A DNA stretch of 64,000 bases from an uncultured Planctomycetales bacterium (GCA_964520655.1 CAZFNI010000006.1:78790-142789), one strand, 5' to 3'; counted from the first letter of the stretch, positions 1 to 64,000 are shown. The notes: generated from the sequence alone by a model not told the origin. Translations and numbers: made by a program.

Positions 1-354
1 GTCCCGCGCATCGCTGCTTTCGGAGCATTTGCCTATAATCCTCAGCCTAAAGATGAGAACAAGGCCTGGATGGCGGGGGCTTATATAGGGAATTCTAAAG
101 TGGCCAGCAAAGGCGCCTGGAAAATGACCTGGGCTTATAAATCGCTGGGCAGGGATTCCTGGCTGGATGTTTTGCCGGATTCCGATTTCTACAGCGGCAA
201 TACAGACACCAAAGGTTATGAAGGCATCTTTGAGTACGGTTTAGCAAAGAACATTACTCTTGTGGTGGATTATTATCACACCCAACGGATGTCCTCACTG
301 TCTGCGCCGCAAGCTGAAAGCATTATTCAGACAGATCTTAACTGGAAATTCTAA
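1..354 (+). CDS. Outer-membrane porin, C-terminal fragment. The frame is open from the window edge and the gene starts upstream of the window. Possibly a phosphate-selective OprO/OprP-like porin, given its position directly upstream of pstS.
   Basis: Frame open from nt 1. Beta-strand-like alternating pattern ending in a C-terminal ...NWKF aromatic residue typical of OM beta-barrels. C-terminal pattern resembles the second porin at 6881-8281. Confidence 0.5.
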   Translation, partial: VPRIAAFGAFAYNPQPKDENKAWMAGAYIGNSKVASKGAWKMTWAYKSLGRDSWLDVLPDSDFYSGNTDTKGYEGIFEYGLAKNITLVVDYYHTQRMSSLSAPQAESIIQTDLNWKF

Positions 355-507
355 TTTTAAGAACACATTGTTGTTGGCAGGTCAGTATCGGTTTTAATGC
401 GGTCATAAAAGAAGGGGGGCGTTATTAAACAAGCATAATTAATCGTTGTTGCGTACGAATTTCTGTATAGAATATTCATTAATTCATTTAACCCATAGGG
501 GATAAAT

Positions 508-1368
508 ATGCGTTCAAAGATAATGCTGCTGTTGGTTATGTTCGTTGCTGTTCTTGGTTGTTCGGTGTATGCGGCCGGCCCGTCCATACAGATCAAGGGG
601 TCGGACACCATGGTCAATTTGGGCCAGGCTTGGGCGGAAGAATATATGAAGGAACATCCGGATGCTTTTGTCGCGGTGACCGGAGGAGGTTCAGGAACGG
701 GGATCGCGGCCTTGATCAGCGGAACATGCGACATCGCCGAATCGTCGCGCGAGATGAAAAAAGAAGAGATCGATCTGGCTAAAAGCAAAGGCATTGACGC
801 GAAGGAGTATAAGGTCGGCATCGACGGGCTGGCGGTCGCGGTCAGTCCTCATAATCCCGTCAATCAGCTGACGATCGACCAATTATCGGATATTTTCACC
901 GGTAAGATCAAGAACTGGAAAGAAGTCGGCGGTAAAGATGCCCAGATCGTTGTGCTGTCGCGGGAGGTCAATTCCGGGACCCATGTGTATTTCAAAGAAC
1001 ATGTATTGCGCAAAGGCGATGCCAAAAGCACGGTTGAGTTCACGCCGGATGCGCTGTTGATGTCCTCCTCTCAGGCCATCGTGGATGAGATCGCACAGAA
1101 TGATGTGGCCATCGGTTATTACGGGATGGGGTATGTGAACAATACCCAGAAAGCATTGGCTGTATCCAAAGACGCGGCAGGCCCTTTTATCGCTCCTACT
1201 ATTGAGAATGTGATGCAAAATAAGTATTATATCTCCCGTCCCCTGTTGATGTATACTAACGGCCAGCCTCAAGGGGCGGTGAAAGGATTCATGGATTTTG
1301 CTTTAAGTCCGGAAGGTCAAAAAATCGTTAAGGAAACGGATTTCGTCCCTGTCCAAAAACATGAATAG
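508..1368 (+). CDS. pstS: Phosphate ABC transporter substrate-binding protein PstS
   Basis: Signal peptide, then GSDTMVNL...VTGGGSGTG...SSREMK motifs typical of the PstS family. First gene of a pstSCAB-phoU operon. Confidence 0.9.
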   Translation: MRSKIMLLLVMFVAVLGCSVYAAGPSIQIKGSDTMVNLGQAWAEEYMKEHPDAFVAVTGGGSGTGIAALISGTCDIAESSREMKKEEIDLAKSKGIDAKEYKVGIDGLAVAVSPHNPVNQLTIDQLSDIFTGKIKNWKEVGGKDAQIVVLSREVNSGTHVYFKEHVLRKGDAKSTVEFTPDALLMSSSQAIVDEIAQNDVAIGYYGMGYVNNTQKALAVSKDAAGPFIAPTIENVMQNKYYISRPLLMYTNGQPQGAVKGFMDFALSPEGQKIVKETDFVPVQKHE

Positions 1369-2248
1369 AACACAGTGGAATTTTAAGCGCGGCAAAGAAT
1401 TGTGCATCGAACAATGCATCTATTTAAGCGGTGTTGTTTCGATCATTATCGTCGCGTTGATCTTTATCTTTTTGGCTAAGGAAGGATTCGCCTTGTTTAG
1501 CACCGTCGGGTTGGGGGATTTTTTGACGGGCAAGAATTGGTATCCTATCTCAACCCCCAGTCAGTTCGGCATCTTCCCTTTAATTCTGGGGTCCTTGTAT
1601 GTGACGGTCGGTGCCAGCTTGATCGCGGTGCCGATCGGGATCGCCAGCGCTGTTTTTATCTCAGAGGTTGCTACCGGCCGTGTGAAAGAGATCTTAAAAT
1701 CCGGTATTGAGCTTTTGGCGGCGATCCCAAGCGTCGTTTTGGGTTTTATCGGCATGATGACCCTTGTGCCTTGGGTCAAGACGACATTTAAGATACCGAC
1801 GGGACTCACCGCTTTTTCCGGGGCCTTGATGCTGGGCTTCATGGCCATGCCCACCATCGTCAGCATCGCGGAAGACGCGCTCAATGCTGTTCCTAAACGT
1901 TACAAGGAAGCGGCTCTGGCCTTAGGCGCGACGCGCTGGCAGGCCATATGGCGGGTCATTTTACCTGCCGCCTCTTCAGGTATCGTGGCAGCGGTGATGC
2001 TGGGGATAGGTCGCGTCATCGGGGAGACCATGGCCGTCATGATGATCACCGGTAATGCCGCGCGCATCCCAAAAACCATTCTGGAGCCCGTCAGGACGCT
2101 GACCGCGACCATCGCGGCGGAAATGGGCGAGACGGTCCGTGGCAGCGATCATTATCATGCGTTGTTCGCTATCGGGATCGTATTATTCGTCATTACTTTT
2201 ATCATCAATCTGATCGCGGATTTCGCGGTCAACTATAAACGCAAATGA
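1361..2248 (+). CDS. pstC: Phosphate ABC transporter permease PstC
   Basis: Polytopic membrane protein with an ABC permease EAA-like loop. ATGA start/stop overlap with pstS. Operon context. Confidence 0.9.
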   Translation: MNRTQWNFKRGKELCIEQCIYLSGVVSIIIVALIFIFLAKEGFALFSTVGLGDFLTGKNWYPISTPSQFGIFPLILGSLYVTVGASLIAVPIGIASAVFISEVATGRVKEILKSGIELLAAIPSVVLGFIGMMTLVPWVKTTFKIPTGLTAFSGALMLGFMAMPTIVSIAEDALNAVPKRYKEAALALGATRWQAIWRVILPAASSGIVAAVMLGIGRVIGETMAVMMITGNAARIPKTILEPVRTLTATIAAEMGETVRGSDHYHALFAIGIVLFVITFIINLIADFAVNYKRK

Positions 2249-3096
2249 TCAAGAATCCGCACATCCGGGAGAAAATCGCTTTTACTTTTCTGTTTATAGC
2301 AACAGCGATCGTTGTTCTGCCGGTTATTTTTATTTTCGGGTATATCATTGCCAAGGGCTACAGTGCCATCTCGTGGGAATTTTTTACCCAGATGCCGACG
2401 CGCGGCATGCGCGAAGGCGGCATATTCCCGGCGATCATCGGTACGCTTTATCTGGTTTTGGGCACATTGGTTTTTGCCCTGCCGCTGGGTGTTCTGACCG
2501 CGATCTATTTGACCGAGTATGCGAAAGATAACTGGTTTACCAGGGCTGTCAAATTAGCCATCATCAATCTGGCCGGTGTTCCCTCGGTCGTCTTTGGATT
2601 GTTCGGGCTTGGTGTTTTTGTCATGTTCCTTAAATTCGGGGCGTCGATCCTGGCGGGATCATTGACACTGGCCATTATGGTGCTGCCGATCATTATCACG
2701 ACCACGCGCGAAGCCTTAGACAGCGTGCCGCAATCGTTTCGGCAGGTGAGCATGGCGCTTGGAGTGTCGCGCTGGGATACCATCCGTCATGTGGTGTTGC
2801 CCAATGCGATGCCTGGGATATTAACGGGGATGATCCTGGCGATATCGCGCGCTGCCGGCGAGACCGCACCCATTTTATTTACGGTCGCGGCGTTCTATTT
2901 GCCCAAACTGCCCAAGTCGGTCATGGACCAGGTCATGGCATTGCCATATCATTTGTATGTCATCTCAACCCAGGTGCCCAATATCAAGCCGCAAGTGCGT
3001 TATGGCACGGCCCTGGTATTGCTGATGATCGTGTTGTCGGTGAATTTAGCGGCGATCATTTTGCGTTCATATTTCAGGAAAAAGAAAAAATGGTAA
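2245..3096 (+). CDS. pstA: Phosphate ABC transporter permease PstA
   Basis: Polytopic permease. ATGA overlap with pstC. Conserved pstA position in the operon. Confidence 0.9.
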   Translation: MIKNPHIREKIAFTFLFIATAIVVLPVIFIFGYIIAKGYSAISWEFFTQMPTRGMREGGIFPAIIGTLYLVLGTLVFALPLGVLTAIYLTEYAKDNWFTRAVKLAIINLAGVPSVVFGLFGLGVFVMFLKFGASILAGSLTLAIMVLPIIITTTREALDSVPQSFRQVSMALGVSRWDTIRHVVLPNAMPGILTGMILAISRAAGETAPILFTVAAFYLPKLPKSVMDQVMALPYHLYVISTQVPNIKPQVRYGTALVLLMIVLSVNLAAIILRSYFRKKKKW

Positions 3097-3848
3097 AACC
3101 GGTCAAGATCGAGGTCCGTGATCTAAGTGTCACCTACGGCGCTGTTAAGGCGCTTTCCCGTCTGAATTTAACGGTCTATGAAAATGAGATATTAAGCATC
3201 ATCGGCCCGTCCAACAGCGGCAAGTCGACATTTTTACGGTGTTTAAACCGGTTCAATGATAATTTCGCACAATTTAAACGGCAGGGCACGATCACCATTA
3301 ACGGCAATGATATATACGGTAATATCGATGTGCAGACATTGCGTAAGAAAGTCGGCATGGTCTTTGCCTTGCCCATGGTCTTACCGATGACGGTCATGGA
3401 CAATGTGGCCTACGGCTTGCGGCGACACGGCATTAAGGATAAAACGGTGATCCAGGAAGCTGTTGAGCGCAGTTTAAAAGCCGCGTATCTCTGGGATGAG
3501 GTCAAGGACCGTCTTAATGCATTGGCAATGAATTTATCCGGTGGTCAGCAGCAGCGTTTGTGTTTGGCCAGGACGCTGGCGGTAGAGCCGGACATCATTC
3601 TTTATGATGAGCCCTGTTCGGCGCTTGATCCCATATCGACGGCGAAGATCGAGGAAGCGATGGTGCGTTTTAAGCAGAAATACACCCAGGTCCTTGTGAC
3701 CAATAATACCAAACAGGCGGCGCGCGTCGGAGATCGCACGGCATTCTTTTTGATGGGCGAGATGGTCGAGCTGGATAAGACCGATAAGCTGTTCACCAAG
3801 CCGGCGGATGAGCGTACGGAAAGTTATATCTCCGGGAGGTTCGGTTAA
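3090..3848 (+). CDS. pstB: Phosphate ABC transporter ATP-binding protein PstB (copy 1). Canonical Walker A and LSGGQQQR signature, but the Q-loop Gln and the H-loop His are substituted.
   Basis: Walker A GPSNSGKST, signature LSGGQQQRLCLAR, Walker B IILYDEP. The Q-loop reads VFALP instead of VFQ. The H-loop reads VTNNTKQAARV instead of VTHNMQQAARV. Confidence 0.88.
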   Translation: MVKPVKIEVRDLSVTYGAVKALSRLNLTVYENEILSIIGPSNSGKSTFLRCLNRFNDNFAQFKRQGTITINGNDIYGNIDVQTLRKKVGMVFALPMVLPMTVMDNVAYGLRRHGIKDKTVIQEAVERSLKAAYLWDEVKDRLNALAMNLSGGQQQRLCLARTLAVEPDIILYDEPCSALDPISTAKIEEAMVRFKQKYTQVLVTNNTKQAARVGDRTAFFLMGEMVELDKTDKLFTKPADERTESYISGRFG

Positions 3849-4603
3849 TGAAAGCGATCGTGACCACCCGTCAGCTGAATTTATATTACGGCACATTTAA
3901 AGCGCTGATCAATATTGATATGGCCATCGAAGAACATAAGATCACGGCGTTGATCGGGCCTTCCGGATGCGGCAAAACAACACTGCTGAGGGCTTTTAAC
4001 CGGATGAATGATCTGATCGAGGGGGTCAAGGTTGACGGTCAGGTATTGATCGAAGGTCAGGATATTTACGCGCCTCAGACAGACATGGTGAGCTTGCGCA
4101 AAAAAGTCGGGATGGTCTTTCAGCGGCCTAATCCTTTTGCTTTGTCCGTTTGGGATAATATCCTTTTTGGGGTCAAGATCCATCAGGCCGCGCCCCGTAA
4201 GGAATATGGCCGCATCGTCGAGGAATCTCTGCGGGCGGTGGATCTCTGGGATGTACTTAAAGATAAATTGAACGCTTCCGCGCTGAATATGTCGCTGGAA
4301 GTGCAGCAGCGTTTGTGCATCGCGCGCCTGCTTCCGGTCAAGCCGGATATTCTGCTGATGGATGAACCCTGTTCGGCGCTCGATCCGATATCGACCAGCC
4401 ATATTGAAGAGCTGATCTTTGAATTGAAGAAGAATTATACGATCATCATCGTCACGCACAATATGCAGCAAGCCGCGCGTGTATCGGATTACACGGCGTA
4501 TTTGTATCTGGGGGAGTTGATCGAATTTGGCCCCACCCAGCGTATATTCACTGTCCCGCAGGATAAGCGCACCGAAGCTTATCTGACCGGGCGTTTTGGT
4601 TAA
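3848..4603 (+). CDS. pstB: Second PstB-like ATP-binding protein (copy 2). Canonical Walker A, Q-loop and H-loop, but a degenerate ABC signature motif.
   Basis: Walker A GPSGCGKTT, Q-loop VFQRPNPF, Walker B ILLMDEP, H-loop VTHNMQQAARVSD. The signature reads LSLEVQQRLCIAR instead of LSGGQQQR. TAATG overlap with copy 1. Confidence 0.88.
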   Translation: MKAIVTTRQLNLYYGTFKALINIDMAIEEHKITALIGPSGCGKTTLLRAFNRMNDLIEGVKVDGQVLIEGQDIYAPQTDMVSLRKKVGMVFQRPNPFALSVWDNILFGVKIHQAAPRKEYGRIVEESLRAVDLWDVLKDKLNASALNMSLEVQQRLCIARLLPVKPDILLMDEPCSALDPISTSHIEELIFELKKNYTIIIVTHNMQQAARVSDYTAYLYLGELIEFGPTQRIFTVPQDKRTEAYLTGRFG

Positions 4604-4617
4604 TTGAAAGGAATCGT

Positions 4618-5289
4618 ATGTTACGAGATAAATTAGTCGAATTAAAACGACACTTGCTGGAGGATGCGGCCTTGGTCGAGGAAATGATCGCCAAAAGTAT
4701 CCGCGGCCTTTCGGAAAAAAATGAGGTCATGCTCCTTGAAGTTGTCAACACCGAGGAGCCCAAGGCTAATGACTATGACCGGGAGATCGATGAGATGTGC
4801 GTTGAACTGATCGCCCAGTTCGAGCCAGTGGCCCGCGACCTGCGCATGGTCATCATGATCGTCAAGATGAACAAGGACTTGGAGCGCATCGCAGACCACG
4901 CGGTCAATGTCTGTGAGAGCGCCTTGTTCTTGATCGATAAGCCAACGCTGCCGCCATTAAATGACTTAAAGCTCATGGGCGATAATGCTGTGCATATGCT
5001 TAAAGACAGCATCAATGCCTTTGTGAATGAGAACGTGCAGCTGGCCAGCGCTGTCTTAGAGCGTGATAATATCGTGGATAGCGCAGGGGATAAGATCTTA
5101 AAAGACCTGACCGAACTGATGCGTAACCAAAAAGACGTGATCCCGCGCGCCCTGCAGGTCATGCGCATCGCGCATAACCTGGAACGCATCGCGGACTTGG
5201 CGACGAATATCGCTGAAGAAGTTATTTATATCGTCGAAGGGCGGGACATCAAACACCATCATGTGGAAGATGAGCCTGCAAATCCATAA
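4618..5289 (+). CDS. phoU: Phosphate signalling complex protein PhoU
   Basis: Two-repeat PhoU architecture (E..D...NKDLERIADHA and NLERIADLATNIAE). Position after pstB. Confidence 0.9.
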   Translation: MLRDKLVELKRHLLEDAALVEEMIAKSIRGLSEKNEVMLLEVVNTEEPKANDYDREIDEMCVELIAQFEPVARDLRMVIMIVKMNKDLERIADHAVNVCESALFLIDKPTLPPLNDLKLMGDNAVHMLKDSINAFVNENVQLASAVLERDNIVDSAGDKILKDLTELMRNQKDVIPRALQVMRIAHNLERIADLATNIAEEVIYIVEGRDIKHHHVEDEPANP

Positions 5290-5330
5290 ATAGTGCTAGA
5301 AAAAACCGTTGAATGCGTTAATGTAAGCGT

Positions 5331-6668
5331 ATGCATCCTTTAGAATGCCGTCGATTATTGCCGCAGGACCTCAAACCGCTGAACAGTTTGGCTGATTATA
5401 AGGCCATTGGCGGCGGGCAGGGCTATAAGCGCGCATTGTCCATGTCACCTGTTGATGTCATTGCCGAGATCAAGAAGGCTAATTTGCGCGGCCGAGGCGG
5501 TGCGGGTTTTCCAACGGCGATTAAATGGGGCGGCGTGCGTAATGAACCATGCCCGATTAAATATGTGGCCTGCAATTTCTCTGAAGGAGAACCCGGCACC
5601 TTTAAGGACCGCTACAATATTTTGATCAATCCCTATCATTTGTTTGAAGGGATCGCGATCGCGCTTTATGCCATTGGCGCCAAAGAAGCTTATATAGGTA
5701 TCAAAAAGAAATACACGCCCCAGGTCAAGCGCCTTTTTGCCGCGCGCAAAGAGATGGAAGAAGCCGGCATGATCCCTAAGGGGCTGATCAAGATCCATTT
5801 GGGGCCGGATGAATACCTTTTTGGAGAAGAAAAAGGTTTGATCGAATCGATCGATGGCCGCTATCCTATGCCGCGTAACATTCCTCCCTTTATCCAGGGG
5901 ATCAATTTCGAACCGAATTCACCCAATCCCACCTGCGTCAACAATGTGGAGACATTTTGCCAGGCGGCCTATATATTGAGGAAGGGCGCGGATAACTTTA
6001 GATCAGTCGGATCAGAGGATACTCCGGGTACTGTGATGTGTACAGTGTGTGGAGATGTGCAAAGGCCTGGTGTATATGAGGTTGCAGCTGGAAAAGTGAC
6101 ATTAAAACAGCTTATTTATGACATTGCCGGGGGCCCGGCAGGCAAATTCCCTATCAAAGCCGTGTTTTCAGGGGTTGCCAGCGGTGTTGTAACGCCGGAG
6201 CGTTTCGATACGCCGTTGGATTTCGGTTCTTTAAAGAAAGTGGGCGGCGGTTTAGGGTCTGGCGGCTTCATTGTCTATGATCAAAGCGCCTGCATGGTGC
6301 AGGTGGCGCTTAAATTCAGCAATTTTCTGGCCAAAAGTTCCTGCGGACAATGTGTCCCCTGCAACCGCGGTACCGCCCATATCACGGAATATCTCAAAAA
6401 GATCGAGTTTGGCCAGGGCAAGGTAGATGATCTGGAGGCGATCTTTGAGATCTGCGGCCGCTGCACTAATCAGACCCGTTGCTTTTTGCCAACTCAGGAA
6501 AGTATCCTTATCCCCAGCATTATCAAGACTTTTAGCGCCGAATTCAAGGCCCATATCGACGGCAAACGCGATCCTGATGAACGCGATCTGATACTGCCCA
6601 AGCTACATGCCTATCATGCCGAAACATCCCTGTTTAGTTACGACGACCCCGCGAAGTTCGCCATCTGA
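5331..6668 (+). CDS. NuoF-like NADH-binding flavoprotein (complex I 51 kDa subunit family). Stand-alone, with no partner subunits nearby.
   Basis: RGRGGAGFPTAIKW FMN/NADH-binding motif. SLBB-like middle region. C-terminal CGQCVPCNRG...C 4Fe-4S cysteine cluster as in NuoF/HoxF/FdsB. Confidence 0.7.
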   Translation: MHPLECRRLLPQDLKPLNSLADYKAIGGGQGYKRALSMSPVDVIAEIKKANLRGRGGAGFPTAIKWGGVRNEPCPIKYVACNFSEGEPGTFKDRYNILINPYHLFEGIAIALYAIGAKEAYIGIKKKYTPQVKRLFAARKEMEEAGMIPKGLIKIHLGPDEYLFGEEKGLIESIDGRYPMPRNIPPFIQGINFEPNSPNPTCVNNVETFCQAAYILRKGADNFRSVGSEDTPGTVMCTVCGDVQRPGVYEVAAGKVTLKQLIYDIAGGPAGKFPIKAVFSGVASGVVTPERFDTPLDFGSLKKVGGGLGSGGFIVYDQSACMVQVALKFSNFLAKSSCGQCVPCNRGTAHITEYLKKIEFGQGKVDDLEAIFEICGRCTNQTRCFLPTQESILIPSIIKTFSAEFKAHIDGKRDPDERDLILPKLHAYHAETSLFSYDDPAKFAI

Positions 6669-6880
6669 TAAAATTTTTCTAAAAATCGTTGACAATGATT
6701 TTGTGCTGTGTAAAAATCAATGCACTTAAAACCCTGGTGATCTAAATTCTGACCGCGAAAGGAGGGATGAGATAAAACGGTTGCTGGATCATCACAAGGG
6801 GTCTATGTCGTAAGATACTAGGTTTATAGATCCTAGATATATATATAGCTAAATCCATGTAATATTTTTGGAGGATTCAA

Positions 6881-8281
6881 ATGAGAAAATTCTTTTTAGC
6901 GTTAGCTGTCGTTGCTTTAGCAACCCCGGCTTTCGCTGCTGTTCAAAACGTGAAAGTTTCCGGCGACATCGATAACTGGATGGTCAGCCGTGATAATTTC
7001 AACTTAGGTTCCAAGATCAGAACCGGTGTTGGTACTGGTACCAACCAGGGTCTCAAGAGCCAGAACGTGTTTTTGACCCAAACCCGTATTCGCGTTGACG
7101 CTGATCTAAGCGACAATGTGTCTACAACCGTGCGTTTATTAAGTGAAAATGCATGGGGCGCCGGCAACATCAATTCCGGTATCGGTATTGATTTAGCTTA
7201 CGCCACGTTGCGTGAATTCTTGTATTCACCGTTAACAGTGACTGTTGGTCGTCAAGAATTCATCTACGGTAACGGGATGATCTTAGGCGGCAATGGTCCT
7301 AACAACGGGACCACAGGCAGCCTGCAATATATCGCTGCTGACCGCTCCAAGAACGCTTCCAACGACGGTGTTAAGTTAGTCTTCGATTACAAGCCGTTAA
7401 CGTTGGATGTTTTGTACATCAAAGCTGGTCAAACCACGCTCACTGGTGCTGAACTCGCGAATAGAACCAGCACGGATGTTTATGGTTTGAACGCGAATTA
7501 CCAATTGGGTGATTCTAACAACAGTGCTGTTGAAGGTTACTTGTTCAGCAGACTCAAAGGCAGCAACGTTTCTACCGCAACTGATAAAGGCGACAGTTTA
7601 TATGTCCCTGGTTTACGCGTCAGCACAAACCCCATCAAAGGGTTGACGACATCAGCGGAAGTTGCCTGGCAATTAGGTTATGTTCCAGTTTCTGCTGGCG
7701 GCGTTGAAAATGCCGTTCACCGCAATGCCATGGCTTACCAGTTAATGGGCAGCTATGCCATCCAAGGTGATGATTTGGCAAAATACAAACCGTCTGTGAA
7801 TGCTTCTTATTCCCACTTCTCTGGTGATAAGAACGCTGCGGCCAACCACTCAAGCGATGCGGTTAATTCTGCAAAACGTTATTCTGCTTGGGATTCCTTC
7901 ATGGAAGGTCAGAATGGCGGCACGATCTACAATGCGTTGTTCACTTTGAGCAACTTGAACATCCTCACAGCGGGTGCTACAGTTTCTCCTATCGAAGACG
8001 TCACTGCGTCTTTCTTGTGGAGCAATCTGAGCGCGGATAAGAAATACCGCACGGGTAATGCCTTAAGCATCACCCAACCGGATGGTTCTTCAACCAACAC
8101 GATCGTTACTTCCGGACGCAAGGATGTTGGTAACGAATACGATGTGAATGTCAACTATGCGTACACCGAAGATGTGACCCTTGGTCTGTCTTTAGGTTGG
8201 TTCGCTCCTGGCAAAGCGTTTGATGGCGTTAATGATTCAACCGCAAGCCAAGCGTTGGCGCATGTTAACGTGAACTTCTAA
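6881..8281 (+). CDS. Outer-membrane porin / beta-barrel protein
   Basis: N-terminal signal peptide (MRKFFLALAVVALATPAFA). Gly/Asn/Thr/Tyr-rich alternating beta-strand composition with a C-terminal ...VNVNF. Strong intrinsic terminator follows. Codon usage typical of a highly expressed gene. Confidence 0.75.
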   Translation: MRKFFLALAVVALATPAFAAVQNVKVSGDIDNWMVSRDNFNLGSKIRTGVGTGTNQGLKSQNVFLTQTRIRVDADLSDNVSTTVRLLSENAWGAGNINSGIGIDLAYATLREFLYSPLTVTVGRQEFIYGNGMILGGNGPNNGTTGSLQYIAADRSKNASNDGVKLVFDYKPLTLDVLYIKAGQTTLTGAELANRTSTDVYGLNANYQLGDSNNSAVEGYLFSRLKGSNVSTATDKGDSLYVPGLRVSTNPIKGLTTSAEVAWQLGYVPVSAGGVENAVHRNAMAYQLMGSYAIQGDDLAKYKPSVNASYSHFSGDKNAAANHSSDAVNSAKRYSAWDSFMEGQNGGTIYNALFTLSNLNILTAGATVSPIEDVTASFLWSNLSADKKYRTGNALSITQPDGSSTNTIVTSGRKDVGNEYDVNVNYAYTEDVTLGLSLGWFAPGKAFDGVNDSTASQALAHVNVNF

Positions 8282-8309
8282 TTCAAAAAAGTTCATTGTT
8301 GATGTCAGA

Positions 8310-8344
8310 AACCCCCGCCGGAAACGGCGGGGGTTTTCTTTTTA
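8310..8344 (+). terminator. Rho-independent terminator after the porin gene
   Basis: GC stem ACCCCCGCCG-GAAA-CGGCGGGGGT followed by TTTTCTTTTT. Confidence 0.85.
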
Positions 8345-8494
8345 GTCGTTCCCGTCGATAAAATGCCTCCGCGCAGGTAAAAATATTTTACTTTTCTTTT
8401 TGCATTCCCAATTTCTTTGCTAAGATAAAACCAATAGAGATTCTAAAGTTGTAACTTTATATTTATTAATAGCTTAAATAAAGATTGGGGTAGC

Positions 8495-9070
8495 ATGACC
8501 CGTGATGAGATATATGACCATCTTGCCAAGGTTTATTTAGGCAAGCGTGAAAGCGTCGCGTCAAAGCAGAAGAAGAAAAAGGTAAATCAATCGTGGCTGG
8601 TGATCAATGTGGTCATCACCATTGTGATCGTTCTTTCGACGGTGTATGGTTTTACGGCCTTCCTGACGCGCCGAGCGGGGCTGAATAATCAGGTTTATTA
8701 TGAATTAAATAACAGCCTGATCAAGATCGGGTATGACTTAAATGATCCTTTCCCGTCGACAAAAACGTTCTCGATCACGTTGCCGGAAAAGGATGCCAGC
8801 AAATACAGCAAGTTGAATTTAAAGATCCGTGGACTCAATGGCGCTTATCCCGGAGTGGTCAAGTTAGTCGTCAATAACCAGCGTAATGAACGCGCGACAT
8901 ATTACATCAAAGATGTGGGGGCGCAATGGCAGAAGGTGGCCATCCCATTTGATAAATTGAATCTGACGGACTGGAGCAATGTGACGGAAGTGGCGTTTGT
9001 TCTGGAAGCGTGGAATGTGGATTTCAAGCAGGGGGCGATGCTTGTCGATGATGTGAGTTTCTCAAACTAG
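8495..9070 (+). CDS. Hypothetical signal-anchored membrane protein with a C-terminal carbohydrate-binding-module-like beta-sandwich
   Basis: Cytoplasmic basic N-terminus and one TM helix (LVINVVITIVIVLSTVYGFTAFL). C-terminal region ends ...AMLVDDVSFSN, resembling CBM4_9/CBM11-type module termini. First gene of a tightly coupled operon. Confidence 0.5.
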   Translation: MTRDEIYDHLAKVYLGKRESVASKQKKKKVNQSWLVINVVITIVIVLSTVYGFTAFLTRRAGLNNQVYYELNNSLIKIGYDLNDPFPSTKTFSITLPEKDASKYSKLNLKIRGLNGAYPGVVKLVVNNQRNERATYYIKDVGAQWQKVAIPFDKLNLTDWSNVTEVAFVLEAWNVDFKQGAMLVDDVSFSN

Positions 9071-9091
9071 GACTATCCTAAGGAAAAGCGT

Positions 9092-10279
9092 ATGAAAATC
9101 ATCTCAATTGCGAATCAAAAAGGCGGGTGCGGCAAAACGACCACGGCCATCAATCTGGCCTCGGCCCTGGCATTTAACGGACAGAAGGTCCTTCTCATTG
9201 ACCTTGATCCTCAAGCGCACGCGACACTTGGATTGAACATCGACGACGCTAACAGTTTGTACAATGTCATTTCGAAATTAACGCCTAGAAAATTGCGCAT
9301 CAAGGATATTATTACCCGTGCTGACAGGACGTTCGATGTGGTGCCGTCCAATGTTCTCGTTGGCACACTTGAACAAGAGTTGGCGGAAGAGATCGGTCGC
9401 GAGCTTAAACTGGTCGACGTGATCAATGAGATCAAGGGGTTGTATGATTATGTGCTCATCGATTGCCCGCCGTCGTTAGGGTTCCTGACGGTCAATGCGA
9501 TCCGTGCCAGTAACGAGGTCATTATCCCTGTTGAGACCAGTCGTTTCTCCATGCAGGGTGTTGACCACCTGCACGACATCATTTTCCTGATCCGCGACCG
9601 TTTGAACCACCCGGTCACAAGCAGGGTGCTCATCACCATGTTCGATTCGCGTTTACGTCATTCCTTCACCATGCTGGCCAAGATGAAGGATAAGTTCGGT
9701 AAGCTGTTGTATGATACCATTGTTCATGTGAACGTGAAACTAAAGGAAGCAGCGGTCATGGGGGAAGCGGTGCTCAAGTATGATAAATATTGCCGCGGAT
9801 CCAAAGATTATCTGGGCCTCGCGCGTGAGATATTGACCGACGATAAGGTTCTATCCATGCCTGCTCGTGAGAAAACCGTCAAGGCCAAACCTGTTGCTGT
9901 TGAGGCGCGGTCTCAGGAAGAGATCGTTCAGGCTGTGGCTTCCGCCATGGAGGATGCAGCGGATTATCAGCCTTCCGAGCGCATGCAGGAAATTGTTTCC
10001 AAAGAAGCGGCGTCGTTCGCTGGTTCGGCTTTCTTTAAGCTTAATGCTCCCCAGGCGCAGTCGGTGTATGTGACGGGATCTTTCAATGACTGGTCGTTGG
10101 ATGAATCTTGCCGCATGAAGAATATCGGCGGTCTCTGGACGTTGCAACTGCCTTTGAAGCCTGGCATGTATAAGTATCAATTCATTGTCGACGGTAAATG
10201 GCAGGAAGATCCTGAGAACAAAATGATCGAACGCAACTCTTTCGGTGACGTCAATTCCCTTATTGAGGTCCAGGGTTAA
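9092..10279 (+). CDS. ParA/MinD-family P-loop ATPase fused to a C-terminal CBM48 / AMPK-beta glycogen-binding domain
   Basis: Deviant Walker A ANQKGGCGKTTTAINLA, plus DLDPQ and LIDCPPSLG motifs of ParA/Soj. After a linker, the C-terminal ~80 aa read YVTGSFNDWSLDE...WTLQLPLKPGMYKYQFIVDGKWQEDPEN, the classic AMPK1_CBM/CBM48 signature. Confidence 0.75.
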   Translation: MKIISIANQKGGCGKTTTAINLASALAFNGQKVLLIDLDPQAHATLGLNIDDANSLYNVISKLTPRKLRIKDIITRADRTFDVVPSNVLVGTLEQELAEEIGRELKLVDVINEIKGLYDYVLIDCPPSLGFLTVNAIRASNEVIIPVETSRFSMQGVDHLHDIIFLIRDRLNHPVTSRVLITMFDSRLRHSFTMLAKMKDKFGKLLYDTIVHVNVKLKEAAVMGEAVLKYDKYCRGSKDYLGLAREILTDDKVLSMPAREKTVKAKPVAVEARSQEEIVQAVASAMEDAADYQPSERMQEIVSKEAASFAGSAFFKLNAPQAQSVYVTGSFNDWSLDESCRMKNIGGLWTLQLPLKPGMYKYQFIVDGKWQEDPENKMIERNSFGDVNSLIEVQG

Positions 10280-10602
10280 TGCCGAGGCAAGCAGCGTTCT
10301 TTAAAGAAGACATCATCGATGGAAAGATGTATGCGGTATTGGCTTATCTGTCGATCCTTTGCATTATTCCGCTCATTTTAAAGAAAAAGAATCCGTTCGT
10401 CCTAGCTCACGGCAAGCAGGGACTTGTCCTTTTTATCGCCCAGGTTGGGGTGATGATATTAAGCATTGTTGTACCGTGGGTCTTCTCGGTGCTCATGTTT
10501 GGTCTGTTGATCTTTTCGTTCTGGGGCATGATCGCGGTCATCCGGGGCGAAATGGTCGACCTTCCTATCATCAGCGGCATATCCAAAAAGATCGACCTTT
10601 AA
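10279..10602 (+). CDS. DUF4870-family small membrane protein
   Basis: YAVLAYLSILCIIPLIL..KKNPFVLAHGKQGLVLFI motif and two TM helices. TAATG overlap with the upstream gene. Confidence 0.6.
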   Translation: MPRQAAFFKEDIIDGKMYAVLAYLSILCIIPLILKKKNPFVLAHGKQGLVLFIAQVGVMILSIVVPWVFSVLMFGLLIFSFWGMIAVIRGEMVDLPIISGISKKIDL

Positions 10603-10605
10603 GAT

Positions 10606-11082
10606 ATGTTCAAGAAAATCGTTGATGTGCTCAAAGAGGTTTTCTGGCTGAAGAAATCCCCCAAAAGATCCGCCCGCAAACCTGTCCGGAAAAAGATCAA
10701 AGCCCTCCCCAAAAAAACAGTCAAAGCAATTAAACCTGTTAAAAAAGCGCAGCCGTCTCCTAAAGTTAAATCCTCGATCGTCAAGCCTGTTGCTCCGGCT
10801 AAAGAAAAGAAGATCAAAACGCCCCAGATCGATCCTGCTTTAAAACCCATGGGAGAGATCACGCATTATTTTGACCGCATCAAGGTCGCTGTGCTTAAGA
10901 TCAACCAGGGGACTGTGTTGATCAATGACCGTTTGACCATTATTTCGGGCAAGACCAAATTTGTGCAGAAAGTCTGGTCCATGCAGATCGAAAGCGAGGA
11001 TGTCAAGGTGGCCAAGAAGGGGCAGATCGTTGGCATCAAGGTCGACCGTCAGGTTGTTCCCGGCGATATTGTTTATAAATAG
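10606..11082 (+). CDS. Hypothetical protein with a highly basic Lys/Pro-rich disordered N-terminal half and a C-terminal EF-Tu-domain-2-like beta-barrel
   Basis: N-terminal ~75 aa are K/P/A-rich (KKSPKRSARKPVRKKIKALPKK...). C-terminal ...GTVLINDRLTIISGK...KGQIVGIKVDRQVVPGDIVYK resembles translation-factor beta-barrel domain 2. Confidence 0.45.
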   Translation: MFKKIVDVLKEVFWLKKSPKRSARKPVRKKIKALPKKTVKAIKPVKKAQPSPKVKSSIVKPVAPAKEKKIKTPQIDPALKPMGEITHYFDRIKVAVLKINQGTVLINDRLTIISGKTKFVQKVWSMQIESEDVKVAKKGQIVGIKVDRQVVPGDIVYK

Positions 11083-11104
11083 CTTTTATGGTATATTTGA
11101 GTAT

Positions 11105-11275
11105 ATGGGAAAACGCGGCCAAAATACTGTTGAATATGTTTTGCTAGTCGTCGCTGTGATGCTGGTGATGATCCCTTTTCTGGCACCCAACGGCCCATTC
11201 CATACCAAGGTGGGTAAGGTCGGGGACTCTATTGTTAATAAGATCGACGAAGCCACTTCCAGCATCAATTTCTAA
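11105..11275 (+). CDS. Flp/Fap-type pilin-like small protein (class III prepilin-like N-terminus)
   Basis: MGKRGQNTVEYVLLVVAVMLVMIPF matches the Flp prepilin motif G/xxxxEY followed by a hydrophobic helix. 56 aa. Weak RBS. Confidence 0.4.
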   Translation: MGKRGQNTVEYVLLVVAVMLVMIPFLAPNGPFHTKVGKVGDSIVNKIDEATSSINF

Positions 11276-11277
11276 TT

Positions 11278-11673
11278 ATGCCTAAACAAACACCTTTATC
11301 AGCCAGCCGTAAGGCTTTGATCGCCCGTTATCTGACATGGGCCTATAAAAGCACAAAAGAGTCCTTTGATCGTTTGGAGAGAAAGACCACCCAGGCGATG
11401 GTGGATGAGTTCATCTGGAAGGGTTTGAATAGTTCCCATCAGGCGGATATGGCTGATCCCGCCTATAAGGCCTTGGTGGATGATTTCCGCCGTTATGTAG
11501 ATAAGAAGTCGGTGCAGCCTGTTGATCAGGCCCAATACCGTTATTTATCCAATCGTTTATTGGTCATTGAAAAAGCAGTTAAACATTTTTTGGGTGACAA
11601 GGCGCTTTCTAAAATGCGCTGTGTTTATGAAGAGGAGTTCACTCGACGGATATGGGAATCAAAGGATCATTGA
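11278..11673 (+). CDS. Hypothetical protein (131 aa)
   Basis: ORF tightly coupled to its neighbours (3 nt gap upstream, TGATG overlap downstream). No recognisable motifs. Confidence 0.45.
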   Translation: MPKQTPLSASRKALIARYLTWAYKSTKESFDRLERKTTQAMVDEFIWKGLNSSHQADMADPAYKALVDDFRRYVDKKSVQPVDQAQYRYLSNRLLVIEKAVKHFLGDKALSKMRCVYEEEFTRRIWESKDH

Positions 11674-12098
11674 TGCGCTTTGTTGCGGTCATTTTTGGGG
11701 TATTTTGGGCCTTAGGATCAATGGTTTTTGCCCGGGAGATTGAAGTTGTTATTGGTGGGAAGTCGTATTATTCCATGAAAGATTACCGGGCGGCCCAAAG
11801 AGGCCTTGTTGCGGCGAAGACTCCCCAGTCCGAGAAGATCGATCCTGTCACAGAACAGGCCGTCAATGAATTGAAGTCCGTCAGTTTGGAGCAGGGCATA
11901 AGCCGTGTGCGGACGGATTTTGACCAGAATTGGGATAATCCAACCCCGAAATTCCATGTGGAAGAGGAGAATTTAGAGAAGCAGCTGGAAGCGGTCGCAG
12001 ATAACCGCAAAGAACCGGTCTTGGTCGTTTCCGAGAACGGAAAGCTGCGTGTCATGCTCCTGGAAGAGAATAAAACAAGCACTACGCCTGAAAAATAG
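11673..12098 (+). CDS. Hypothetical secreted protein (signal peptide)
   Basis: MRFVAVIFGVFWALGSMVFA signal peptide. Translationally coupled to the upstream ORF. The alternative start at 11652 overlaps the upstream gene. Confidence 0.45.
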   Translation: MRFVAVIFGVFWALGSMVFAREIEVVIGGKSYYSMKDYRAAQRGLVAAKTPQSEKIDPVTEQAVNELKSVSLEQGISRVRTDFDQNWDNPTPKFHVEEENLEKQLEAVADNRKEPVLVVSENGKLRVMLLEENKTSTTPEK

Positions 12099-12104
12099 TT
12101 TCCC

Positions 12105-12133
12105 TTGACGCTTGACCCCCGGGCGGGTATAAT
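12105..12133 (+). promoter_or_regulatory. Sigma70-like promoter for rpsO-pnp (TTGACG-17-TATAAT)
   Basis: TTGACG at 12105-12110, a 17 nt spacer, and TATAAT at 12128-12133, about 60 nt upstream of the rpsO start. Confidence 0.6.
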
Positions 12134-12195
12134 CCTTGAACTTTTAAGTCATTAACTACAAAGGCGGCAGGGCCGTCTAACAAGGAGGAAGTACG

Positions 12196-12465
12196 TTGGC
12201 TATTGTAAAGACTAAGAAAACAGAAGTCATTAACCGTTTCAAGACCCACGCGAAAGATACTGGCTCCGCGCCTGTTCAGATCGCCGTGTTGACCGAACAG
12301 ATCAACGCGCTCAATTTGCATTTTAAGTCCCATCAGAAGGACTTCCATTCCCGTCGTGGATTGCTCGTATTGATCGGCAAACGCCGCCGTCTTTTGGATT
12401 ATCTCCAATCGATAGATCCCAAAAAATACGAAGAAACCATCAACAAGCTTGATTTACGCAAGTAA
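12196..12465 (+). CDS. rpsO: 30S ribosomal protein S15
   Basis: 89 aa. [48 protein letters not shown] is a typical S15 sequence. Confidence 0.95.
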
Positions 12466-12495
12466 AAAGCTTTTATAAAATTTTAAGGATCTATT

Positions 12496-14601
12496 ATGTC
12501 TACGGCTCGCGTTGAGGCCACGTTCAGTGGTCACCCCATCATTATTGAATCAGGAAAATTAGCAAAACAGGCCAATGGAGCGGTTGTTGTATCCGCTGGT
12601 GGTACTGTTGTTTTGGTAACGGCGTGTATGTCCAAGAAGGCCAAAGAAGGCCAGGAATTCTTCCCGTTGACCATCGAATATCAGGAAAGAACTTATGCCG
12701 CTGGACGAATCCCTGGAGGTTTCTTCAAGCGTGAAGGCCGGCCCTCTGAGCGGGAAGTTCTGGTGTCCCGCCTGATCGATCGTCCTGTTCGTCCGTTATT
12801 CCCGGAAGGTTTCCTCAATGAAGTTCAGGTTGTGGCCACGGTGTTAAGCCATGACGGCGAAAATGACCCGGATATTCTGGCCATGATCGGCTCATCCGCG
12901 GCATTGATGGTCTCGGATATTCCATTTGACGGTCCTATCGGCGCTGTGCGTGTCGGTTTGATCGATGGTGAATTAGTCGCTAACCCCACATTTGCCCAAA
13001 GAGTTAACAGCACGATGGATCTGGTCGTGGCTGGCTGGGGCGACGGCATTGTCATGATCGAGGGGGAGGGAGATCAAGTCCCGGAAGCGAAAGTCCTGGA
13101 AGGGTTGAAATTCGCGCTGGGGGCTTTGAAAGCTTCTCAAGAGATCCAGAAAAAATTACAGCAACAGGTCGGTAAGGCCAAAGCGGTTGTCCCGGTCAAA
13201 GAACCTAATGAAGCGTTCATCAAGAAAGTACGTTCATTAGGCACTGACCGTTTAAATAAGATCTATAGCGGCATCGCCGACAAGGCTGAGCGCGAGAACG
13301 CGGTCAATGCCTTGTTCGCCGATCTGACCAAGGATTTGACGATCTACGCGGATTGCGCAAAGGCCGGCGAAGAATTCACGGCTGGCGCGGTCAATGCTGT
13401 TTTTGAGGTCATGCAGTACGAGATCATCCGCCAGAACGTGTTCCAAAAGCAGCTGCGTGCCGACGGGCGTGGTTTAAAAGAGGTCCGTGCCATCGAATGC
13501 GAGGCTGGTGTTCTCCCGCGTACCCATGGTTCGTCATTGTTCACCCGCGGTCAGACCCAGAGTTTGGGTGTTGTGACCTTAGGGACCAAGGATGATGAGC
13601 AGTTAGTCGAGACCTTGGAAGGTACTTCCTATAAGACATACATGTTGCACTATAATTTCCCTTCGTTCTCTGTTGGTGAGACAAAGCCAATGCGTTCTCC
13701 AGGTCGCCGCGAAGTCGGCCATGGGGCTTTGGCGTCGAAGGCTATCCGCTATGTTATCCCTTCTAAAGAGGATTTCCCTTATACGATCCGCGTGGTCTCT
13801 GAGATCTTGGAATCCAATGGTTCCTCGTCCATGGCTTCTGTCTGTGCCGGCTGTTTGGCGCTCATGGATGCGGGTGTTCCGCTCAAAGCGACGGTCGCTG
13901 GTATTTCCGTCGGGTTGATCTCGGATGCGACCCAAACGGTCTTGATCACTGATATCATGGGGCTGGAAGATCATTTCGGCGACATGGATTTCAAGGTGGC
14001 TGGAAGCCGTACAGGCGTCACCGCGATACAGCTGGATCTGAAGATCAAATCACTGTCCATGAGCTTGATCGAACGCACCGTCGCCCAGGCGAGGGAAGCT
14101 CGTTTGATGATCATCGACACAATGGAAAAGGCCTTACCTGCGCCGCGCAAGGAAATGTCTCCTTATGCGCCACGCATCGTCACCATCCAGATCCCGCAAG
14201 ATAAGATCGGGGAAGTGATCGGGCCGGGCGGCAAAACGATCCGTAAGATGATCGAGGAGACCGGTGTTACCTCCATCGACATCGAAGAGGACGGTAAAGT
14301 CATCATCGCGTCCCCTAATGGCGAAGCGTTGGATAAAGCCTACGGCATGATCAAGGGCATGACCCATGAACCCGAGATCGGCGGGATCTTTGATGCGACC
14401 GTCAAGCGGATCATGAATTTTGGCGTGTTCGTAGAATTCCTTCCTGGCCGCGAAGGTCTGGTGCATGTCTCGGAATTAGCCAATAAATTCGTCAAGGATG
14501 TCAATGAGGTCGTTAAATTAGGCGATAAATTCAAAGTCAAGCTTGTCGAAAAAGACGAGCAGGGCCGCTTTAATTTAAGCAAGAAACAAGCAGAGTCCTA
14601 G
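12496..14601 (+). CDS. pnp: Polyribonucleotide nucleotidyltransferase (PNPase)
   Basis: 701 aa. Two RNase PH domains, a KH domain and a C-terminal S1 domain (GIFDATVKRIMNFGVFVEF). Conserved rpsO-pnp arrangement. Confidence 0.95.
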   Translation: MSTARVEATFSGHPIIIESGKLAKQANGAVVVSAGGTVVLVTACMSKKAKEGQEFFPLTIEYQERTYAAGRIPGGFFKREGRPSEREVLVSRLIDRPVRPLFPEGFLNEVQVVATVLSHDGENDPDILAMIGSSAALMVSDIPFDGPIGAVRVGLIDGELVANPTFAQRVNSTMDLVVAGWGDGIVMIEGEGDQVPEAKVLEGLKFALGALKASQEIQKKLQQQVGKAKAVVPVKEPNEAFIKKVRSLGTDRLNKIYSGIADKAERENAVNALFADLTKDLTIYADCAKAGEEFTAGAVNAVFEVMQYEIIRQNVFQKQLRADGRGLKEVRAIECEAGVLPRTHGSSLFTRGQTQSLGVVTLGTKDDEQLVETLEGTSYKTYMLHYNFPSFSVGETKPMRSPGRREVGHGALASKAIRYVIPSKEDFPYTIRVVSEILESNGSSSMASVCAGCLALMDAGVPLKATVAGISVGLISDATQTVLITDIMGLEDHFGDMDFKVAGSRTGVTAIQLDLKIKSLSMSLIERTVAQAREARLMIIDTMEKALPAPRKEMSPYAPRIVTIQIPQDKIGEVIGPGGKTIRKMIEETGVTSIDIEEDGKVIIASPNGEALDKAYGMIKGMTHEPEIGGIFDATVKRIMNFGVFVEFLPGREGLVHVSELANKFVKDVNEVVKLGDKFKVKLVEKDEQGRFNLSKKQAES

Positions 14602-14604
14602 TTT

Positions 14605-14633
14605 AAAAAGGCGGCCTTGTGCCGCCTTTTTAT
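14605..14633 (+). terminator. Rho-independent terminator after pnp
   Basis: AAAAAGGCGGCCTTGTGCCGCCTTTTTAT hairpin with a U-tract. Confidence 0.8.
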
Positions 14634-14641
14634 CTTCCACT

Positions 14642-16876
14642 ATGAAGCTTGAACATCTCAACGAGATCAAAGGGATCGTCATCTTAGGCGCCAGCCTGTT
14701 ATTGCTTGCCAGTCTGCTGTCCTTTTCTCCTTATGATCTGTCCTGGTATACCTCCGCTCCCTTTCATCCCGCGCACAATCTGATCGGAATTGCTGGCGCT
14801 TACATCGCCGGGATATTTTATTTTGTTTTGGGCTATAGCTCATTTGCGCTGGTCGTGTTCGGCCTGTTTATCAGCTGGAACAAATTCACGTCGCGCGACA
14901 TCCAGTGTTCATTCCCTAAACTCTTAAGTTTGGTTGTTCTGTTGATGGTCGCCAGCGCCCTGCTTGCCATGGCTTTTGCCGTCGATCATCATGAACAGTT
15001 CCACGCGGCCGGCTTGGTCGGTATTATCTTCAGCGATTTCCTCCAAAAATATTTAAGTCCTGTCGGTGCATTGATCACGCTGGTGATCTTAGGAGCATTG
15101 GCCTTGGTCGTCACCGGTGAGTTTATGGTGTCGCCGTTCGTGGTGTGGCTGGTGGGATTCGTCAAGGATGGGGTGGGCAAATTGTTGGGGAATATCAAGA
15201 TCCCGATGCCGGCTCCAGCCCCAGTCAAGGCGAAAGAGCCCATCATAAAGAAGACGCCGGAGTTAAGCGAAAAAGATTTTACTGGTCTGGCCAATCCTGC
15301 TGAGAATAAGCCGAAGAAAGATGTGCCGATGCCTGTAGCCGCTGCGGTCAGCAAACCAGCCGAGCCGAATATCCATATCGTTGCCCCTAAAGAAACGCAA
15401 AAGCCCTCACCGCCAGCGCAGCCGAAGGTGGTGGGAGAATATCATCTGCCGTCGCTGGATCTGCTCAAAGATCCTCCGGTTGTCCCGGAAAGCCGTATCC
15501 AGGAATCCTTAAAGAACGGGGCCAAGATCCTGGAAGAAACGCTGGAAGATTTCGGGGTTAATATCAAGGTTGTGGACATTGAGCGCGGTCCCGTGATCAC
15601 CCGTTATGAGCTGCAGCCGGCGCCGGGCGTGAAGATCCAGAGCATTTCGTCATTAGCGGATGATATCGCTTTAGCCTTGAGCGCACCCGCGGTGCGTATC
15701 TTAGCGCCCATTCCAGGCAAGAACCGGGTGGGGATCGAAGTACCAAATGGTGCTACCGCGGCCGTGTTCCTCAAAGATGTTATTTCGCAGGAACAATACC
15801 GTTCCGCCAAATCAAAGTTGACACTTTGTGTCGGGAAAGATACTTCCGGTAAACCATTGTTCGCGGATCTGGCGGACATGCCGCATTTACTTGTCGCCGG
15901 TACGACCGGGTCGGGTAAGACGGTGTGCTTAAACAGCCTGATCATGTCGATATTATTTAATTCTTCGCCCTCTGAAGTGAAATTCATCATGGTCGACCCC
16001 AAAATGGTCGAGCTTGTGCCGTACAATGATCTGCCGCATTTGATCACGCCGGTCATCACGGATGCCAAGAAGGTCAATCCGGTGTTAAGCTGGCTGGTCG
16101 GAGAAATGGAGAACCGCTATAAGACATTGGCCAAAGAGCAGGTCAAGAACATCAAAGGTTATCATGCCAAAGGTTTGACCATGCCCTATATTGTCGTTGT
16201 CGTCGATGAGTTGGCAGACTTGATGCAGGTGTCAGCCAAGAGTGTCGAGGGGGCCATTGCCCGCCTGGCGCAGCTGGCTCGCGCGGTCGGCATCCATTTG
16301 ATCTTAGCGACCCAGCGTCCATCAGTCGATGTCATCACTGGGGTCATCAAAGCGAATTTTCCTGCACGTATTTCTTTTAAGGTCGCCTCTAAAGTGGATT
16401 CACGTACTGTGCTGGATGCCAACGGCGCGGAAAATCTGCTTGGCAAAGGGGACTTGTTGTTCATGAAGCCTGGCGACAGCAAGCCGACGCGCGGCCAGTG
16501 CTGCTATGTGTCCGATGATGAGATCAACAATGTGATCGCCTTTATCAAGACCCAGGGCAATCCCGAATATAATGATCAGGTATTAAAACCACAGGCTTCT
16601 GCTGGTGCCGGCGGGTCGGAAGAGCAGGATGAGATGTATGATGAAGCGGTGCGGGTTGTGATCGAAACAAACCAGGCGTCGGTGACTATCCTCCAGCGCC
16701 GTTTGCGTCTGGGATATTCCCGAGCGGCGAGGCTGATCGACATGATGGAACAATACGGCATCGTCGGTCCTTATGCAGGAAGCAAGGCCCGAGATATTTT
16801 AGTTGACCGGGAGAAGTGGTTGTTAGAAAATGCAGGAAGCGTACAAAACAATGACCCAGCCAACAACCCAACATAA
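14642..16876 (+). CDS. ftsK: DNA translocase FtsK/SpoIIIE
   Basis: N-terminal TM helices, a Pro/Ala-rich linker, a motor domain with Walker A GTTGSGKT, and a C-terminal gamma winged-helix domain. Confidence 0.92.
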   Translation: MKLEHLNEIKGIVILGASLLLLASLLSFSPYDLSWYTSAPFHPAHNLIGIAGAYIAGIFYFVLGYSSFALVVFGLFISWNKFTSRDIQCSFPKLLSLVVLLMVASALLAMAFAVDHHEQFHAAGLVGIIFSDFLQKYLSPVGALITLVILGALALVVTGEFMVSPFVVWLVGFVKDGVGKLLGNIKIPMPAPAPVKAKEPIIKKTPELSEKDFTGLANPAENKPKKDVPMPVAAAVSKPAEPNIHIVAPKETQKPSPPAQPKVVGEYHLPSLDLLKDPPVVPESRIQESLKNGAKILEETLEDFGVNIKVVDIERGPVITRYELQPAPGVKIQSISSLADDIALALSAPAVRILAPIPGKNRVGIEVPNGATAAVFLKDVISQEQYRSAKSKLTLCVGKDTSGKPLFADLADMPHLLVAGTTGSGKTVCLNSLIMSILFNSSPSEVKFIMVDPKMVELVPYNDLPHLITPVITDAKKVNPVLSWLVGEMENRYKTLAKEQVKNIKGYHAKGLTMPYIVVVVDELADLMQVSAKSVEGAIARLAQLARAVGIHLILATQRPSVDVITGVIKANFPARISFKVASKVDSRTVLDANGAENLLGKGDLLFMKPGDSKPTRGQCCYVSDDEINNVIAFIKTQGNPEYNDQVLKPQASAGAGGSEEQDEMYDEAVRVVIETNQASVTILQRRLRLGYSRAARLIDMMEQYGIVGPYAGSKARDILVDREKWLLENAGSVQNNDPANNPT

Positions 16877-17675
16877 TTCACTTCTTAAAGACACCCGCGA
16901 GTCCAAAGGCCTCACGCTTGAGATCGTGCATGAAGCCACCAAGATCCCGCTGGATGCGCTTAAAGCCATTGAGCAGGGGTATTCCACCCGCATCCTAACG
17001 CCGTTCTATTACAAAGGATTTATCAAGATCTACGCGGAGTTCCTGGGGCTTAATGTTGATGATGTATTAAAAGAGTACCATTTAGACAAAAAGCCTGCCC
17101 CTAAGATCGTTGCGCCGCCTGTTAAGAAACCGGCAAAAGTGAATAAACCTGTCCAGGTTATTGAAAAGTCCCAGCATGTATTGACGGGCTTAAACAACCG
17201 CAAGAACCGCGATATATTGTCCAGGGTTCTTGCCGCAGCCGCTGTTATCCTTGTTATATTCCTGTTTGTGAAATTTGTTCTCCCTCATATCAAGTTCCCT
17301 CAATTCAAGAAGGCAGCCAAAACTCAAGAGATCGTGCTTGAAAAAGAAAGCAAGGATACGGCTGATAGCAGCGAGAAGCCGGCGTTCAAGCTGATACGTG
17401 CCGAGAGCAGTAATTTAAAGGTCGGATTGTCCGTGCGCGCGGTCAAAGACAGCTGGATACAGGTCAAGGTCGACGGCAAGGTCGTTTACGCCATGACGAT
17501 CAATAAAGGTACGATGGAGAGTTGGGTCGCTTATAATCAGATCGAGCTTTCCGGACGTAATATCAATGAATTAGACATGGAAGTCAATGGTAAACATTTA
17601 GGGTCTCTAGGTTCATCCGAGCGGGGAGCCAGGAAAGCGGTCATCACCCGTGCGGGGCTGACGGTCAAGAAGTGA
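16830..17675 (+). CDS. rodZ: RodZ-like cytoskeleton protein (HTH, TM helix and C-terminal DUF4115-like domain)
   Basis: N-terminal XRE-type HTH (LTLEIVHEATKIPLDALKAIEQG), a single TM helix and a conserved C-terminal domain. The start may instead be 16851. Confidence 0.6.
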   Translation: MQEAYKTMTQPTTQHNSLLKDTRESKGLTLEIVHEATKIPLDALKAIEQGYSTRILTPFYYKGFIKIYAEFLGLNVDDVLKEYHLDKKPAPKIVAPPVKKPAKVNKPVQVIEKSQHVLTGLNNRKNRDILSRVLAAAAVILVIFLFVKFVLPHIKFPQFKKAAKTQEIVLEKESKDTADSSEKPAFKLIRAESSNLKVGLSVRAVKDSWIQVKVDGKVVYAMTINKGTMESWVAYNQIELSGRNINELDMEVNGKHLGSLGSSERGARKAVITRAGLTVKK

Positions 17676-18976
17676 GCATGAAAACCACAGAAGATCTACG
17701 CAAAGAACGGTTAGGCGCCGGCCAAAAGGTCGGCGTTGTTAATTTAGGCTGCGCCCGCAATTTGGTCGACGCCCAGATGCTGCTTGGCCGTTTGAAAAGA
17801 CAAGGCCACCGCATCGTCGACAGCGAGGAAGCGCAGACGGTGATCGTTAACACCTGTTCGTTCATTGACGAGGCGCGAAAAGAATCGGTGGATACGATCC
17901 TGGAGCTGTTGGAATTAAAGAAGCAGGGTAAGATCAAAAAAGTGATCGTGGCCGGCTGTTTGGCGCAGCGTTACGGTAAAGATCTGGCGGATGAGTTTAA
18001 GGATGTGGATGCATTTGTGGGCACCCCTGTGCTTAATCGCGACGGAGCTGCGGATCAAGTGCAGTTAACCCCGGCGCATTTTGCTTATGTGAAGATCTGT
18101 GAGAGCTGTTTTAATGCCTGTTCGTTCTGTGCCATCCCCAAGATCAAGGGGAAATTCATTTCGCGTACCATTGAAAGCGTTGTCGAGGAGGTTAAGCGTC
18201 TGGATGCCAAGGGAGTCAAGGAGATCAATATCATCGGTCAGGATATCACCGCTTACGGCATGGATATTTACCGTGAGAAATCACTGGCGCGCTTGATCAA
18301 GGCGATAACTAAGGTGTGTCACAATATTGAATGGATCCGCTTATTGTATGCTTTTCCGGCGCATGTGACGGATGAATTGATCGATGTGATGGCGAGTGAA
18401 AAGAAAGTCTGCCAATATATTGATATGCCCCTGCAGCATATCAGCGATCATATTTTAAAGGAGCAGAACAGGAATATCACGTCTCAAGAGACCATTGATC
18501 TGATCCGCAAGATCCGCAAGGCTATGCCTCAGGCGTTCTTGCGCACCACGTATATCGTCGGGCTTCCAGGAGAGACGGCGGAAGATTTCAAACATTTGCG
18601 TGTATTTAACCAAGAGATGCGTTTTGAGAGGGTCGGCGTCTTTATCTATTCGAAAGAAGAGGATACATTGGCGGCCAAGATGAAGGGGCATGTCGCTGGG
18701 GCTGTTAAGAAGCAGCGGATGGACCTCTTGATGCAGGACCAGCAGCGCATATCCAAAGAAGTGCAGCAGCAATTTGTCGGGAGGCGTTTAAAAGTCCTGA
18801 TCGAAGAACAGGAGAAAGATTCTCCCCAGACCTATATCGGCCGCAGCGAATACGATGCTCCGGATGTTGACGGCTTAGTTTATGTGCGTTCCACCAAGGC
18901 GCTAAAGCCTGGACAGTTTGTCATGGTGGATATCACTGATGCTTATGAATATGATCTTTCGGGGGTAGCGGTATGA
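17672..18976 (+). CDS. rimO: Ribosomal protein S12 methylthiotransferase RimO (MiaB-family radical SAM MTTase)
   Basis: MTTase N-domain (VNLGCARNLVD...VNTCSFI), radical-SAM CxxxCxxC (CFNACSFC) and a C-terminal TRAM domain. Length of ~434 aa fits RimO. Confidence 0.8.
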   Translation: MSMKTTEDLRKERLGAGQKVGVVNLGCARNLVDAQMLLGRLKRQGHRIVDSEEAQTVIVNTCSFIDEARKESVDTILELLELKKQGKIKKVIVAGCLAQRYGKDLADEFKDVDAFVGTPVLNRDGAADQVQLTPAHFAYVKICESCFNACSFCAIPKIKGKFISRTIESVVEEVKRLDAKGVKEINIIGQDITAYGMDIYREKSLARLIKAITKVCHNIEWIRLLYAFPAHVTDELIDVMASEKKVCQYIDMPLQHISDHILKEQNRNITSQETIDLIRKIRKAMPQAFLRTTYIVGLPGETAEDFKHLRVFNQEMRFERVGVFIYSKEEDTLAAKMKGHVAGAVKKQRMDLLMQDQQRISKEVQQQFVGRRLKVLIEEQEKDSPQTYIGRSEYDAPDVDGLVYVRSTKALKPGQFVMVDITDAYEYDLSGVAV

Positions 18977-19551
18977 ACATCCCTAATATTCTGACAGTGT
19001 CCCGTTTATTTTTTGCCGCCTTGATCCTTTTGTTAATGTCCTCGAGGAACTTGGAGGCGATCATTGCCGCGACCATGCTGTTCTTGATCGCGTCGATCAC
19101 GGATTTTTACGATGGATATCTGGCTAAAAAGAAAGGACTGATCACTGATTTTGGCAAGATCATGGATCCTATCGCGGATAAAGTCCTGATGCTGGTTGTG
19201 TTCTTTTCGTTGGTGCTGCACGGGATGGTGCAAGGGTGGATGGTGGCGTTGATCATGGTCCGGGAGGTTTTGGTCACGGTGTCGCGTTTGCGGGCCATGG
19301 CTAAAGGCCAGGTGCTGGCGGCGGAGAGATCCGGAAAGATCAAAACAGTCTTTCAAATGGCGTCGATCGGCGCGGCATTATTATTCCTCATTTGCGAACA
19401 AAGCGAGCTGGCCAGGGGGTGGTTTTACCGCGCAGAACCGGCTTGGAGGACCATCATCGAGGTGATGATGCTCATGAGTGTTATATTAACGGTGAGTTCT
19501 GGTATCAGTTATTTCAGGAATAAATGGAACAGCGAAAAAACATCTTCTTAA
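18973..19551 (+). CDS. pgsA: CDP-diacylglycerol--glycerol-3-phosphate 3-phosphatidyltransferase
   Basis: CDP-alcohol phosphatidyltransferase motif DFYDGYLAKKKG...GKIMDPIADK. Four TM helices. Confidence 0.9.
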   Translation: MNIPNILTVSRLFFAALILLLMSSRNLEAIIAATMLFLIASITDFYDGYLAKKKGLITDFGKIMDPIADKVLMLVVFFSLVLHGMVQGWMVALIMVREVLVTVSRLRAMAKGQVLAAERSGKIKTVFQMASIGAALLFLICEQSELARGWFYRAEPAWRTIIEVMMLMSVILTVSSGISYFRNKWNSEKTSS

Positions 19552-19988
19552 ATTTGGCTGCGACCTTCTTTGGGGTTGGTTATTTTCCCTTGGGTTCCGG
19601 CACAGCGGCGACAGCAGCCGGCCTTGTGGTGGTCTATGGGCTATCTCATCAACCGGTCGTGTACCTGTTGGTATTATTTACGTTAACGTTGATCGGGGTT
19701 ATTGCCGCCGGTCATGTGGAAAGAACAAGCGGAGAAAAAGACCCGGGGATCGTTGTTATAGACGAAGTGGTGGGGATCATGATCGCGTTGCTTGGTATTC
19801 CCTTAAGCTGGAAGACCGCGTTGTGCGGATTTTTCTTGTTTCGCGCGCTGGATATGTTTAAAATATATCCTATTAATAAGTTTGAAGCCATTCCTGGCGG
19901 AGTGGGGATCATGCTTGATGACGTCATGGCGGGTTTATACACGAATATCATATTGTCCATTGCTGTGCATTGGGCAGGGTTGGTCTAA
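19524..19988 (+). CDS. pgpA: Phosphatidylglycerophosphatase A
   Basis: PgpA-family sequence (FFGVGYFPLGSGTAATAAG...IDEVVG). Confidence 0.85.
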   Translation: MEQRKNIFLNLAATFFGVGYFPLGSGTAATAAGLVVVYGLSHQPVVYLLVLFTLTLIGVIAAGHVERTSGEKDPGIVVIDEVVGIMIALLGIPLSWKTALCGFFLFRALDMFKIYPINKFEAIPGGVGIMLDDVMAGLYTNIILSIAVHWAGLV

Positions 19989-20008
19989 TAACAAGGAGGG
20001 AAGTAACG

Positions 20009-20752
20009 ATGGAAAGCAGTAATCCTACATTGAATAATAAAGCGTTTGTCGAAGCCCAGGTTGTCGGCGGTGCGCCGGCGATGACCATACAAGGGACGGT
20101 CAATAAATCGCTTATTTTGCTTGGGTTGTTGATCGCGTCTGCATTTGCGACATGGTCGATGTTGTCCAGCGTGAACGCCGGTTCTGTGGGCATTTTATTG
20201 TTAGTCGGCGGTATCGGTGGTCTTATTTTGGCCATTGCCACCAGTTTTAAACCTAACTGGGCACCGGTCACGGCTCCTTTGTATGCGGTTTGCGAAGGAG
20301 TTGTTTTGGCATTGATCTCCGCTTTTTTTGAAATGCGCTATCCTGGCATTGTCATCCAGGCCGTCGGTTTGACCTTTGCGGTGACCTTAGTCATGCTCAT
20401 GGGATACAAGGCGGGTTTCTTCGCCGCGACCCCGGCGCTGCGCAAGGGCATGATGATCGCCATGGGCGGTTTGATGCTGTTCTATGTGGTAGTCATGATC
20501 GCAGGCTTCTTTGGTATCAAGCCTCCAGCATTCATCAGCGGTGGCGGTCCTTTGGGGATTGCGTTTAGTTTATTCATCGTCGGTCTGGCTTCTATGAGCC
20601 TGATCCTGGATTTTGATTTCATTGAACAGGCTTCCAAGAACGGACTGGACAAACGCATGGAGTGGTATGGAGCTTTCACGCTCATGGTCACGTTGGTCTG
20701 GCTGTATATGGAAATCTTGCGCCTTTTAAGCAAGCTTCAGTCGCGTGATTAA
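20009..20752 (+). CDS. Polytopic membrane protein, possibly Bax-inhibitor-1/YccA family
   Basis: AGGAGG RBS 8 nt upstream of the ATG at 20009. About 7 predicted TM helices. The family assignment is tentative. Confidence 0.45.
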   Translation: MESSNPTLNNKAFVEAQVVGGAPAMTIQGTVNKSLILLGLLIASAFATWSMLSSVNAGSVGILLLVGGIGGLILAIATSFKPNWAPVTAPLYAVCEGVVLALISAFFEMRYPGIVIQAVGLTFAVTLVMLMGYKAGFFAATPALRKGMMIAMGGLMLFYVVVMIAGFFGIKPPAFISGGGPLGIAFSLFIVGLASMSLILDFDFIEQASKNGLDKRMEWYGAFTLMVTLVWLYMEILRLLSKLQSRD

Positions 20753-21758
20753 TAGCATTGATAAAATGATGTTATTAAAAGCCCTGGCAGAATATGCCAG
20801 GGCTTTTGCATTGGCAGCGATGTTTTCTCTCCTGATGTTCCGTCATGCTGCTGCCGGCGATCACACAATTGAATTTGGATTCTCCGCGATCACTAAAGAA
20901 GGCGGCCTGCCGCATTACCGCGCGATCAAGAATTTTGAATCTCGGACCGGCGTCGCGGTCAAGACCATGAATTGGTATATGGGTTTTAACGGGGATGACA
21001 GACGCCTTCCGGATATCCCGCTGCGCCGGATGAGTGAATACGCGAACCGGGACATCACGCTCATGCTGACCTTGGAGCCGTGGGGCAATTCAACAGACTG
21101 GAAGGGGCGTGCCATTGATCCTCTTGGATCCATCAATGACGGGCTTCTTGACGGGTATATCCGAAAGATGGCCCGCCAGCTGCGGGATTTCGGTCATCCC
21201 ATCCGCCTGCGTTTTGGTCATGAGATGATCCAGGACGACCATCTTGACACCAAAGGCTGGTATCCTTGGCAGGACAGGCCTGAAGCGTACAGGTCCGCGT
21301 TCATCCGTGTGCGCGATATATTTATCGACGAACATGCGCTCAATGTCGAGTTTGTCTGGTCGCCCAATTATAGTCCTGCGCATCTGGAGATCTTAAAGAA
21401 ATACTATCCTGGACCGGAGTATGTTGATTGGATCGGCATGGATGGGTATAACTGGAACGGGGAAAGTTTTGATGGCATCTTTAAAGGCTTGTATCAGACG
21501 ATCCTCGAGCATCCTGAGGTTTTTGGCCAAAAGCCGCTCATGATCGCCGAGTTTGCCTGCGGGGCTGATAAGAAATTGCTGGATTTCAACAAAGCACGGT
21601 GGATGAAAGACGCCTTTAGCCGTATCTTGATAAAATATCCTCTGGTCAAAGCGGTATATTGGTTGAATTTAAAAAAGGAACGCGATTGGCGTTTGGATTC
21701 ATCGCCGGAAAGTTTGGATGCATTCAAGGAGGCGATGAAAGCCTGGCAAGGTCAATGA
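20745..21758 (+). CDS. Glycoside hydrolase, clan GH-A, GH26-like (beta-mannanase-like)
   Basis: Signal-peptide-like N-terminus. RLRFGHEM acid/base motif and LMIAEFA nucleophile context resemble GH26. Confidence 0.5.
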   Translation: MINSIDKMMLLKALAEYARAFALAAMFSLLMFRHAAAGDHTIEFGFSAITKEGGLPHYRAIKNFESRTGVAVKTMNWYMGFNGDDRRLPDIPLRRMSEYANRDITLMLTLEPWGNSTDWKGRAIDPLGSINDGLLDGYIRKMARQLRDFGHPIRLRFGHEMIQDDHLDTKGWYPWQDRPEAYRSAFIRVRDIFIDEHALNVEFVWSPNYSPAHLEILKKYYPGPEYVDWIGMDGYNWNGESFDGIFKGLYQTILEHPEVFGQKPLMIAEFACGADKKLLDFNKARWMKDAFSRILIKYPLVKAVYWLNLKKERDWRLDSSPESLDAFKEAMKAWQGQ

Positions 21759-23350
21759 CGCCGGGCTTTGATGTCGTACATCCGCTGTTCAAAAAGGCTG
21801 TGGGCCTTAAACGGTTTGTCGGTAAACCACATGACCCACAAGCGTTTGATCTTCGAAGGTGAGCGCAGATAGCTTAAGGTGTAATAGACCGCGAACCCAA
21901 GCGCGCGGTAGATCATCAGCTCGACGCCGCTGATCGCCCGGCAGAATGACGAGGGGATGGTCAGGTCGAACTGGGTGATCAGATGCTTGAAATAATTGTC
22001 GTCGATCTTCCCTAAACGTCCTTCTTTTTCTAACTCTGTGAATAGCTCGCTTCCCGGATAGGGTGAGAACGGGCTGATATTGCAGTCCTGGACTTTAAGC
22101 AAGGCCAGTTTCCATGCAAAGAACAATGTTTTGAACACATCAATGCGCGTTTCAAAAGGAAACCCGATGATGAAGTTGACCTTGACGATCATGCCCTTGG
22201 CGATCGCGATGGCGACAGACTCTTCCAGCTTTTTTAAATGGACTCTTTTTTTGATCATGTCGAGCGTTCTTTGTGAGCCGCTTTCCGGCGCGTAGACGAC
22301 GAATTCACACCCGGTTTCTTTAAGACCAGTGAGGACTTCCTCATCCAGACTTTCTGAACGCGTTCCTGATGGGAGCTGCCAGACGGTCTTGATGCTGCGT
22401 TTTTTGAGCGCCGCGATCAATTCCAGGATCCATTCTTTCTTGACAACAGCCGTTAAGTCGTAGAAATCGATGCTCGTGATCTGATATTTTTTGATATAGT
22501 CTTCGATCTCGTCGATCACATCACCGACGTCGCGCATGGTGTAGCGGGTGGTCCACATCGTCGGGTTGGAACAAAAGGTGCATTGATAGGGGCAGCCACG
22601 CGTGGCGATCATGGCCATATTACGGCCATGAGAGATGCCCATGGTGAAATTTGGCTGAAAATACGGTTCTAAATTGATCAAATGCCAGGACGGCCAGGGC
22701 ATTTTTTTGATGTCTGCGAGACGATTTAACTGGCCTGAACGCACGACGGTGCCGTTGTCACGGTAGGCAATGCTGCGGATGTTGCGTATATCCAAAGAAT
22801 TCCTTATTTTGTGGCACAATTCCAAGAATGTCAATTCGCCTTCGCCCATCACGATATAGTCCACAGCCTTGCAGTCATTCATGGAATATTCCGGCATGGC
22901 CGTGGGATGTTCGCCGCCGATCACGATCGTGGCTTTAGGAAAAGCGCGCCGGATCTTTTGGATATAGTCCCGGACGAAAGGCCATTCCTGCGAGAACATG
23001 ATGCTCACCCCGATGATATCCGTCTTAGGATCGATCAATTTGATCGACTCATCCACATCCTGGCCTTGAACATGAAAATTCCCGTCAGCTGTTAATTGGA
23101 TCCGGTCAATGCCGTTGCCGGGACAGTCGATGATGCGGGCAGTGTATCCGGCTTTTTCTAAAACCCCGGCAATATAGGCCAGTCCGATCGGCAAGGCAAT
23201 GGGGGTGCTGTAGGATGTCCTGGAAAAAATGATCGGAGCTCTGATCAGGGTGATGGGTCTAGTGTCCGCAGGGTTGTTCTTAAAGACAAAAAGCGCGTCC
23301 GCGATGGTGGTGCTGCTGGCGGGCGTGATGTAGCGTACATTTCCACTCAT
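21752..23350 (-). CDS. B12-binding domain radical SAM protein (class B rSAM, likely methyltransferase)
   Basis: N-terminal cobalamin-binding domain. Radical SAM motif ATRGCPYQCTFCSNP. 532 aa. Divergent from the CDP-sugar operon. Confidence 0.8.
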   Translation of the reverse strand: MSGNVRYITPASSTTIADALFVFKNNPADTRPITLIRAPIIFSRTSYSTPIALPIGLAYIAGVLEKAGYTARIIDCPGNGIDRIQLTADGNFHVQGQDVDESIKLIDPKTDIIGVSIMFSQEWPFVRDYIQKIRRAFPKATIVIGGEHPTAMPEYSMNDCKAVDYIVMGEGELTFLELCHKIRNSLDIRNIRSIAYRDNGTVVRSGQLNRLADIKKMPWPSWHLINLEPYFQPNFTMGISHGRNMAMIATRGCPYQCTFCSNPTMWTTRYTMRDVGDVIDEIEDYIKKYQITSIDFYDLTAVVKKEWILELIAALKKRSIKTVWQLPSGTRSESLDEEVLTGLKETGCEFVVYAPESGSQRTLDMIKKRVHLKKLEESVAIAIAKGMIVKVNFIIGFPFETRIDVFKTLFFAWKLALLKVQDCNISPFSPYPGSELFTELEKEGRLGKIDDNYFKHLITQFDLTIPSSFCRAISGVELMIYRALGFAVYYTLSYLRSPSKIKRLWVMWFTDKPFKAHSLFEQRMYDIKARRH

Positions 23351-23457
23351 AATGTCACCAGATTATCATGTTTTTTTCCAAATGCTATTCATTTTTAGAT
23401 GATGCTAACCTGTTGTATTTTAACGGGCTTTGTGCTATAAAAAAGCATATGAAAAAT

Positions 23458-24222
23458 ATGAAAGTCGTTATCTTGGCCGGCGGGATGGGTACCAGATTAT
23501 CGGAAGAAACAGACACCAGGCCTAAGCCCATGGTTGAGATCGGCGGCAAACCGATCCTTTGGCACATCATGAAATACTACAGTGCCTTCGGATTCAAGGA
23601 ATTTGTCATTGCCCTGGGGTATAAGGGGCATCTGATCAAAGATTTCTTTGTTAATTATCATCTCCACCACAGCGACCTAAGTGTTGATATCAAGGACGGT
23701 TCGGTGCGTCTCAATAAAGCGCCCGCGGAAGACTGGCGCGTGCATTTGGTCGACACTGGTTTGCATTCCGGAACTGCCGGACGGTTAAAAATGCTCAAAT
23801 CTTATTTAAAGGGAACATTTTTAATGACGTACGGCGACGGGGTCAGCAATGTGGATCTAACAGCGCTGATCACACATCACCGCCGTTGTAAAAAAGCCGC
23901 GACCTTGACCGCTGTCAGACCGCCCGCTCGTTTTGGTAACTTAAGCTTTAAAGGAACATCCCAGGTGCAGTTTTCCGAGAAATCACAAGTGGCTGAAGGC
24001 TGGATCAACGGCGGATTTTTCGTTCTTGAGCCCAAAGTCCTTGATCTGCTGGATGATACTAAAGAAATGTTCGAACAGCGCCCTTTGGAAACATTGTCCG
24101 TCAAGGGACAGCTCAATGCGTATAAGCACGAAGGGTTTTGGCAGTGCATGGACACCCTGCGTGATGTGAAACTCTTAAACCAGCAGTGGGACGCCGAGCA
24201 GGCGCCCTGGAGAATATGGTGA
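23458..24222 (+). CDS. rfbF: Glucose-1-phosphate cytidylyltransferase
   Basis: MKVVILAGGMGTRLSEETDTRPKPMVEIGGKPILWHIM is near-identical to the RfbF/DdhA N-terminus. An alternative start lies at 23449. Confidence 0.88.
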   Translation: MKVVILAGGMGTRLSEETDTRPKPMVEIGGKPILWHIMKYYSAFGFKEFVIALGYKGHLIKDFFVNYHLHHSDLSVDIKDGSVRLNKAPAEDWRVHLVDTGLHSGTAGRLKMLKSYLKGTFLMTYGDGVSNVDLTALITHHRRCKKAATLTAVRPPARFGNLSFKGTSQVQFSEKSQVAEGWINGGFFVLEPKVLDLLDDTKEMFEQRPLETLSVKGQLNAYKHEGFWQCMDTLRDVKLLNQQWDAEQAPWRIW

Positions 24223-25193
24223 TGGATTTTTGGAAAGACCGCAGTGTTCTGATTACAGGAGCCTCAGGGCTGGTTGGTTCATGGCTGACAGAGCAGCTTG
24301 TCTTAAACCAGGCCCGAGTCACGGTTTTGTTGCAGGATGTGCATGCGCGTTCCCCTTTTATGAAGAACGCGCATGGGAACGTGCATTGTTTTTATGGTCA
24401 GCTCGAAGATAGGGTGATCGTTGAGAAAGCGCTGCTGATATCGGAAGCGGACACGGTCTTTCATTTAGGCGCCCAGACCATCGTCGGGAATGCATTGACG
24501 ACCCCCTGGATCACTTTTGAGGCCAATGTGCGCGGGACATACAATGTCCTGGAAGCTTGCCGTGGTCAAGGTAAGGGGTTAAAAGCGGTCGTGATCGCTT
24601 CCAGCGATAAAGCCTATGGAGACTCATCGCGTCTGCCGTATACGGAGGATATGCCGTTAAACGGCATTGCGCCTTACGATGCTTCTAAAGTTTGCACCGA
24701 AGTCATTGCGAGATCATATGCGAGTACTTACGGTTTGCCGGTCATTGTGGCGCGCTGCGGGAATATTTACGGCGGGGGAGATATGAATTTCAGCCGTTTG
24801 ATCCCGGGCACGATCAAGTCCTTGATCTTTGACCAGGCGCCCATCATCCGTTCTGACGGAACATTTGTCAGGGATTATGTGTATGTCAAGAATGTGGCGG
24901 ATGTCTATATGAAGCTCGCGCATCTGGCCCACCAGAACAAGGCCATCGGGGAGTCTTTTAATTACAGCGACGACGCTCCTAAGAAAGTCCTGGAAGTCGT
25001 CGATATGATCATCCGTGTGATGGGTAAGCCCCATTTAAAGCCTGTGATCCAAAATAACGCGGCGCATGAAATTCACGACCAGCATTTGTCCAGCGCTAAA
25101 TTGCGTTCTTACGTGGATCTTGCGCAGTTGTCAAGCATGGAGAAGTCATTAACCGAAACGATCGGCTGGTACCATGAATTCTTCCGACAATAA
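24216..25193 (+). CDS. rfbG: CDP-glucose 4,6-dehydratase
   Basis: Rossmann GASGLVGSWL and the SDR catalytic YDASK motif. Overlaps the rfbF stop (ATGGTGATGG). Confidence 0.85.
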   Translation: MVMDFWKDRSVLITGASGLVGSWLTEQLVLNQARVTVLLQDVHARSPFMKNAHGNVHCFYGQLEDRVIVEKALLISEADTVFHLGAQTIVGNALTTPWITFEANVRGTYNVLEACRGQGKGLKAVVIASSDKAYGDSSRLPYTEDMPLNGIAPYDASKVCTEVIARSYASTYGLPVIVARCGNIYGGGDMNFSRLIPGTIKSLIFDQAPIIRSDGTFVRDYVYVKNVADVYMKLAHLAHQNKAIGESFNYSDDAPKKVLEVVDMIIRVMGKPHLKPVIQNNAAHEIHDQHLSSAKLRSYVDLAQLSSMEKSLTETIGWYHEFFRQ

Positions 25194-26148
25194 ACAAAAT
25201 GTACCACTTACCGGAAAAGTATTTCTAGTCACCGGTGCGGATGGTTTCTTGGGGGCGGCGCTGGTTAAAATGCTGCTGGCCCAAGGCGCGCGAGTGTACG
25301 GCCAGGTCCGTTCTCTAGAGAACCTGAAGCGATTAGATGCTTCTGCCGAAGGGCTGACGCTTATTCCTTTTGATCTGATGAAGCCGGACTGGGACGTATT
25401 TAAGTCGCATGTGCCAAGCGGTATTGATGTGTTGATCCATACCGCCGCCGCCGGGGTCAGGCCTGATGATAATACCTGGGAGACGCTGTCGCGTGTGAAT
25501 ATCGACGGAACCCAGGGGATGCTGGATACGGCAGCTGTCAAAAAAATAGGACGTTTTGTCTATATTGGATCAAGTTTTGAGTACGGCGACGGGAATTTGT
25601 GGGAAGAGAGCGCGCCGATACGACCCAGGACTTTGTACGGTGTCAGCAAGAGTGCCGGCTGGATGCTGGCTAAGTGTTATGCGGAAACATATCAGCTGCC
25701 GATCGTGGGTTTTCGTCCGTTCTATATGTATGGTCCTAATGAAGGCAAGGAGCGGCTCATCTCTGCGGTCATCCATTCTGCTTTTTCAAGAACATTGCTG
25801 CCGATGACCCTGGGTGAGCAGGAAAGGGATTTTGTTTATATCGACGATGTGGTTCGCGCGATCTTGTGCGGCAGCGTTGAGCCTAGAGCGGCCGGTGAAA
25901 TTTTTAATATCTGCACAGCGGAGTCTGTTTCTATCCGAAAAGTTATTGGATGTTTGGAAGAAGAATCAGGCAAGGCCTTTCCTCTGGCCTGGGGGCAGCT
26001 TCCCTACCGCAAAATGGAATGGGTGCATCTCTCCGGGTCGGGCAATAAGGCCAAACAGTTGCTGGGGTTCATGCCCTTAGTTGGATTACGTGAAGGTTTA
26101 AAAAAGACTTATGAGCATTACCAGAAGCAGTATATTGGGGCAAGTTAA
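25174..26148 (+). CDS. NAD-dependent epimerase/dehydratase family protein. Candidate CDP-paratose synthase/epimerase or CDP-abequose synthase.
   Basis: GADGFLGAALV Rossmann fold and a YGVSK catalytic motif. Sits between rfbG and rfbH, as in dideoxyhexose clusters. Confidence 0.7.
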   Translation: MNSSDNKQNVPLTGKVFLVTGADGFLGAALVKMLLAQGARVYGQVRSLENLKRLDASAEGLTLIPFDLMKPDWDVFKSHVPSGIDVLIHTAAAGVRPDDNTWETLSRVNIDGTQGMLDTAAVKKIGRFVYIGSSFEYGDGNLWEESAPIRPRTLYGVSKSAGWMLAKCYAETYQLPIVGFRPFYMYGPNEGKERLISAVIHSAFSRTLLPMTLGEQERDFVYIDDVVRAILCGSVEPRAAGEIFNICTAESVSIRKVIGCLEEESGKAFPLAWGQLPYRKMEWVHLSGSGNKAKQLLGFMPLVGLREGLKKTYEHYQKQYIGAS

Positions 26149-27415
26149 GGCGTTTTCACAGGAGTCTTCGCTCGCGAGATCGTTCGTTGCTGGCAAAACC
26201 TATATCCCGGTATCCGGAAAAGTATTGGATGCTGACGATTATGCGTTCTTGGTTGATGCCTGTCTTGATGGTTGGCTGACAGCAGGCCGTTTTACCGACG
26301 CATTTGAAAAGGATCTGTGCGCGGCAACGGGTGTTCGTTTTGCCAGCATGGTCAATAGCGGTTCCTCAGCGAATTTACTGGCCGTATGCGCGTTGACCTC
26401 AAAGTCTTTGGGAGCAAGGGCGCTCAAGCCAGGCGATGAAGTGATCGCGACTGCCGCTGGTTTTCCCACGACCCTTAATCCCATCATTCAGAATGATCTT
26501 GTGCCAGTCTTTGTGGATGTCGATCTATCCACCATGAATGTGGATGTGACAAAGCTTGAAGCCGCGATCAGCCCTAAAACCAAGGCCATGATCTTCGCGC
26601 ATACGCTGGGCAATCCTTTTGATATCGCGGCTGTTAGGGCCTTGGCTCAGAAACATGGGTTGTGGCTCATTGAGGATTGCTGCGACGCTTTAGGGGGGAC
26701 ATATGACGGTAAGTCCGTCGGGAGTTTTGGGGACATTGCCACATTGAGTTTTTATCCGGCGCATCATATCACGACTGGCGAAGGCGGGGCGGTGCTGACT
26801 AACAATGCCGTCTTGCAGAAGGCCATTTTATCGTTCCGTGACTGGGGCAGGGACTGCTGGTGCGCGACAGGTAAAGACAACACCTGCGGGAAGAGATTCG
26901 GCTGGCAGCTGGGCAAATTGCCTCAGGGGTATGATCATAAATACATTTATTCACACATCGGCTATAATCTGAAAGCCACCGACATGCAGGCGGCGCTGGG
27001 CGTCTCGCAAATAAAAAAACTGCCGGGATTTGTCCAGATCCGTCGGGACAATTGGCAGGCGTTGCGCTCGGGATTAGACACCTTGTCAGGGCGATTGTCA
27101 TTTGTTGAACCAACCAAGCGATCAGTGCCCAGCTGGTTCGGGTTTATCCTCATGGTCAATGATCCGCGTATCAAGCGTGATGATCTGGTGCGTCATTTGG
27201 AATCTAAAATGATCGGGACGCGGATGTTGTTCGGAGGGAATCTATTAAGCCATCCAGCCTATGAAGCCATCAACCACCGCATTGCGGGTTCTTTGAGCGC
27301 CAGTCAACGCGTGACTGACGATGTATTGTGGATCGGGGTTTATCCGGGGATCACTCCTGAGATGATCGCGTATATGACCGAAACCATAAAACAATTCGTG
27401 AAGGAACGAGCATGA
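26111..27415 (+). CDS. rfbH: CDP-6-deoxy-D-xylo-4-hexulose-3-dehydrase (E1; DegT/DnrJ/EryC1 fold)
   Basis: 434 aa PLP/PMP-dependent aminotransferase-fold protein with RfbH-like length and N-terminal region. Cluster context with rfbF and rfbG. Confidence 0.75.
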   Translation: MSITRSSILGQVKAFSQESSLARSFVAGKTYIPVSGKVLDADDYAFLVDACLDGWLTAGRFTDAFEKDLCAATGVRFASMVNSGSSANLLAVCALTSKSLGARALKPGDEVIATAAGFPTTLNPIIQNDLVPVFVDVDLSTMNVDVTKLEAAISPKTKAMIFAHTLGNPFDIAAVRALAQKHGLWLIEDCCDALGGTYDGKSVGSFGDIATLSFYPAHHITTGEGGAVLTNNAVLQKAILSFRDWGRDCWCATGKDNTCGKRFGWQLGKLPQGYDHKYIYSHIGYNLKATDMQAALGVSQIKKLPGFVQIRRDNWQALRSGLDTLSGRLSFVEPTKRSVPSWFGFILMVNDPRIKRDDLVRHLESKMIGTRMLFGGNLLSHPAYEAINHRIAGSLSASQRVTDDVLWIGVYPGITPEMIAYMTETIKQFVKERA

Positions 27416-28359
27416 GCCGTACATTGAACGTTTTGTCCGTTGTCATTCCCTGTCATAATGAGGAAGAAGTCCTGCCTTCGACGCACAAGCATTTGACCGG
27501 TTTGTTGACCGGATTAAAGCAGTCTAAGCTGATCGGGGATTATGAGATCGTTTTCGTCAATAATGGCTCTACAGACAATACGGCTGCCGTGATGCTGCGA
27601 TTGTTCAAAGAAGATCCGCATGTGCAGGTCGTTGACCTGCGCCGCAATTTCGGCTATCAGGCCTCCATTACGTCGGGGCTGGATGCGGCCACAGGCGACG
27701 CGGTGGTGACGATCGACGCAGATCTGCAGGACCCCCCGGAGAAGATCGAGGAAATGATCCATCATTACAACAAGGGCTATGACCTGGTCCTAGGGATACG
27801 TCAGGACCGGTCGACGGATAGTTTCTTCAAACGCGTGTTCTCTCAATTTTTTTACCGTTTTTCCCAATGGATGGGGGTGGAGGTCGTTTATAATCACGGC
27901 GATTTTCGTTTGATGGCCAGATCCTTACTGGACCAATTCAAGGAAATGGCTGAGCGCGACCGCTTTATCCGGGCCATGATCCTCTATCTGGATAACCACT
28001 ATGCCAGTGTCTTTTATGAAAGGCAAAGCCGCAAGATGGGTCGGACTAAATTCTTTGTCGGGGATCTGCTGGCACTTGCCATGGACGGCATTATTTCGTA
28101 TTCGTATAAACCTTTGCGCATGATGTCTTTGTTCGGGTTATTTACCAGTATAGTTGCGCTTGTCCTGGCCTGCTGGGTCGTTTATATGAAATTGATGTTT
28201 AACATCATCATGGGCTGGGCCTCAACCTTGCTGCCCATTGTATTTTTCGGCGGTATCCAGTCATTGTTCCTGGGGATCATCGGTGAATATGTCGGTCGAC
28301 TTTACGCGGAGGTCAAAGCCCGTCCTCTTTACGCTATCCGCGCCATCCATAAACATTGA
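27412..28359 (+). CDS. Family 2 glycosyltransferase, polyprenyl-phosphate sugar transferase type (GtrB/ArnC/DPM1-like)
   Basis: GT2 DxD motifs (TIDADLQD) in an N-terminal catalytic domain, followed by two C-terminal TM helices. Confidence 0.8.
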   Translation: MSRTLNVLSVVIPCHNEEEVLPSTHKHLTGLLTGLKQSKLIGDYEIVFVNNGSTDNTAAVMLRLFKEDPHVQVVDLRRNFGYQASITSGLDAATGDAVVTIDADLQDPPEKIEEMIHHYNKGYDLVLGIRQDRSTDSFFKRVFSQFFYRFSQWMGVEVVYNHGDFRLMARSLLDQFKEMAERDRFIRAMILYLDNHYASVFYERQSRKMGRTKFFVGDLLALAMDGIISYSYKPLRMMSLFGLFTSIVALVLACWVVYMKLMFNIIMGWASTLLPIVFFGGIQSLFLGIIGEYVGRLYAEVKARPLYAIRAIHKH

Positions 28360-28438
28360 CCTAAAGGGATATCTCTGATCTTCCCTTGAGCAACACTTTT
28401 TTTGGCAAAATAGCCGAATATCGTGTACACTTTCTCCT

Positions 28439-29221
28439 ATGACCGAAGAATCTAAACCAACACCACAAGCAACCCCGACTTTGGGGGTTCCGCCCCAGAA
28501 GAAGGGCTTTAAGATCAAGGCCGGTGCCGTCTTGACCGTCTTGGCTGTCCTTATATTGGGGGCCGGCGAAGCAGTGATATTCTTAAGGCATTCCAATCAG
28601 ATCGATCAGACCCAAAAAGATGCCGTTGATCAGAAAGACATGCTTAACAGCGTCAATGTCCAGATCAGCAGCCTTAATGATAAGCTTAAGGAAATGAAGA
28701 AACAGAACGATGCCCTGGAAGTGGCCATTGCCGGCCAACAGGGGACGGTTGACTCTATCAGAAAAGATTATGGCGTGTTCCAGGTCAAGGCCAAGAGCGT
28801 TGAGGGTAAATTAAGTGAACTGAAAGAAGAATTCAATGACAAATTTGTCCGTTCCGAGAAAGAAATAAGGGACGTAAGAACATTGATCGAACCGCTCAAA
28901 TCCGGGATCAACTTAGTCAAAGATAATACGGAAGCCTGGCAGAAAGATTATATGGCCACGTTAAATGACCTGCAGAACAGGGTAGCCCAGGTCTCGGCGG
29001 ATGTGGAAAAGGCGGATCAGGAACTTTATAAAAAGATCGAGTTCATCAGCATGGTCCAGGAAAAGATGATCCGGGACCTGTCTTTAGATAATCCTTCATT
29101 AAGGGGCAAATCTCCCGAGATCCCCGATCCGACCCAGGTCATGCACCGGGAAACGGTCAATAATTCTCAGCCCGAACCTCAAGAAAAGATCGACCAGCCG
29201 GCTGAGGATCTCTCCAAGTAA
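28439..29221 (+). CDS. Hypothetical membrane-anchored coiled-coil protein
   Basis: N-terminal TM helix (AVLTVLAVLILGAG), then a long heptad-rich charged region. Confidence 0.5.
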   Translation: MTEESKPTPQATPTLGVPPQKKGFKIKAGAVLTVLAVLILGAGEAVIFLRHSNQIDQTQKDAVDQKDMLNSVNVQISSLNDKLKEMKKQNDALEVAIAGQQGTVDSIRKDYGVFQVKAKSVEGKLSELKEEFNDKFVRSEKEIRDVRTLIEPLKSGINLVKDNTEAWQKDYMATLNDLQNRVAQVSADVEKADQELYKKIEFISMVQEKMIRDLSLDNPSLRGKSPEIPDPTQVMHRETVNNSQPEPQEKIDQPAEDLSK

Positions 29222-29229
29222 CGTTTGAT

Positions 29230-29889
29230 CTATTGATGTATCTTTTTCTTATTTAATTCGTAGATAATATCCAGCAGGATCAAGATTGCGGCCAGTCCAA
29301 GCAGGAAAATGCCTTTGGGGCTGATGCTTTTGTGTTCGATGAGCAGGCGTGTTTTCAGGTGGAACGCGATCATGAGGATGATGACCCAGAAAAAAGGTTT
29401 ATGTTCCTTGCTGTCGATCAGGCGTTTTAAACTAAAGGGCCATTTCTCGCCTTGGGGGTAAGGGTTAAGGGTCGGCAACATGGCAGGGACTTTGGCGGTG
29501 TAATTGCGGTAGTCCTCGCCGAATTTGGCCTCCAGCATTCCTTGTTCGTCACGGATCGTTTTGTAATAGATCAATGCCAAAGCCAGGATAAACAGCAGGC
29601 CAGCCCATCCCGTGTTCAGTAGAATGCAGAAGCCGATACAGATCAGAAAAGTTCCCAGATATAACGGATTGCGGACAAATGCATAAGGGCCTGAAGTTGT
29701 CAGGCGGTCATTCTTGATGGCATAGCCGTTGGACCACAGGCGGATGAGCAGCCCGGCGATCACATATCCCACGCTGGCGCGGATGGAATGTTCGGTTGTC
29801 TGTCCGAAAATAGCGACTAAGATCCCGAAAGGATAGATGACAGCAAATCGGGGTTTGAACCAGCGGTTTAAGCGGTGCGATAAATTCAT
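29230..29889 (-). CDS. Isoprenylcysteine carboxyl methyltransferase (ICMT/PEMT) family membrane methyltransferase
   Basis: GPYAFVRNPLYLG...EEQGMLEAKFGEDYRNY motif set. Confidence 0.7.
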   Translation of the reverse strand: MNLSHRLNRWFKPRFAVIYPFGILVAIFGQTTEHSIRASVGYVIAGLLIRLWSNGYAIKNDRLTTSGPYAFVRNPLYLGTFLICIGFCILLNTGWAGLLFILALALIYYKTIRDEQGMLEAKFGEDYRNYTAKVPAMLPTLNPYPQGEKWPFSLKRLIDSKEHKPFFWVIILMIAFHLKTRLLIEHKSISPKGIFLLGLAAILILLDIIYELNKKKIHQ

Positions 29890-29916
29890 AACAGGTATTA
29901 TACAAAAAAAATTTGA

Positions 29917-30384
29917 TTAAGCCAGCATTCCCCAGAGAATTCTGAGCGCGGCATTCTTGGCAAGGGTTTTATTTTGCAAGCGGCTGCCGTTGAAATGATA
30001 TTGTTTGACGACAGTGTTCTTTTTCGAGCATACAGCGATATAGATCAGTCCAACGGGTTTGTGCTTATTGCCGCCTGTAGGGCCGGCAATGCCGGTGATG
30101 GCGATACCGAAGTCTGTATTGTGGATCGACCGCACTCCTTGGGCCATGAGGCCAACAACCTGCGCGCTGACCGCTCCGTGAGTCTGGATGATACGGGCAG
30201 GGACTTTCAGTAATTTTGATTTAGCCATATTGTCATAGGCAATGACCCCTAAGATAAAAAAAGCGGAGGAACCGGGGATATTGGTCAGGGTGTGACACAG
30301 CAGGCCTCCGGTGCAGGACTCGGCTGCAGCCAGTGTTCTTTTGGTTGTGATCAGATTTTTTGCTATTTTTTCTTCAAGTCGCAT
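29917..30384 (-). CDS. CinA-family C-terminal-domain protein (nicotinamide-nucleotide amidohydrolase PncC-like)
   Basis: AAAESCTGGLL and GIAITGIAGP motifs of the CinA C-terminal domain. Confidence 0.8.
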   Translation of the reverse strand: MRLEEKIAKNLITTKRTLAAAESCTGGLLCHTLTNIPGSSAFFILGVIAYDNMAKSKLLKVPARIIQTHGAVSAQVVGLMAQGVRSIHNTDFGIAITGIAGPTGGNKHKPVGLIYIAVCSKKNTVVKQYHFNGSRLQNKTLAKNAALRILWGMLA

Positions 30385-30442
30385 GTTATTTAAAATAAAC
30401 AGGTTATGTAATTAGCGGGCATTATACCGCTTATCTTATTCA

Positions 30443-30471
30443 TTGACAAGGACGAAGATTTTCAATATACT
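30443..30471 (+). promoter_or_regulatory. Near-consensus sigma70 promoter upstream of ribBA (TTGACA-17-TATACT)
   Basis: TTGACA at 30443-30448, a 17 nt spacer, and TATACT at 30466-30471, about 45 nt before the ribBA ATG. Confidence 0.65.
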
Positions 30472-30515
30472 TTGCGGATACTTTTGTGGATATGTAATCA
30501 ATTTGGGAGGAGTGC

Positions 30516-31718
30516 ATGTTTAATTCAATTCCAGAGGTTTTAGAAGAGTTAAAAGCCGGCCGCATGGTCATTGTCATGGATGATGAAGGGCGCGAGAATG
30601 AAGGGGATATTTTAGTGTCCGCCCAGTTTATAACGCCTGAGATCATCAATTTCATGGCCACCAATGCCCGCGGGCTGATCTGTGTGCCGATGGAAGATGC
30701 CCGTTTATCGGCATTAGACCTGCATCCCATGAAGGAAGACAATAATTCCAAGCATCAGAAATGCAACACCGCCTGGACGGTGTCTGTGGATGCGGCTTAT
30801 GGAGTAACGACCGGTATTTCCGCGGCTGACCGCGCTAAAACGGTTGAAGTCTTGATGGATGAAAAATCCAAACCCTCTGACCTGGTGACCCCTGGCCATT
30901 TATTCCCGTTACGCGCCCGACGCGGCGGCGTTCTGGTCCGTGCTGGTCATACAGAAGCTTCTGTCGACCTGATGCGTTTGGCTGGGCTTTATCCTGCCGG
31001 TGTCATCTGTGAGATCATGAATGATGACGGCACCATGGCGCGCACCAATGACCTGATCGCTTTTGCCAAGAAACATAAATTAAAGATCTGCACGATCGAC
31101 AGTTTGATCGAATACCGCCGTAAGTCTGAAAAGTTGGTGGAGCGGGTGGAAGAAACCACCTTGCCGACCCAGGAAGGCGAATTCAAGTTAGTTGCATATA
31201 AATCCATCATTGATGATGTGATCCATTTGGCGTTGGTCAAGGGACAGATCGATGCGACGACTCCTGTTTTGGTACGCGCGCAATCCGAATGTTTGACCGG
31301 CGATATTTTTGGTTCCCTGCGCTGTGATTGCAACAGCCAGTTGAAAGCGGCGATGAAAATGATCGAGAGCGCTGGTTCAGGGGTCATTTTGTATATCCGT
31401 CAACATGAAGGACGCGGCATTGGTTTGCTCAATAAATTAAAAGCGTACAATTTGCAGGATGAGGGCATGGACACCGTGGAAGCTAATCAGGCGCTGGGTT
31501 TCCCGGCGGATTTGCGCGATTACGGCATCGGCGCGCAGATCTTAGTTGATCTGGGGGTCAAGCAGATCCGTTTGTTGACCAATAATCCTCGCAAGATTGT
31601 TGGCTTAGAGGGGTATGGACTTTCCGTCGTTGAGCGCGTGGCCATTAAAGGCGCCCATCATCCCCGGACAGAACAATATTTGAAGACCAAGAAGGAAAAA
31701 TTAGGACATATCCTTTAA
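30516..31718 (+). CDS. ribBA: Bifunctional 3,4-dihydroxy-2-butanone-4-phosphate synthase / GTP cyclohydrolase II
   Basis: DHBP synthase N-half ([15 protein letters not shown]). GTP cyclohydrolase II C-half with zinc cysteines (CLTGD...CDC) and [14 protein letters not shown]. Confidence 0.93.
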
Positions 31719-32152
31719 TGAACGCGCGCATTGCCATTGTCGCCAGCGAGTTCAATGAATTCATCAGCAAGGCTTTGCTTGCTGCATGTTTAAAAGAGTT
31801 AAAAAAGAGCGGGATCCCCGACAAAGCCATTACCACTGTCTGGGTTCCCGGTTCTTTTGAAGTTCCGCTGGCAGCATTAAAATTAGCCAAAAAGAAGAAT
31901 GTTGACGCGGTTATTTGTTTAGGCGCAGTGATCCGCGGCGAAACGTATCATTTTGAAGTTGTGGCCAATGGTGTTGCACAGGGGATCATGCAGGCATCTC
32001 TACAGTCATCAAAGCCTGTGATCATGGGAGTGCTAACCACAGACACCATCTCTCAAGCCCAGGCGCGCGCGCAAGCAAACGGCAAAGACAATAAAGGCCG
32101 CGACGCGGCAAAGACGGCGTTGGCCATGACCGCTCTTTTAAAGAGAATATAG
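31718..32152 (+). CDS. ribH: 6,7-dimethyl-8-ribityllumazine synthase
   Basis: RIAIVASEFNEFIS...VWVPGSFEVPLAA...GAVIRGETYHFEVVA family motifs. Confidence 0.92.
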   Translation: MNARIAIVASEFNEFISKALLAACLKELKKSGIPDKAITTVWVPGSFEVPLAALKLAKKKNVDAVICLGAVIRGETYHFEVVANGVAQGIMQASLQSSKPVIMGVLTTDTISQAQARAQANGKDNKGRDAAKTALAMTALLKRI

Positions 32153-32161
32153 CAGGATCAT

Positions 32162-32593
32162 ATGAGACGACGCACACTTGGACGCGAACACGCGCTAAAG
32201 ATCTTATACCAGCTGGACATCACCCAAAGGCCTCTGGAGGCGATCTTAGTTGATTACTGGAAAGCCGATGATACCAAAGATGTGAAGGATGATGTTGTCA
32301 TTGAATTCGCCGCCTCGCTCTCCAAAGGCGTCGTCCAGCATCTGAAAGCCATCGATGATAAGATCTCCGAATACGCCACGAACTGGCAGTTGAAACGCAT
32401 GGCGGTCATTGACCGCAATTCCATGCGCATCGGCCTGTATGAATTGAAATATTCTACAGAGACGCCTCCCAAGGTTGCCATCAACGAAGCGGTCGAGCTT
32501 GCCAAGAAATACGGCGACCTCGAATCAAGTAAATTCGTCAACGGCATCTTAGACAAGATCCACAAAAAAGAGATCGTCGAGCCGAGCAATTGA
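32162..32593 (+). CDS. nusB: Transcription antitermination factor NusB
   Basis: [18 protein letters not shown] and the NusB fold. Conserved ribH-nusB linkage. Confidence 0.9.
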
Positions 32594-32594
32594 T

Positions 32595-33431
32595 ATGCGG
32601 CTGGCGGACCTGCACATCCACACATATTATTCCGACAGTACTGCTTCACCGCAAGAGGTCGTGGACGAAGCGCTAAAAGCGGGATTAGCGGCGATCGCCA
32701 TTTCCGACCATGATATTATAGACGGTGTTCTGCCGACGCAGGAAGCGGCGAAAGGCAAAGACCTGGAGATCATTTCCGGCATTGAATTGTCCGCGGAATA
32801 TGAAGGTAAGGATATCCATATGCTCGGGTATTTCATCGACGTCCATAAAGGGCCGTTGGTCGAGAAATGCCAGGTTTTCTTAAACGCGCGGGTTGAACGC
32901 ATGAAACAGATGATCATGAATCTGCGGGCGGTCGGCATCACCAATATTGATTTTGATGAAGTGGCGGCGTTGACGAAAGCTAAAGCGGTAGGCCGGGCGC
33001 ATTTGTCGTTCCTGATGGTGCAGAAAGGTATTGTCAAGAACGCCAAAGAAGCGTTTGAGAAATATCTCAGTGAAGGCTGTCCGGGATATGCGCCAAAATA
33101 TAAGCAAAGCCCATTTGAGGCGATCGATCTGATCCATCAAAGCGGAGGCTTAGCGGTGATGGCGCATCCGATGCTGACGCAGAAAGATGAGCTGATCGCG
33201 CCGATGGCCAAAGCGGGTTTAGATGGGTTGGAAATTTATTACCCTAATTGTTCGGATGCCGTGCATAATTTCTATTATGGGCTGGCTAAAAAGAACAAGC
33301 TGCTGATGACCGGCGGATCTGACGCGCACGGCAAAGCCAAACCCTATACCTATATCGGTAAAGCAACGATCGATTACGCGTTAGTTGAGAAAATGAAAGA
33401 ACGTGTGGCAGAGCGTTTGTCGCAGACATGA
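32595..33431 (+). CDS. PHP-domain phosphoesterase (TrpH/YciV-like)
   Basis: DLHIHTYYSD...ISDHD...GGSDAHG metal-binding motifs of the PHP family. Confidence 0.8.
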   Translation: MRLADLHIHTYYSDSTASPQEVVDEALKAGLAAIAISDHDIIDGVLPTQEAAKGKDLEIISGIELSAEYEGKDIHMLGYFIDVHKGPLVEKCQVFLNARVERMKQMIMNLRAVGITNIDFDEVAALTKAKAVGRAHLSFLMVQKGIVKNAKEAFEKYLSEGCPGYAPKYKQSPFEAIDLIHQSGGLAVMAHPMLTQKDELIAPMAKAGLDGLEIYYPNCSDAVHNFYYGLAKKNKLLMTGGSDAHGKAKPYTYIGKATIDYALVEKMKERVAERLSQT

Positions 33432-33433
33432 GT

Positions 33434-33606
33434 TATAGAGCTGGGGCAAGCTTCATTCAGGATTCAACCCCCCTAGCCCCCGTAACACATGCACGGGTTT
33501 TGTAAACAACGGTGGTTGCTTAACGAAAATCTAGTGGGTACGTATTCAATAGGGCCGCATGTGACGGGGGAGTTTCATCCTTCATGAACTTCCCCCAGCT
33601 CTATAA
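33434..33606 (+). repeat. ~170 bp imperfect-palindromic intergenic repeat, copy 1. Nested inverted repeats: outer TTATAGAGCTGGGG..AAGCTTCAT / ATGAACTTCCCCCAGCTCTATAA; inner CCCCCGTAACACATGCAC / GCATGTGACGGGGG.
   Basis: Directly visible nested inverted repeats. Copy 2 at 34685-34841 matches the reverse complement of this copy at ~85% over the arms. Confidence 0.7.
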
Positions 33607-33629
33607 CGGCATATAATGAGGTAACCGTT

Positions 33630-34691
33630 TTGTCAGAACATTTGAAATATATGTCTCAGGCCTACGAGCTGGCCCTGCGAGGATGGGGGCGGGTCAGCCC
33701 TAATCCCATGGTCGGGGCTGTGCTTGTTAAGTCGGGCAAGGTGATCGCCAGGGGGTTTCACGCCTATTATGGCGGTCCTCATGCCGAAGCAGCGGCGATC
33801 AAAACCGCTGGGGCGAAGGCCAAAGGCGCGCATTTGTATGTCACACTTGAGCCATGTTCGCATTTCGGCAAGACCCCACCTTGTACACAGGCGATCATTG
33901 ATGCTGGTATTACAAAAGTTTTTGTCGGTGTCAAAGACCCTAACCCGTGCATGAATGGCAAGTCCATCACGCTGTTAAAGAAAGCGGGGATCAACGTCGA
34001 GGTTGGCTTCCTTGAAGATGAGCTGTTGCGATTAAATGAAAGTTTCAACAAGCATGTGAAAAGCGGTATGCCGTTTGTGACTGCGAAGATCGCCCAGACG
34101 CTTGACGGGAAGATCGCTAATTCAAATGGTGATTCCAAATGGATCACAGGTCAGGACGCCCGTGATTACGCGCATGAATTAAGGTTCGGATTTGACGCCA
34201 TTATCGTCGGCATCAATACGGTCTTAAAAGACGACCCAGCCTTAAACAGTGTTCCCCGCAAATCCATCAAGAAGGTCATCCTGGATACGCATTTGCAAAT
34301 GCCTTCCAAGGGTCGGATTTACACACAAACACCGCCGGAAGATATTCTGATCTTTACAACTTCAAAAAAGATCAAGAAGCTTAATGCGACGATCATTCAA
34401 GCGCCTTTGAAAAATAACAAGGTAGACCTTAAATGGGTGCTGCGCTATTTAGGCCGGATAGGCGTTGCCAATCTGTTGATCGAGGGTGGCGCCAAGGTCA
34501 TCGGTAATGCTTTAAATGAAAAGCTGGTCGATAAAATGATGGTCTATGTCGCGCCTAAGATCATGGGCGACGGGATCAATGCAATCGCTGGCATGACAAC
34601 AAAAGATATTAGCAAGATATTAACGCTAAAAGATGTACAAATGGGCAGGATAGGCGAGGATCTTTTTATCGAGGCGCCAATTAAGGGGTAG
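33630..34691 (+). CDS. ribD: Bifunctional diaminohydroxyphosphoribosylaminopyrimidine deaminase / 5-amino-6-(5-phosphoribosylamino)uracil reductase
   Basis: Deaminase zinc motifs (HAE...PCSHFGKTPPC) and a reductase C-domain. TTG start at 33630 with GAGG 9 nt upstream. The alternative ATG at 33651 gives MSQAYELAL. Confidence 0.9.
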   Translation: MSEHLKYMSQAYELALRGWGRVSPNPMVGAVLVKSGKVIARGFHAYYGGPHAEAAAIKTAGAKAKGAHLYVTLEPCSHFGKTPPCTQAIIDAGITKVFVGVKDPNPCMNGKSITLLKKAGINVEVGFLEDELLRLNESFNKHVKSGMPFVTAKIAQTLDGKIANSNGDSKWITGQDARDYAHELRFGFDAIIVGINTVLKDDPALNSVPRKSIKKVILDTHLQMPSKGRIYTQTPPEDILIFTTSKKIKKLNATIIQAPLKNNKVDLKWVLRYLGRIGVANLLIEGGAKVIGNALNEKLVDKMMVYVAPKIMGDGINAIAGMTTKDISKILTLKDVQMGRIGEDLFIEAPIKG

Positions 34692-34841
34692 GATAAGTTC
34701 GTGAGGGGCGAAACCACCCCCGTCACATGCCACCCTAAACGAAACCAACAAACACATCAAATAAACCGTTCGCGAAACGAATTTGTGCATGTGTTACGGG
34801 GGATGGGGGGTGTTGAGCCCCGAACGAAGCTTATCCTACCC
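34685..34841 (-). repeat. ~160 bp imperfect-palindromic intergenic repeat, copy 2, inverted relative to copy 1. Overlaps the ribD stop codon and sits upstream of ribE.
   Basis: Outer inverted repeat GGGGTAGGATAAGTTCGTGAGGGGC / GCCCCGAACGAAGCTTATCCTACCCC. Inner CCCCCGTCACATGCC / GCATGTGTTACGGGGG. Its reverse complement aligns with copy 1 (AAGCTTC.TTC.GG..TCAAC.CCCCC.A.CCCCCGTAACACATGCAC). Confidence 0.7.
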
Positions 34842-34879
34842 CTTAATCCATGCTAGATATTAATAAATGGAGAGCACAT

Positions 34880-35461
34880 ATGTTTACCGGCATTATTGAA
34901 CAATTAGGCAAAGTCAGATCAATTGAAGCGAAAAAGAATTTGATCGTTTATGAGGTCGATTGCGGAAAATTAGCCAAGCAGATCAAGGTGGGGGACAGCG
35001 TGGCGATCAACGGCGTATGCCTGACGGTGACAAGAAAGAAAGGCAATGCCGTTTCTTTTGACCTGATGCGCGAGACGATCGAAAAAACTTCGCTTAAACA
35101 GATCAAGGCCGGCAGCGGTGTCAATATGGAGTTGGCATTAAGGGCTAACGGTCGTTTGGGCGGGCACTTTGTCACCGGACATGTTGATGAGGTCGGTGTC
35201 ATCACCTCCATTGAGCGTGAACCCAACTGGGTCGCTATGACCGTTGCCGTTTCCAAAGAAGCCATCAGGCACTTGGTCCATAAAGGTTCAGTAGCCTTAG
35301 ACGGGATAAGCTTGACCGTCGGCAAGGTCACCAAGAAGGACTTTTGCGTGTATTTGATCCCGTACACGCTCGAGGTTACCAACCTCTCGGCCAAGAAAAA
35401 AGGCGATCTGCTCAATATCGAAACGGATATCCTTGCTAAATATATTCTTAATAAAGAATAG
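34880..35461 (+). CDS. ribE: Riboflavin synthase (alpha subunit)
   Basis: MFTGIIEQLGKV, the internal duplicated half (GHFVTGHVD) and the classic N-terminus. The start was chosen at the MFTGII methionine. Confidence 0.9.
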   Translation: MFTGIIEQLGKVRSIEAKKNLIVYEVDCGKLAKQIKVGDSVAINGVCLTVTRKKGNAVSFDLMRETIEKTSLKQIKAGSGVNMELALRANGRLGGHFVTGHVDEVGVITSIEREPNWVAMTVAVSKEAIRHLVHKGSVALDGISLTVGKVTKKDFCVYLIPYTLEVTNLSAKKKGDLLNIETDILAKYILNKE

Positions 35462-35543
35462 TTTTTTGGGGGGCTGACCCTGATTTAAAAAATTTGACAT
35501 ATCCCTGATAAAGTCCTAGGATAAAGCCAGTAGCGCATCCACA

Positions 35544-37274
35544 TTGAGGTGGTTTATGACTACTGCTCCTGCCCCACACACATCCAAACACCATATTCTT
35601 CGAGGGATCCCTATTGTCCACGGCTTTGCCATTGGGCATCTGGTTTGCTGCCATAATGCGTTAGCCCGTGAATATCAACAGCGCGTACTGTCTGAGGATG
35701 AGGTGGAGCATGAGATCAAGAGGATACGTGTCGCTGTCGATAAAGTCTGCGATGAGCTGGCGATGCTTAAATCCAAGGTCATCAGCCAGATCGATGCCAA
35801 ACACGCCGAGATCTTTGAGGCTCACCGTCAGATCGTGACCGATGTCGAGCTGTTCCAGGAGATGGAAAAACATTTACGGACGCGTCTGCTTAATGCCGAG
35901 CGCATCGTCCAGGATGTTTTCTTAGGGTGGGAGAATAAGTTACGGGCCTCCCAGAGCGTGATGATCCATGATAAGGCCGATGACATTGTCGATGTGGGGC
36001 GGCGTTTGCTTGAGATATTAAGCGGAGCTGTCTCTCAGGAAATGCCGGCAACGCTGCCGCCGGATTCTGTCTTGTATGCCAAATGCCTTTTGCCTTCTGA
36101 TGTGGTCAAGCTGGATGTGGATAACATTAACGCCATCATTACCCAGGAAGGCACGCAGAATTCCCATTCAGCTATCCTGGCCCGCGCGTTGGATATTCCC
36201 TTTGTCGCCAATATCAATCTTCGGAGTAAATTCATTGTCCCCGGGGCGCCGGTCGTTGTCGACGGTAAGAATGGGAAGATCATTATTGATCCCAAACCGG
36301 TAGAGGTGGAAGCTTACGCCCAGTTGATCCGTCAGCGCGATGAATACAGGGTCGATGTATTGCGATATATCAAAAACCTGCCGCTGACGATCAAGGGGGA
36401 TTTCATTAAGGTTCGGGCCAATGCCTCTTGCCTGGCGGACCTTAAGATGGCGAAAAAGTTTGGCGCGGACGGGATCGGGCTTTACCGGACAGAATTGTTC
36501 TATATGGAGCGCACAGATATCCCGACAGAGGAGGTATTTTACACCCAGCTTAGGACCGCATTAAAGCATGTCGCGCACGATGAGATCATCATGCGCCTGC
36601 TTGATATCGGGGGGGATAAAACACTCTCGTTTTGGAATGTTGATGAGGCGCCAAACCCTGCCTTGGGGCTTAACGGCATTCGGCTGCTTCTAAAATACCC
36701 GAAGCTGCTTCAGATGCAGCTGCGGGTATTTTTGCGATTAAGCGCGGAATTCAAGATCAAGGTACTGGTGCCAATGGTGTCTTTGCCTAAAGACATGGTG
36801 GAGGTCAGGCGGTATTTGCAGGAGGAAAAGGCAAAGCTCGATCATGAAGGAGGACTATACAATGAGCATTTGGAACTGGGGGCGATGATCGAGACCCCGG
36901 CGGCGGTATTGTCGATCGATGAGTTGATCGGTGTTTCAGATTTTTTTAATGTCGGGACCAATGATTTGGTGCAGTATATCATGGCGGCGGGACGGGGACG
37001 CGCGGATGTTGCGGACTACTACGAGGCCGGCAATCATTTGGTCCTGGATACGTTAAAGAACATTCTCCACACCTGCAGGGCTCACGGCCGGGAGTGCTGC
37101 GTGTGTGGAGAATTGGCGGGGGATTTAAATTACACCAAAGATCTGCTGGATATCGGCTTAAGGAATTTTAGCGTCCAGCCGGCGCTGATCCCGTATGTCA
37201 AAAGTAAGGTCCTGTCTTTGTCCGCCTGCGAAGCAGACCCTTCCGCAGCAAAGAAAGATAAAGTGATCGCCTGA
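35544..37274 (+). CDS. ptsI: Phosphoenolpyruvate--protein phosphotransferase (PTS enzyme I family)
   Basis: Phosphohistidine domain (GTQNSHSAILARALDIPFV) and a C-terminal PEP-utilising TIM barrel (ETPAA..., GTNDLVQY). 576 aa. No HPr or EII genes adjacent. Confidence 0.8.
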   Translation: MRWFMTTAPAPHTSKHHILRGIPIVHGFAIGHLVCCHNALAREYQQRVLSEDEVEHEIKRIRVAVDKVCDELAMLKSKVISQIDAKHAEIFEAHRQIVTDVELFQEMEKHLRTRLLNAERIVQDVFLGWENKLRASQSVMIHDKADDIVDVGRRLLEILSGAVSQEMPATLPPDSVLYAKCLLPSDVVKLDVDNINAIITQEGTQNSHSAILARALDIPFVANINLRSKFIVPGAPVVVDGKNGKIIIDPKPVEVEAYAQLIRQRDEYRVDVLRYIKNLPLTIKGDFIKVRANASCLADLKMAKKFGADGIGLYRTELFYMERTDIPTEEVFYTQLRTALKHVAHDEIIMRLLDIGGDKTLSFWNVDEAPNPALGLNGIRLLLKYPKLLQMQLRVFLRLSAEFKIKVLVPMVSLPKDMVEVRRYLQEEKAKLDHEGGLYNEHLELGAMIETPAAVLSIDELIGVSDFFNVGTNDLVQYIMAAGRGRADVADYYEAGNHLVLDTLKNILHTCRAHGRECCVCGELAGDLNYTKDLLDIGLRNFSVQPALIPYVKSKVLSLSACEADPSAAKKDKVIA

Positions 37275-37316
37275 TTCCTGCTATAATATCTTTCCATTCA
37301 TTGTTAAGGGGCATAT

Positions 37317-37496
37317 ATGTGGGACTGTAAACATAGAAATACCAAAGACGATTCCTGCCGCCGGAGAAAGGCCAAATGTTATCCAGGCGGGGTGGCGTGC
37401 GTATTAAAAGACAAGTTTGAATTCCCGCTGCGCAAAGAAGATGACCCCTTGCTTAAACGCAAAAAGAGCAAATCTTCAAGTTCCAAGACCCGTTGA
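37317..37496 (+). CDS. Possible small basic Cys-containing protein (59 aa). Below the ORF-track length cutoff.
   Basis: ATG preceded by AAGGGG 6-7 nt upstream. MWDCKHRNTKDDSCRRRKAKCYPGGVAC... has four Cys in 28 residues and a Lys/Ser-rich tail. No homology could be judged. Confidence 0.3.
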   Translation: MWDCKHRNTKDDSCRRRKAKCYPGGVACVLKDKFEFPLRKEDDPLLKRKKSKSSSSKTR

Positions 37497-37556
37497 CCAT
37501 ATTGATTGACGATGTCAGGTTCGGATGTTAAGATAACCCCTTATTTGCTCATTTTT

Positions 37557-40179
<2,623 letters not shown>

Positions 40180-40196
<17 letters not shown>

Positions 40197-41070
40197 GGAA
40201 TTTATCACATACATCAGTGTTGAGCGCGGACTGGCGAAAAATACGCTGCTGGCATACCGCCGGGACCTGAATAAATATGCCACGGTTCTCCATAAAGCGG
40301 GGGTTGCATTGCCTGAAGGTATTAGGCGGGAGCATATCAGCGGGTACATGTTCGCATTGAAAAAAGAAGGATTAACGACGGCCAGTATTTGTCGGAATCT
40401 GGCGGCGATCAAGATGTTCCATCGTTTTTTGGTTCGGGAGAATTTATCCAAGGAAGACCCGACAACTCTGGTGGAAACACCCCGGCAGTGGAAAAAGGTG
40501 CCGGAGGTGCTGACGCAAAGGGAAGTGGATGCGCTGTTGCTTGTCATTGCCAATGCCCAGGGGCCCCAGGCCAAGCGTGATCTGGCCATTATGGAATTGC
40601 TTTACGCGTCGGGGTTGAGAGTTTCTGAGATCGTGGACCTAAAGATCGGAAGCGTTGAGCCCCAGGTTGGATTTGTCCGGGCGGTCGGCAAAGGCAGTAA
40701 AGAACGCATTATTCCTGTCGGCGCGAAAGCTCTGGAGACTCTGATGGTATATTTACAGAAAGCCCGGCCGAAATTGGTCAAAGGCAAAGAAAGTGATGCC
40801 TTATTCGTCAGCCGATTGGGCAAGAAGTTAAGCCGGGTCAGCGTCTGGAATATGATCAAATCATACGCAAGGCTTTGCGGGATCAAAAAGAACATTAAAC
40901 CCCACACGCTGCGTCATACATTCGCGACGCATCTGCTGGAGCACGGGGCGGATCTGCGCAGCGTCCAGGAAATGCTGGGGCATGCGGATATATCGACGAC
41001 CCAGATCTATACCCATGTGGATAAAGAACGTTTAAAGAGCGTGCATAAGGAATTTCATCCCAGGTCATGA
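40180..41070 (+). CDS. xerD: Tyrosine recombinase XerD/XerC family
   Basis: N-terminal SAM-like domain (FITYISVERGLAKNTLLAYRRDL). Catalytic R..H..R..Y region (HTLRHTFATHLLEHGADLRSVQEMLGHADISTTQIYTH). Confidence 0.85.
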
Positions 41071-41774
41071 AGAACATATTGTCTCATATCGATGATGATT
41101 CTCTCGAGCTGCTGCGCGCCGCAGGGACGATCGCGCAGGAAAAGCGGATGGGGGCGTATTTAGTCGGCGGGCCGGTCAGGGATATTCTGCTTAAAGCTCC
41201 TCTGGTTGATATCGATATCGTTGTGGAAGGTAAAGGCATGGAAGTCGCCCGATCGTTTGCGGTCGCGTTTGGAGGTAAGGTCGTTGTCTATCCGGCGTTT
41301 AAGACAGCCACGGTGACATTGCCCGGCGGACGTCAGGTCGATTTTGCCACGTGCCGCAAAGAGCGCTATGTGCGTCCGGGCGCTTTCCCCAAAGTTGCTC
41401 CGGCAAAGATCGAGGAAGATCTGAAAAGGCGTGACTTTACTGTCAATGCTGTCGCGGTCGCTGTCGATCCGGCACATTGGGGGACCATGATCGATCCTTT
41501 TGGCGGGGTCAAGGACATCGGATCCAAAAAGATCCGCGTGCTGCATGAAAAAAGTTTTATCGATGATCCCACGCGGATGCTGCGAGCAGTTCGTTTTAAA
41601 GAACGTTTTGGTTTTGAGATGGAAAAGAAAACAATGCGGCTGCTTAAAGAAGCGGTTGCCGGCGGTGCGATCAAGACCATCACAGCACAACGTTATAAAA
41701 AAGAGCATGATAAGATCTTAAAAGAACCCAGGTCTTTGGCGATGTTAGCGTGTTTGAGAACCTGGGGCATTTAA
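41067..41774 (+). CDS. CCA-adding-enzyme / poly(A) polymerase family nucleotidyltransferase. Unusually short: head and neck domains only.
   Basis: GGPVRD...DIDIVV catalytic head and RRDFTVNA motif. Only 235 aa, against >=380 aa for typical bacterial CCA enzymes. Stops in all frames follow, before rbfA. Confidence 0.6.
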   Translation: MKNILSHIDDDSLELLRAAGTIAQEKRMGAYLVGGPVRDILLKAPLVDIDIVVEGKGMEVARSFAVAFGGKVVVYPAFKTATVTLPGGRQVDFATCRKERYVRPGAFPKVAPAKIEEDLKRRDFTVNAVAVAVDPAHWGTMIDPFGGVKDIGSKKIRVLHEKSFIDDPTRMLRAVRFKERFGFEMEKKTMRLLKEAVAGGAIKTITAQRYKKEHDKILKEPRSLAMLACLRTWGI

Positions 41775-41791
41775 TCAATAAGGATGGGATT

Positions 41792-42154
41792 ATGTCACGC
41801 ATAGAAAAAGTCAATGAAATGATCAAGCGGGAGATCGGCGAGTTGTTGCTTTTCGGGGAGGTCCGCGACCCCAGGATCAAATTTGTTACCATCCTTAATG
41901 CGGATGTCAGTAAAGACCTTCAGCATGCACGGGTGCGTTTCAGCATATTGTCGGATGACAAGAAAGTGATCGAGGAAACGACAAAGGCGCTTAACCACAT
42001 GAGCGGTTATATCCGCAAGCTCATCGGATCCAAGATCGACCTACGCTATACGCCGCAGATCCAGTTCATTTATGACAAAGGGGTCGCGCATGCGGCCTTG
42101 ATCGACTCAAAGATCGAGGAGATCAAAAAGCTTAAGGAGCAGGAACATGGATGA
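41792..42154 (+). CDS. rbfA: Ribosome-binding factor A
   Basis: SRIEKVNEMIKREIGELL...RDPRI N-terminus typical of RbfA. AGGATGGG RBS. The alternative upstream start at 41750 overlaps the previous gene. Confidence 0.88.
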   Translation: MSRIEKVNEMIKREIGELLLFGEVRDPRIKFVTILNADVSKDLQHARVRFSILSDDKKVIEETTKALNHMSGYIRKLIGSKIDLRYTPQIQFIYDKGVAHAALIDSKIEEIKKLKEQEHG

Positions 42155-43109
42155 GCGTAAAGCGATCCTGGAGGTGATCAAGCGCCATAAGCATTTTTTG
42201 GTGACCACGCATCACAATCCCGACGCGGATGCCGCGGCTTCGGCATTGTGTGTGGCTATGATGCTCAAGGCCATGGGAAAAACCGTGCGGGTGGTCAATG
42301 AGGATGATCTGCCTGGCTGGTTGGAATTCTTGCCCCAGGCTAAATTGTTCAAGAAGGCATCCAAGGTCAAAGCCTTCGATTATGATGCGGCCATCATGCT
42401 CGACTGCGGGGACTTTGAACGCATCGGCGGGGTGAAGAATTTATTGATCGCTGGTAAGCCGATCATCAACATCGATCACCATCAGACCAATACACGGTTT
42501 GGATCTCTCAACTGGGTAGTCCCGAAAGCTTCATCGACGTGTGAAATGCTCTATGATCTTTTAGTGGCCTCTAAGTTAGGGTTTAACAGGCAGCTGGCCA
42601 CACTGCTCTATGCGGGGATCATGACGGATACGGGCTCATTTAAGTATGATAATGTCACTCCCAAGGTCCATGCCATCGTATCTGACCTGATGCGCTTTAA
42701 CATCAATGCCCAGGAGATGCACGAGAAGCTCTATGTGGGGATGCCGGTTGCGGACATGAGATTATTCGCGAAAGTGATCCATGATGCCGAGCTTTTTTGC
42801 CAGAACAAGGTTTTTTGCGTGAGTTTGTCCTTTGCTTCATCGCAAACTTTTTCTAAGTCGTTTGACCTTAAAGAAAAGCTATTCGGGTTCTTAAGATCGG
42901 TCGAAGGGGTCGAGGTGGTGGTGATCTTAACGCAGATCAACGCCCAGGAAGTGCGTATAAATTTCCGCAGTCAGGGGCAGGTCAATGTGGCCAAATTAGC
43001 ACAACGTTTTCATGGCGGAGGTCATCCCAGGGCAGCGGGCGGGAAAATGACCGGGACGCTCGATCACGTGAAAAAACTGGTATTAACCGCGATCAAAAAG
43101 GTCTTATGA
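42147..43109 (+). CDS. nrnA: DHH-family phosphoesterase NrnA (oligoribonuclease / pAp phosphatase)
   Basis: DHH motifs (HHNPDADAAAS, DCGD, IDHH) and a DHHA1 GGGH motif (HGGGHPRAAGG). Confidence 0.82.
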   Translation: MDERKAILEVIKRHKHFLVTTHHNPDADAAASALCVAMMLKAMGKTVRVVNEDDLPGWLEFLPQAKLFKKASKVKAFDYDAAIMLDCGDFERIGGVKNLLIAGKPIINIDHHQTNTRFGSLNWVVPKASSTCEMLYDLLVASKLGFNRQLATLLYAGIMTDTGSFKYDNVTPKVHAIVSDLMRFNINAQEMHEKLYVGMPVADMRLFAKVIHDAELFCQNKVFCVSLSFASSQTFSKSFDLKEKLFGFLRSVEGVEVVVILTQINAQEVRINFRSQGQVNVAKLAQRFHGGGHPRAAGGKMTGTLDHVKKLVLTAIKKVL

Positions 43110-43786
43110 GAACATTAACGGAAAAGCAGGGTGTATTGATCATCAATAAACCAGCGGGCAAAACCTCGCATGATGTGGTGGCCATGGTGCGCCGTATCTT
43201 AGGCCAGCGCCGCGTTGGTCACGCGGGGACACTGGATCCTTTAGCAACGGGTGTGCTGGTCGTTCTGGCGGGAAAGTCGACCAAGATGTTCGATAAATTC
43301 GTGGCCTATGATAAGGGTTACCGTGCGACACTAAAGCTGGGGCTTAAAACAACGTCGGCGGATACGATGGGAGAAACGATCGAACAGAAGTCGTTCGCTC
43401 ATGTGACAAGGATGGATGTGGAAAAAGCTTTTGCTAAATTCACTGGAGAGATCGAGCAATTGCCGCCCATGGTCTCGGCGGTGCGCCATAAAGGCGAACG
43501 GTTATATAAGATCGCCAGGACCGGTCAGCAGGTGGAGCGTACTGTGCGCAATGTGCGCATCGACGAGTTGACCATCTTGCGTTTTGAGCCCCCTGAGGTG
43601 GAATTCTACATGGCTTGTTCGAAAGGTACCTATGTTCGTCAGTTGGCAGACGATGTGGGTGACCTGTTAGGCTGCGGCGCATGCATATGCCAGATCGAGC
43701 GTACCAAGGTTGGTCCATTTGAGATCACCCAGGCGAAGAATATTGAGGATGTCAATGAAAGTCATCTTATTGACTTCAAAGGTTAA
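43106..43786 (+). CDS. truB: tRNA pseudouridine(55) synthase TruB
   Basis: GHAGTLDPLATGVL catalytic Asp motif. Conserved rbfA-(nrnA)-truB-ribF neighbourhood. Confidence 0.9.
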   Translation: MRTLTEKQGVLIINKPAGKTSHDVVAMVRRILGQRRVGHAGTLDPLATGVLVVLAGKSTKMFDKFVAYDKGYRATLKLGLKTTSADTMGETIEQKSFAHVTRMDVEKAFAKFTGEIEQLPPMVSAVRHKGERLYKIARTGQQVERTVRNVRIDELTILRFEPPEVEFYMACSKGTYVRQLADDVGDLLGCGACICQIERTKVGPFEITQAKNIEDVNESHLIDFKG

Positions 43787-44699
43787 ATTAAAGGATACCG
43801 CGGCGGCTATAGGTATTTTTGACGGGGTGCACCGGGGGCATCGTTATTTGCTCGGAAAAATGCTGGCTAAGGCCAGAACCCACCGTTATACGTCCGCGGT
43901 CATCACATTTTTCCCGCACCCTGCCCATGTCCTGCGTCCCGACCTGCAGCTGAAATATTTAACCACTATGGCTCAGCGTATGTGTTTGCTTGAGGAGCTT
44001 GGGGTGGACATTTGTCTGGTTGTTCGTTTTACAAAGACTTTTGCGCATGTGAAACCGGAGTCTTTCATTAAGAATGTCCTGGTCCGTCAGCTGGGCGTCA
44101 AAGAGTTATTTGTCGGCGATGATTTTCGTTTCGGCCGGGAACGCGCCGGTGATGTGGGGTTATTTCGATCGCTGTCTAAAGAATGTGGTTACAGTATGCA
44201 TGGGGTCAAGGCATTAAAAAATGGGGGGAAGCCAGTGAGCAGTACCCGCATTCGGCGGATGGTCGTGCAAGGTGATCTCTTAAGTGCAAAAAAATTATTG
44301 GGCCGGGACTTTAGCTGCGAAGGTAAGGTTGTTAAAGGCGACGGCCGCGGCAAGACCCTTGGTTTTCCGACAGCCAATATTGATTATCAGAACGGGATCA
44401 TGCCTCCCAACGGGGTTTATGCGGTTGTTGTTGCACATAAACGTAAATTCTACAAAGGCGTGGCCAATTTGGGGTTTCGTCCTTCTTTTGAAACAGCATC
44501 TCCAAAACCGCTTTTGGAAGTGCATTGCTTTGACCTGCATCAAGATATCTACGGGGATTTGATCGAAGTTTCTTTTATCAGGAAGATCCGAGACGAGCGC
44601 TCTTTCCCCTCAGTAGAAATGCTCACCCAACAGATCAACAGGGATGCCGTCAAGGCGCGTGGCATTCTACGATCCCATAGGGTATACTTGTCCCGGTAG
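43755..44699 (+). CDS. ribF: Bifunctional riboflavin kinase / FMN adenylyltransferase
   Basis: N-terminal FAD synthetase motifs (GIFDGVHRGH). C-terminal riboflavin kinase (GRGKTLGFPTANI...E). Confidence 0.9.
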   Translation: MKVILLTSKVKLKDTAAAIGIFDGVHRGHRYLLGKMLAKARTHRYTSAVITFFPHPAHVLRPDLQLKYLTTMAQRMCLLEELGVDICLVVRFTKTFAHVKPESFIKNVLVRQLGVKELFVGDDFRFGRERAGDVGLFRSLSKECGYSMHGVKALKNGGKPVSSTRIRRMVVQGDLLSAKKLLGRDFSCEGKVVKGDGRGKTLGFPTANIDYQNGIMPPNGVYAVVVAHKRKFYKGVANLGFRPSFETASPKPLLEVHCFDLHQDIYGDLIEVSFIRKIRDERSFPSVEMLTQQINRDAVKARGILRSHRVYLSR

Positions 44700-44724
44700 T
44701 ATATATACTACCTTTCGGGAAAAT

Positions 44725-47700
44725 ATGATGTTATTGCGGCCCATTATCCATTTTAGCGTTATTCTTTCTTTGCTCGTCACATCCGTGATGCCTTTGTCCA
44801 GGGCATCGGCGGCGCCTTTGTCTGATCTTCCTAAAGCCGGCACAATGGTTGCTTTAAGTCAAGCCTATCAACCTGCGATCATCCGGGGCATCACCGTCCA
44901 TCCAGATGATCCGTTTATCTTCGATTTTATTGTGGATGCCGGGCAGGACAAGCTGCAGGGCGAGGCATTGAATATGGAAGGGGATAAGCTGGTCAAATAT
45001 TTCCTGGCGGCCCTTGCGGTGCCAGAGAAGGAATTGTGGGTCAACTTAAGTCCTTATGAACAAGAACGCGTTATTCCTGAAGGGTTGGGGCAAACCGATA
45101 TGGGACGCGATCTTTTGGCGCAGGATTATATTTTAAAGCAATTGACCGCATCATTGATCTATCCGGAAAAGGAACTGGGCAAGAATTTCTGGGACAAGGT
45201 TTACAGTCAGATGCAAGCTAAATACGGCAAGAGCGTCAATGTTCCGGTAAATACTTTTAATAAAGTCTGGATCATGGCGGATCAGGCTGAGGTGTTTGAG
45301 CGTGCTCAGACGGCCATGGTGACCAAGAGTCACTTGAAGGTCATGCTGGAGGAGGATTATTTAGCGATGAATAGAAATGCGGCGGGTGGCGCTGAAGTTG
45401 GTGCTTTTGCCCGCAGCGACAGGGGGTCAATGGCTTTATTCCCAGCTACCCCACGGGGGGATGGGTGGCGCGAGGACAAAAGCACCAATTCAGCGACAGG
45501 ACCCGCTCTTGCTAGCCAGGTCATAAAGGAAATCATCCTTCCTGAACTCGAACGTGAAGTGAACACGGGAAAGAATTTCGCGCCGCTGCGTCAGATATTT
45601 CATTCCATCATCCTGGCTGGTTGGTACAAGAATAATTTGAAGGAGGCGTTGCTCAATCAGGTCTATTCAGATCAGAACAAAGTGCGCGGTATTGATCTTG
45701 ATGATAAAACAGTCAAACAGCAAATTTATGAACAATATTTGAAGGCGTATAAAAAAGGCGTGTTCAATTTTATCAAGGATGACATGGTCGAGGGACGCAT
45801 GGTTCCCCGGAAATATTTCTCCGGCGGGGTCGATGCCGCGATGGCCCTTCATCCCAAAAGAACAACGGACAGTGCCATGCTCATCACCGGCCTTGCTGGT
45901 GCTTTGCTTCAGGCGATCACGGTTAGATTAAAAAGGAATGATGTGAAGAAAGAGAAAAAGACCGCCCCTAGCGAACAATTCCGAGTGATCATCAGCAAGT
46001 TGATCAACAATATACAGGGTCCGGATAAGTGGGTCATGCGTCCTTTGTATAACCGTTGGGAAGTAGGGGTGACAGTTGAGGGCTGGCCAAGAACCGTTGA
46101 TGGAAAGAGTACGGCCAGTGCCGAGGACTCCAGGATGCTGTTGGATATTTCTCGGGAGTTTCAACAGGTTTTTCCTGATGCTGTATTTGCTGTGGGGGCA
46201 CAGAATTGGAATCTGCGGATCGTTTATATCGTTAAGACAGAGGCAGAAGCTTTTAGGGTGAAAAACATGCTTAACAGTTCTTCAGTCACTTCAGATATGG
46301 TCCAGTTGCTGGAGAGCTATCTGAAAGAAGGAAAAGCGGCTCCTAGGTCTGGCGAGGCCGCAAAGGAACGTAAGTCCGACGCCGCGATGCAAAGCCTCCC
46401 CAAGGAATATGTGCTTAGGGTGAAGCGTTTGGAGAAATATGAAGCACATACGACCTCTCAGGCGATGATTGATCAATTAATGCGGGATAAGGAACGTCTG
46501 GAATCTACAGAGAAATATATGACAGGACAAATGGAAAGAGGATTTGCTTACGATTTTCAAAAGAAGGAAGCCCAAGCCCGTCTAGAGAGGGTGCAGAAGG
46601 ATTTGATCATTATAAAAAAAGCGTTAGAGGTGTGGGAAGAAATACGACTTGCCCAGATCCCTCATTTAAGCCGCAGGGATATAGTGAATGCTTTTGTTAG
46701 GGATTTTGGTTTGGATTATGGCGTTGGAGGAGAAGAGGAGGCTTATGACTATTCGTTAAAAAGGGATGAATCGATCCTGCCTTTTCTAAAGTTCCTAAAG
46801 AGTAAACAAGGTGCGAATATTCCTTTGGTGGTCATCAATCAACCCGACGGCCAAATTGTGGACCCGGGCATTCAAGAAATGATGGGTTTTGGGATCGATG
46901 CGAAAGAAGCATTAAGGATCTTAGCTGTTTATCTTGATCCGCGCGCTGCCTCTGTTGTGGAGGCCGTATTGAACATGACCATTGAATTGTCAGGGGCATT
47001 AAGCGAAAAGGGTATCCATGCTGCGGATGAGATAGCAATTTATATCATCAATCAAATGGGGTTAGACGGCGGAGACGCTATTACAGATAGTGCCATGCTG
47101 GGAGAGCTTATCCGTGATTATTATCCTTTGCCGAGAAGCACACTTCATCCTCTAAAGATGATGGATCAGCTAAAAGCACGATTAAACAGCCGGACAGACC
47201 GCGAGTGGGTCGCGGTTTCTGACAGCGAAGACGTGCTGCGCCGCGTGCGTTGGGACGTGCATTTTTCTTTAGATGGTCAGGATCATACATTGAATGGTTT
47301 TCTGGCAACGCTTGGACTGCCAAGTGAATTCCATCAAAATCTTGAGCGCGACGGAGGTGCGTCGGTGATCATCTATGATGTAAATACACGCGCCTTGACC
47401 GGTCGCGTTCACCGCGCTTTGACCGCGTTGGCCAGGGAATTAAGAGCTGACCAAAAATTCAACCACCGTTATAGCATTAAGTTGACGCCCAATAAGGATC
47501 AACAGTACTTCCCGGGAACGCTGCATACAGCTAGAATCGCTTTTTCCGTCAGGGAGAATGAACCCAGGGCTGAAAAGTATTATGATTCAACGAACTGGAT
47601 GGTGCGGCTGCGGGCATTGTCGACAAATGAATTACAGGGGTTGCTGGCTCAGGAAGAGCGTATTGTTCGAGAAGTCAAGAATGGGGTCAGTGATTCCGCG

Positions 47701-50163
47701 TTGCATCAGGCCGTGGCGATGGCGCAGGAGCGATTGTATTTTTTTAAGGTGTTGGAGAAAGAAATATCGATAAGGGATCGTTTCACAAAAGCTGCTGAGG
47801 CGTATATCAACGGTGCCGATGAGGCCAGAAAGACGGCCTTCCAGGTTTTGGTCAATGAGACGACATATTGGAGTTATGCCCAGATCAAGAAATTAAAAGA
47901 AGCCGCGCAAGATGAGCAGGTCCGTCTTGAATGGGAAAGAGTTCTGGATGCGATCGAGGAGAGATACAACGGCGTAAGAAAACAAGGCCGGTTTGATAAG
48001 AATGAGGTTGGCCAGTTATTAAGCGGGACTGACGCCGCGATGGCTTATGGTTTTCCTAAGCAGATCTATAATTATATGGCGGGATTTGAATCACCTGAAC
48101 GCTTGGCGATCATCGACGGGATCCTCAGAGCCAGCAAGGATGTTCTGGCAGCGATAGGGGCGACGGACAAGGTCAGGTTGGCGCTGGGGTTGTATTATTT
48201 AGGGTATTACGATATTGAAAAATTAACATACCGTTTGAAAGGGATCTTTATTGAAGAATCGAGGACTTATAGCGTAGAAGATGCGAGAGCCCGCCGTTTG
48301 AATGCCGTTGATCAACAGCGGCTGGATGGTCTTCTGGAGGTTGCTTATAATCCTCCATTAAGGCTGGTCAATAACGTCGAACTGGATATTGATGCGGCGG
48401 CGAGAGCTCAAAAGAATATTCTCGTGCTGGATGATGATCCTCAACAGATCTCCCGTTTGGAGGGATATTTTAAAACGATGGGGTATTCTGTCGTAACAGC
48501 GCAGAAACTCGACTGGGCGAAGAAAATATTGGGCTCATCAACTCAACCGATCCATATCATTATCAGCGACATGGAACTGGAGGGGGAGAGGAATAGTCAC
48601 ATACTGCTAAGTCGGGCGCTTGAGGCATCGCATCCTCCGGCGTTCTTTCTAAGGGCGGACAATATTTTAAGCGTGCTCTATGATAACAAGATCTTTAATG
48701 AATTCATCGAAGAATATCCGGGTAGGGATATAAGCGGTATTTTCGATAAAGATGATTTTTCGCTTCAGCGTTTGGGCCGCGCGATAGATCGTGTGTTGTT
48801 TAGTGATGCCGCGATGGCTGGGTCCGCTGAGACGAAGCCCGAAGCGAATGCGGATAGGGCGATGAATGTGATACGCCAGCTTCGAGCATTGGACAGGCTG
48901 GATGCGCCTGGTCTAATGAAAGCGTTGGAAAAATTGATCGGGGCCCTTCGGGACCCTAATGTTTTTCTTGAACAAAGGATCAAGATCATTGACGGCATCC
49001 TCGCCAGGAAGAATATCAGCAAGCCGCCTAAAGCGGTTGAAACCTTAAAAAGCGTGAGACGGTTTCTCATCGATGATGACGTTAAGTTCTTGTTGGATGT
49101 TGGTCCCAGAGAAGAGGTCCTTGCGGTAGAGACAATGTTATTGGCTTTTAAGGATCCGCAGGTCGACGAGGTTGTTGAGGCAATGATGCTGCTGGGTGGT
49201 TTTTCAAAAAGAACGAAACGATACCAAAGGATATATGACATCGCCAGGCAGTTGATCGATCAACCTGTTAGACCAGATGTTCAGACGGGCTTAACAAGGA
49301 CGGAACAGCTGCAGGACATCGATCGGCAGATCACAGTATTGGAAGAAGAACTTCAAGTCATTAGGAATGATATCGCGTCGATGGAAAGTGTTGTTGGCGC
49401 GAGGTTCGAGGGGGAATTATTAAAAGTCGGACTTCGGGATAATGATAAAAGAAGAGGGATCTTAAGCAGGATCAGTGAGGAATTACAGAGTAATCCTCAG
49501 ATCAAAGGGTTAAAACAGTCGCGCGCAGATATTGAGGAACGTTTAGAGAAGCTTCGTTCGCAGCGGTTTTCTTTGGAACAGAAGATGCATGACGGCCAAA
49601 CAGCGCTTGCGGCCCCGGTTGTGACGGCTTTCACAGCGGCAAGCACTGCCCCTGTTGCTGTATCGGAAGACATCCATTTTGATACGATCGTCAAGGCAGC
49701 CAATTTCATTATGGCTGAGCGGCTGCGGCTTCGTTTAAAGATCCCTGAAGTTGCTCGTCGAGTTCGGGTGAGTTCTGAGACGGTCGAGGCATGGGAGCTG
49801 GGTAAAGATCTGTTCATTCAAGGCATCATCCACCCAGCTTTAAGACGCTGGGCGGACCAGTTGCATGTGAGCCATCAAGAAGAGTTGTTTTATGATCTGG
49901 AACAGTTGTTAACCAAGATGCGTCAGGAAGTTGTTCCAGGCGGCGATGTGCAGCAGGGCGGGGACATGGCCATGAAGGGTGGTATTGATCTAGTCCAATC
50001 CAATGATCTTACAGTGACTCGCAAAGAGGGCGCCGGCGTGAAGATGGATATTGATCCCAATGTCATTGAGCAAATTAAACGTGATGGTGTTGATGGACTA
50101 TCACCCCAGATCATCAATGTCCGACCCATTGTCGATATTCTGCGTTTTATTACCCTCCAATAA
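44725..50163 (+). CDS. Giant hypothetical protein (~1812 aa). N-terminal signal peptide or anchor, an internal receiver(REC)-like segment and an HTH-like segment near the C-terminus. No family assignable.
   Basis: Continuous ORF. N-terminal MMLLRPIIHFSVILSLLVTSVMPLSRASAAPL. REC-like NILVLDDDPQQISRLEGYFKTMGYSVVTAQ...IHIIISDMELEG at about nt 48412-48760. HTH-like KIPEVARRVRVSSETVEAWELGK at about nt 49720-49810. Many predicted coiled-coil stretches. Confidence 0.7.
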   Translation: MMLLRPIIHFSVILSLLVTSVMPLSRASAAPLSDLPKAGTMVALSQAYQPAIIRGITVHPDDPFIFDFIVDAGQDKLQGEALNMEGDKLVKYFLAALAVPEKELWVNLSPYEQERVIPEGLGQTDMGRDLLAQDYILKQLTASLIYPEKELGKNFWDKVYSQMQAKYGKSVNVPVNTFNKVWIMADQAEVFERAQTAMVTKSHLKVMLEEDYLAMNRNAAGGAEVGAFARSDRGSMALFPATPRGDGWREDKSTNSATGPALASQVIKEIILPELEREVNTGKNFAPLRQIFHSIILAGWYKNNLKEALLNQVYSDQNKVRGIDLDDKTVKQQIYEQYLKAYKKGVFNFIKDDMVEGRMVPRKYFSGGVDAAMALHPKRTTDSAMLITGLAGALLQAITVRLKRNDVKKEKKTAPSEQFRVIISKLINNIQGPDKWVMRPLYNRWEVGVTVEGWPRTVDGKSTASAEDSRMLLDISREFQQVFPDAVFAVGAQNWNLRIVYIVKTEAEAFRVKNMLNSSSVTSDMVQLLESYLKEGKAAPRSGEAAKERKSDAAMQSLPKEYVLRVKRLEKYEAHTTSQAMIDQLMRDKERLESTEKYMTGQMERGFAYDFQKKEAQARLERVQKDLIIIKKALEVWEEIRLAQIPHLSRRDIVNAFVRDFGLDYGVGGEEEAYDYSLKRDESILPFLKFLKSKQGANIPLVVINQPDGQIVDPGIQEMMGFGIDAKEALRILAVYLDPRAASVVEAVLNMTIELSGALSEKGIHAADEIAIYIINQMGLDGGDAITDSAMLGELIRDYYPLPRSTLHPLKMMDQLKARLNSRTDREWVAVSDSEDVLRRVRWDVHFSLDGQDHTLNGFLATLGLPSEFHQNLERDGGASVIIYDVNTRALTGRVHRALTALARELRADQKFNHRYSIKLTPNKDQQYFPGTLHTARIAFSVRENEPRAEKYYDSTNWMVRLRALSTNELQGLLAQEERIVREVKNGVSDSALHQAVAMAQERLYFFKVLEKEISIRDRFTKAAEAYINGADEARKTAFQVLVNETTYWSYAQIKKLKEAAQDEQVRLEWERVLDAIEERYNGVRKQGRFDKNEVGQLLSGTDAAMAYGFPKQIYNYMAGFESPERLAIIDGILRASKDVLAAIGATDKVRLALGLYYLGYYDIEKLTYRLKGIFIEESRTYSVEDARARRLNAVDQQRLDGLLEVAYNPPLRLVNNVELDIDAAARAQKNILVLDDDPQQISRLEGYFKTMGYSVVTAQKLDWAKKILGSSTQPIHIIISDMELEGERNSHILLSRALEASHPPAFFLRADNILSVLYDNKIFNEFIEEYPGRDISGIFDKDDFSLQRLGRAIDRVLFSDAAMAGSAETKPEANADRAMNVIRQLRALDRLDAPGLMKALEKLIGALRDPNVFLEQRIKIIDGILARKNISKPPKAVETLKSVRRFLIDDDVKFLLDVGPREEVLAVETMLLAFKDPQVDEVVEAMMLLGGFSKRTKRYQRIYDIARQLIDQPVRPDVQTGLTRTEQLQDIDRQITVLEEELQVIRNDIASMESVVGARFEGELLKVGLRDNDKRRGILSRISEELQSNPQIKGLKQSRADIEERLEKLRSQRFSLEQKMHDGQTALAAPVVTAFTAASTAPVAVSEDIHFDTIVKAANFIMAERLRLRLKIPEVARRVRVSSETVEAWELGKDLFIQGIIHPALRRWADQLHVSHQEELFYDLEQLLTKMRQEVVPGGDVQQGGDMAMKGGIDLVQSNDLTVTRKEGAGVKMDIDPNVIEQIKRDGVDGLSPQIINVRPIVDILRFITLQ

Positions 50164-50212
50164 ACCCTGTTTTAAATAATATTATTAATAAATAAAATGA
50201 CGTTTTTTGGTG

Positions 50213-50241
50213 TTGACAACCCACGCGGGTTCTTCTATACT
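50213..50241 (+). promoter_or_regulatory. Near-consensus sigma70 promoter of the mraZ/dcw operon (TTGACA-17-TATACT)
   Basis: TTGACA at 50213-50218, a 17 nt spacer, and TATACT at 50236-50241, 57 nt before the mraZ ATG. Confidence 0.7.
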
Positions 50242-50250
50242 CACATTCAA

Positions 50251-50276
50251 GTGGAGCAAAGTGGTGTGTTGTGGAG
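50251..50276 (+). promoter_or_regulatory. Putative MraZ operator: three direct GTGGNG repeats at 10 bp periodicity
   Basis: GTGGAGcaaaGTGGTGtgttGTGGAG between the -10 element and the mraZ start. MraZ-regulated dcw promoters in other bacteria carry similar 10-bp-spaced direct repeats. Confidence 0.6.
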
Positions 50277-50297
50277 TAAATTGTTAATTGGAGTTCA

Positions 50298-50741
50298 TTG
50301 ATGTTCTACGGCGAATATGCCCATGGGATCGATACCAAAGGCCGTTTGATCTTGCCCGCCCGCATTCGGGATGTGGCCAAAGAGAACGGCATTGAGAAAT
50401 TCTTTGTCACCCGCGGTCTGGACAAATGCATCTTTATGTTTTCCGAAGCGGAATGGCATTTGCAGGAAAACAAATTCAAAGGCCTGTCATTTACCAAGCA
50501 GCAGGCCAGGCATTTTAACCGTTTATTCTTCTCGGGCGCTGTTGAGGTCCTGCCGGACCGTCAGGGTCGTTTTATCATCCCGAGTTATTTAAAAGATTTT
50601 GCCGGCATCAAAAAAGATGCGGTCGTGATCGGTGTATCTAATCGTATCGAGATCTGGGACACCAAGACCTGGCAGGAGTTCTTTAACAAACAAAGTGCGG
50701 ATTTCGAAGCGACGGCTGAAGGGATGCTGGATCTAGCGTGA
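50298..50741 (+). CDS. mraZ: Transcriptional regulator MraZ
   Basis: Two DXXXR MraZ/SpoVT-AbrB-like repeats (IDTKGRLILP and PDRQGRFIIP). First gene of the dcw cluster. Confidence 0.92.
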   Translation: MMFYGEYAHGIDTKGRLILPARIRDVAKENGIEKFFVTRGLDKCIFMFSEAEWHLQENKFKGLSFTKQQARHFNRLFFSGAVEVLPDRQGRFIIPSYLKDFAGIKKDAVVIGVSNRIEIWDTKTWQEFFNKQSADFEATAEGMLDLA

Positions 50742-51628
50742 GCGAAACCCATGTTTCTGTCATGCCCCAGGAAGCTCTGGAATACTTAAATGTTCCCGCT
50801 GGCGGTGTGGTTGTCGATGGGACGCTGGGGCTTGCGGGACATTCCTGCTTGATCGCGCAGAAGCTGGGGCAGAACGGGCATTTGATCGGTATTGACCGGG
50901 ATGTGCTGGCCATCAAACTGGCTCAAGAGAAGCTGGCCGGTCTAACACTCCAAAAAGATCTCTGTCAGGGGGATTTCGCGGACATACAGCAGCATTTATC
51001 GGGTTTAGGAGTCACTGCGGTTGACGGCATTCTGCTGGACCTGGGGATATCCAGTTTTCAGTTGGACAATGCGGCGCGCGGTTTTGCTTTTAGCAGCGAC
51101 GGTCCTTTGGATATGCGCATGGATCCTGCGAACGGTAAGAGCGCGGCGGATCTGGTCAATGCCCTGTCAGAGGGAGAGTTGACAGCCATTATTGAGAAGT
51201 ATGGGGAAGACCGGTTCGCCAAACGCATTGCCAGGGCGATCGTTTACCACCGGGCAGAGAAACGCATCGAACGTACGGAAGAACTGGCCCAGATCGTTTT
51301 GCGGGCGCTGCCCAAAGGGTATACCCGCGGGCGCATTCATCCGGCGACACGGACATTTCAAGCATTACGCATTGAGGTTAACGACGAGCTGGGCAGTTTG
51401 CAGCGCGCTTTATCGGCATGTTTGGAAGTTTTAAAGCCTGGCGGGCGTTTGTGCGTCATCTCTTTTCATTCATTGGAAGACAGGATCGTCAAACAGTCGT
51501 TTAAACGGTTTGCGGAACAAGGGCAGGCGGTCATTTTGACCAAAAGACCCTTGGTGCCGACAGAAATAGAATGTGAAACGAATCCCCGGAGCCGGTCAGC
51601 AAAGCTTCGGGCTATCGAGAAAATATAA
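50738..51628 (+). CDS. rsmH: 16S rRNA (cytosine1402-N4)-methyltransferase RsmH
   Basis: HVSVM...DGTLGLAGHS...DLGISSFQLD motifs. Confidence 0.93.
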   Translation: MSETHVSVMPQEALEYLNVPAGGVVVDGTLGLAGHSCLIAQKLGQNGHLIGIDRDVLAIKLAQEKLAGLTLQKDLCQGDFADIQQHLSGLGVTAVDGILLDLGISSFQLDNAARGFAFSSDGPLDMRMDPANGKSAADLVNALSEGELTAIIEKYGEDRFAKRIARAIVYHRAEKRIERTEELAQIVLRALPKGYTRGRIHPATRTFQALRIEVNDELGSLQRALSACLEVLKPGGRLCVISFHSLEDRIVKQSFKRFAEQGQAVILTKRPLVPTEIECETNPRSRSAKLRAIEKI

Positions 51629-52008
51629 TGAATCTAGTCTCTTCTTTTAAGATCATGGTGTTCGCCACTGTCGTGGCGCTCATTTACACGCATATGCAGA
51701 TGCAGATCGTGGAGTATTCCTACAAGGCCAAGGAAAAACAGCGGCGCATTCATGAACTTCAGGATAATAACGGCATTTTGACACACCAGATTTTGGTGCT
51801 AAAATCAGCGAAGCATTTAGGCGAACAGTTATTAAATAAAGATGACGCGTTGCAGTTCATCGGGCGCGATAGGGTGATGACCATTAATGCCCCGGTGCCG
51901 AAAATACCCGCACGTCCGTCACAGAAACTGAAAGATGCGACCCAGGCCCCTATGTGGAACTGGCTGTCGTTTCTGTCAATACCGGAAGCACGAGCTTTCG
52001 ACCGATAA
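51628..52008 (+). CDS. ftsL: Cell division protein FtsL
   Basis: Small bitopic protein: TM helix plus a coiled coil (QRRIHELQDNNGILTHQILVLKS). Position between rsmH and ftsI. Confidence 0.75.
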   Translation: MNLVSSFKIMVFATVVALIYTHMQMQIVEYSYKAKEKQRRIHELQDNNGILTHQILVLKSAKHLGEQLLNKDDALQFIGRDRVMTINAPVPKIPARPSQKLKDATQAPMWNWLSFLSIPEARAFDR

Positions 52009-53764
52009 GAAAAAGATCGAGGCCCATTTGTACCTGCGCAAATATCCTTTTCGATTTGCATTCGTATTCATATTCATTTTCCTCGGTTTCTGTTACTCGA
52101 TCGTTTTCCTGTTCTCCATCCAGATCTTCCGTTCCTCGCACCTTTCCCGCTTAGCCCAGCGTCAGCATGAGCACTTAAAGTCGATCGATCCTAAACGCGG
52201 GACGATCTATGACCGCAACCTTCATCCGCTGGCGATCAATTTGCCGGTGTATTCTGTTTATGCGAATCCGCGTATGCTGGCTAAACTCCACAACAGCGAT
52301 GAGGTCATTTCCAACCTGGCCGCGACGCTTAGGATGAATGAGGAACAATTAAAGCAAAAAGTCAGCAAGGACAAGTTCTTTGTGTGGGTCGCCCGCATGC
52401 TGCCCCAGGCTACTTATGAAACCCTTAAAGCCAAACATTTCCCCGGGATCGGTTTTGTTAAGGAAAGCAAACGTTTCTATCCCAATAAATATTTGGCGGC
52501 GCATTTAGTCGGGTTTGCCGGTATTGACAATACCGGTCTTGACGGGTTGGAGCGCGATTATGACAAATATCTAAAGGGTAAGACAGGCAGTTCCGTCACC
52601 CTGCGCGACGCGCGCCAGCGTGAATTAGCGGAGAGAGATTATCAACCCCCGGTGGATGGATTTGATCTGGTGTTGACGATCGATGAGACTATCCAGTATT
52701 TAGCGGAACAGGCGCTGGATAAGATGTACCGTAAATATAATGCCAAGGGCGGCAGCATCATTGTCATGGACCCCAAGACCGGCGAGATATTGGCGTTTGC
52801 CAACCGTCCGACCTATGATCTGGAACAGCCCGGAAAGAGTTCAGCGCAGGCCAGGACCAACCGGGCGATCGTATTTACCTATGAACCTGGATCTGTTTTT
52901 AAGATCGTCACGGCCGCGGGCGCTTTGCAGGAGAAGGTGGTCACAGAAAAGGATGTGATCAATTGTGAGCATGGTGCTTATAAAGTGGGTAATCATATTC
53001 TGCATGACCATGAGCCGGCGGGAAATTTAACGTTCAGGGAGGTTATTGAACAGTCCAGCAATATCGGCACGGTCAAGGTGGCTCAGCGTTTGGGGCCGCA
53101 AAGGGTCTATAACTACGCACGTCGTTTCCGTTTTGGGATCAAGACGGGGATCGATCTGCCGGGAGAGGCGCGGGGTAATCTAAAATCTGTGAAGTCCTGG
53201 TCCAAGACATCCATCGGAGCTGTGCCCATCGGGCAGGAGGTCACGGTCACGCCGCTGCAAATGGTCGCCGTCATGTCGGCCATTGCCAATAACGGTGTGT
53301 ATATGCGGCCGTTCGTGGTGAAATATGTGAAAGATGCCCAGGGGCAGATCATCCAGGAGCATAAGCCGCAGATATTAGATAAGATCATGACCGATGATAC
53401 CGCTAAACGTCTTCATGCCATTTTGCAGGGGGTTGTCGATAATGGGACAGCGAAAAAAGCACAGATCGAAGGGGTTCGTGTCGCTGGAAAGACCGGGACA
53501 GCGCAGAAAGTTGTCGGGGGCGCGTATTCCCACTCGAATTTTTATGCGACTTTCGTTGGGTTCGCACCGGTGGATAATCCAAGGCTTGCCTGTGTGGTCG
53601 TTTTCGATGAACCCCATCCGATCTATTACGGGGGGCTTGTGTCCGCACCGGTATTTAAAGAAGTTGTGGAAAATGCCTTGCGTTATTTAAATGCGCAGGA
53701 AACAAAAGAGATCTCGGATATGGACGACAATAGTCCAGAGAATGAACCGCAGTACAAGGATTGA
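51935..53764 (+). CDS. ftsI: Peptidoglycan D,D-transpeptidase FtsI (PBP3-type class B PBP)
   Basis: TM anchor, dimerisation domain and transpeptidase SxxK (TYEPGSVFK), SxN (SSN) and KTG(T) motifs. The ORF-track start at 51935 overlaps ftsL; the true start is more likely TTG 52028 with GAGG upstream. Confidence 0.85.
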   Translation: MRPRPLCGTGCRFCQYRKHELSTDKKKIEAHLYLRKYPFRFAFVFIFIFLGFCYSIVFLFSIQIFRSSHLSRLAQRQHEHLKSIDPKRGTIYDRNLHPLAINLPVYSVYANPRMLAKLHNSDEVISNLAATLRMNEEQLKQKVSKDKFFVWVARMLPQATYETLKAKHFPGIGFVKESKRFYPNKYLAAHLVGFAGIDNTGLDGLERDYDKYLKGKTGSSVTLRDARQRELAERDYQPPVDGFDLVLTIDETIQYLAEQALDKMYRKYNAKGGSIIVMDPKTGEILAFANRPTYDLEQPGKSSAQARTNRAIVFTYEPGSVFKIVTAAGALQEKVVTEKDVINCEHGAYKVGNHILHDHEPAGNLTFREVIEQSSNIGTVKVAQRLGPQRVYNYARRFRFGIKTGIDLPGEARGNLKSVKSWSKTSIGAVPIGQEVTVTPLQMVAVMSAIANNGVYMRPFVVKYVKDAQGQIIQEHKPQILDKIMTDDTAKRLHAILQGVVDNGTAKKAQIEGVRVAGKTGTAQKVVGGAYSHSNFYATFVGFAPVDNPRLACVVVFDEPHPIYYGGLVSAPVFKEVVENALRYLNAQETKEISDMDDNSPENEPQYKD

Positions 53765-53765
53765 C

Positions 53766-55232
53766 ATGCGATTAGACGAGCTGTTAAAAAATATCCCCGA
53801 ACTGCACTGGCCTTTGGAAAAAGGATCGACGGAAATTACCGCGCTTAGCTGTGATTCCCGGGAAGCCCAGCAGGGGGCCCTGTTTGTGGCTTTAAGCGGC
53901 GCAAAATTCAGAGGAGTAGATTTTGTTGCCGATGTGGTCGCAAAGGGCGCGGCTGCGGTCGTGATCGCTCGATCGGAGGCGCCGTTATTAAAGAAAGAAA
54001 TTCCCGCTGGCGTCGTGATCATTTTAGCCGCAGATCCTAAGGCCTTATTAAGAACGGCCGCACGCTGCTTTTACGGCGATCCTTCGCGTTCGATACAAAC
54101 GATCGGGATCACCGGTACCAATGGCAAGACAACATTTACTTATCTGATGGAAAGCATTCTTCATCACAGCGGTGAGATGTGCGGGGTGATAGGAACGGTC
54201 AATTATCGTATCGGCAAGGAGATATTACCGGCGCCAAATACAACGCCAGGATTTTTGGACCTTCAACGCTTTTATCATCAAATGCTGGGCCAGGGAGCCA
54301 GGCATTGCGTGATGGAGGTCTCATCGCATGCGCTGGACCAGGGCCGGGTCGACAACATTCATTTTAATGCGGCAGTGTTCTCGAACTTGACGCAGGACCA
54401 TTTGGATTACCATCAGGATATGGAGTCCTATTTTTTGGCGAAGGCCTTATTGTTCAAAGGGCTTTCGTCCAATGCCGCGGCCCTTATCAATGGGGATGAT
54501 CCATACGGGCGGCGTTTGTGCAAAATGACGCAAGCGAAGGTTATCACCTTTGGCATTGACTCGGATGTGAATGTAAAGGCCGTTGGGATCCATTACACAT
54601 TGACAGGCACAACATTTGATGTTGCGTATCCGTCCGGGAAGGTTAAGGTCATAACGCGGCTTATCGGTAAGCATAATGTGTATAATATCCTTGCGGCCTT
54701 TGCCTGTGCCTATGCGCTGGGCTTTAAGATGGAGAGTGTCGTCAGGGGCATAGAGTCAATGGCAAATGTGCCGGGACGTTTGGAGGCGGTCGAGACGCGT
54801 AAAGGCTTTCATGTGTTTATCGATTATGCCCATACGGAAGACGGGCTGGTCAATGTGTTAAAAGCGTTGCGGGAAGTCAGTTCTGCCAGGATCACCACGG
54901 TGTTCGGCTGCGGCGGGGACAGGGACAGGGCCAAACGTCCTAAGATGGGTGCGGCGGTGTGCGCACTGTCTGATCATGCCATCATCACCAGTGATAATCC
55001 GCGCAGTGAGGACCCGCTTGCGATCATTGAGCAGATCGTGGCAGGGTTTAATAAAAAGAATTATGACGTCTGTCCAGACCGCAAGGAGGCGATACGCACA
55101 GCGTTGAAAGAAGCGCGCCCGGGGGATATTATTTTGCTGGCGGGTAAAGGCCATGAGGATTACCAGATCTTGAAAGAGGGTAAGATCCAATTCAACGAAG
55201 CACAGATCGTTAAGGAGTATTTAGGTGTTTAG
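53766..55232 (+). CDS. murE: UDP-N-acetylmuramoyl-L-alanyl-D-glutamate--2,6-diaminopimelate ligase
   Basis: Mur ligase fold with GITGTNGKTT P-loop and a DNPR motif (SDNPRSEDP) typical of MurE. Start chosen at MRLDELLKN. Confidence 0.9.
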   Translation: MRLDELLKNIPELHWPLEKGSTEITALSCDSREAQQGALFVALSGAKFRGVDFVADVVAKGAAAVVIARSEAPLLKKEIPAGVVIILAADPKALLRTAARCFYGDPSRSIQTIGITGTNGKTTFTYLMESILHHSGEMCGVIGTVNYRIGKEILPAPNTTPGFLDLQRFYHQMLGQGARHCVMEVSSHALDQGRVDNIHFNAAVFSNLTQDHLDYHQDMESYFLAKALLFKGLSSNAAALINGDDPYGRRLCKMTQAKVITFGIDSDVNVKAVGIHYTLTGTTFDVAYPSGKVKVITRLIGKHNVYNILAAFACAYALGFKMESVVRGIESMANVPGRLEAVETRKGFHVFIDYAHTEDGLVNVLKALREVSSARITTVFGCGGDRDRAKRPKMGAAVCALSDHAIITSDNPRSEDPLAIIEQIVAGFNKKNYDVCPDRKEAIRTALKEARPGDIILLAGKGHEDYQILKEGKIQFNEAQIVKEYLGV

Positions 55233-56607
55233 TGTTCAGGAAATATTAACAGCCACATCAGGGAAGTTGTTGTCAGGGAAAGAGGATGGCATTGTTCGGG
55301 GTTTAAGTATCGATTCGCGCCAGGTCAAAAAGAATCAGGTATTCGTTGCTGTCAAAGGAGAGATCTTTGACGGCCATGATTTCATCGCCAATGTGATTGG
55401 TTTGGGTGTGAAGGTCGTTGTTGTCCATAAACCCGTTGTGATCCCACAGCCGGGGGTTACTGTGATTTTAGTCAAAGATACGACCAAAGCGCTGGGGGAC
55501 TTAGCCCGGTCCCACCGTCAGCGTTTTAAGGTCCCAGTCATCGCCATCACCGGCAGCGCCGGTAAAACAACGACAAAGGAAATGATAGGGGCGGTCCTCT
55601 CCAAGAAATTCAATGTGTTAAAGAATGAAGGGACGCAGAATAATCATATCGGCGTGCCTTTAACGCTTTTTAAGCTGCGATCTTCCCATGATGTTGTGGT
55701 CATGGAATGTGGTACCAATCAGCCCGGCGACATTCTCTGGCTGGCGGATGTATTAAGGCCGACGGCTGTTGTGTTCACCAATATCGGCGAGTCTCATCTG
55801 GAGCGTTTGGGGACACCCCAAGGGGTGCTCAAGGAAAAATGGGTCTTAATGAAATATCTGCCTAAAGGGGCTTTCGTGATCATTAACGGGGATGACCCGT
55901 TGCTCTCTAAGGCGGCAGCGAAAGTCAGCAAGACGCACCATGTGATCCGATACGGGATCCATCGGCCGGCAGATCTGCAGGCCAATGCGGTCATCGTTTC
56001 CGGGGCGGCATCGCTGCGTTTTAGTGTGTCTGGAAAAACCGTAGAACTTCATTCCTGCGGGATCAATAATGTCTATAATAGTTTAGCGGCGTACGCCTGC
56101 GGCGACATGCTGGGGGTCAAACAATCCGCGATCGCCTCGGCGCTGGCAGGATTTGAATTCCCTCAAGGGCGCGGGCAGATCCTGCGGCTTGGCAAAGGAT
56201 GGCTTTTAAATGATGCGTACAATGCCAACCCTGTTTCCATGCGCAGCGCTTTGCAGACCCTGCAGGCGGTTTCTGTGCCGGGTAAGAAGATCGCCGTGCT
56301 GGCGGATATGCTGGAGCTGGGGCCTTTGTCCAAGCAGCTGCACGGCTCGATAGGGAAACTAGCGGCATCCATGGATGTGGATGTCCTGATCACTGTCGGC
56401 AAGCTGGCTAAAGAGATCGGTGTACAGGCGAAAAGATCTTGCAAAAGAACGCGCGTCGTTGCCTGCGCGGAGGTTGAGGGGGCCAAGGCAGAGCTGGCTA
56501 AATTGTTTGAGAATGGGGATGCGGTCTTAGTCAAGGGATCGCGCCGGATGAAAATGGAGCATGTGGTGGAATTCCTGCTGGAATCGCCGCAGGCGGTTTT
56601 AAATTAA
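55225..56607 (+). CDS. murF: UDP-N-acetylmuramoyl-tripeptide--D-alanyl-D-alanine ligase
   Basis: Mur ligase with GSAGKTTTKEM P-loop. Position after murE. Confidence 0.9.
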   Translation: MFSVQEILTATSGKLLSGKEDGIVRGLSIDSRQVKKNQVFVAVKGEIFDGHDFIANVIGLGVKVVVVHKPVVIPQPGVTVILVKDTTKALGDLARSHRQRFKVPVIAITGSAGKTTTKEMIGAVLSKKFNVLKNEGTQNNHIGVPLTLFKLRSSHDVVVMECGTNQPGDILWLADVLRPTAVVFTNIGESHLERLGTPQGVLKEKWVLMKYLPKGAFVIINGDDPLLSKAAAKVSKTHHVIRYGIHRPADLQANAVIVSGAASLRFSVSGKTVELHSCGINNVYNSLAAYACGDMLGVKQSAIASALAGFEFPQGRGQILRLGKGWLLNDAYNANPVSMRSALQTLQAVSVPGKKIAVLADMLELGPLSKQLHGSIGKLAASMDVDVLITVGKLAKEIGVQAKRSCKRTRVVACAEVEGAKAELAKLFENGDAVLVKGSRRMKMEHVVEFLLESPQAVLN

Positions 56608-56626
56608 ATAGATCGGGTGCTTATTT

Positions 56627-57715
56627 ATGTTTTATTTTTTATCAGGACTTTCCGAGGCGTATTCAGGGTTTAACATCTTTCGCTATATCACGTTCCGTGC
56701 CGGCATGGCCGCGGTCACGGCGTTCTTATTGTGTTTGATCTTAGGGCCAGTATTCATCCGTTTATTTAAAGCATACAAGATCAAGGAGGTCAATAAACGT
56801 AAAGATGCGCCGTCGCTGGATAAATTCCAGGAGAAAAAGGAAGGGACTCCGACGATGGGGGGGTTGTTTATTGTCGGCAGTATCGTGCTGTCAGTGCTGC
56901 TGTGGGCGAATCTGACCAACCATTTTATCCAGGTCACGCTGTTTGTTTTTGTCGCGCTCGCGCTTGTCGGTGGTATTGACGATTATATTAAGTTAAAAGG
57001 CATCGGTAAACACCGGGGGATCAGGTCCCGGACGAAATTGATCTGGCAGGTGGTCATCGCCTCCGGAGCGGCCTTGTATGCGTATTTGAATCCGGATGTG
57101 ACGAGTAGCCTTGATATCCCCTTCTTTAAATACCTGGTCATTGATCTGGGTGCGTTCTTTGTGTTCTGGGTCGTGGTGGTGGTGGTCGGCTCATCGAATG
57201 CGGTCAATTTGACTGACGGACTTGACGGTCTGGCCATCGGCTGCACATTGATGGTGGCATTTACTTTAGGGGTGCTCAGTTATGTCGCCGGTAACTTCGC
57301 GATGAGCGATTACCTCTGGGTGCCCTATATCCCAGGCACCGGCGAGCTGACGGTATTCTGCGCGGCCATGGTGGGAGCGAGCCTCGGGTTCTTGTGGTTT
57401 AACTGCCATCCGGCATCTGTGTTCATGGGTGATGTGGGGTCATTGGCTTTAGGCGGGGCATTGGGAATGATCGCTGTTTTTATTAAGAAGGAGATATGGC
57501 TGGTCGTACTCGGGGGCGTTTTTGTCATTGAGGCTGGCTCGGTCATCCTGCAGGTACTGTCCTTTAAGATCACGGGAAAAAGGATATTTAAAATGTCCCC
57601 TTTCCATCATCATCTGCAGTTATCCGGCTGGAACGAGAATAAGATCATTGTGCGTTTTTGGATCCTGGCCATCATCCTGGCGATGCTGACGATAACCATA
57701 TTGAAGATCAGGTAA
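56627..57715 (+). CDS. mraY: Phospho-N-acetylmuramoyl-pentapeptide-transferase
   Basis: 10-TM protein with NAVNLTDGLDGLA and MGDVGSL motifs. Confidence 0.93.
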   Translation: MFYFLSGLSEAYSGFNIFRYITFRAGMAAVTAFLLCLILGPVFIRLFKAYKIKEVNKRKDAPSLDKFQEKKEGTPTMGGLFIVGSIVLSVLLWANLTNHFIQVTLFVFVALALVGGIDDYIKLKGIGKHRGIRSRTKLIWQVVIASGAALYAYLNPDVTSSLDIPFFKYLVIDLGAFFVFWVVVVVVGSSNAVNLTDGLDGLAIGCTLMVAFTLGVLSYVAGNFAMSDYLWVPYIPGTGELTVFCAAMVGASLGFLWFNCHPASVFMGDVGSLALGGALGMIAVFIKKEIWLVVLGGVFVIEAGSVILQVLSFKITGKRIFKMSPFHHHLQLSGWNENKIIVRFWILAIILAMLTITILKIR

Positions 57716-57718
57716 GCT

Positions 57719-58981
57719 ATGGCATTACAGATCAAGGGAAAGACGGGGTTGGTCTTAGGCGCGGCACGCAGCGGCATTGCGGTCGCCCGTACGATCATCG
57801 ATCTGGGCGGCAAGGTCATGGTTTCCGAGTTTAAGCCGCGTGACGCTGTGGCTAGGGAGCTGGAAGAGTTGGCGTTGTTAAATGCTACCGTCGAGGTTGG
57901 CGGACATACCCGGGAATTTATTTTAAAAAGCGACTATATCGTTCTTTCTCCCGGTGTCAGGATGGACATCCCGCCAGTAGAGTGGGCGAAAGAGGCTGGC
58001 ATTGAGGTGATGGGGGAGATCGAGTTCGCCTATCGTTTGTGCCCATGTCCCATCATCGCGGTGACCGGCAGCAACGGCAAGACGACCACGGTGACATTGA
58101 TCGCGCGGGTCTTGCAAAAGGCCGGCAAGAATGCCGTCTTATGCGGCAATATCGGCAGTCCTTTTTCCAAACATGTGCTGTTCTTGAAAGCGTCTGATAT
58201 CGTGGTGCTGGAGATCAGTTCGTTCCAGCTGGAGTCTACGACCACGTTCAAACCAAAAGTCGCCGTTTGGCTCAATTTCTCCCAGAACCATTTAGACCGA
58301 CATAAAGATCTGGAAGAATATTTTCAGGCGAAGAAAAAGATCTTCGCTCAACAGGACGCTGGTGATACGGCGGTCTTAAACGCGGGACAAGCGGAATTTC
58401 AAGCGATGGCAGCAACGCTCAAGAGTCGAGTGGTCTTTTTTGATCGGGATGATCCGCAGGACGCGGGACTCAATGCCAATCAAATGGCGGTGATCGCATC
58501 CGTCGGTGCGATGGGTGTGCCTAGAGATGTCTGTCTGGAGGTATTTGCGTCATTTAAAGGGGTTGAACACCGCCTGGAATTTGTGCGGAATTTAGGCGGG
58601 GTCGAGTATATCAACGATTCCAAGTCAACAACACCGGAAGCTGGACGATGGGCTATGAGCTATTTGACCAAACCTTTGGTCATGATCTGTGGCGGCAGCG
58701 ATAAACATGCGGATTTTTCCGGGTTAAGGGACCTGGCTCGTGCCAAGGTCAGGAAAATGATCGTGATCGGTACGACCAAAGAGCAGTTGCGCCGGACATT
58801 CGCGGATATTGTCCCGCTTGCTGTCTGCGGCACTCTGCCCGAGGCCGTGGCATTAGCCAGAAGTGATGCGCGTGCTGGCGATATTGTTGTTTTGTCGCCC
58901 ATGTGCGCGAGCTTTGACATGTTCAAGGATTATGAACACCGGGGACAGGTTTTTAAAGAGATCGTGAGCCAGTTGACATAA
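57719..58981 (+). CDS. murD: UDP-N-acetylmuramoylalanine--D-glutamate ligase
   Basis: Mur ligase with VTGSNGKTTT P-loop. Position between mraY and ftsW. Confidence 0.9.
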   Translation: MALQIKGKTGLVLGAARSGIAVARTIIDLGGKVMVSEFKPRDAVARELEELALLNATVEVGGHTREFILKSDYIVLSPGVRMDIPPVEWAKEAGIEVMGEIEFAYRLCPCPIIAVTGSNGKTTTVTLIARVLQKAGKNAVLCGNIGSPFSKHVLFLKASDIVVLEISSFQLESTTTFKPKVAVWLNFSQNHLDRHKDLEEYFQAKKKIFAQQDAGDTAVLNAGQAEFQAMAATLKSRVVFFDRDDPQDAGLNANQMAVIASVGAMGVPRDVCLEVFASFKGVEHRLEFVRNLGGVEYINDSKSTTPEAGRWAMSYLTKPLVMICGGSDKHADFSGLRDLARAKVRKMIVIGTTKEQLRRTFADIVPLAVCGTLPEAVALARSDARAGDIVVLSPMCASFDMFKDYEHRGQVFKEIVSQLT

Positions 58982-58982
58982 T

Positions 58983-60077
58983 ATGAGAGATTCCCGTATA
59001 GCTTTGACCATTGTGACGATGACGCTTATTTGCGTGGGCGTCGTCATGATCTATTCCGCCAGCTGTGTGAACGCGATGGAAATATTTAAAGACAGTTTAT
59101 ACTATCTTAAACGACATTTGATCTTTCTAGGCATGGGATTGATGGCGACCTATGTGGTCATGAGCGTTGATTACCATCAGATCCAACCGTATGCCCGCCG
59201 TATTTTGCTTGTCAGTATTGTTCTTTTGGCACTGGTCTTGATCCCTCACATCGGGAAAGAAAGTTACGGGGCCCGACGGTGGTTTAAACTTGGGGTGTTC
59301 CATTTTCAGCCCTCGGAATTAGCGAAATTGGCCATGATCGTTTTTACGGCGGATTTTTTGGCGCGCAAACAGGATATCATCAAGAATTTCTGGCGCGGCT
59401 TTCTGCCGGTCATTCTGGTGATGGGAGTTGTCTGCGCGCTGACCGTCAAACAGCCGGATCTGGGGACAACGGTCGAGACAGCCTTTGTGGTACTGGTCAT
59501 GCTGTTCATTGGCGGAGCACGCAAACGGCATATGGCCATGATCGGATTGGGCGGGGTGGTCATGGTGACCTATTTGATCATCAAGGAACCTTACCGTATG
59601 GCGCGCATCATCGCTTTCTTGGATCCCTGGCAGGACAGTCAGGGGATAGGATTCCAATTGACCCAATCCCAGATCGCTTTAGGGTCCGGTGGAGTTCTGG
59701 GCGTCGGGTTAGGTCACAGCCAGCAAAAACTATTTTATTTGCCCGCGGCGCACACGGATTTCATCCTTTCGATCATCGGGGAGGAGTTGGGAATGGTTGG
59801 GGCCTTCGCTGTCATTGGTTTGTTCGTCATGTTCATTTGGTACGGGACCCGGATCATCCGGCAGACACATGATGCCTTTGGGTATTTCATGGCGATCGGC
59901 ATTGTCACCATGCTGGGGTTACAGGCCATGGTCAATGTGGGGGTATCGATCGGTGCTTTCCCGACAAAAGGTTTGCCTTTGCCGTTTATCAGCTACGGCG
60001 GGTCCGCGCTTATTTTTCATTTGATGGCTGTCGGGATACTGCTAAATGTATCCAAGTCCGGGGATTATAAAATATGA
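58983..60077 (+). CDS. ftsW: Peptidoglycan glycosyltransferase FtsW (SEDS family)
   Basis: 10-TM SEDS protein with GVSIGAFPTKGLPLPFISYGGSA motif. Confidence 0.9.
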   Translation: MRDSRIALTIVTMTLICVGVVMIYSASCVNAMEIFKDSLYYLKRHLIFLGMGLMATYVVMSVDYHQIQPYARRILLVSIVLLALVLIPHIGKESYGARRWFKLGVFHFQPSELAKLAMIVFTADFLARKQDIIKNFWRGFLPVILVMGVVCALTVKQPDLGTTVETAFVVLVMLFIGGARKRHMAMIGLGGVVMVTYLIIKEPYRMARIIAFLDPWQDSQGIGFQLTQSQIALGSGGVLGVGLGHSQQKLFYLPAAHTDFILSIIGEELGMVGAFAVIGLFVMFIWYGTRIIRQTHDAFGYFMAIGIVTMLGLQAMVNVGVSIGAFPTKGLPLPFISYGGSALIFHLMAVGILLNVSKSGDYKI

Positions 60078-61141
60078 AGGTGCTGATATCGACGGGCGGC
60101 AGCGGCGGTCATATTTTCCCTGCCCTTAAGACCGGCCTGGAATTAAAGCGGCGTGGCCATGAGGTCGTGTTTGCCGGGGCCCTGTCGATGTGCGTTGATA
60201 AGGTCAGGCAAGAAGGTTTTGAGGCTCATGTGATCAATGCCGGCGGTCTGACAGACAGGTCGCCAGCAGGCTTATTTCGTTTTTGTTCGGTCATGACAGG
60301 CGCATTGGGTCAGGCGTTCGTGCTTGTGGGCCGCATCCGTCCAGATAAGGTCATTGGTTTTGGCGGATATGGGTCTTTCCCGGTGCTGATGGCGGCGTGC
60401 CTGAAAGGTTATCCGGCCATGCTCCATGAGCAGAACGTGGCCGTCGGCAAAGCCAACCGGATCCTGGGAAAGTTCGTCAGAAAAGTCGCGGTCTCATTTC
60501 AGGAAACGTCAACGGCGTTCGGCCCAAAAGCGGTCTGGACCGGATGCCCCTGCCATAACAGTCCTTCTTTAAACACCAAGGATAACATTTTGGCTGATCT
60601 AGGACTGACAAAAGGGGCTAAGATCATTGTGCTGTTGGGCGGCAGCCAGGGCAGCCAATTTTTGAATCAAACATTTTATGACGCTGTGAAGCCTTTATTA
60701 AAGAAAGGCGTTGTGGAAGCCGTTCATGTGACGGGAAAGACAGAATTTGAACATTATCAACAGCGCTACAGCAACGAAGGCCTTCCGGTTGTTGCGAGGG
60801 ATTTTTTCAGTCCGATCGAGGATGTGTATACAGTTGCGGATGTGATCATCAGCCGTGCGGGGGCCGCGACGGTCAGCGAACTGGGATGTTGGGCGATCCA
60901 TTCGGTTTTAGTTCCTTATCCATATGCCCATGGGCATCAGGTCTATAATGCGCGCGTGCTGGAACGCGCGGGCAGCGCGAAACTTATTGAACAGCGGGAT
61001 CTGTCGGTTGAAGTGCTGCGCCGAACTATCGAAGGTTTGATCGAGAAGACACAAGACAAGCAGGAGATGGTGCGAAAGAATGGCGCGTTGTTTGTGTCGG
61101 ACGCGGCCGCACGTTTGGCAGATGCCGTGGAGGTCTTATGA
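60074..61141 (+). CDS. murG: UDP-N-acetylglucosamine--N-acetylmuramyl-(pentapeptide) pyrophosphoryl-undecaprenol N-acetylglucosamine transferase
   Basis: GT28 GTGGSGGHIFPAL N-terminus and a C-terminal GGSQGS motif. Confidence 0.92.
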   Translation: MKVLISTGGSGGHIFPALKTGLELKRRGHEVVFAGALSMCVDKVRQEGFEAHVINAGGLTDRSPAGLFRFCSVMTGALGQAFVLVGRIRPDKVIGFGGYGSFPVLMAACLKGYPAMLHEQNVAVGKANRILGKFVRKVAVSFQETSTAFGPKAVWTGCPCHNSPSLNTKDNILADLGLTKGAKIIVLLGGSQGSQFLNQTFYDAVKPLLKKGVVEAVHVTGKTEFEHYQQRYSNEGLPVVARDFFSPIEDVYTVADVIISRAGAATVSELGCWAIHSVLVPYPYAHGHQVYNARVLERAGSAKLIEQRDLSVEVLRRTIEGLIEKTQDKQEMVRKNGALFVSDAAARLADAVEVL

Positions 61142-61920
61142 GAATATTGTTGATGGCGCTGTTGCTCGTTGTCACTGCATCCAGCGTGTGCCTGGCTGCC
61201 AATAAGGAATGGAAAGAGTATAAGACGGATAATTTCAGGATATTCGCTCATCAGGTGGATGAGGATTTTATCAATGCCGTGATGACGGAGGCCGAAAGCG
61301 CATTGTCCCACGTGAAGGATAATCTGGGGATCAACAGGCACCGCGTGTGGCCGCTGGATAAACCGGTGGCGATCCACATTTACAAGGATGAACAGGATTA
61401 TATCAAGAACGGTTGTCAGGCCAAATGGTCCCATGGGGTGACCATCGTGGAGGATCGTTCTATCCGTACCTATCCTTCGGCCAGCGGTTTTTTCGACAGC
61501 ATACTCCCGCATGAACTTGGACATATTGTCCTGCATGAGTATCTGGGGATGCATATTGCGGTCCCCAACTGGTTTGATGAAGGGGTTGCCCAGTATCAGG
61601 AGAAAGCCAAGCAGTTGGGTAGTCATAAAAAAGTCGCCGCTGCGGTGAAAAATAGGAAATTTATTCCGTTGACGGAATTGACGAATATGAGATTATATTC
61701 AGAGATCGATCTGGACACCTTGGCGCTGTTCTATGCGGAATCCGCCAGTGTTGTCAATTTTATGATCACACAGTCTGATGATTTTCATTTTCAGAAATTA
61801 TGCCGGGAATTGAAGGAAAGCCGCAGTTTCCATGATGCTCTGACCGACGCGTATCCCCGGATCAAAAGTATAGAGGACTTAAACAAGAAATGGCTGGAGT
61901 TTTTAAAGGATTATGAATAA
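61138..61920 (+). CDS. Secreted gluzincin-like zinc metallopeptidase (peptidase MA-type HEXXH-X18-E)
   Basis: Signal peptide (MRILLMALLLVVTASSVCLAA). HELGHIVLHEYLGMHIAVPNWFDEGVAQ carries HEXXH with a Glu exactly 18 residues after the second His. Inserted between murG and murC. Confidence 0.6.
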   Translation: MRILLMALLLVVTASSVCLAANKEWKEYKTDNFRIFAHQVDEDFINAVMTEAESALSHVKDNLGINRHRVWPLDKPVAIHIYKDEQDYIKNGCQAKWSHGVTIVEDRSIRTYPSASGFFDSILPHELGHIVLHEYLGMHIAVPNWFDEGVAQYQEKAKQLGSHKKVAAAVKNRKFIPLTELTNMRLYSEIDLDTLALFYAESASVVNFMITQSDDFHFQKLCRELKESRSFHDALTDAYPRIKSIEDLNKKWLEFLKDYE

Positions 61921-63277
61921 ACATTACCATTTGATCGGCATTGGCGGTATTGGGATGGGGACATTGGCGTCGCTGTTATTGTCCCAGGGACACCGTGTCA
62001 GCGGTTCTGATCTCAAAGAAAATGATCTGATCGCGCGTTTGCGCAAAGAAGGTGCTCTTATTACGATCGGTCATCAAGCCGGCAATGTTCAAAACCCGGA
62101 TGTTGTCGTCTATTCTTCAGCGGTGCGTATCCAGAACCCTGAGCGGATCGAGGCGGAAAGCAAGAATATCCCTGTTGTCCTGCGAGCCAAAGTGCTGGCG
62201 GATCTTGTCAACGAGAAAAAAGGGATCACGGTCGCCGGGGCCCACGGCAAGACCACCACGACATCCATGGTCAGTACAGTGCTGATCGCCGCCGGGCTTA
62301 ATCCCACGACCGCGGTCGGGGGCATCTGTGCGCATCACGCGAATTTGGGGGCTGGTGAATATTTTGTGGCTGAGGCCGATGAGAGCGACGGGACATTTCT
62401 GCTCTTTAAGCCCATGATCTCTGTGATCACTAATATTGATTTTGAACATGTGGACCATTATAAGAATTGGGATGGTATTTTGGCGGGATACACGCAGTTT
62501 ATCCAGTGCACGGCCAAAGGCGGATTGGTTGTCGCCTGCGGTGAAGATGGCCGATTGTCGGCGCTGCTGGATAGATCTTCCGTGCGCAATGTCCGCTATG
62601 GGCTGCGTTCGGGATTCGATGTTTATGCCCAGAATATCAAAATGCAGGGTTTTGACACCACATTTGATGTCTTGACCCAAAAAGGTTATCTGGGAAGTTT
62701 TAAGTTATCTGTTCCGGGAGAGCATAATGTATTAAACGCCCTTGCGTCGATCGCTGTTGGTTTGGAATTGCGGATCGATGTGCCCGTCATGCGGGATGCG
62801 CTGGCTGGGTTTACCGGCGTCAAACGCCGTTTTCAGCTTAAAGGGCAGATCGACGGGGTCATGGTCGTTGATGATTATGGGCATCACCCTTCAGAGATCG
62901 CGGCCACGATCAAAGCCGCCAGGAGTTTTGCGCCCAAGCGGCTGGTTGTGGCGTTTCAGCCGCATCGGTATTCCCGCACTAAATTCTTGTTAAATGAATT
63001 TGTGGAGGCTTTAAAGCTCGCGGATAATGTGATATTGACGGACATTTATGAAGCCAGTGAAAAAGTCACGGAAGGTGTTTCGACCGATGTGCTGTTGGCG
63101 AAGATCAAGGAACAAATGGGCGAGAAGATCGTTTACATGAAAAAAGAAGGGATCGTTGACCATGCCTCGGCCAATGCCCGTCCCGGGGATCTTGTCCTGT
63201 TCTTAGGCGCCGGGGATATTTATCATTTATCTGATCAGCTGGTGGCAAAATTGTCGCATAAAAAGGTTGGGGTATGA
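61913..63277 (+). CDS. murC: UDP-N-acetylmuramate--L-alanine ligase
   Basis: HLIGIGGIGM and GAHGKTTTTSM P-loop. Mur ligase C-terminal domain. Confidence 0.92.
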   Translation: MNKHYHLIGIGGIGMGTLASLLLSQGHRVSGSDLKENDLIARLRKEGALITIGHQAGNVQNPDVVVYSSAVRIQNPERIEAESKNIPVVLRAKVLADLVNEKKGITVAGAHGKTTTTSMVSTVLIAAGLNPTTAVGGICAHHANLGAGEYFVAEADESDGTFLLFKPMISVITNIDFEHVDHYKNWDGILAGYTQFIQCTAKGGLVVACGEDGRLSALLDRSSVRNVRYGLRSGFDVYAQNIKMQGFDTTFDVLTQKGYLGSFKLSVPGEHNVLNALASIAVGLELRIDVPVMRDALAGFTGVKRRFQLKGQIDGVMVVDDYGHHPSEIAATIKAARSFAPKRLVVAFQPHRYSRTKFLLNEFVEALKLADNVILTDIYEASEKVTEGVSTDVLLAKIKEQMGEKIVYMKKEGIVDHASANARPGDLVLFLGAGDIYHLSDQLVAKLSHKKVGV

Positions 63278-64000
63278 GCAACGTTTCAGAGTTTGGCAAT
63301 ATTGGTGTTTTGATGGGCGGGTATTCGTCGGAGAGGCAGATCTCGCTTAAGTCCGGACAGGGAGTCCTTGATGCCCTGACGCAAGCAGGTTATCCGGTCG
63401 TGGCCATCGACATTACGCTCCAGGACAGACATAAGATCAAGGAACAGATCGCCAATGCGGCCATCGACATCGCTTTTATCGCCCTTCATGGGCGTTTAGG
63501 GGAAGACGGTGTGATCCAATCCATTTTAGAGGAGATGAATATCCCCTACACCGGTTCTGGCGTGGCGGCGAGCCAGAAAGCATTCAATAAAACAACAACG
63601 CAGAAGATCTTTAAAAGCAGCGGTCTTCCTGTCCCGGAACATTTTTGTATTACCGACGGTCAGCGGAAAGATTTCAAGGAAGTCTTCGCGGTCTTGAAAA
63701 AACTGCCGTTTATCGTCAAGGCCGCCTGCGAGGGATCCAGCATCGGCATTTATATGGTGCGTCACCCTTCTCAATGGGATGCCACGATCAAGGATGCCCT
63801 GGCCTTCGGACCTTATGTGATCGTCGAGAAATACATTAAGGGCCGCGAGATCACCGCCGGTGTCTTTGACAATGAAGCCCTGCCGTTAGTTGAGATCCGT
63901 CCCAAGACTGCCATGTTCGATTTTAATTCGAAATATCAGAAAGGGTTGACCGAATACGATGTCCCGGCACGGTTGGATAATGATCTTGCTTTAAGGATAC
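63274..64000 (+). CDS. ddl: D-alanine--D-alanine ligase. N-terminal portion; runs off the window end.
   Basis: ATGA overlap with the murC stop. IGVLMGGYSSEREISLKSG and ATP-grasp motifs (EKYIKGREITAGV). No stop codon before nt 64000. Confidence 0.88.
   Translation, partial: MSNVSEFGNIGVLMGGYSSERQISLKSGQGVLDALTQAGYPVVAIDITLQDRHKIKEQIANAAIDIAFIALHGRLGEDGVIQSILEEMNIPYTGSGVAASQKAFNKTTTQKIFKSSGLPVPEHFCITDGQRKDFKEVFAVLKKLPFIVKAACEGSSIGIYMVRHPSQWDATIKDALAFGPYVIVEKYIKGREITAGVFDNEALPLVEIRPKTAMFDFNSKYQKGLTEYDVPARLDNDLALRI

Follow-up and report, generated by a model that had tools for sequence, protein, structure and literature searches.

Judged from its sequence, the 1,812-residue protein encoded by the gene studied here is a member of a very large and apparently undescribed modular family that was seen only in Omnitrophota. 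The members of this family follow one plan: a constant head and a constant C-terminal tail enclose a middle of diverse and shuffled cargo, and a short motif specific to the family lies between the cargo domains. Omnitrophota are uncultured, mostly ultra-small bacteria, presumed to be epibionts or predators of other cells, and their strangest genomic feature is the presence of very long proteins that carry a signal peptide and are tiled with cytoplasmic enzymes. The features of the gene and its immediate surroundings are collected in Table 1, in the coordinates of the window (the whole 64,000-nucleotide stretch of DNA that was analysed).

Table 1. Coordinates of the gene, the parts of its protein product and the adjoining promoter match, counted from the first nucleotide of the window.
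Feature	Position	Strand	Description
CDS, complete	44725..50163	+	1,812 aa plus stop; from the ORF list and translation
Sec-type signal peptide, predicted	44725..44811	+	residues 1-29: MMLLR, hydrophobic core, ASA-A
Head domain, constant	44821..45828	+	residues ~33-368; ends PRKYFSGG; variable insert ~218-262
DxAM motif 1, DAAM	45832..45843	+	residues 370-373
DxAM motif 2, DSAM	45868..45879	+	residues 382-385
Hydrophobic segment, conserved	45874..45930	+	residues 384-402 (AMLITGLAGALLQAITVRL), then K/R-rich; possible transmembrane helix
Cargo module A, orphan	45880..46377	+	residues 386-551
DxAM motif 3, DAAM	46378..46389	+	residues 552-555
Cargo module B, orphan, helix-rich	46390..47085	+	residues 556-787
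DxAM motif 4, DSAM	47086..47097	+	residues 788-791
Cargo module C	47098..48030	+	residues 792-1102; common to other members at different positions
DxAM motif 5, DAAM	48031..48042	+	residues 1103-1106
Cargo module D	48043..48804	+	residues 1107-1360; holds the receiver-like domain; dN/dS 0.13
REC-like segment	48409..48678	+	residues 1229-1318 (ILVLDDD ... IIISDMEL ... FFLRAD)
DxAM motif 6, DAAM	48805..48816	+	residues 1361-1364
DxAM motif 7, DRAM	48853..48864	+	residues 1377-1380
Cargo module E	48865..49962	+	residues 1381-1746; probable coiled coil and HTH-like stretch; dN/dS 0.16
HTH-like stretch, unproven	49714..49869	+	residues 1664-1715
DxAM motif 8, DMAM	49963..49974	+	residues 1747-1750, directly before the tail
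Tail domain, constant	49978..50160	+	residues 1752-1812; GGIDL ... DPxxIExI ... PxIINVxP
Sigma-70-type promoter match, near-consensus	50213..50241	+	upstream of mraZ; TTGACA-17-TATACT, then GTGG repeats

The frame is open without interruption over 44644..50163 (+), with the ATG at 44725 as its sensible start, and a database copy of the protein (P0001), 100% identical, begins one codon later, at 44728. A syntenic orthologue of 1,811 residues (P0002), found at the same locus in a second assembly, aligns without gaps at 89% identity. Between the two proteins dN/dS is 0.18 overall and 0.06-0.21 in every segment; the ORF is real and is kept under purifying selection along its full length. An earlier note, made from the sequence of the window, had described one continuous 5.4 kb frame with host-like codon usage and no recognisable enzyme motifs, and all three points stand: codon usage (RSCU r = 0.72) equals the mean of the neighbouring genes, though GC3 is about 2 SD below it (0.514 versus 0.592 +/- 0.034), and no enzymatic domain was found in the whole protein with Pfam, NCBIfam, PADLOC or PHROGs. 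That the frame is non-functional, as a fused, chimeric or decaying product of assembly or pseudogenisation, might be suspected from its source in a metagenome-assembled genome, from a middle without homologues and from the mosaic structure of two related MAGs around the locus, but this reading is effectively refuted by the gapless orthologue, by constraint in every segment, by codon usage shared with the neighbours and by a head, a tail and eight motifs that are all intact. The eight DxAM motifs, the constant tail and the hydrophobic segment at residues 384-402 are all absent from the earlier note.

The secretion-type N-terminus that had been proposed agrees with its makeup, a basic MMLLR start, a core with a 19-residue Kyte-Doolittle mean of 1.96 and an ASA-A site, which together suggest a putative Sec signal peptide; crude sequence rules recover the same order of features, from basic start through hydrophobic run to AxA-like site, in 139 of 165 family members. 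The head that follows is about 335 residues long (WVNLSPYE ... GRDLLAQDY.LKQ ... FNKVWI ... KKGVFNYIKE ... PRKYFSGG). It is matched by at least 3,910 proteins at E <= 1e-3, with 50-67% identity, and every source name given for them is Omnitrophota or Omnitrophica. All the residues that are invariant in two alignments of heads (A1, 42 sequences; A2, 39 sequences) are present in the query. The head matched nothing in Pfam or NCBIfam. Searches of the PDB with one head sequence and with a profile built from 39 gave no sequence match, and no fold match was found there either.

At the opposite end, the tail measures about 60-70 residues across the family (consensus GGIDL ... DPxxIE ... PVIxxIxP); in 167 of the 189 members sampled it is found in the final 140 residues, always as the terminal domain. 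The query tail shares 28-46% identity with the tails of alignment A4, in which GGID is invariant, and has no match in Pfam or NCBIfam. An AF2 model, of low confidence (pLDDT 63.7), suggests a beta-hairpin plus helix, with two short strands and one helix. Neither domain is assigned a function, as the fold of the head could not be recognised and the tail was modelled at low confidence; no description of the head, the tail or the DxAM motif was found in the literature searched. A homologue search with the tail profile returned mostly fragments of 50-130 residues from contig ends. No second family copy was found within the 64-kb window: a weak tail-like match at 35021-35086, inside an ordinary ORF read by eye as riboflavin synthase, was set aside as chance.

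Among GTDB species genomes there are at least 576 family loci, of which 80 were kept. All 80 come from MAGs. Almost all of these bear the title Omnitrophota, and the others are TPA bins labelled 'uncultured Planctomycetales' and a single 'bacterium'. Several family copies occur per MAG, tandem arrays are found at 15 of the 80 loci, and the sampled members range from 0.4 to 3.7 kaa in length, with a median of 1.3 kaa. The earlier description of the protein as an ORFan giant that fits no described family therefore needs to be divided: no curated family matches it and its middle is an orphan, but residues ~33-368 and ~1752-1812 have thousands of homologues, and by head and tail it belongs to a multi-copy Omnitrophota family rather than being a unique orphan.

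What varies among the members is the cargo. Paralogues carry malate synthase with isocitrate lyase, PEPCK with PFK, PGK, hexokinase, adenylate kinase, GDH, ACP, REC and HTH domains, and REC and HTH reach full significance as cargo in P0015, P0028, P0092, P0095 and P0012. For the median member, only 9% of the cargo has a relative elsewhere in the sample, and of the segments that are shared, over half are shifted in position. The middle of the query is just as individual. For residues 383-1746, a word-indexed search recovered P0001 and P0002 only, and for residues 552-1746 a full HMMER scan of 1.84 billion proteins added only two fragments from the same family. These are P0121 and P0122, which share module C at 49-51% identity and carry it just before the tail and just after the head, respectively. 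Module A has no homologues beyond P0001 and P0002 in the word-indexed search, and modules B and E have none in either the word-indexed search or the full HMMER scan; within the 189-sequence sample, module B weakly matches the cargo of paralogue P0003 (E = 4e-4). Across the whole protein, the libraries (Pfam, NCBIfam, PADLOC, PHROGs) returned no more than REC and HTH matches below threshold and, at residues 1513-1623, a weak SbcC-like coil, the sole hint of the coiled coils that the earlier note placed throughout the chain. PDB sequence searches with the head, modules A-C, the part from module D to the tail, and the HTH stretch returned receiver domains only, in module D.

A diverse, mosaic middle behind a putative signal peptide might also suggest that the protein coats the surface of an epibiotic or predatory Omnitrophota cell or serves it as an adhesin, with an envelope-anchoring head and an exposed, fast-evolving middle. 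An adhesin role has been proposed for large ORFs of Omnitrophota (PMC10066038), and against P0002 dS is close to 1 in modules A and B (1.05 and 1.0) and about 0.2 elsewhere. Nevertheless, this reading is very improbable: the middle is under purifying rather than diversifying selection (dN/dS 0.13-0.21, with 0.21 in module A and 0.15 in module B), no adhesin, SLH, Ig-like, dockerin or repeat domains were found in the query with Pfam, NCBIfam or PDB sequence searches, and the cargo of the paralogues consists of intact central-metabolism enzymes, REC, HTH and ACP, with no binding repeats. The earlier note had named membership of a known adhesin or surface-layer family, with spurious REC and HTH resemblances, as the outcome that would overturn its view. 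This outcome was not seen: no curated family matched, the REC resemblance is consistent, and REC and HTH return as significant cargo in paralogues.

The cargo modules are separated by a six-residue junction motif, [S/A]-D-x-A-M-[T/A/S]. The eight DxAM copies of the query (P = 2.4e-9) avoid both its REC-like and its HTH-like segment, and all eight are kept in P0002 despite changed flanks, two of them with synonymous changes. Across 12 paralogues, none of 61 cargo motifs falls inside a Pfam domain (P = 1.5e-7), and DxAM is the top enriched X.XX pattern of family cargo, at 18.5 times expectation. It was not found in 15,227 residues of the other proteins of the window, and in 223,000 residues of ORFs from outside the family its frequency is that of the background; on these grounds a general proteome or export motif was ruled out. 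The motif stands no more than 30 residues before GGIDL in 77 of 167 members; at the head-cargo and cargo-tail boundaries it is present in no more than roughly half of the family, and its count correlates weakly with protein length (r = 0.23), some long members having only two copies.

We give an even chance to the explanation that the protein is a Sec-exported carrier, in which the head and tail serve trafficking or anchoring, the DxAM motifs are recognition sites at the junctions and the middle is payload. The signal peptide would direct export by Sec; head and tail would form a constant apparatus for trafficking, anchoring or hand-over; the motifs would be recognised at module junctions, for proteolytic release or docking; and the payload of the query would comprise five lineage-specific modules. 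A related but decidedly unlikely possibility is a self-processing polyprotein, whose head would be a new type of peptidase that cuts at DxAM and frees the cargo modules. The family-specific, strictly inter-domain motif fits such a role, as does the lack of a conserved partner gene, which favours a self-contained system, and for the Omnitrophota giants proteolytic cleavage has been proposed by West-Roberts et al. (bioRxiv 10.1101/2023.11.21.568195). In the AF2 model of the head, moreover, two motif-bearing stretches after it have pLDDT 66-75, against 31-38 in the preceding 30 residues, a hint that they may pack against the head. Yet the head has no invariant His or Cys, no known peptidase signature and no resemblance to any peptidase by sequence or fold, and the reading sits poorly with the half of the members that have no boundary motif and with the long members that have two.

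Cargo module D contains a receiver-like segment. PF00072 scores 19.6 bits against a cut-off of 30.2 and covers profile positions 1-54 of 111, the NCBIfam TorR model reaches E = 1.2e-5, and all seven PDB matches with E < 1 are receiver domains aligned to residues 1229-1318 (ARR1, AdeR, TorR and a response regulator). LVLDDD, corresponding to the acidic pocket (DD after beta1), and IIISDMEL, corresponding to the phospho-acceptor Asp at the end of beta3, align with ARR1, AdeR and TorR. Receivers also have a conserved Thr or Ser at the end of beta4 and a Lys after beta5; in the ARR1 alignment an Arg (FFLRAD) stands opposite Ser, and the Lys of GIFDK lies outside all alignments. By these alignments, the segment is a divergent receiver-like domain, real but sub-threshold, so that the receiver resemblance reported earlier holds in its consistency and falls short at the Pfam cut-off. 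The XRE-type helix-turn-helix (PF01381, PF13413) reported with it was not confirmed: Pfam HTH_25 gives E = 0.045 (14 bits versus a cut-off of 24.6) and NCBIfam VC1465 E = 0.061, no HTH appears among the PDB hits of residues 1664-1715, and BLASTP against paralogue P0012 did not align this stretch to the HTH of P0012. The likeness to response regulators thus extends over beta1-beta4, the DDD cluster and the phospho-acceptor Asp, with an XRE-like pattern at 1664-1715; unlike in two-component regulators, the two parts make up about 8% of a 1,812-residue protein with a putative signal peptide, both are below curated thresholds, and they lie about 350 residues and two DxAM junctions apart. No cognate kinase was identified near the gene. 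With a divergent receiver fold and a possible HTH, the payload of the query is therefore most likely signalling or scaffold cargo rather than enzymes.

The earlier note rightly saw that a signal for export sits uneasily with modules of cytoplasmic type. On another reading, the protein would be a bitopic transmembrane signalling protein, with a periplasmic sensor head, a membrane span at residues 384-402 and cytoplasmic REC-like and HTH-like modules regulating transcription, possibly of mraZ and the dcw genes. The segment has a Kyte-Doolittle mean of 1.64, with six K/R after it and two before it, and its core at 385-400 (MLITGLAGALLQAITV) shows 100% conservation in P0002, whereas the module around it is only 70% identical; REC and HTH are, moreover, cytoplasmic types of module. 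Genomic position offers further arguments. The gene does lie between ribF and the dcw genes, as first noted, with truB and ribF upstream and mraZ, rsmH and ftsI downstream; the order ribF-gene-mraZ is kept in the genome of P0002, truB-ribF-family gene is kept at locus L025, and a strong promoter match for mraZ follows closely, the -35 box of the best match beginning 50 nt past the stop codon. The interval of 135 nt once given as the distance to this promoter is that from the stop to the mraZ start codon.

Even so, the bitopic reading is unlikely. The segment is short and borderline, and a clear hydrophobic segment after the head occurs in only about 12 of 184 members, none of them enzyme-bearing; the HTH has no support beyond E = 0.045, the receiver-like domain has Arg at the conserved Thr/Ser position, and the tail and the eight DxAM motifs are left without a role. 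The synteny found in the genome of P0002 does not extend to the family: only 2 of the 80 loci adjoin dcw or ribF genes, and a third has just a distant rsmH homologue, which rules against a functional tie to dcw. Family genes are dispersed among housekeeping genes with no conserved neighbour across the 80 loci; no recurrent partner such as a protease or transporter was found beside them, the best neighbour cluster being present at 8 of the 80. The adjacency of the query gene to dcw looks incidental, positional rather than functional, and the earlier proposal that it encodes a scaffold-like regulator linked to the cell-division operon finds no support, given that the cargo of the paralogues differs and the loci are scattered.

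For the carrier explanation, the absence of a conserved neighbour favours a self-contained system. A difficulty lies with the paralogue enzymes that depend on ATP, GTP or NAD(P)H (PFK, PEPCK, PGK, hexokinase, ADK, GDH) and lack a transmembrane segment after the head, whose presence in the periplasm or outside the cell would be difficult to explain. In the query itself, segment 384-402, if it spans the membrane, could return the chain to the cytoplasm and place the tail on the opposite side from that of most members. A bolder extension, which we hold tentatively and consider doubtful, is that the family forms a self-contained Omnitrophota cargo platform whose constant head and tail export almost any cytoplasmic-type protein, from enzymes of glycolysis, gluconeogenesis and the glyoxylate shunt to ACP, receivers and HTH regulators, possibly onto or into host or prey cells, with DxAM serving release or docking. 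Such a platform would be an analogue in function of MARTX toxins or of T9SS cargo, while being evolutionarily unrelated to either.

MARTX toxins of Vibrio have conserved N- and C-terminal regions around a shuffled array of effectors, with short processing sites between them. The likeness, by analogy, is that constant ends frame interchangeable cargo separated by short sites; unlike MARTX, the query has no RTX repeats or cysteine protease domain (Pfam and NCBIfam, E <= 1) and no sequence similarity, it carries a predicted N-terminal Sec signal instead of using type I secretion, and the cargo of the family is metabolic and regulatory, not toxic. T9SS cargo resembles the family in that proteins with little else in common end in a small constant domain and begin with a signal peptide, which is putative in the family. 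However, the T9SS CTD of Bacteroidota is described as an Ig-like 3+4 beta-sandwich (PMC11285876), whereas the query tail is modelled, at low confidence, as a hairpin and helix and matches no CTD model in Pfam or NCBIfam; the family tail also always accompanies a constant 335-residue head, which T9SS cargo lacks. Polyvalent proteins of phages and conjugative elements, as outlined by Iyer et al. (2017, PMC5512222), likewise string unrelated domains in one chain with variable architectures. In contrast to these components of mobile elements and genome conflicts, the family is chromosomal, sits among housekeeping genes and has a constant head and tail, and neither PHROG nor PADLOC supported a mobile-element or phage link for the query.

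A further comparison, by description, is with the giant proteins of the same phylum. Two studies, both on proteins of at least 10,000 residues, distinguish 'Archaeovorins', 'Dockerin-type' and 'multi-enzyme metabolic cluster' giants, and processing by proteases has been proposed (West-Roberts et al. 2023, bioRxiv 10.1101/2023.11.21.568195; Nielsen & Lui 2026, bioRxiv 10.64898/2026.06.07.730766). As far as these descriptions go, the giants and the present family are alike in being mosaic, mostly sequence-unique Omnitrophota proteins with an N-terminal signal peptide or membrane segment (predicted in the family) and with tiled cytoplasmic-type enzymes, kinases (hexokinase) and receivers. The passages on N- and C-termini in the two papers describe no shared head or tail, and a term search of the 2026 preprint (bioRxiv 10.64898/2026.06.07.730766) gave no mention of motif, linker, cleavage or polyprotein. 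The family is defined by head, tail and motif at 0.4-3.7 kaa, and the query, at 1,812 aa, has neither dockerin nor peptidase domains (C39 and S8 are among the features of giants), while its paralogues do have tiled enzyme domains. The head-tail family may be a small-format relative of the 10-150 kaa giants.

The head-tail family presents the giant-protein puzzle in a compact and abundant form that is amenable to experiment. Thousands of relatives, several copies per genome, two constant domains and one six-residue motif provide handles for mutation, reporters and proteomes. If the family proves to be an export, delivery or processing system, it would reveal a new way for bacteria to take entire metabolic enzymes, and regulators too, out of the cytoplasm, and would offer a handle on the workings of the giant proteins; if its members are cytoplasmic instead, they would represent a new way to tether central metabolism to a membrane. 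Either way, the head and tail deserve family definitions, by which thousands of proteins could be annotated, those with a source name being labelled 'hypothetical'.

A minor observation concerns the nucleotide sequence of the motif. The Met of DxAM as an internal translation start with an embedded Shine-Dalgarno sequence was ruled out because the upstream purine-rich signal is absent and only normal codon periodicity is seen. The Ala codon that precedes this ATG has G or C at the wobble position in 87% of cases, against a background of 58%, a bias that hints at a nucleotide-level component.

The 1,812-aa protein encoded at window 44725-50163 (+), referred to here as the query, belongs to a huge, multi-copy protein family observed only in Omnitrophota, and its gene is under selection. 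This family combines a constant N-terminal domain (head), a constant C-terminal domain (tail), variable and shuffled cargo modules between them, and a family-specific inter-module motif, D-x-A-M (DxAM). Searched against 5.8 billion proteins, the query has at least 3,910 matches. Among the matches listed, all except a database copy of the query (P0001) and its syntenic orthologue (P0002) cover only the first ~21% of the query, with 50-67% identity; the head-matching proteins are 1,000-2,700 aa long, and all source names given are Omnitrophota or Omnitrophica. The head is sharply bounded in the alignment, and that of the query is ~80% identical to the family consensus, with a single variable insert at residues 218-262. 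The tail, with consensus GGIDLN..(V.KDG.GV.M)..DPAMIERI..G...L.PVI..ITP at the extreme C-terminus, is 55-75 residues long, counted from GGIDL up to the stop, and was found in 167 of 189 sampled members. The description of the query as an ORFan in the earlier note therefore fails at both ends, which are common to the family, but holds for ~75% of the protein, since residues 383-1746 are almost without relatives.

Scanning one genome per GTDB species yielded at least 576 loci, of which 80 were kept. All 80 come from MAGs, nearly all titled Omnitrophota, the others being "uncultured Planctomycetales" TPA bins and one entry titled "bacterium". In the "uncultured Planctomycetales" MAGs (loci L005, L007, L008, L010 and others), the family genes and their neighbours resemble those of Omnitrophota MAGs, and the title is probably placeholder taxonomy. 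Several of the kept loci share a MAG, and 15 of the 80 (including L054, L056, L065 and L080) carry tandem arrays of two to three copies, in which every copy has a head of its own and the cargo differs. Another family member, P0114, is encoded on the query's contig, and P0004 occurs in the sister genome.

Features of the query gene, its product and the gap upstream of mraZ (nucleotide positions in the window; residues of the query)
Feature	Position	Strand	Remarks
Long open frame	44644..50163	+	From the ORF list
Near-consensus promoter match	50213-50241		TTGACA-17-TATACT (11/12), between query stop and mraZ
Head	residues ~33-368		Terminates in PRKYFSGG
Borderline hydrophobic segment	residues 384-402		Kyte-Doolittle mean 1.64; followed by RLKRNDVKKEKK
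Module A	residues 386-551		Bounded by DxAM
Module B	residues 556-787		Bounded by DxAM
Module C	residues 792-1102		Bounded by DxAM
Module D	residues 1107-1360		Bounded by DxAM
Module E	residues 1381-1746		Bounded by DxAM
Tail	residues 1752-1812		C-terminal

The 5' part of the open frame overlaps the end of ribF, and translation most sensibly begins at the ATG pair 44725/44728, which lies 26 nt past the ribF stop; P0001 (1,811 aa) is identical to the query from the second ATG. A DHH-family gene, truB and ribF lie upstream, while mraZ, rsmH and ftsI follow downstream, with the remaining dcw cluster assigned by context, in agreement with the location first proposed. The 135 nt said to separate the gene from the mraZ promoter is the correct length, but it is the distance from the query stop to the mraZ start codon, and the promoter match falls inside this gap. 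Three closely spaced GTGG repeats come after that match, both lying within window 50213-50290, and resemble MraZ operator boxes. The secretion-type N-terminus was also borne out, as MMLLR, a hydrophobic core and ASA|A have the makeup of a Sec signal peptide when read from the sequence. Codon usage is host-like, as had been claimed (RSCU r = 0.72, equal to the mean for the other 39 ORFs), and GC3 is somewhat below that of the neighbours. Further upstream, window 33630-34691 and 34850-35461 hold ordinary genes that look riboflavin-biosynthesis-like by eye, and the ORF at 35544-37274, also ordinary, corresponds to a gene with PEP-utilising-enzyme Pfam domains at the orthologous locus L081. A weak tail-like tblastn match at 35021-35086, within ordinary genes, was dismissed as chance.

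Synteny with a related genome, a check proposed in the earlier note, was found in GCA_041910255.1, where P0002 (1,811 aa, 89% identical) occupies the equivalent place in the order truB-ribF-gene-mraZ-rsmH and aligns with the query with zero gaps. Nei-Gojobori dN/dS between the two is 0.06 for the N-terminal domain, 0.13-0.21 for the five middle segments and 0.17 for the C-terminal end; therefore, the whole frame is under purifying selection, including the part that has no homologues. The gapless orthologue and the low dN/dS throughout exclude an artefact or pseudogene, and we assign practically no probability to an artefact as the explanation of the query. Divergence from L081 across window 37658-53764 is uneven: nucleotide identity is 100% for ligA, xerC, truB and the DHH gene, dS is 0.05 for ribF and 0.26-0.30 for mraZ and ftsI, and within the query gene it reaches ~1.0 in modules A and B compared with ~0.2 in the rest. 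The two related MAGs are mosaic around this locus, which suggests that a recombination boundary lies at or near the query gene and that modules A and B were swapped in from a more distant lineage or reflect a population-level assembly chimera.

Between head and tail, the cargo of paralogues is unrelated and often consists of complete cytoplasmic enzymes. P0033 carries malate synthase and isocitrate lyase in a single chain, and P0022 carries PEPCK and phosphofructokinase (PFK); phosphoglycerate kinase (PGK), hexokinase, transaldolase, adenylate kinase (ADK), glutamate dehydrogenase (GDH), an acyl-carrier module, receiver domains and XRE-type HTH domains occur in others. Some paralogues join functionally linked enzymes, as in the glyoxylate-shunt pair (P0033, P0024 and P0041) and in PEPCK plus PFK (P0022). 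Among 183 sampled proteins, the median share of cargo residues with a relative in any other member is only 9%, and more than half of the matches between shared segments are offset by over 200 residues. An indexed search with query residues 383-1746 found no relatives beyond P0001 and P0002, and a full HMMER scan of 1.84 billion representatives with residues 552-1746 recovered only P0002 and two fragments. Both fragments are family members with a homologue of module C, placed directly past the head in one and directly ahead of the tail in the other; this module, the only recurring one in the query, is thus behaving as shuffled cargo.

The receiver (REC)-like and HTH-like segments reported in the earlier note fared differently. 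Residues 1229-1318 score 19.6 bits against PF00072, under the 30.2 cut-off, but match NCBIfam TorR (E = 1.2e-5) and several more response-regulator models, and all seven PDB matches with E < 1 are receivers (ARR1, AdeR, TorR and one further response regulator). The alignment runs from beta1 to beta4, covering the DDD cluster as well as the acceptor position, which holds an Asp, and Arg replaces the conserved Thr/Ser; the segment is accepted as a divergent, possibly non-canonical, receiver-like fold predicted from sequence. The XRE-type HTH is unproven: the pattern at residues 1664-1715 gives matches of E = 0.045 and E = 0.061 and finds no support in PDB sequences or in the HTH-bearing paralogue P0012. 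Both REC and HTH are plausible cargo types, because each is fully significant as cargo in paralogues.

DxAM occurs eight times in the query (residues 370, 382, 552, 788, 1103, 1361, 1377 and 1747), against a Poisson expectation of 0.33 (P = 2.4e-9). Across family cargo, D.AM is the most enriched X.XX pattern, at 18.5 times expectation, followed by N.AM at 6.6 times; the consensus is limited to [S/A]-D-[A]-A-M-[T/A/S]-[A/S/V/T/G], with flanks not conserved. The other window proteins, 15,227 residues in all, lack the motif, and non-family ORFs adjoining family genes show it at the background rate (20 observed vs 24.7 expected over 223,000 residues). Of 61 cargo motifs in 12 paralogues that have Pfam domains, none falls inside a domain envelope (P = 1.5e-7), and some modules are tightly bracketed (transaldolase by 26 and 9 residues, ACP by 11 and 7, PFK by 15). 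A DxAM lies within 45 residues past the head in about half of the members, and within 30 residues ahead of the tail in about half. In P0019, the motif recurs every 81-99 residues around an ACP-like module, which suggests small carrier modules arranged as a string. P0002 keeps all eight query motifs despite changed flanks and, at two motifs, synonymous changes, so selection is acting at the peptide level. An additional bias exists at the nucleotide level, as the Ala codon before the DxAM ATG has a G/C wobble base in 87% of cases vs 58% of Ala codons overall (family genes, L001-L080), and the window gene uses GAY-GCC-GCG-ATG at four of its eight sites. No Shine-Dalgarno-like signal was detected upstream of the Met codon. 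A self-processing polyprotein, with the head as a new peptidase cutting at the junctions, is an improbable account of the query. A zincin-like Peptidase_MA_2 gene (PF13485, E = 1e-12) separates murG from murC in the dcw cluster, at window 61138-61920, with a 66% identical homologue at the equivalent position in another Omnitrophota genome (L082/L007); that it might take part in DxAM processing is pure speculation.

A signal-peptide-like start was recognized by crude rules in 139 of 165 members. On a naive reading, export would apply to PFK, PEPCK, PGK, hexokinase, ADK and GDH. According to Nielsen & Lui (2026), 94% of the Omnitrophota proteins that reach 10 kaa or more carry a signal peptide or transmembrane helices, and many of them are "multi-enzyme metabolic clusters"; the paradox of a signal peptide with cytoplasmic enzymes is common to the family and to these proteins. 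A surface coat or adhesin is considered very improbable. A clear hydrophobic segment past the head is present in only ~12 of 184 members and in none of the enzyme-bearing ones. The query belongs to the minority with a hydrophobic segment, in its case borderline, directly past the head, and its hydrophobic core (385-400) is 100% kept in P0002 within a module that is 70% identical. If the segment spans the membrane, the query's cargo and tail would be cytoplasmic, the tail on the opposite side from that of most relatives, and the contradiction between export signal and cytoplasmic modules would thus be gone for the query. The contradiction raised originally is real insofar as an export-type start does sit beside cytoplasmic-type modules. 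A bitopic sensor-regulator, in which the segment would span the membrane, is considered unlikely.

The neighbours of family genes are ordinary housekeeping genes. When all ORFs flanking the 80 loci were clustered, no recurrent partner gene emerged; the best cluster, at 8 of 80 loci (including L001:17862) and the sole neighbour family to occur more than six times, is a ~430-aa ORF whose N-terminus resembles a membrane permease by eye. The post-ribF position is kept in the genome of P0002 and in a more distant MAG (L025, ribF 56% identical), and one other member is found where a dcw cluster ends, several genes downstream of ftsA. Adjacency to dcw or ribF genes was seen at only 2 of the 80 family loci, with just a distant rsmH homologue at a third, which argues against a regulator tied to the cell-division operon; the adjacency of the query to ribF and mraZ is read as positional.

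The favored interpretation, given about an even chance, is a carrier exported through its Sec signal, in which head and tail would be constant trafficking or anchoring parts, DxAM would mark junction recognition sites for release or docking, and the query's payload would be of signalling or scaffold type. Closest among known systems are the giant Omnitrophota mosaics, MARTX toxins and T9SS cargo. The mosaics, compared by description, represent the same phenomenon; head, tail and motif do not figure in those descriptions. MARTX toxins are alike in logic but unrelated in parts, and T9SS cargo pairs a signal peptide with a terminal domain, but the fold of that domain was not recovered in the query tail. 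A full-text literature search of incomplete coverage found no description of head, tail or DxAM, and a prior one is possible. The family is rated as belonging with the Omnitrophota signal-peptide mosaic proteins, and a genuinely new cargo-delivery or processing system is doubtful.

Members at the extremes of size were also observed. A 3,691-aa ORF in L079 (9961 onward) opens with the signal peptide and head of the family, and in L073 a 3,226-aa member has just two DxAM, one past the head and one ahead of the tail; these large members may bridge towards the giant proteins of the phylum. At the other end, P0136 is an 80-aa ORF with little beyond the tail domain, found on 13 contigs (L085:669-911, L086:640-882). 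At the three sites inspected, ~640-670 nt separate it from a contig end and no upstream gene is called; the ORF represents either a tail mini-protein that stands alone or what is left of a family gene at assembly breaks.
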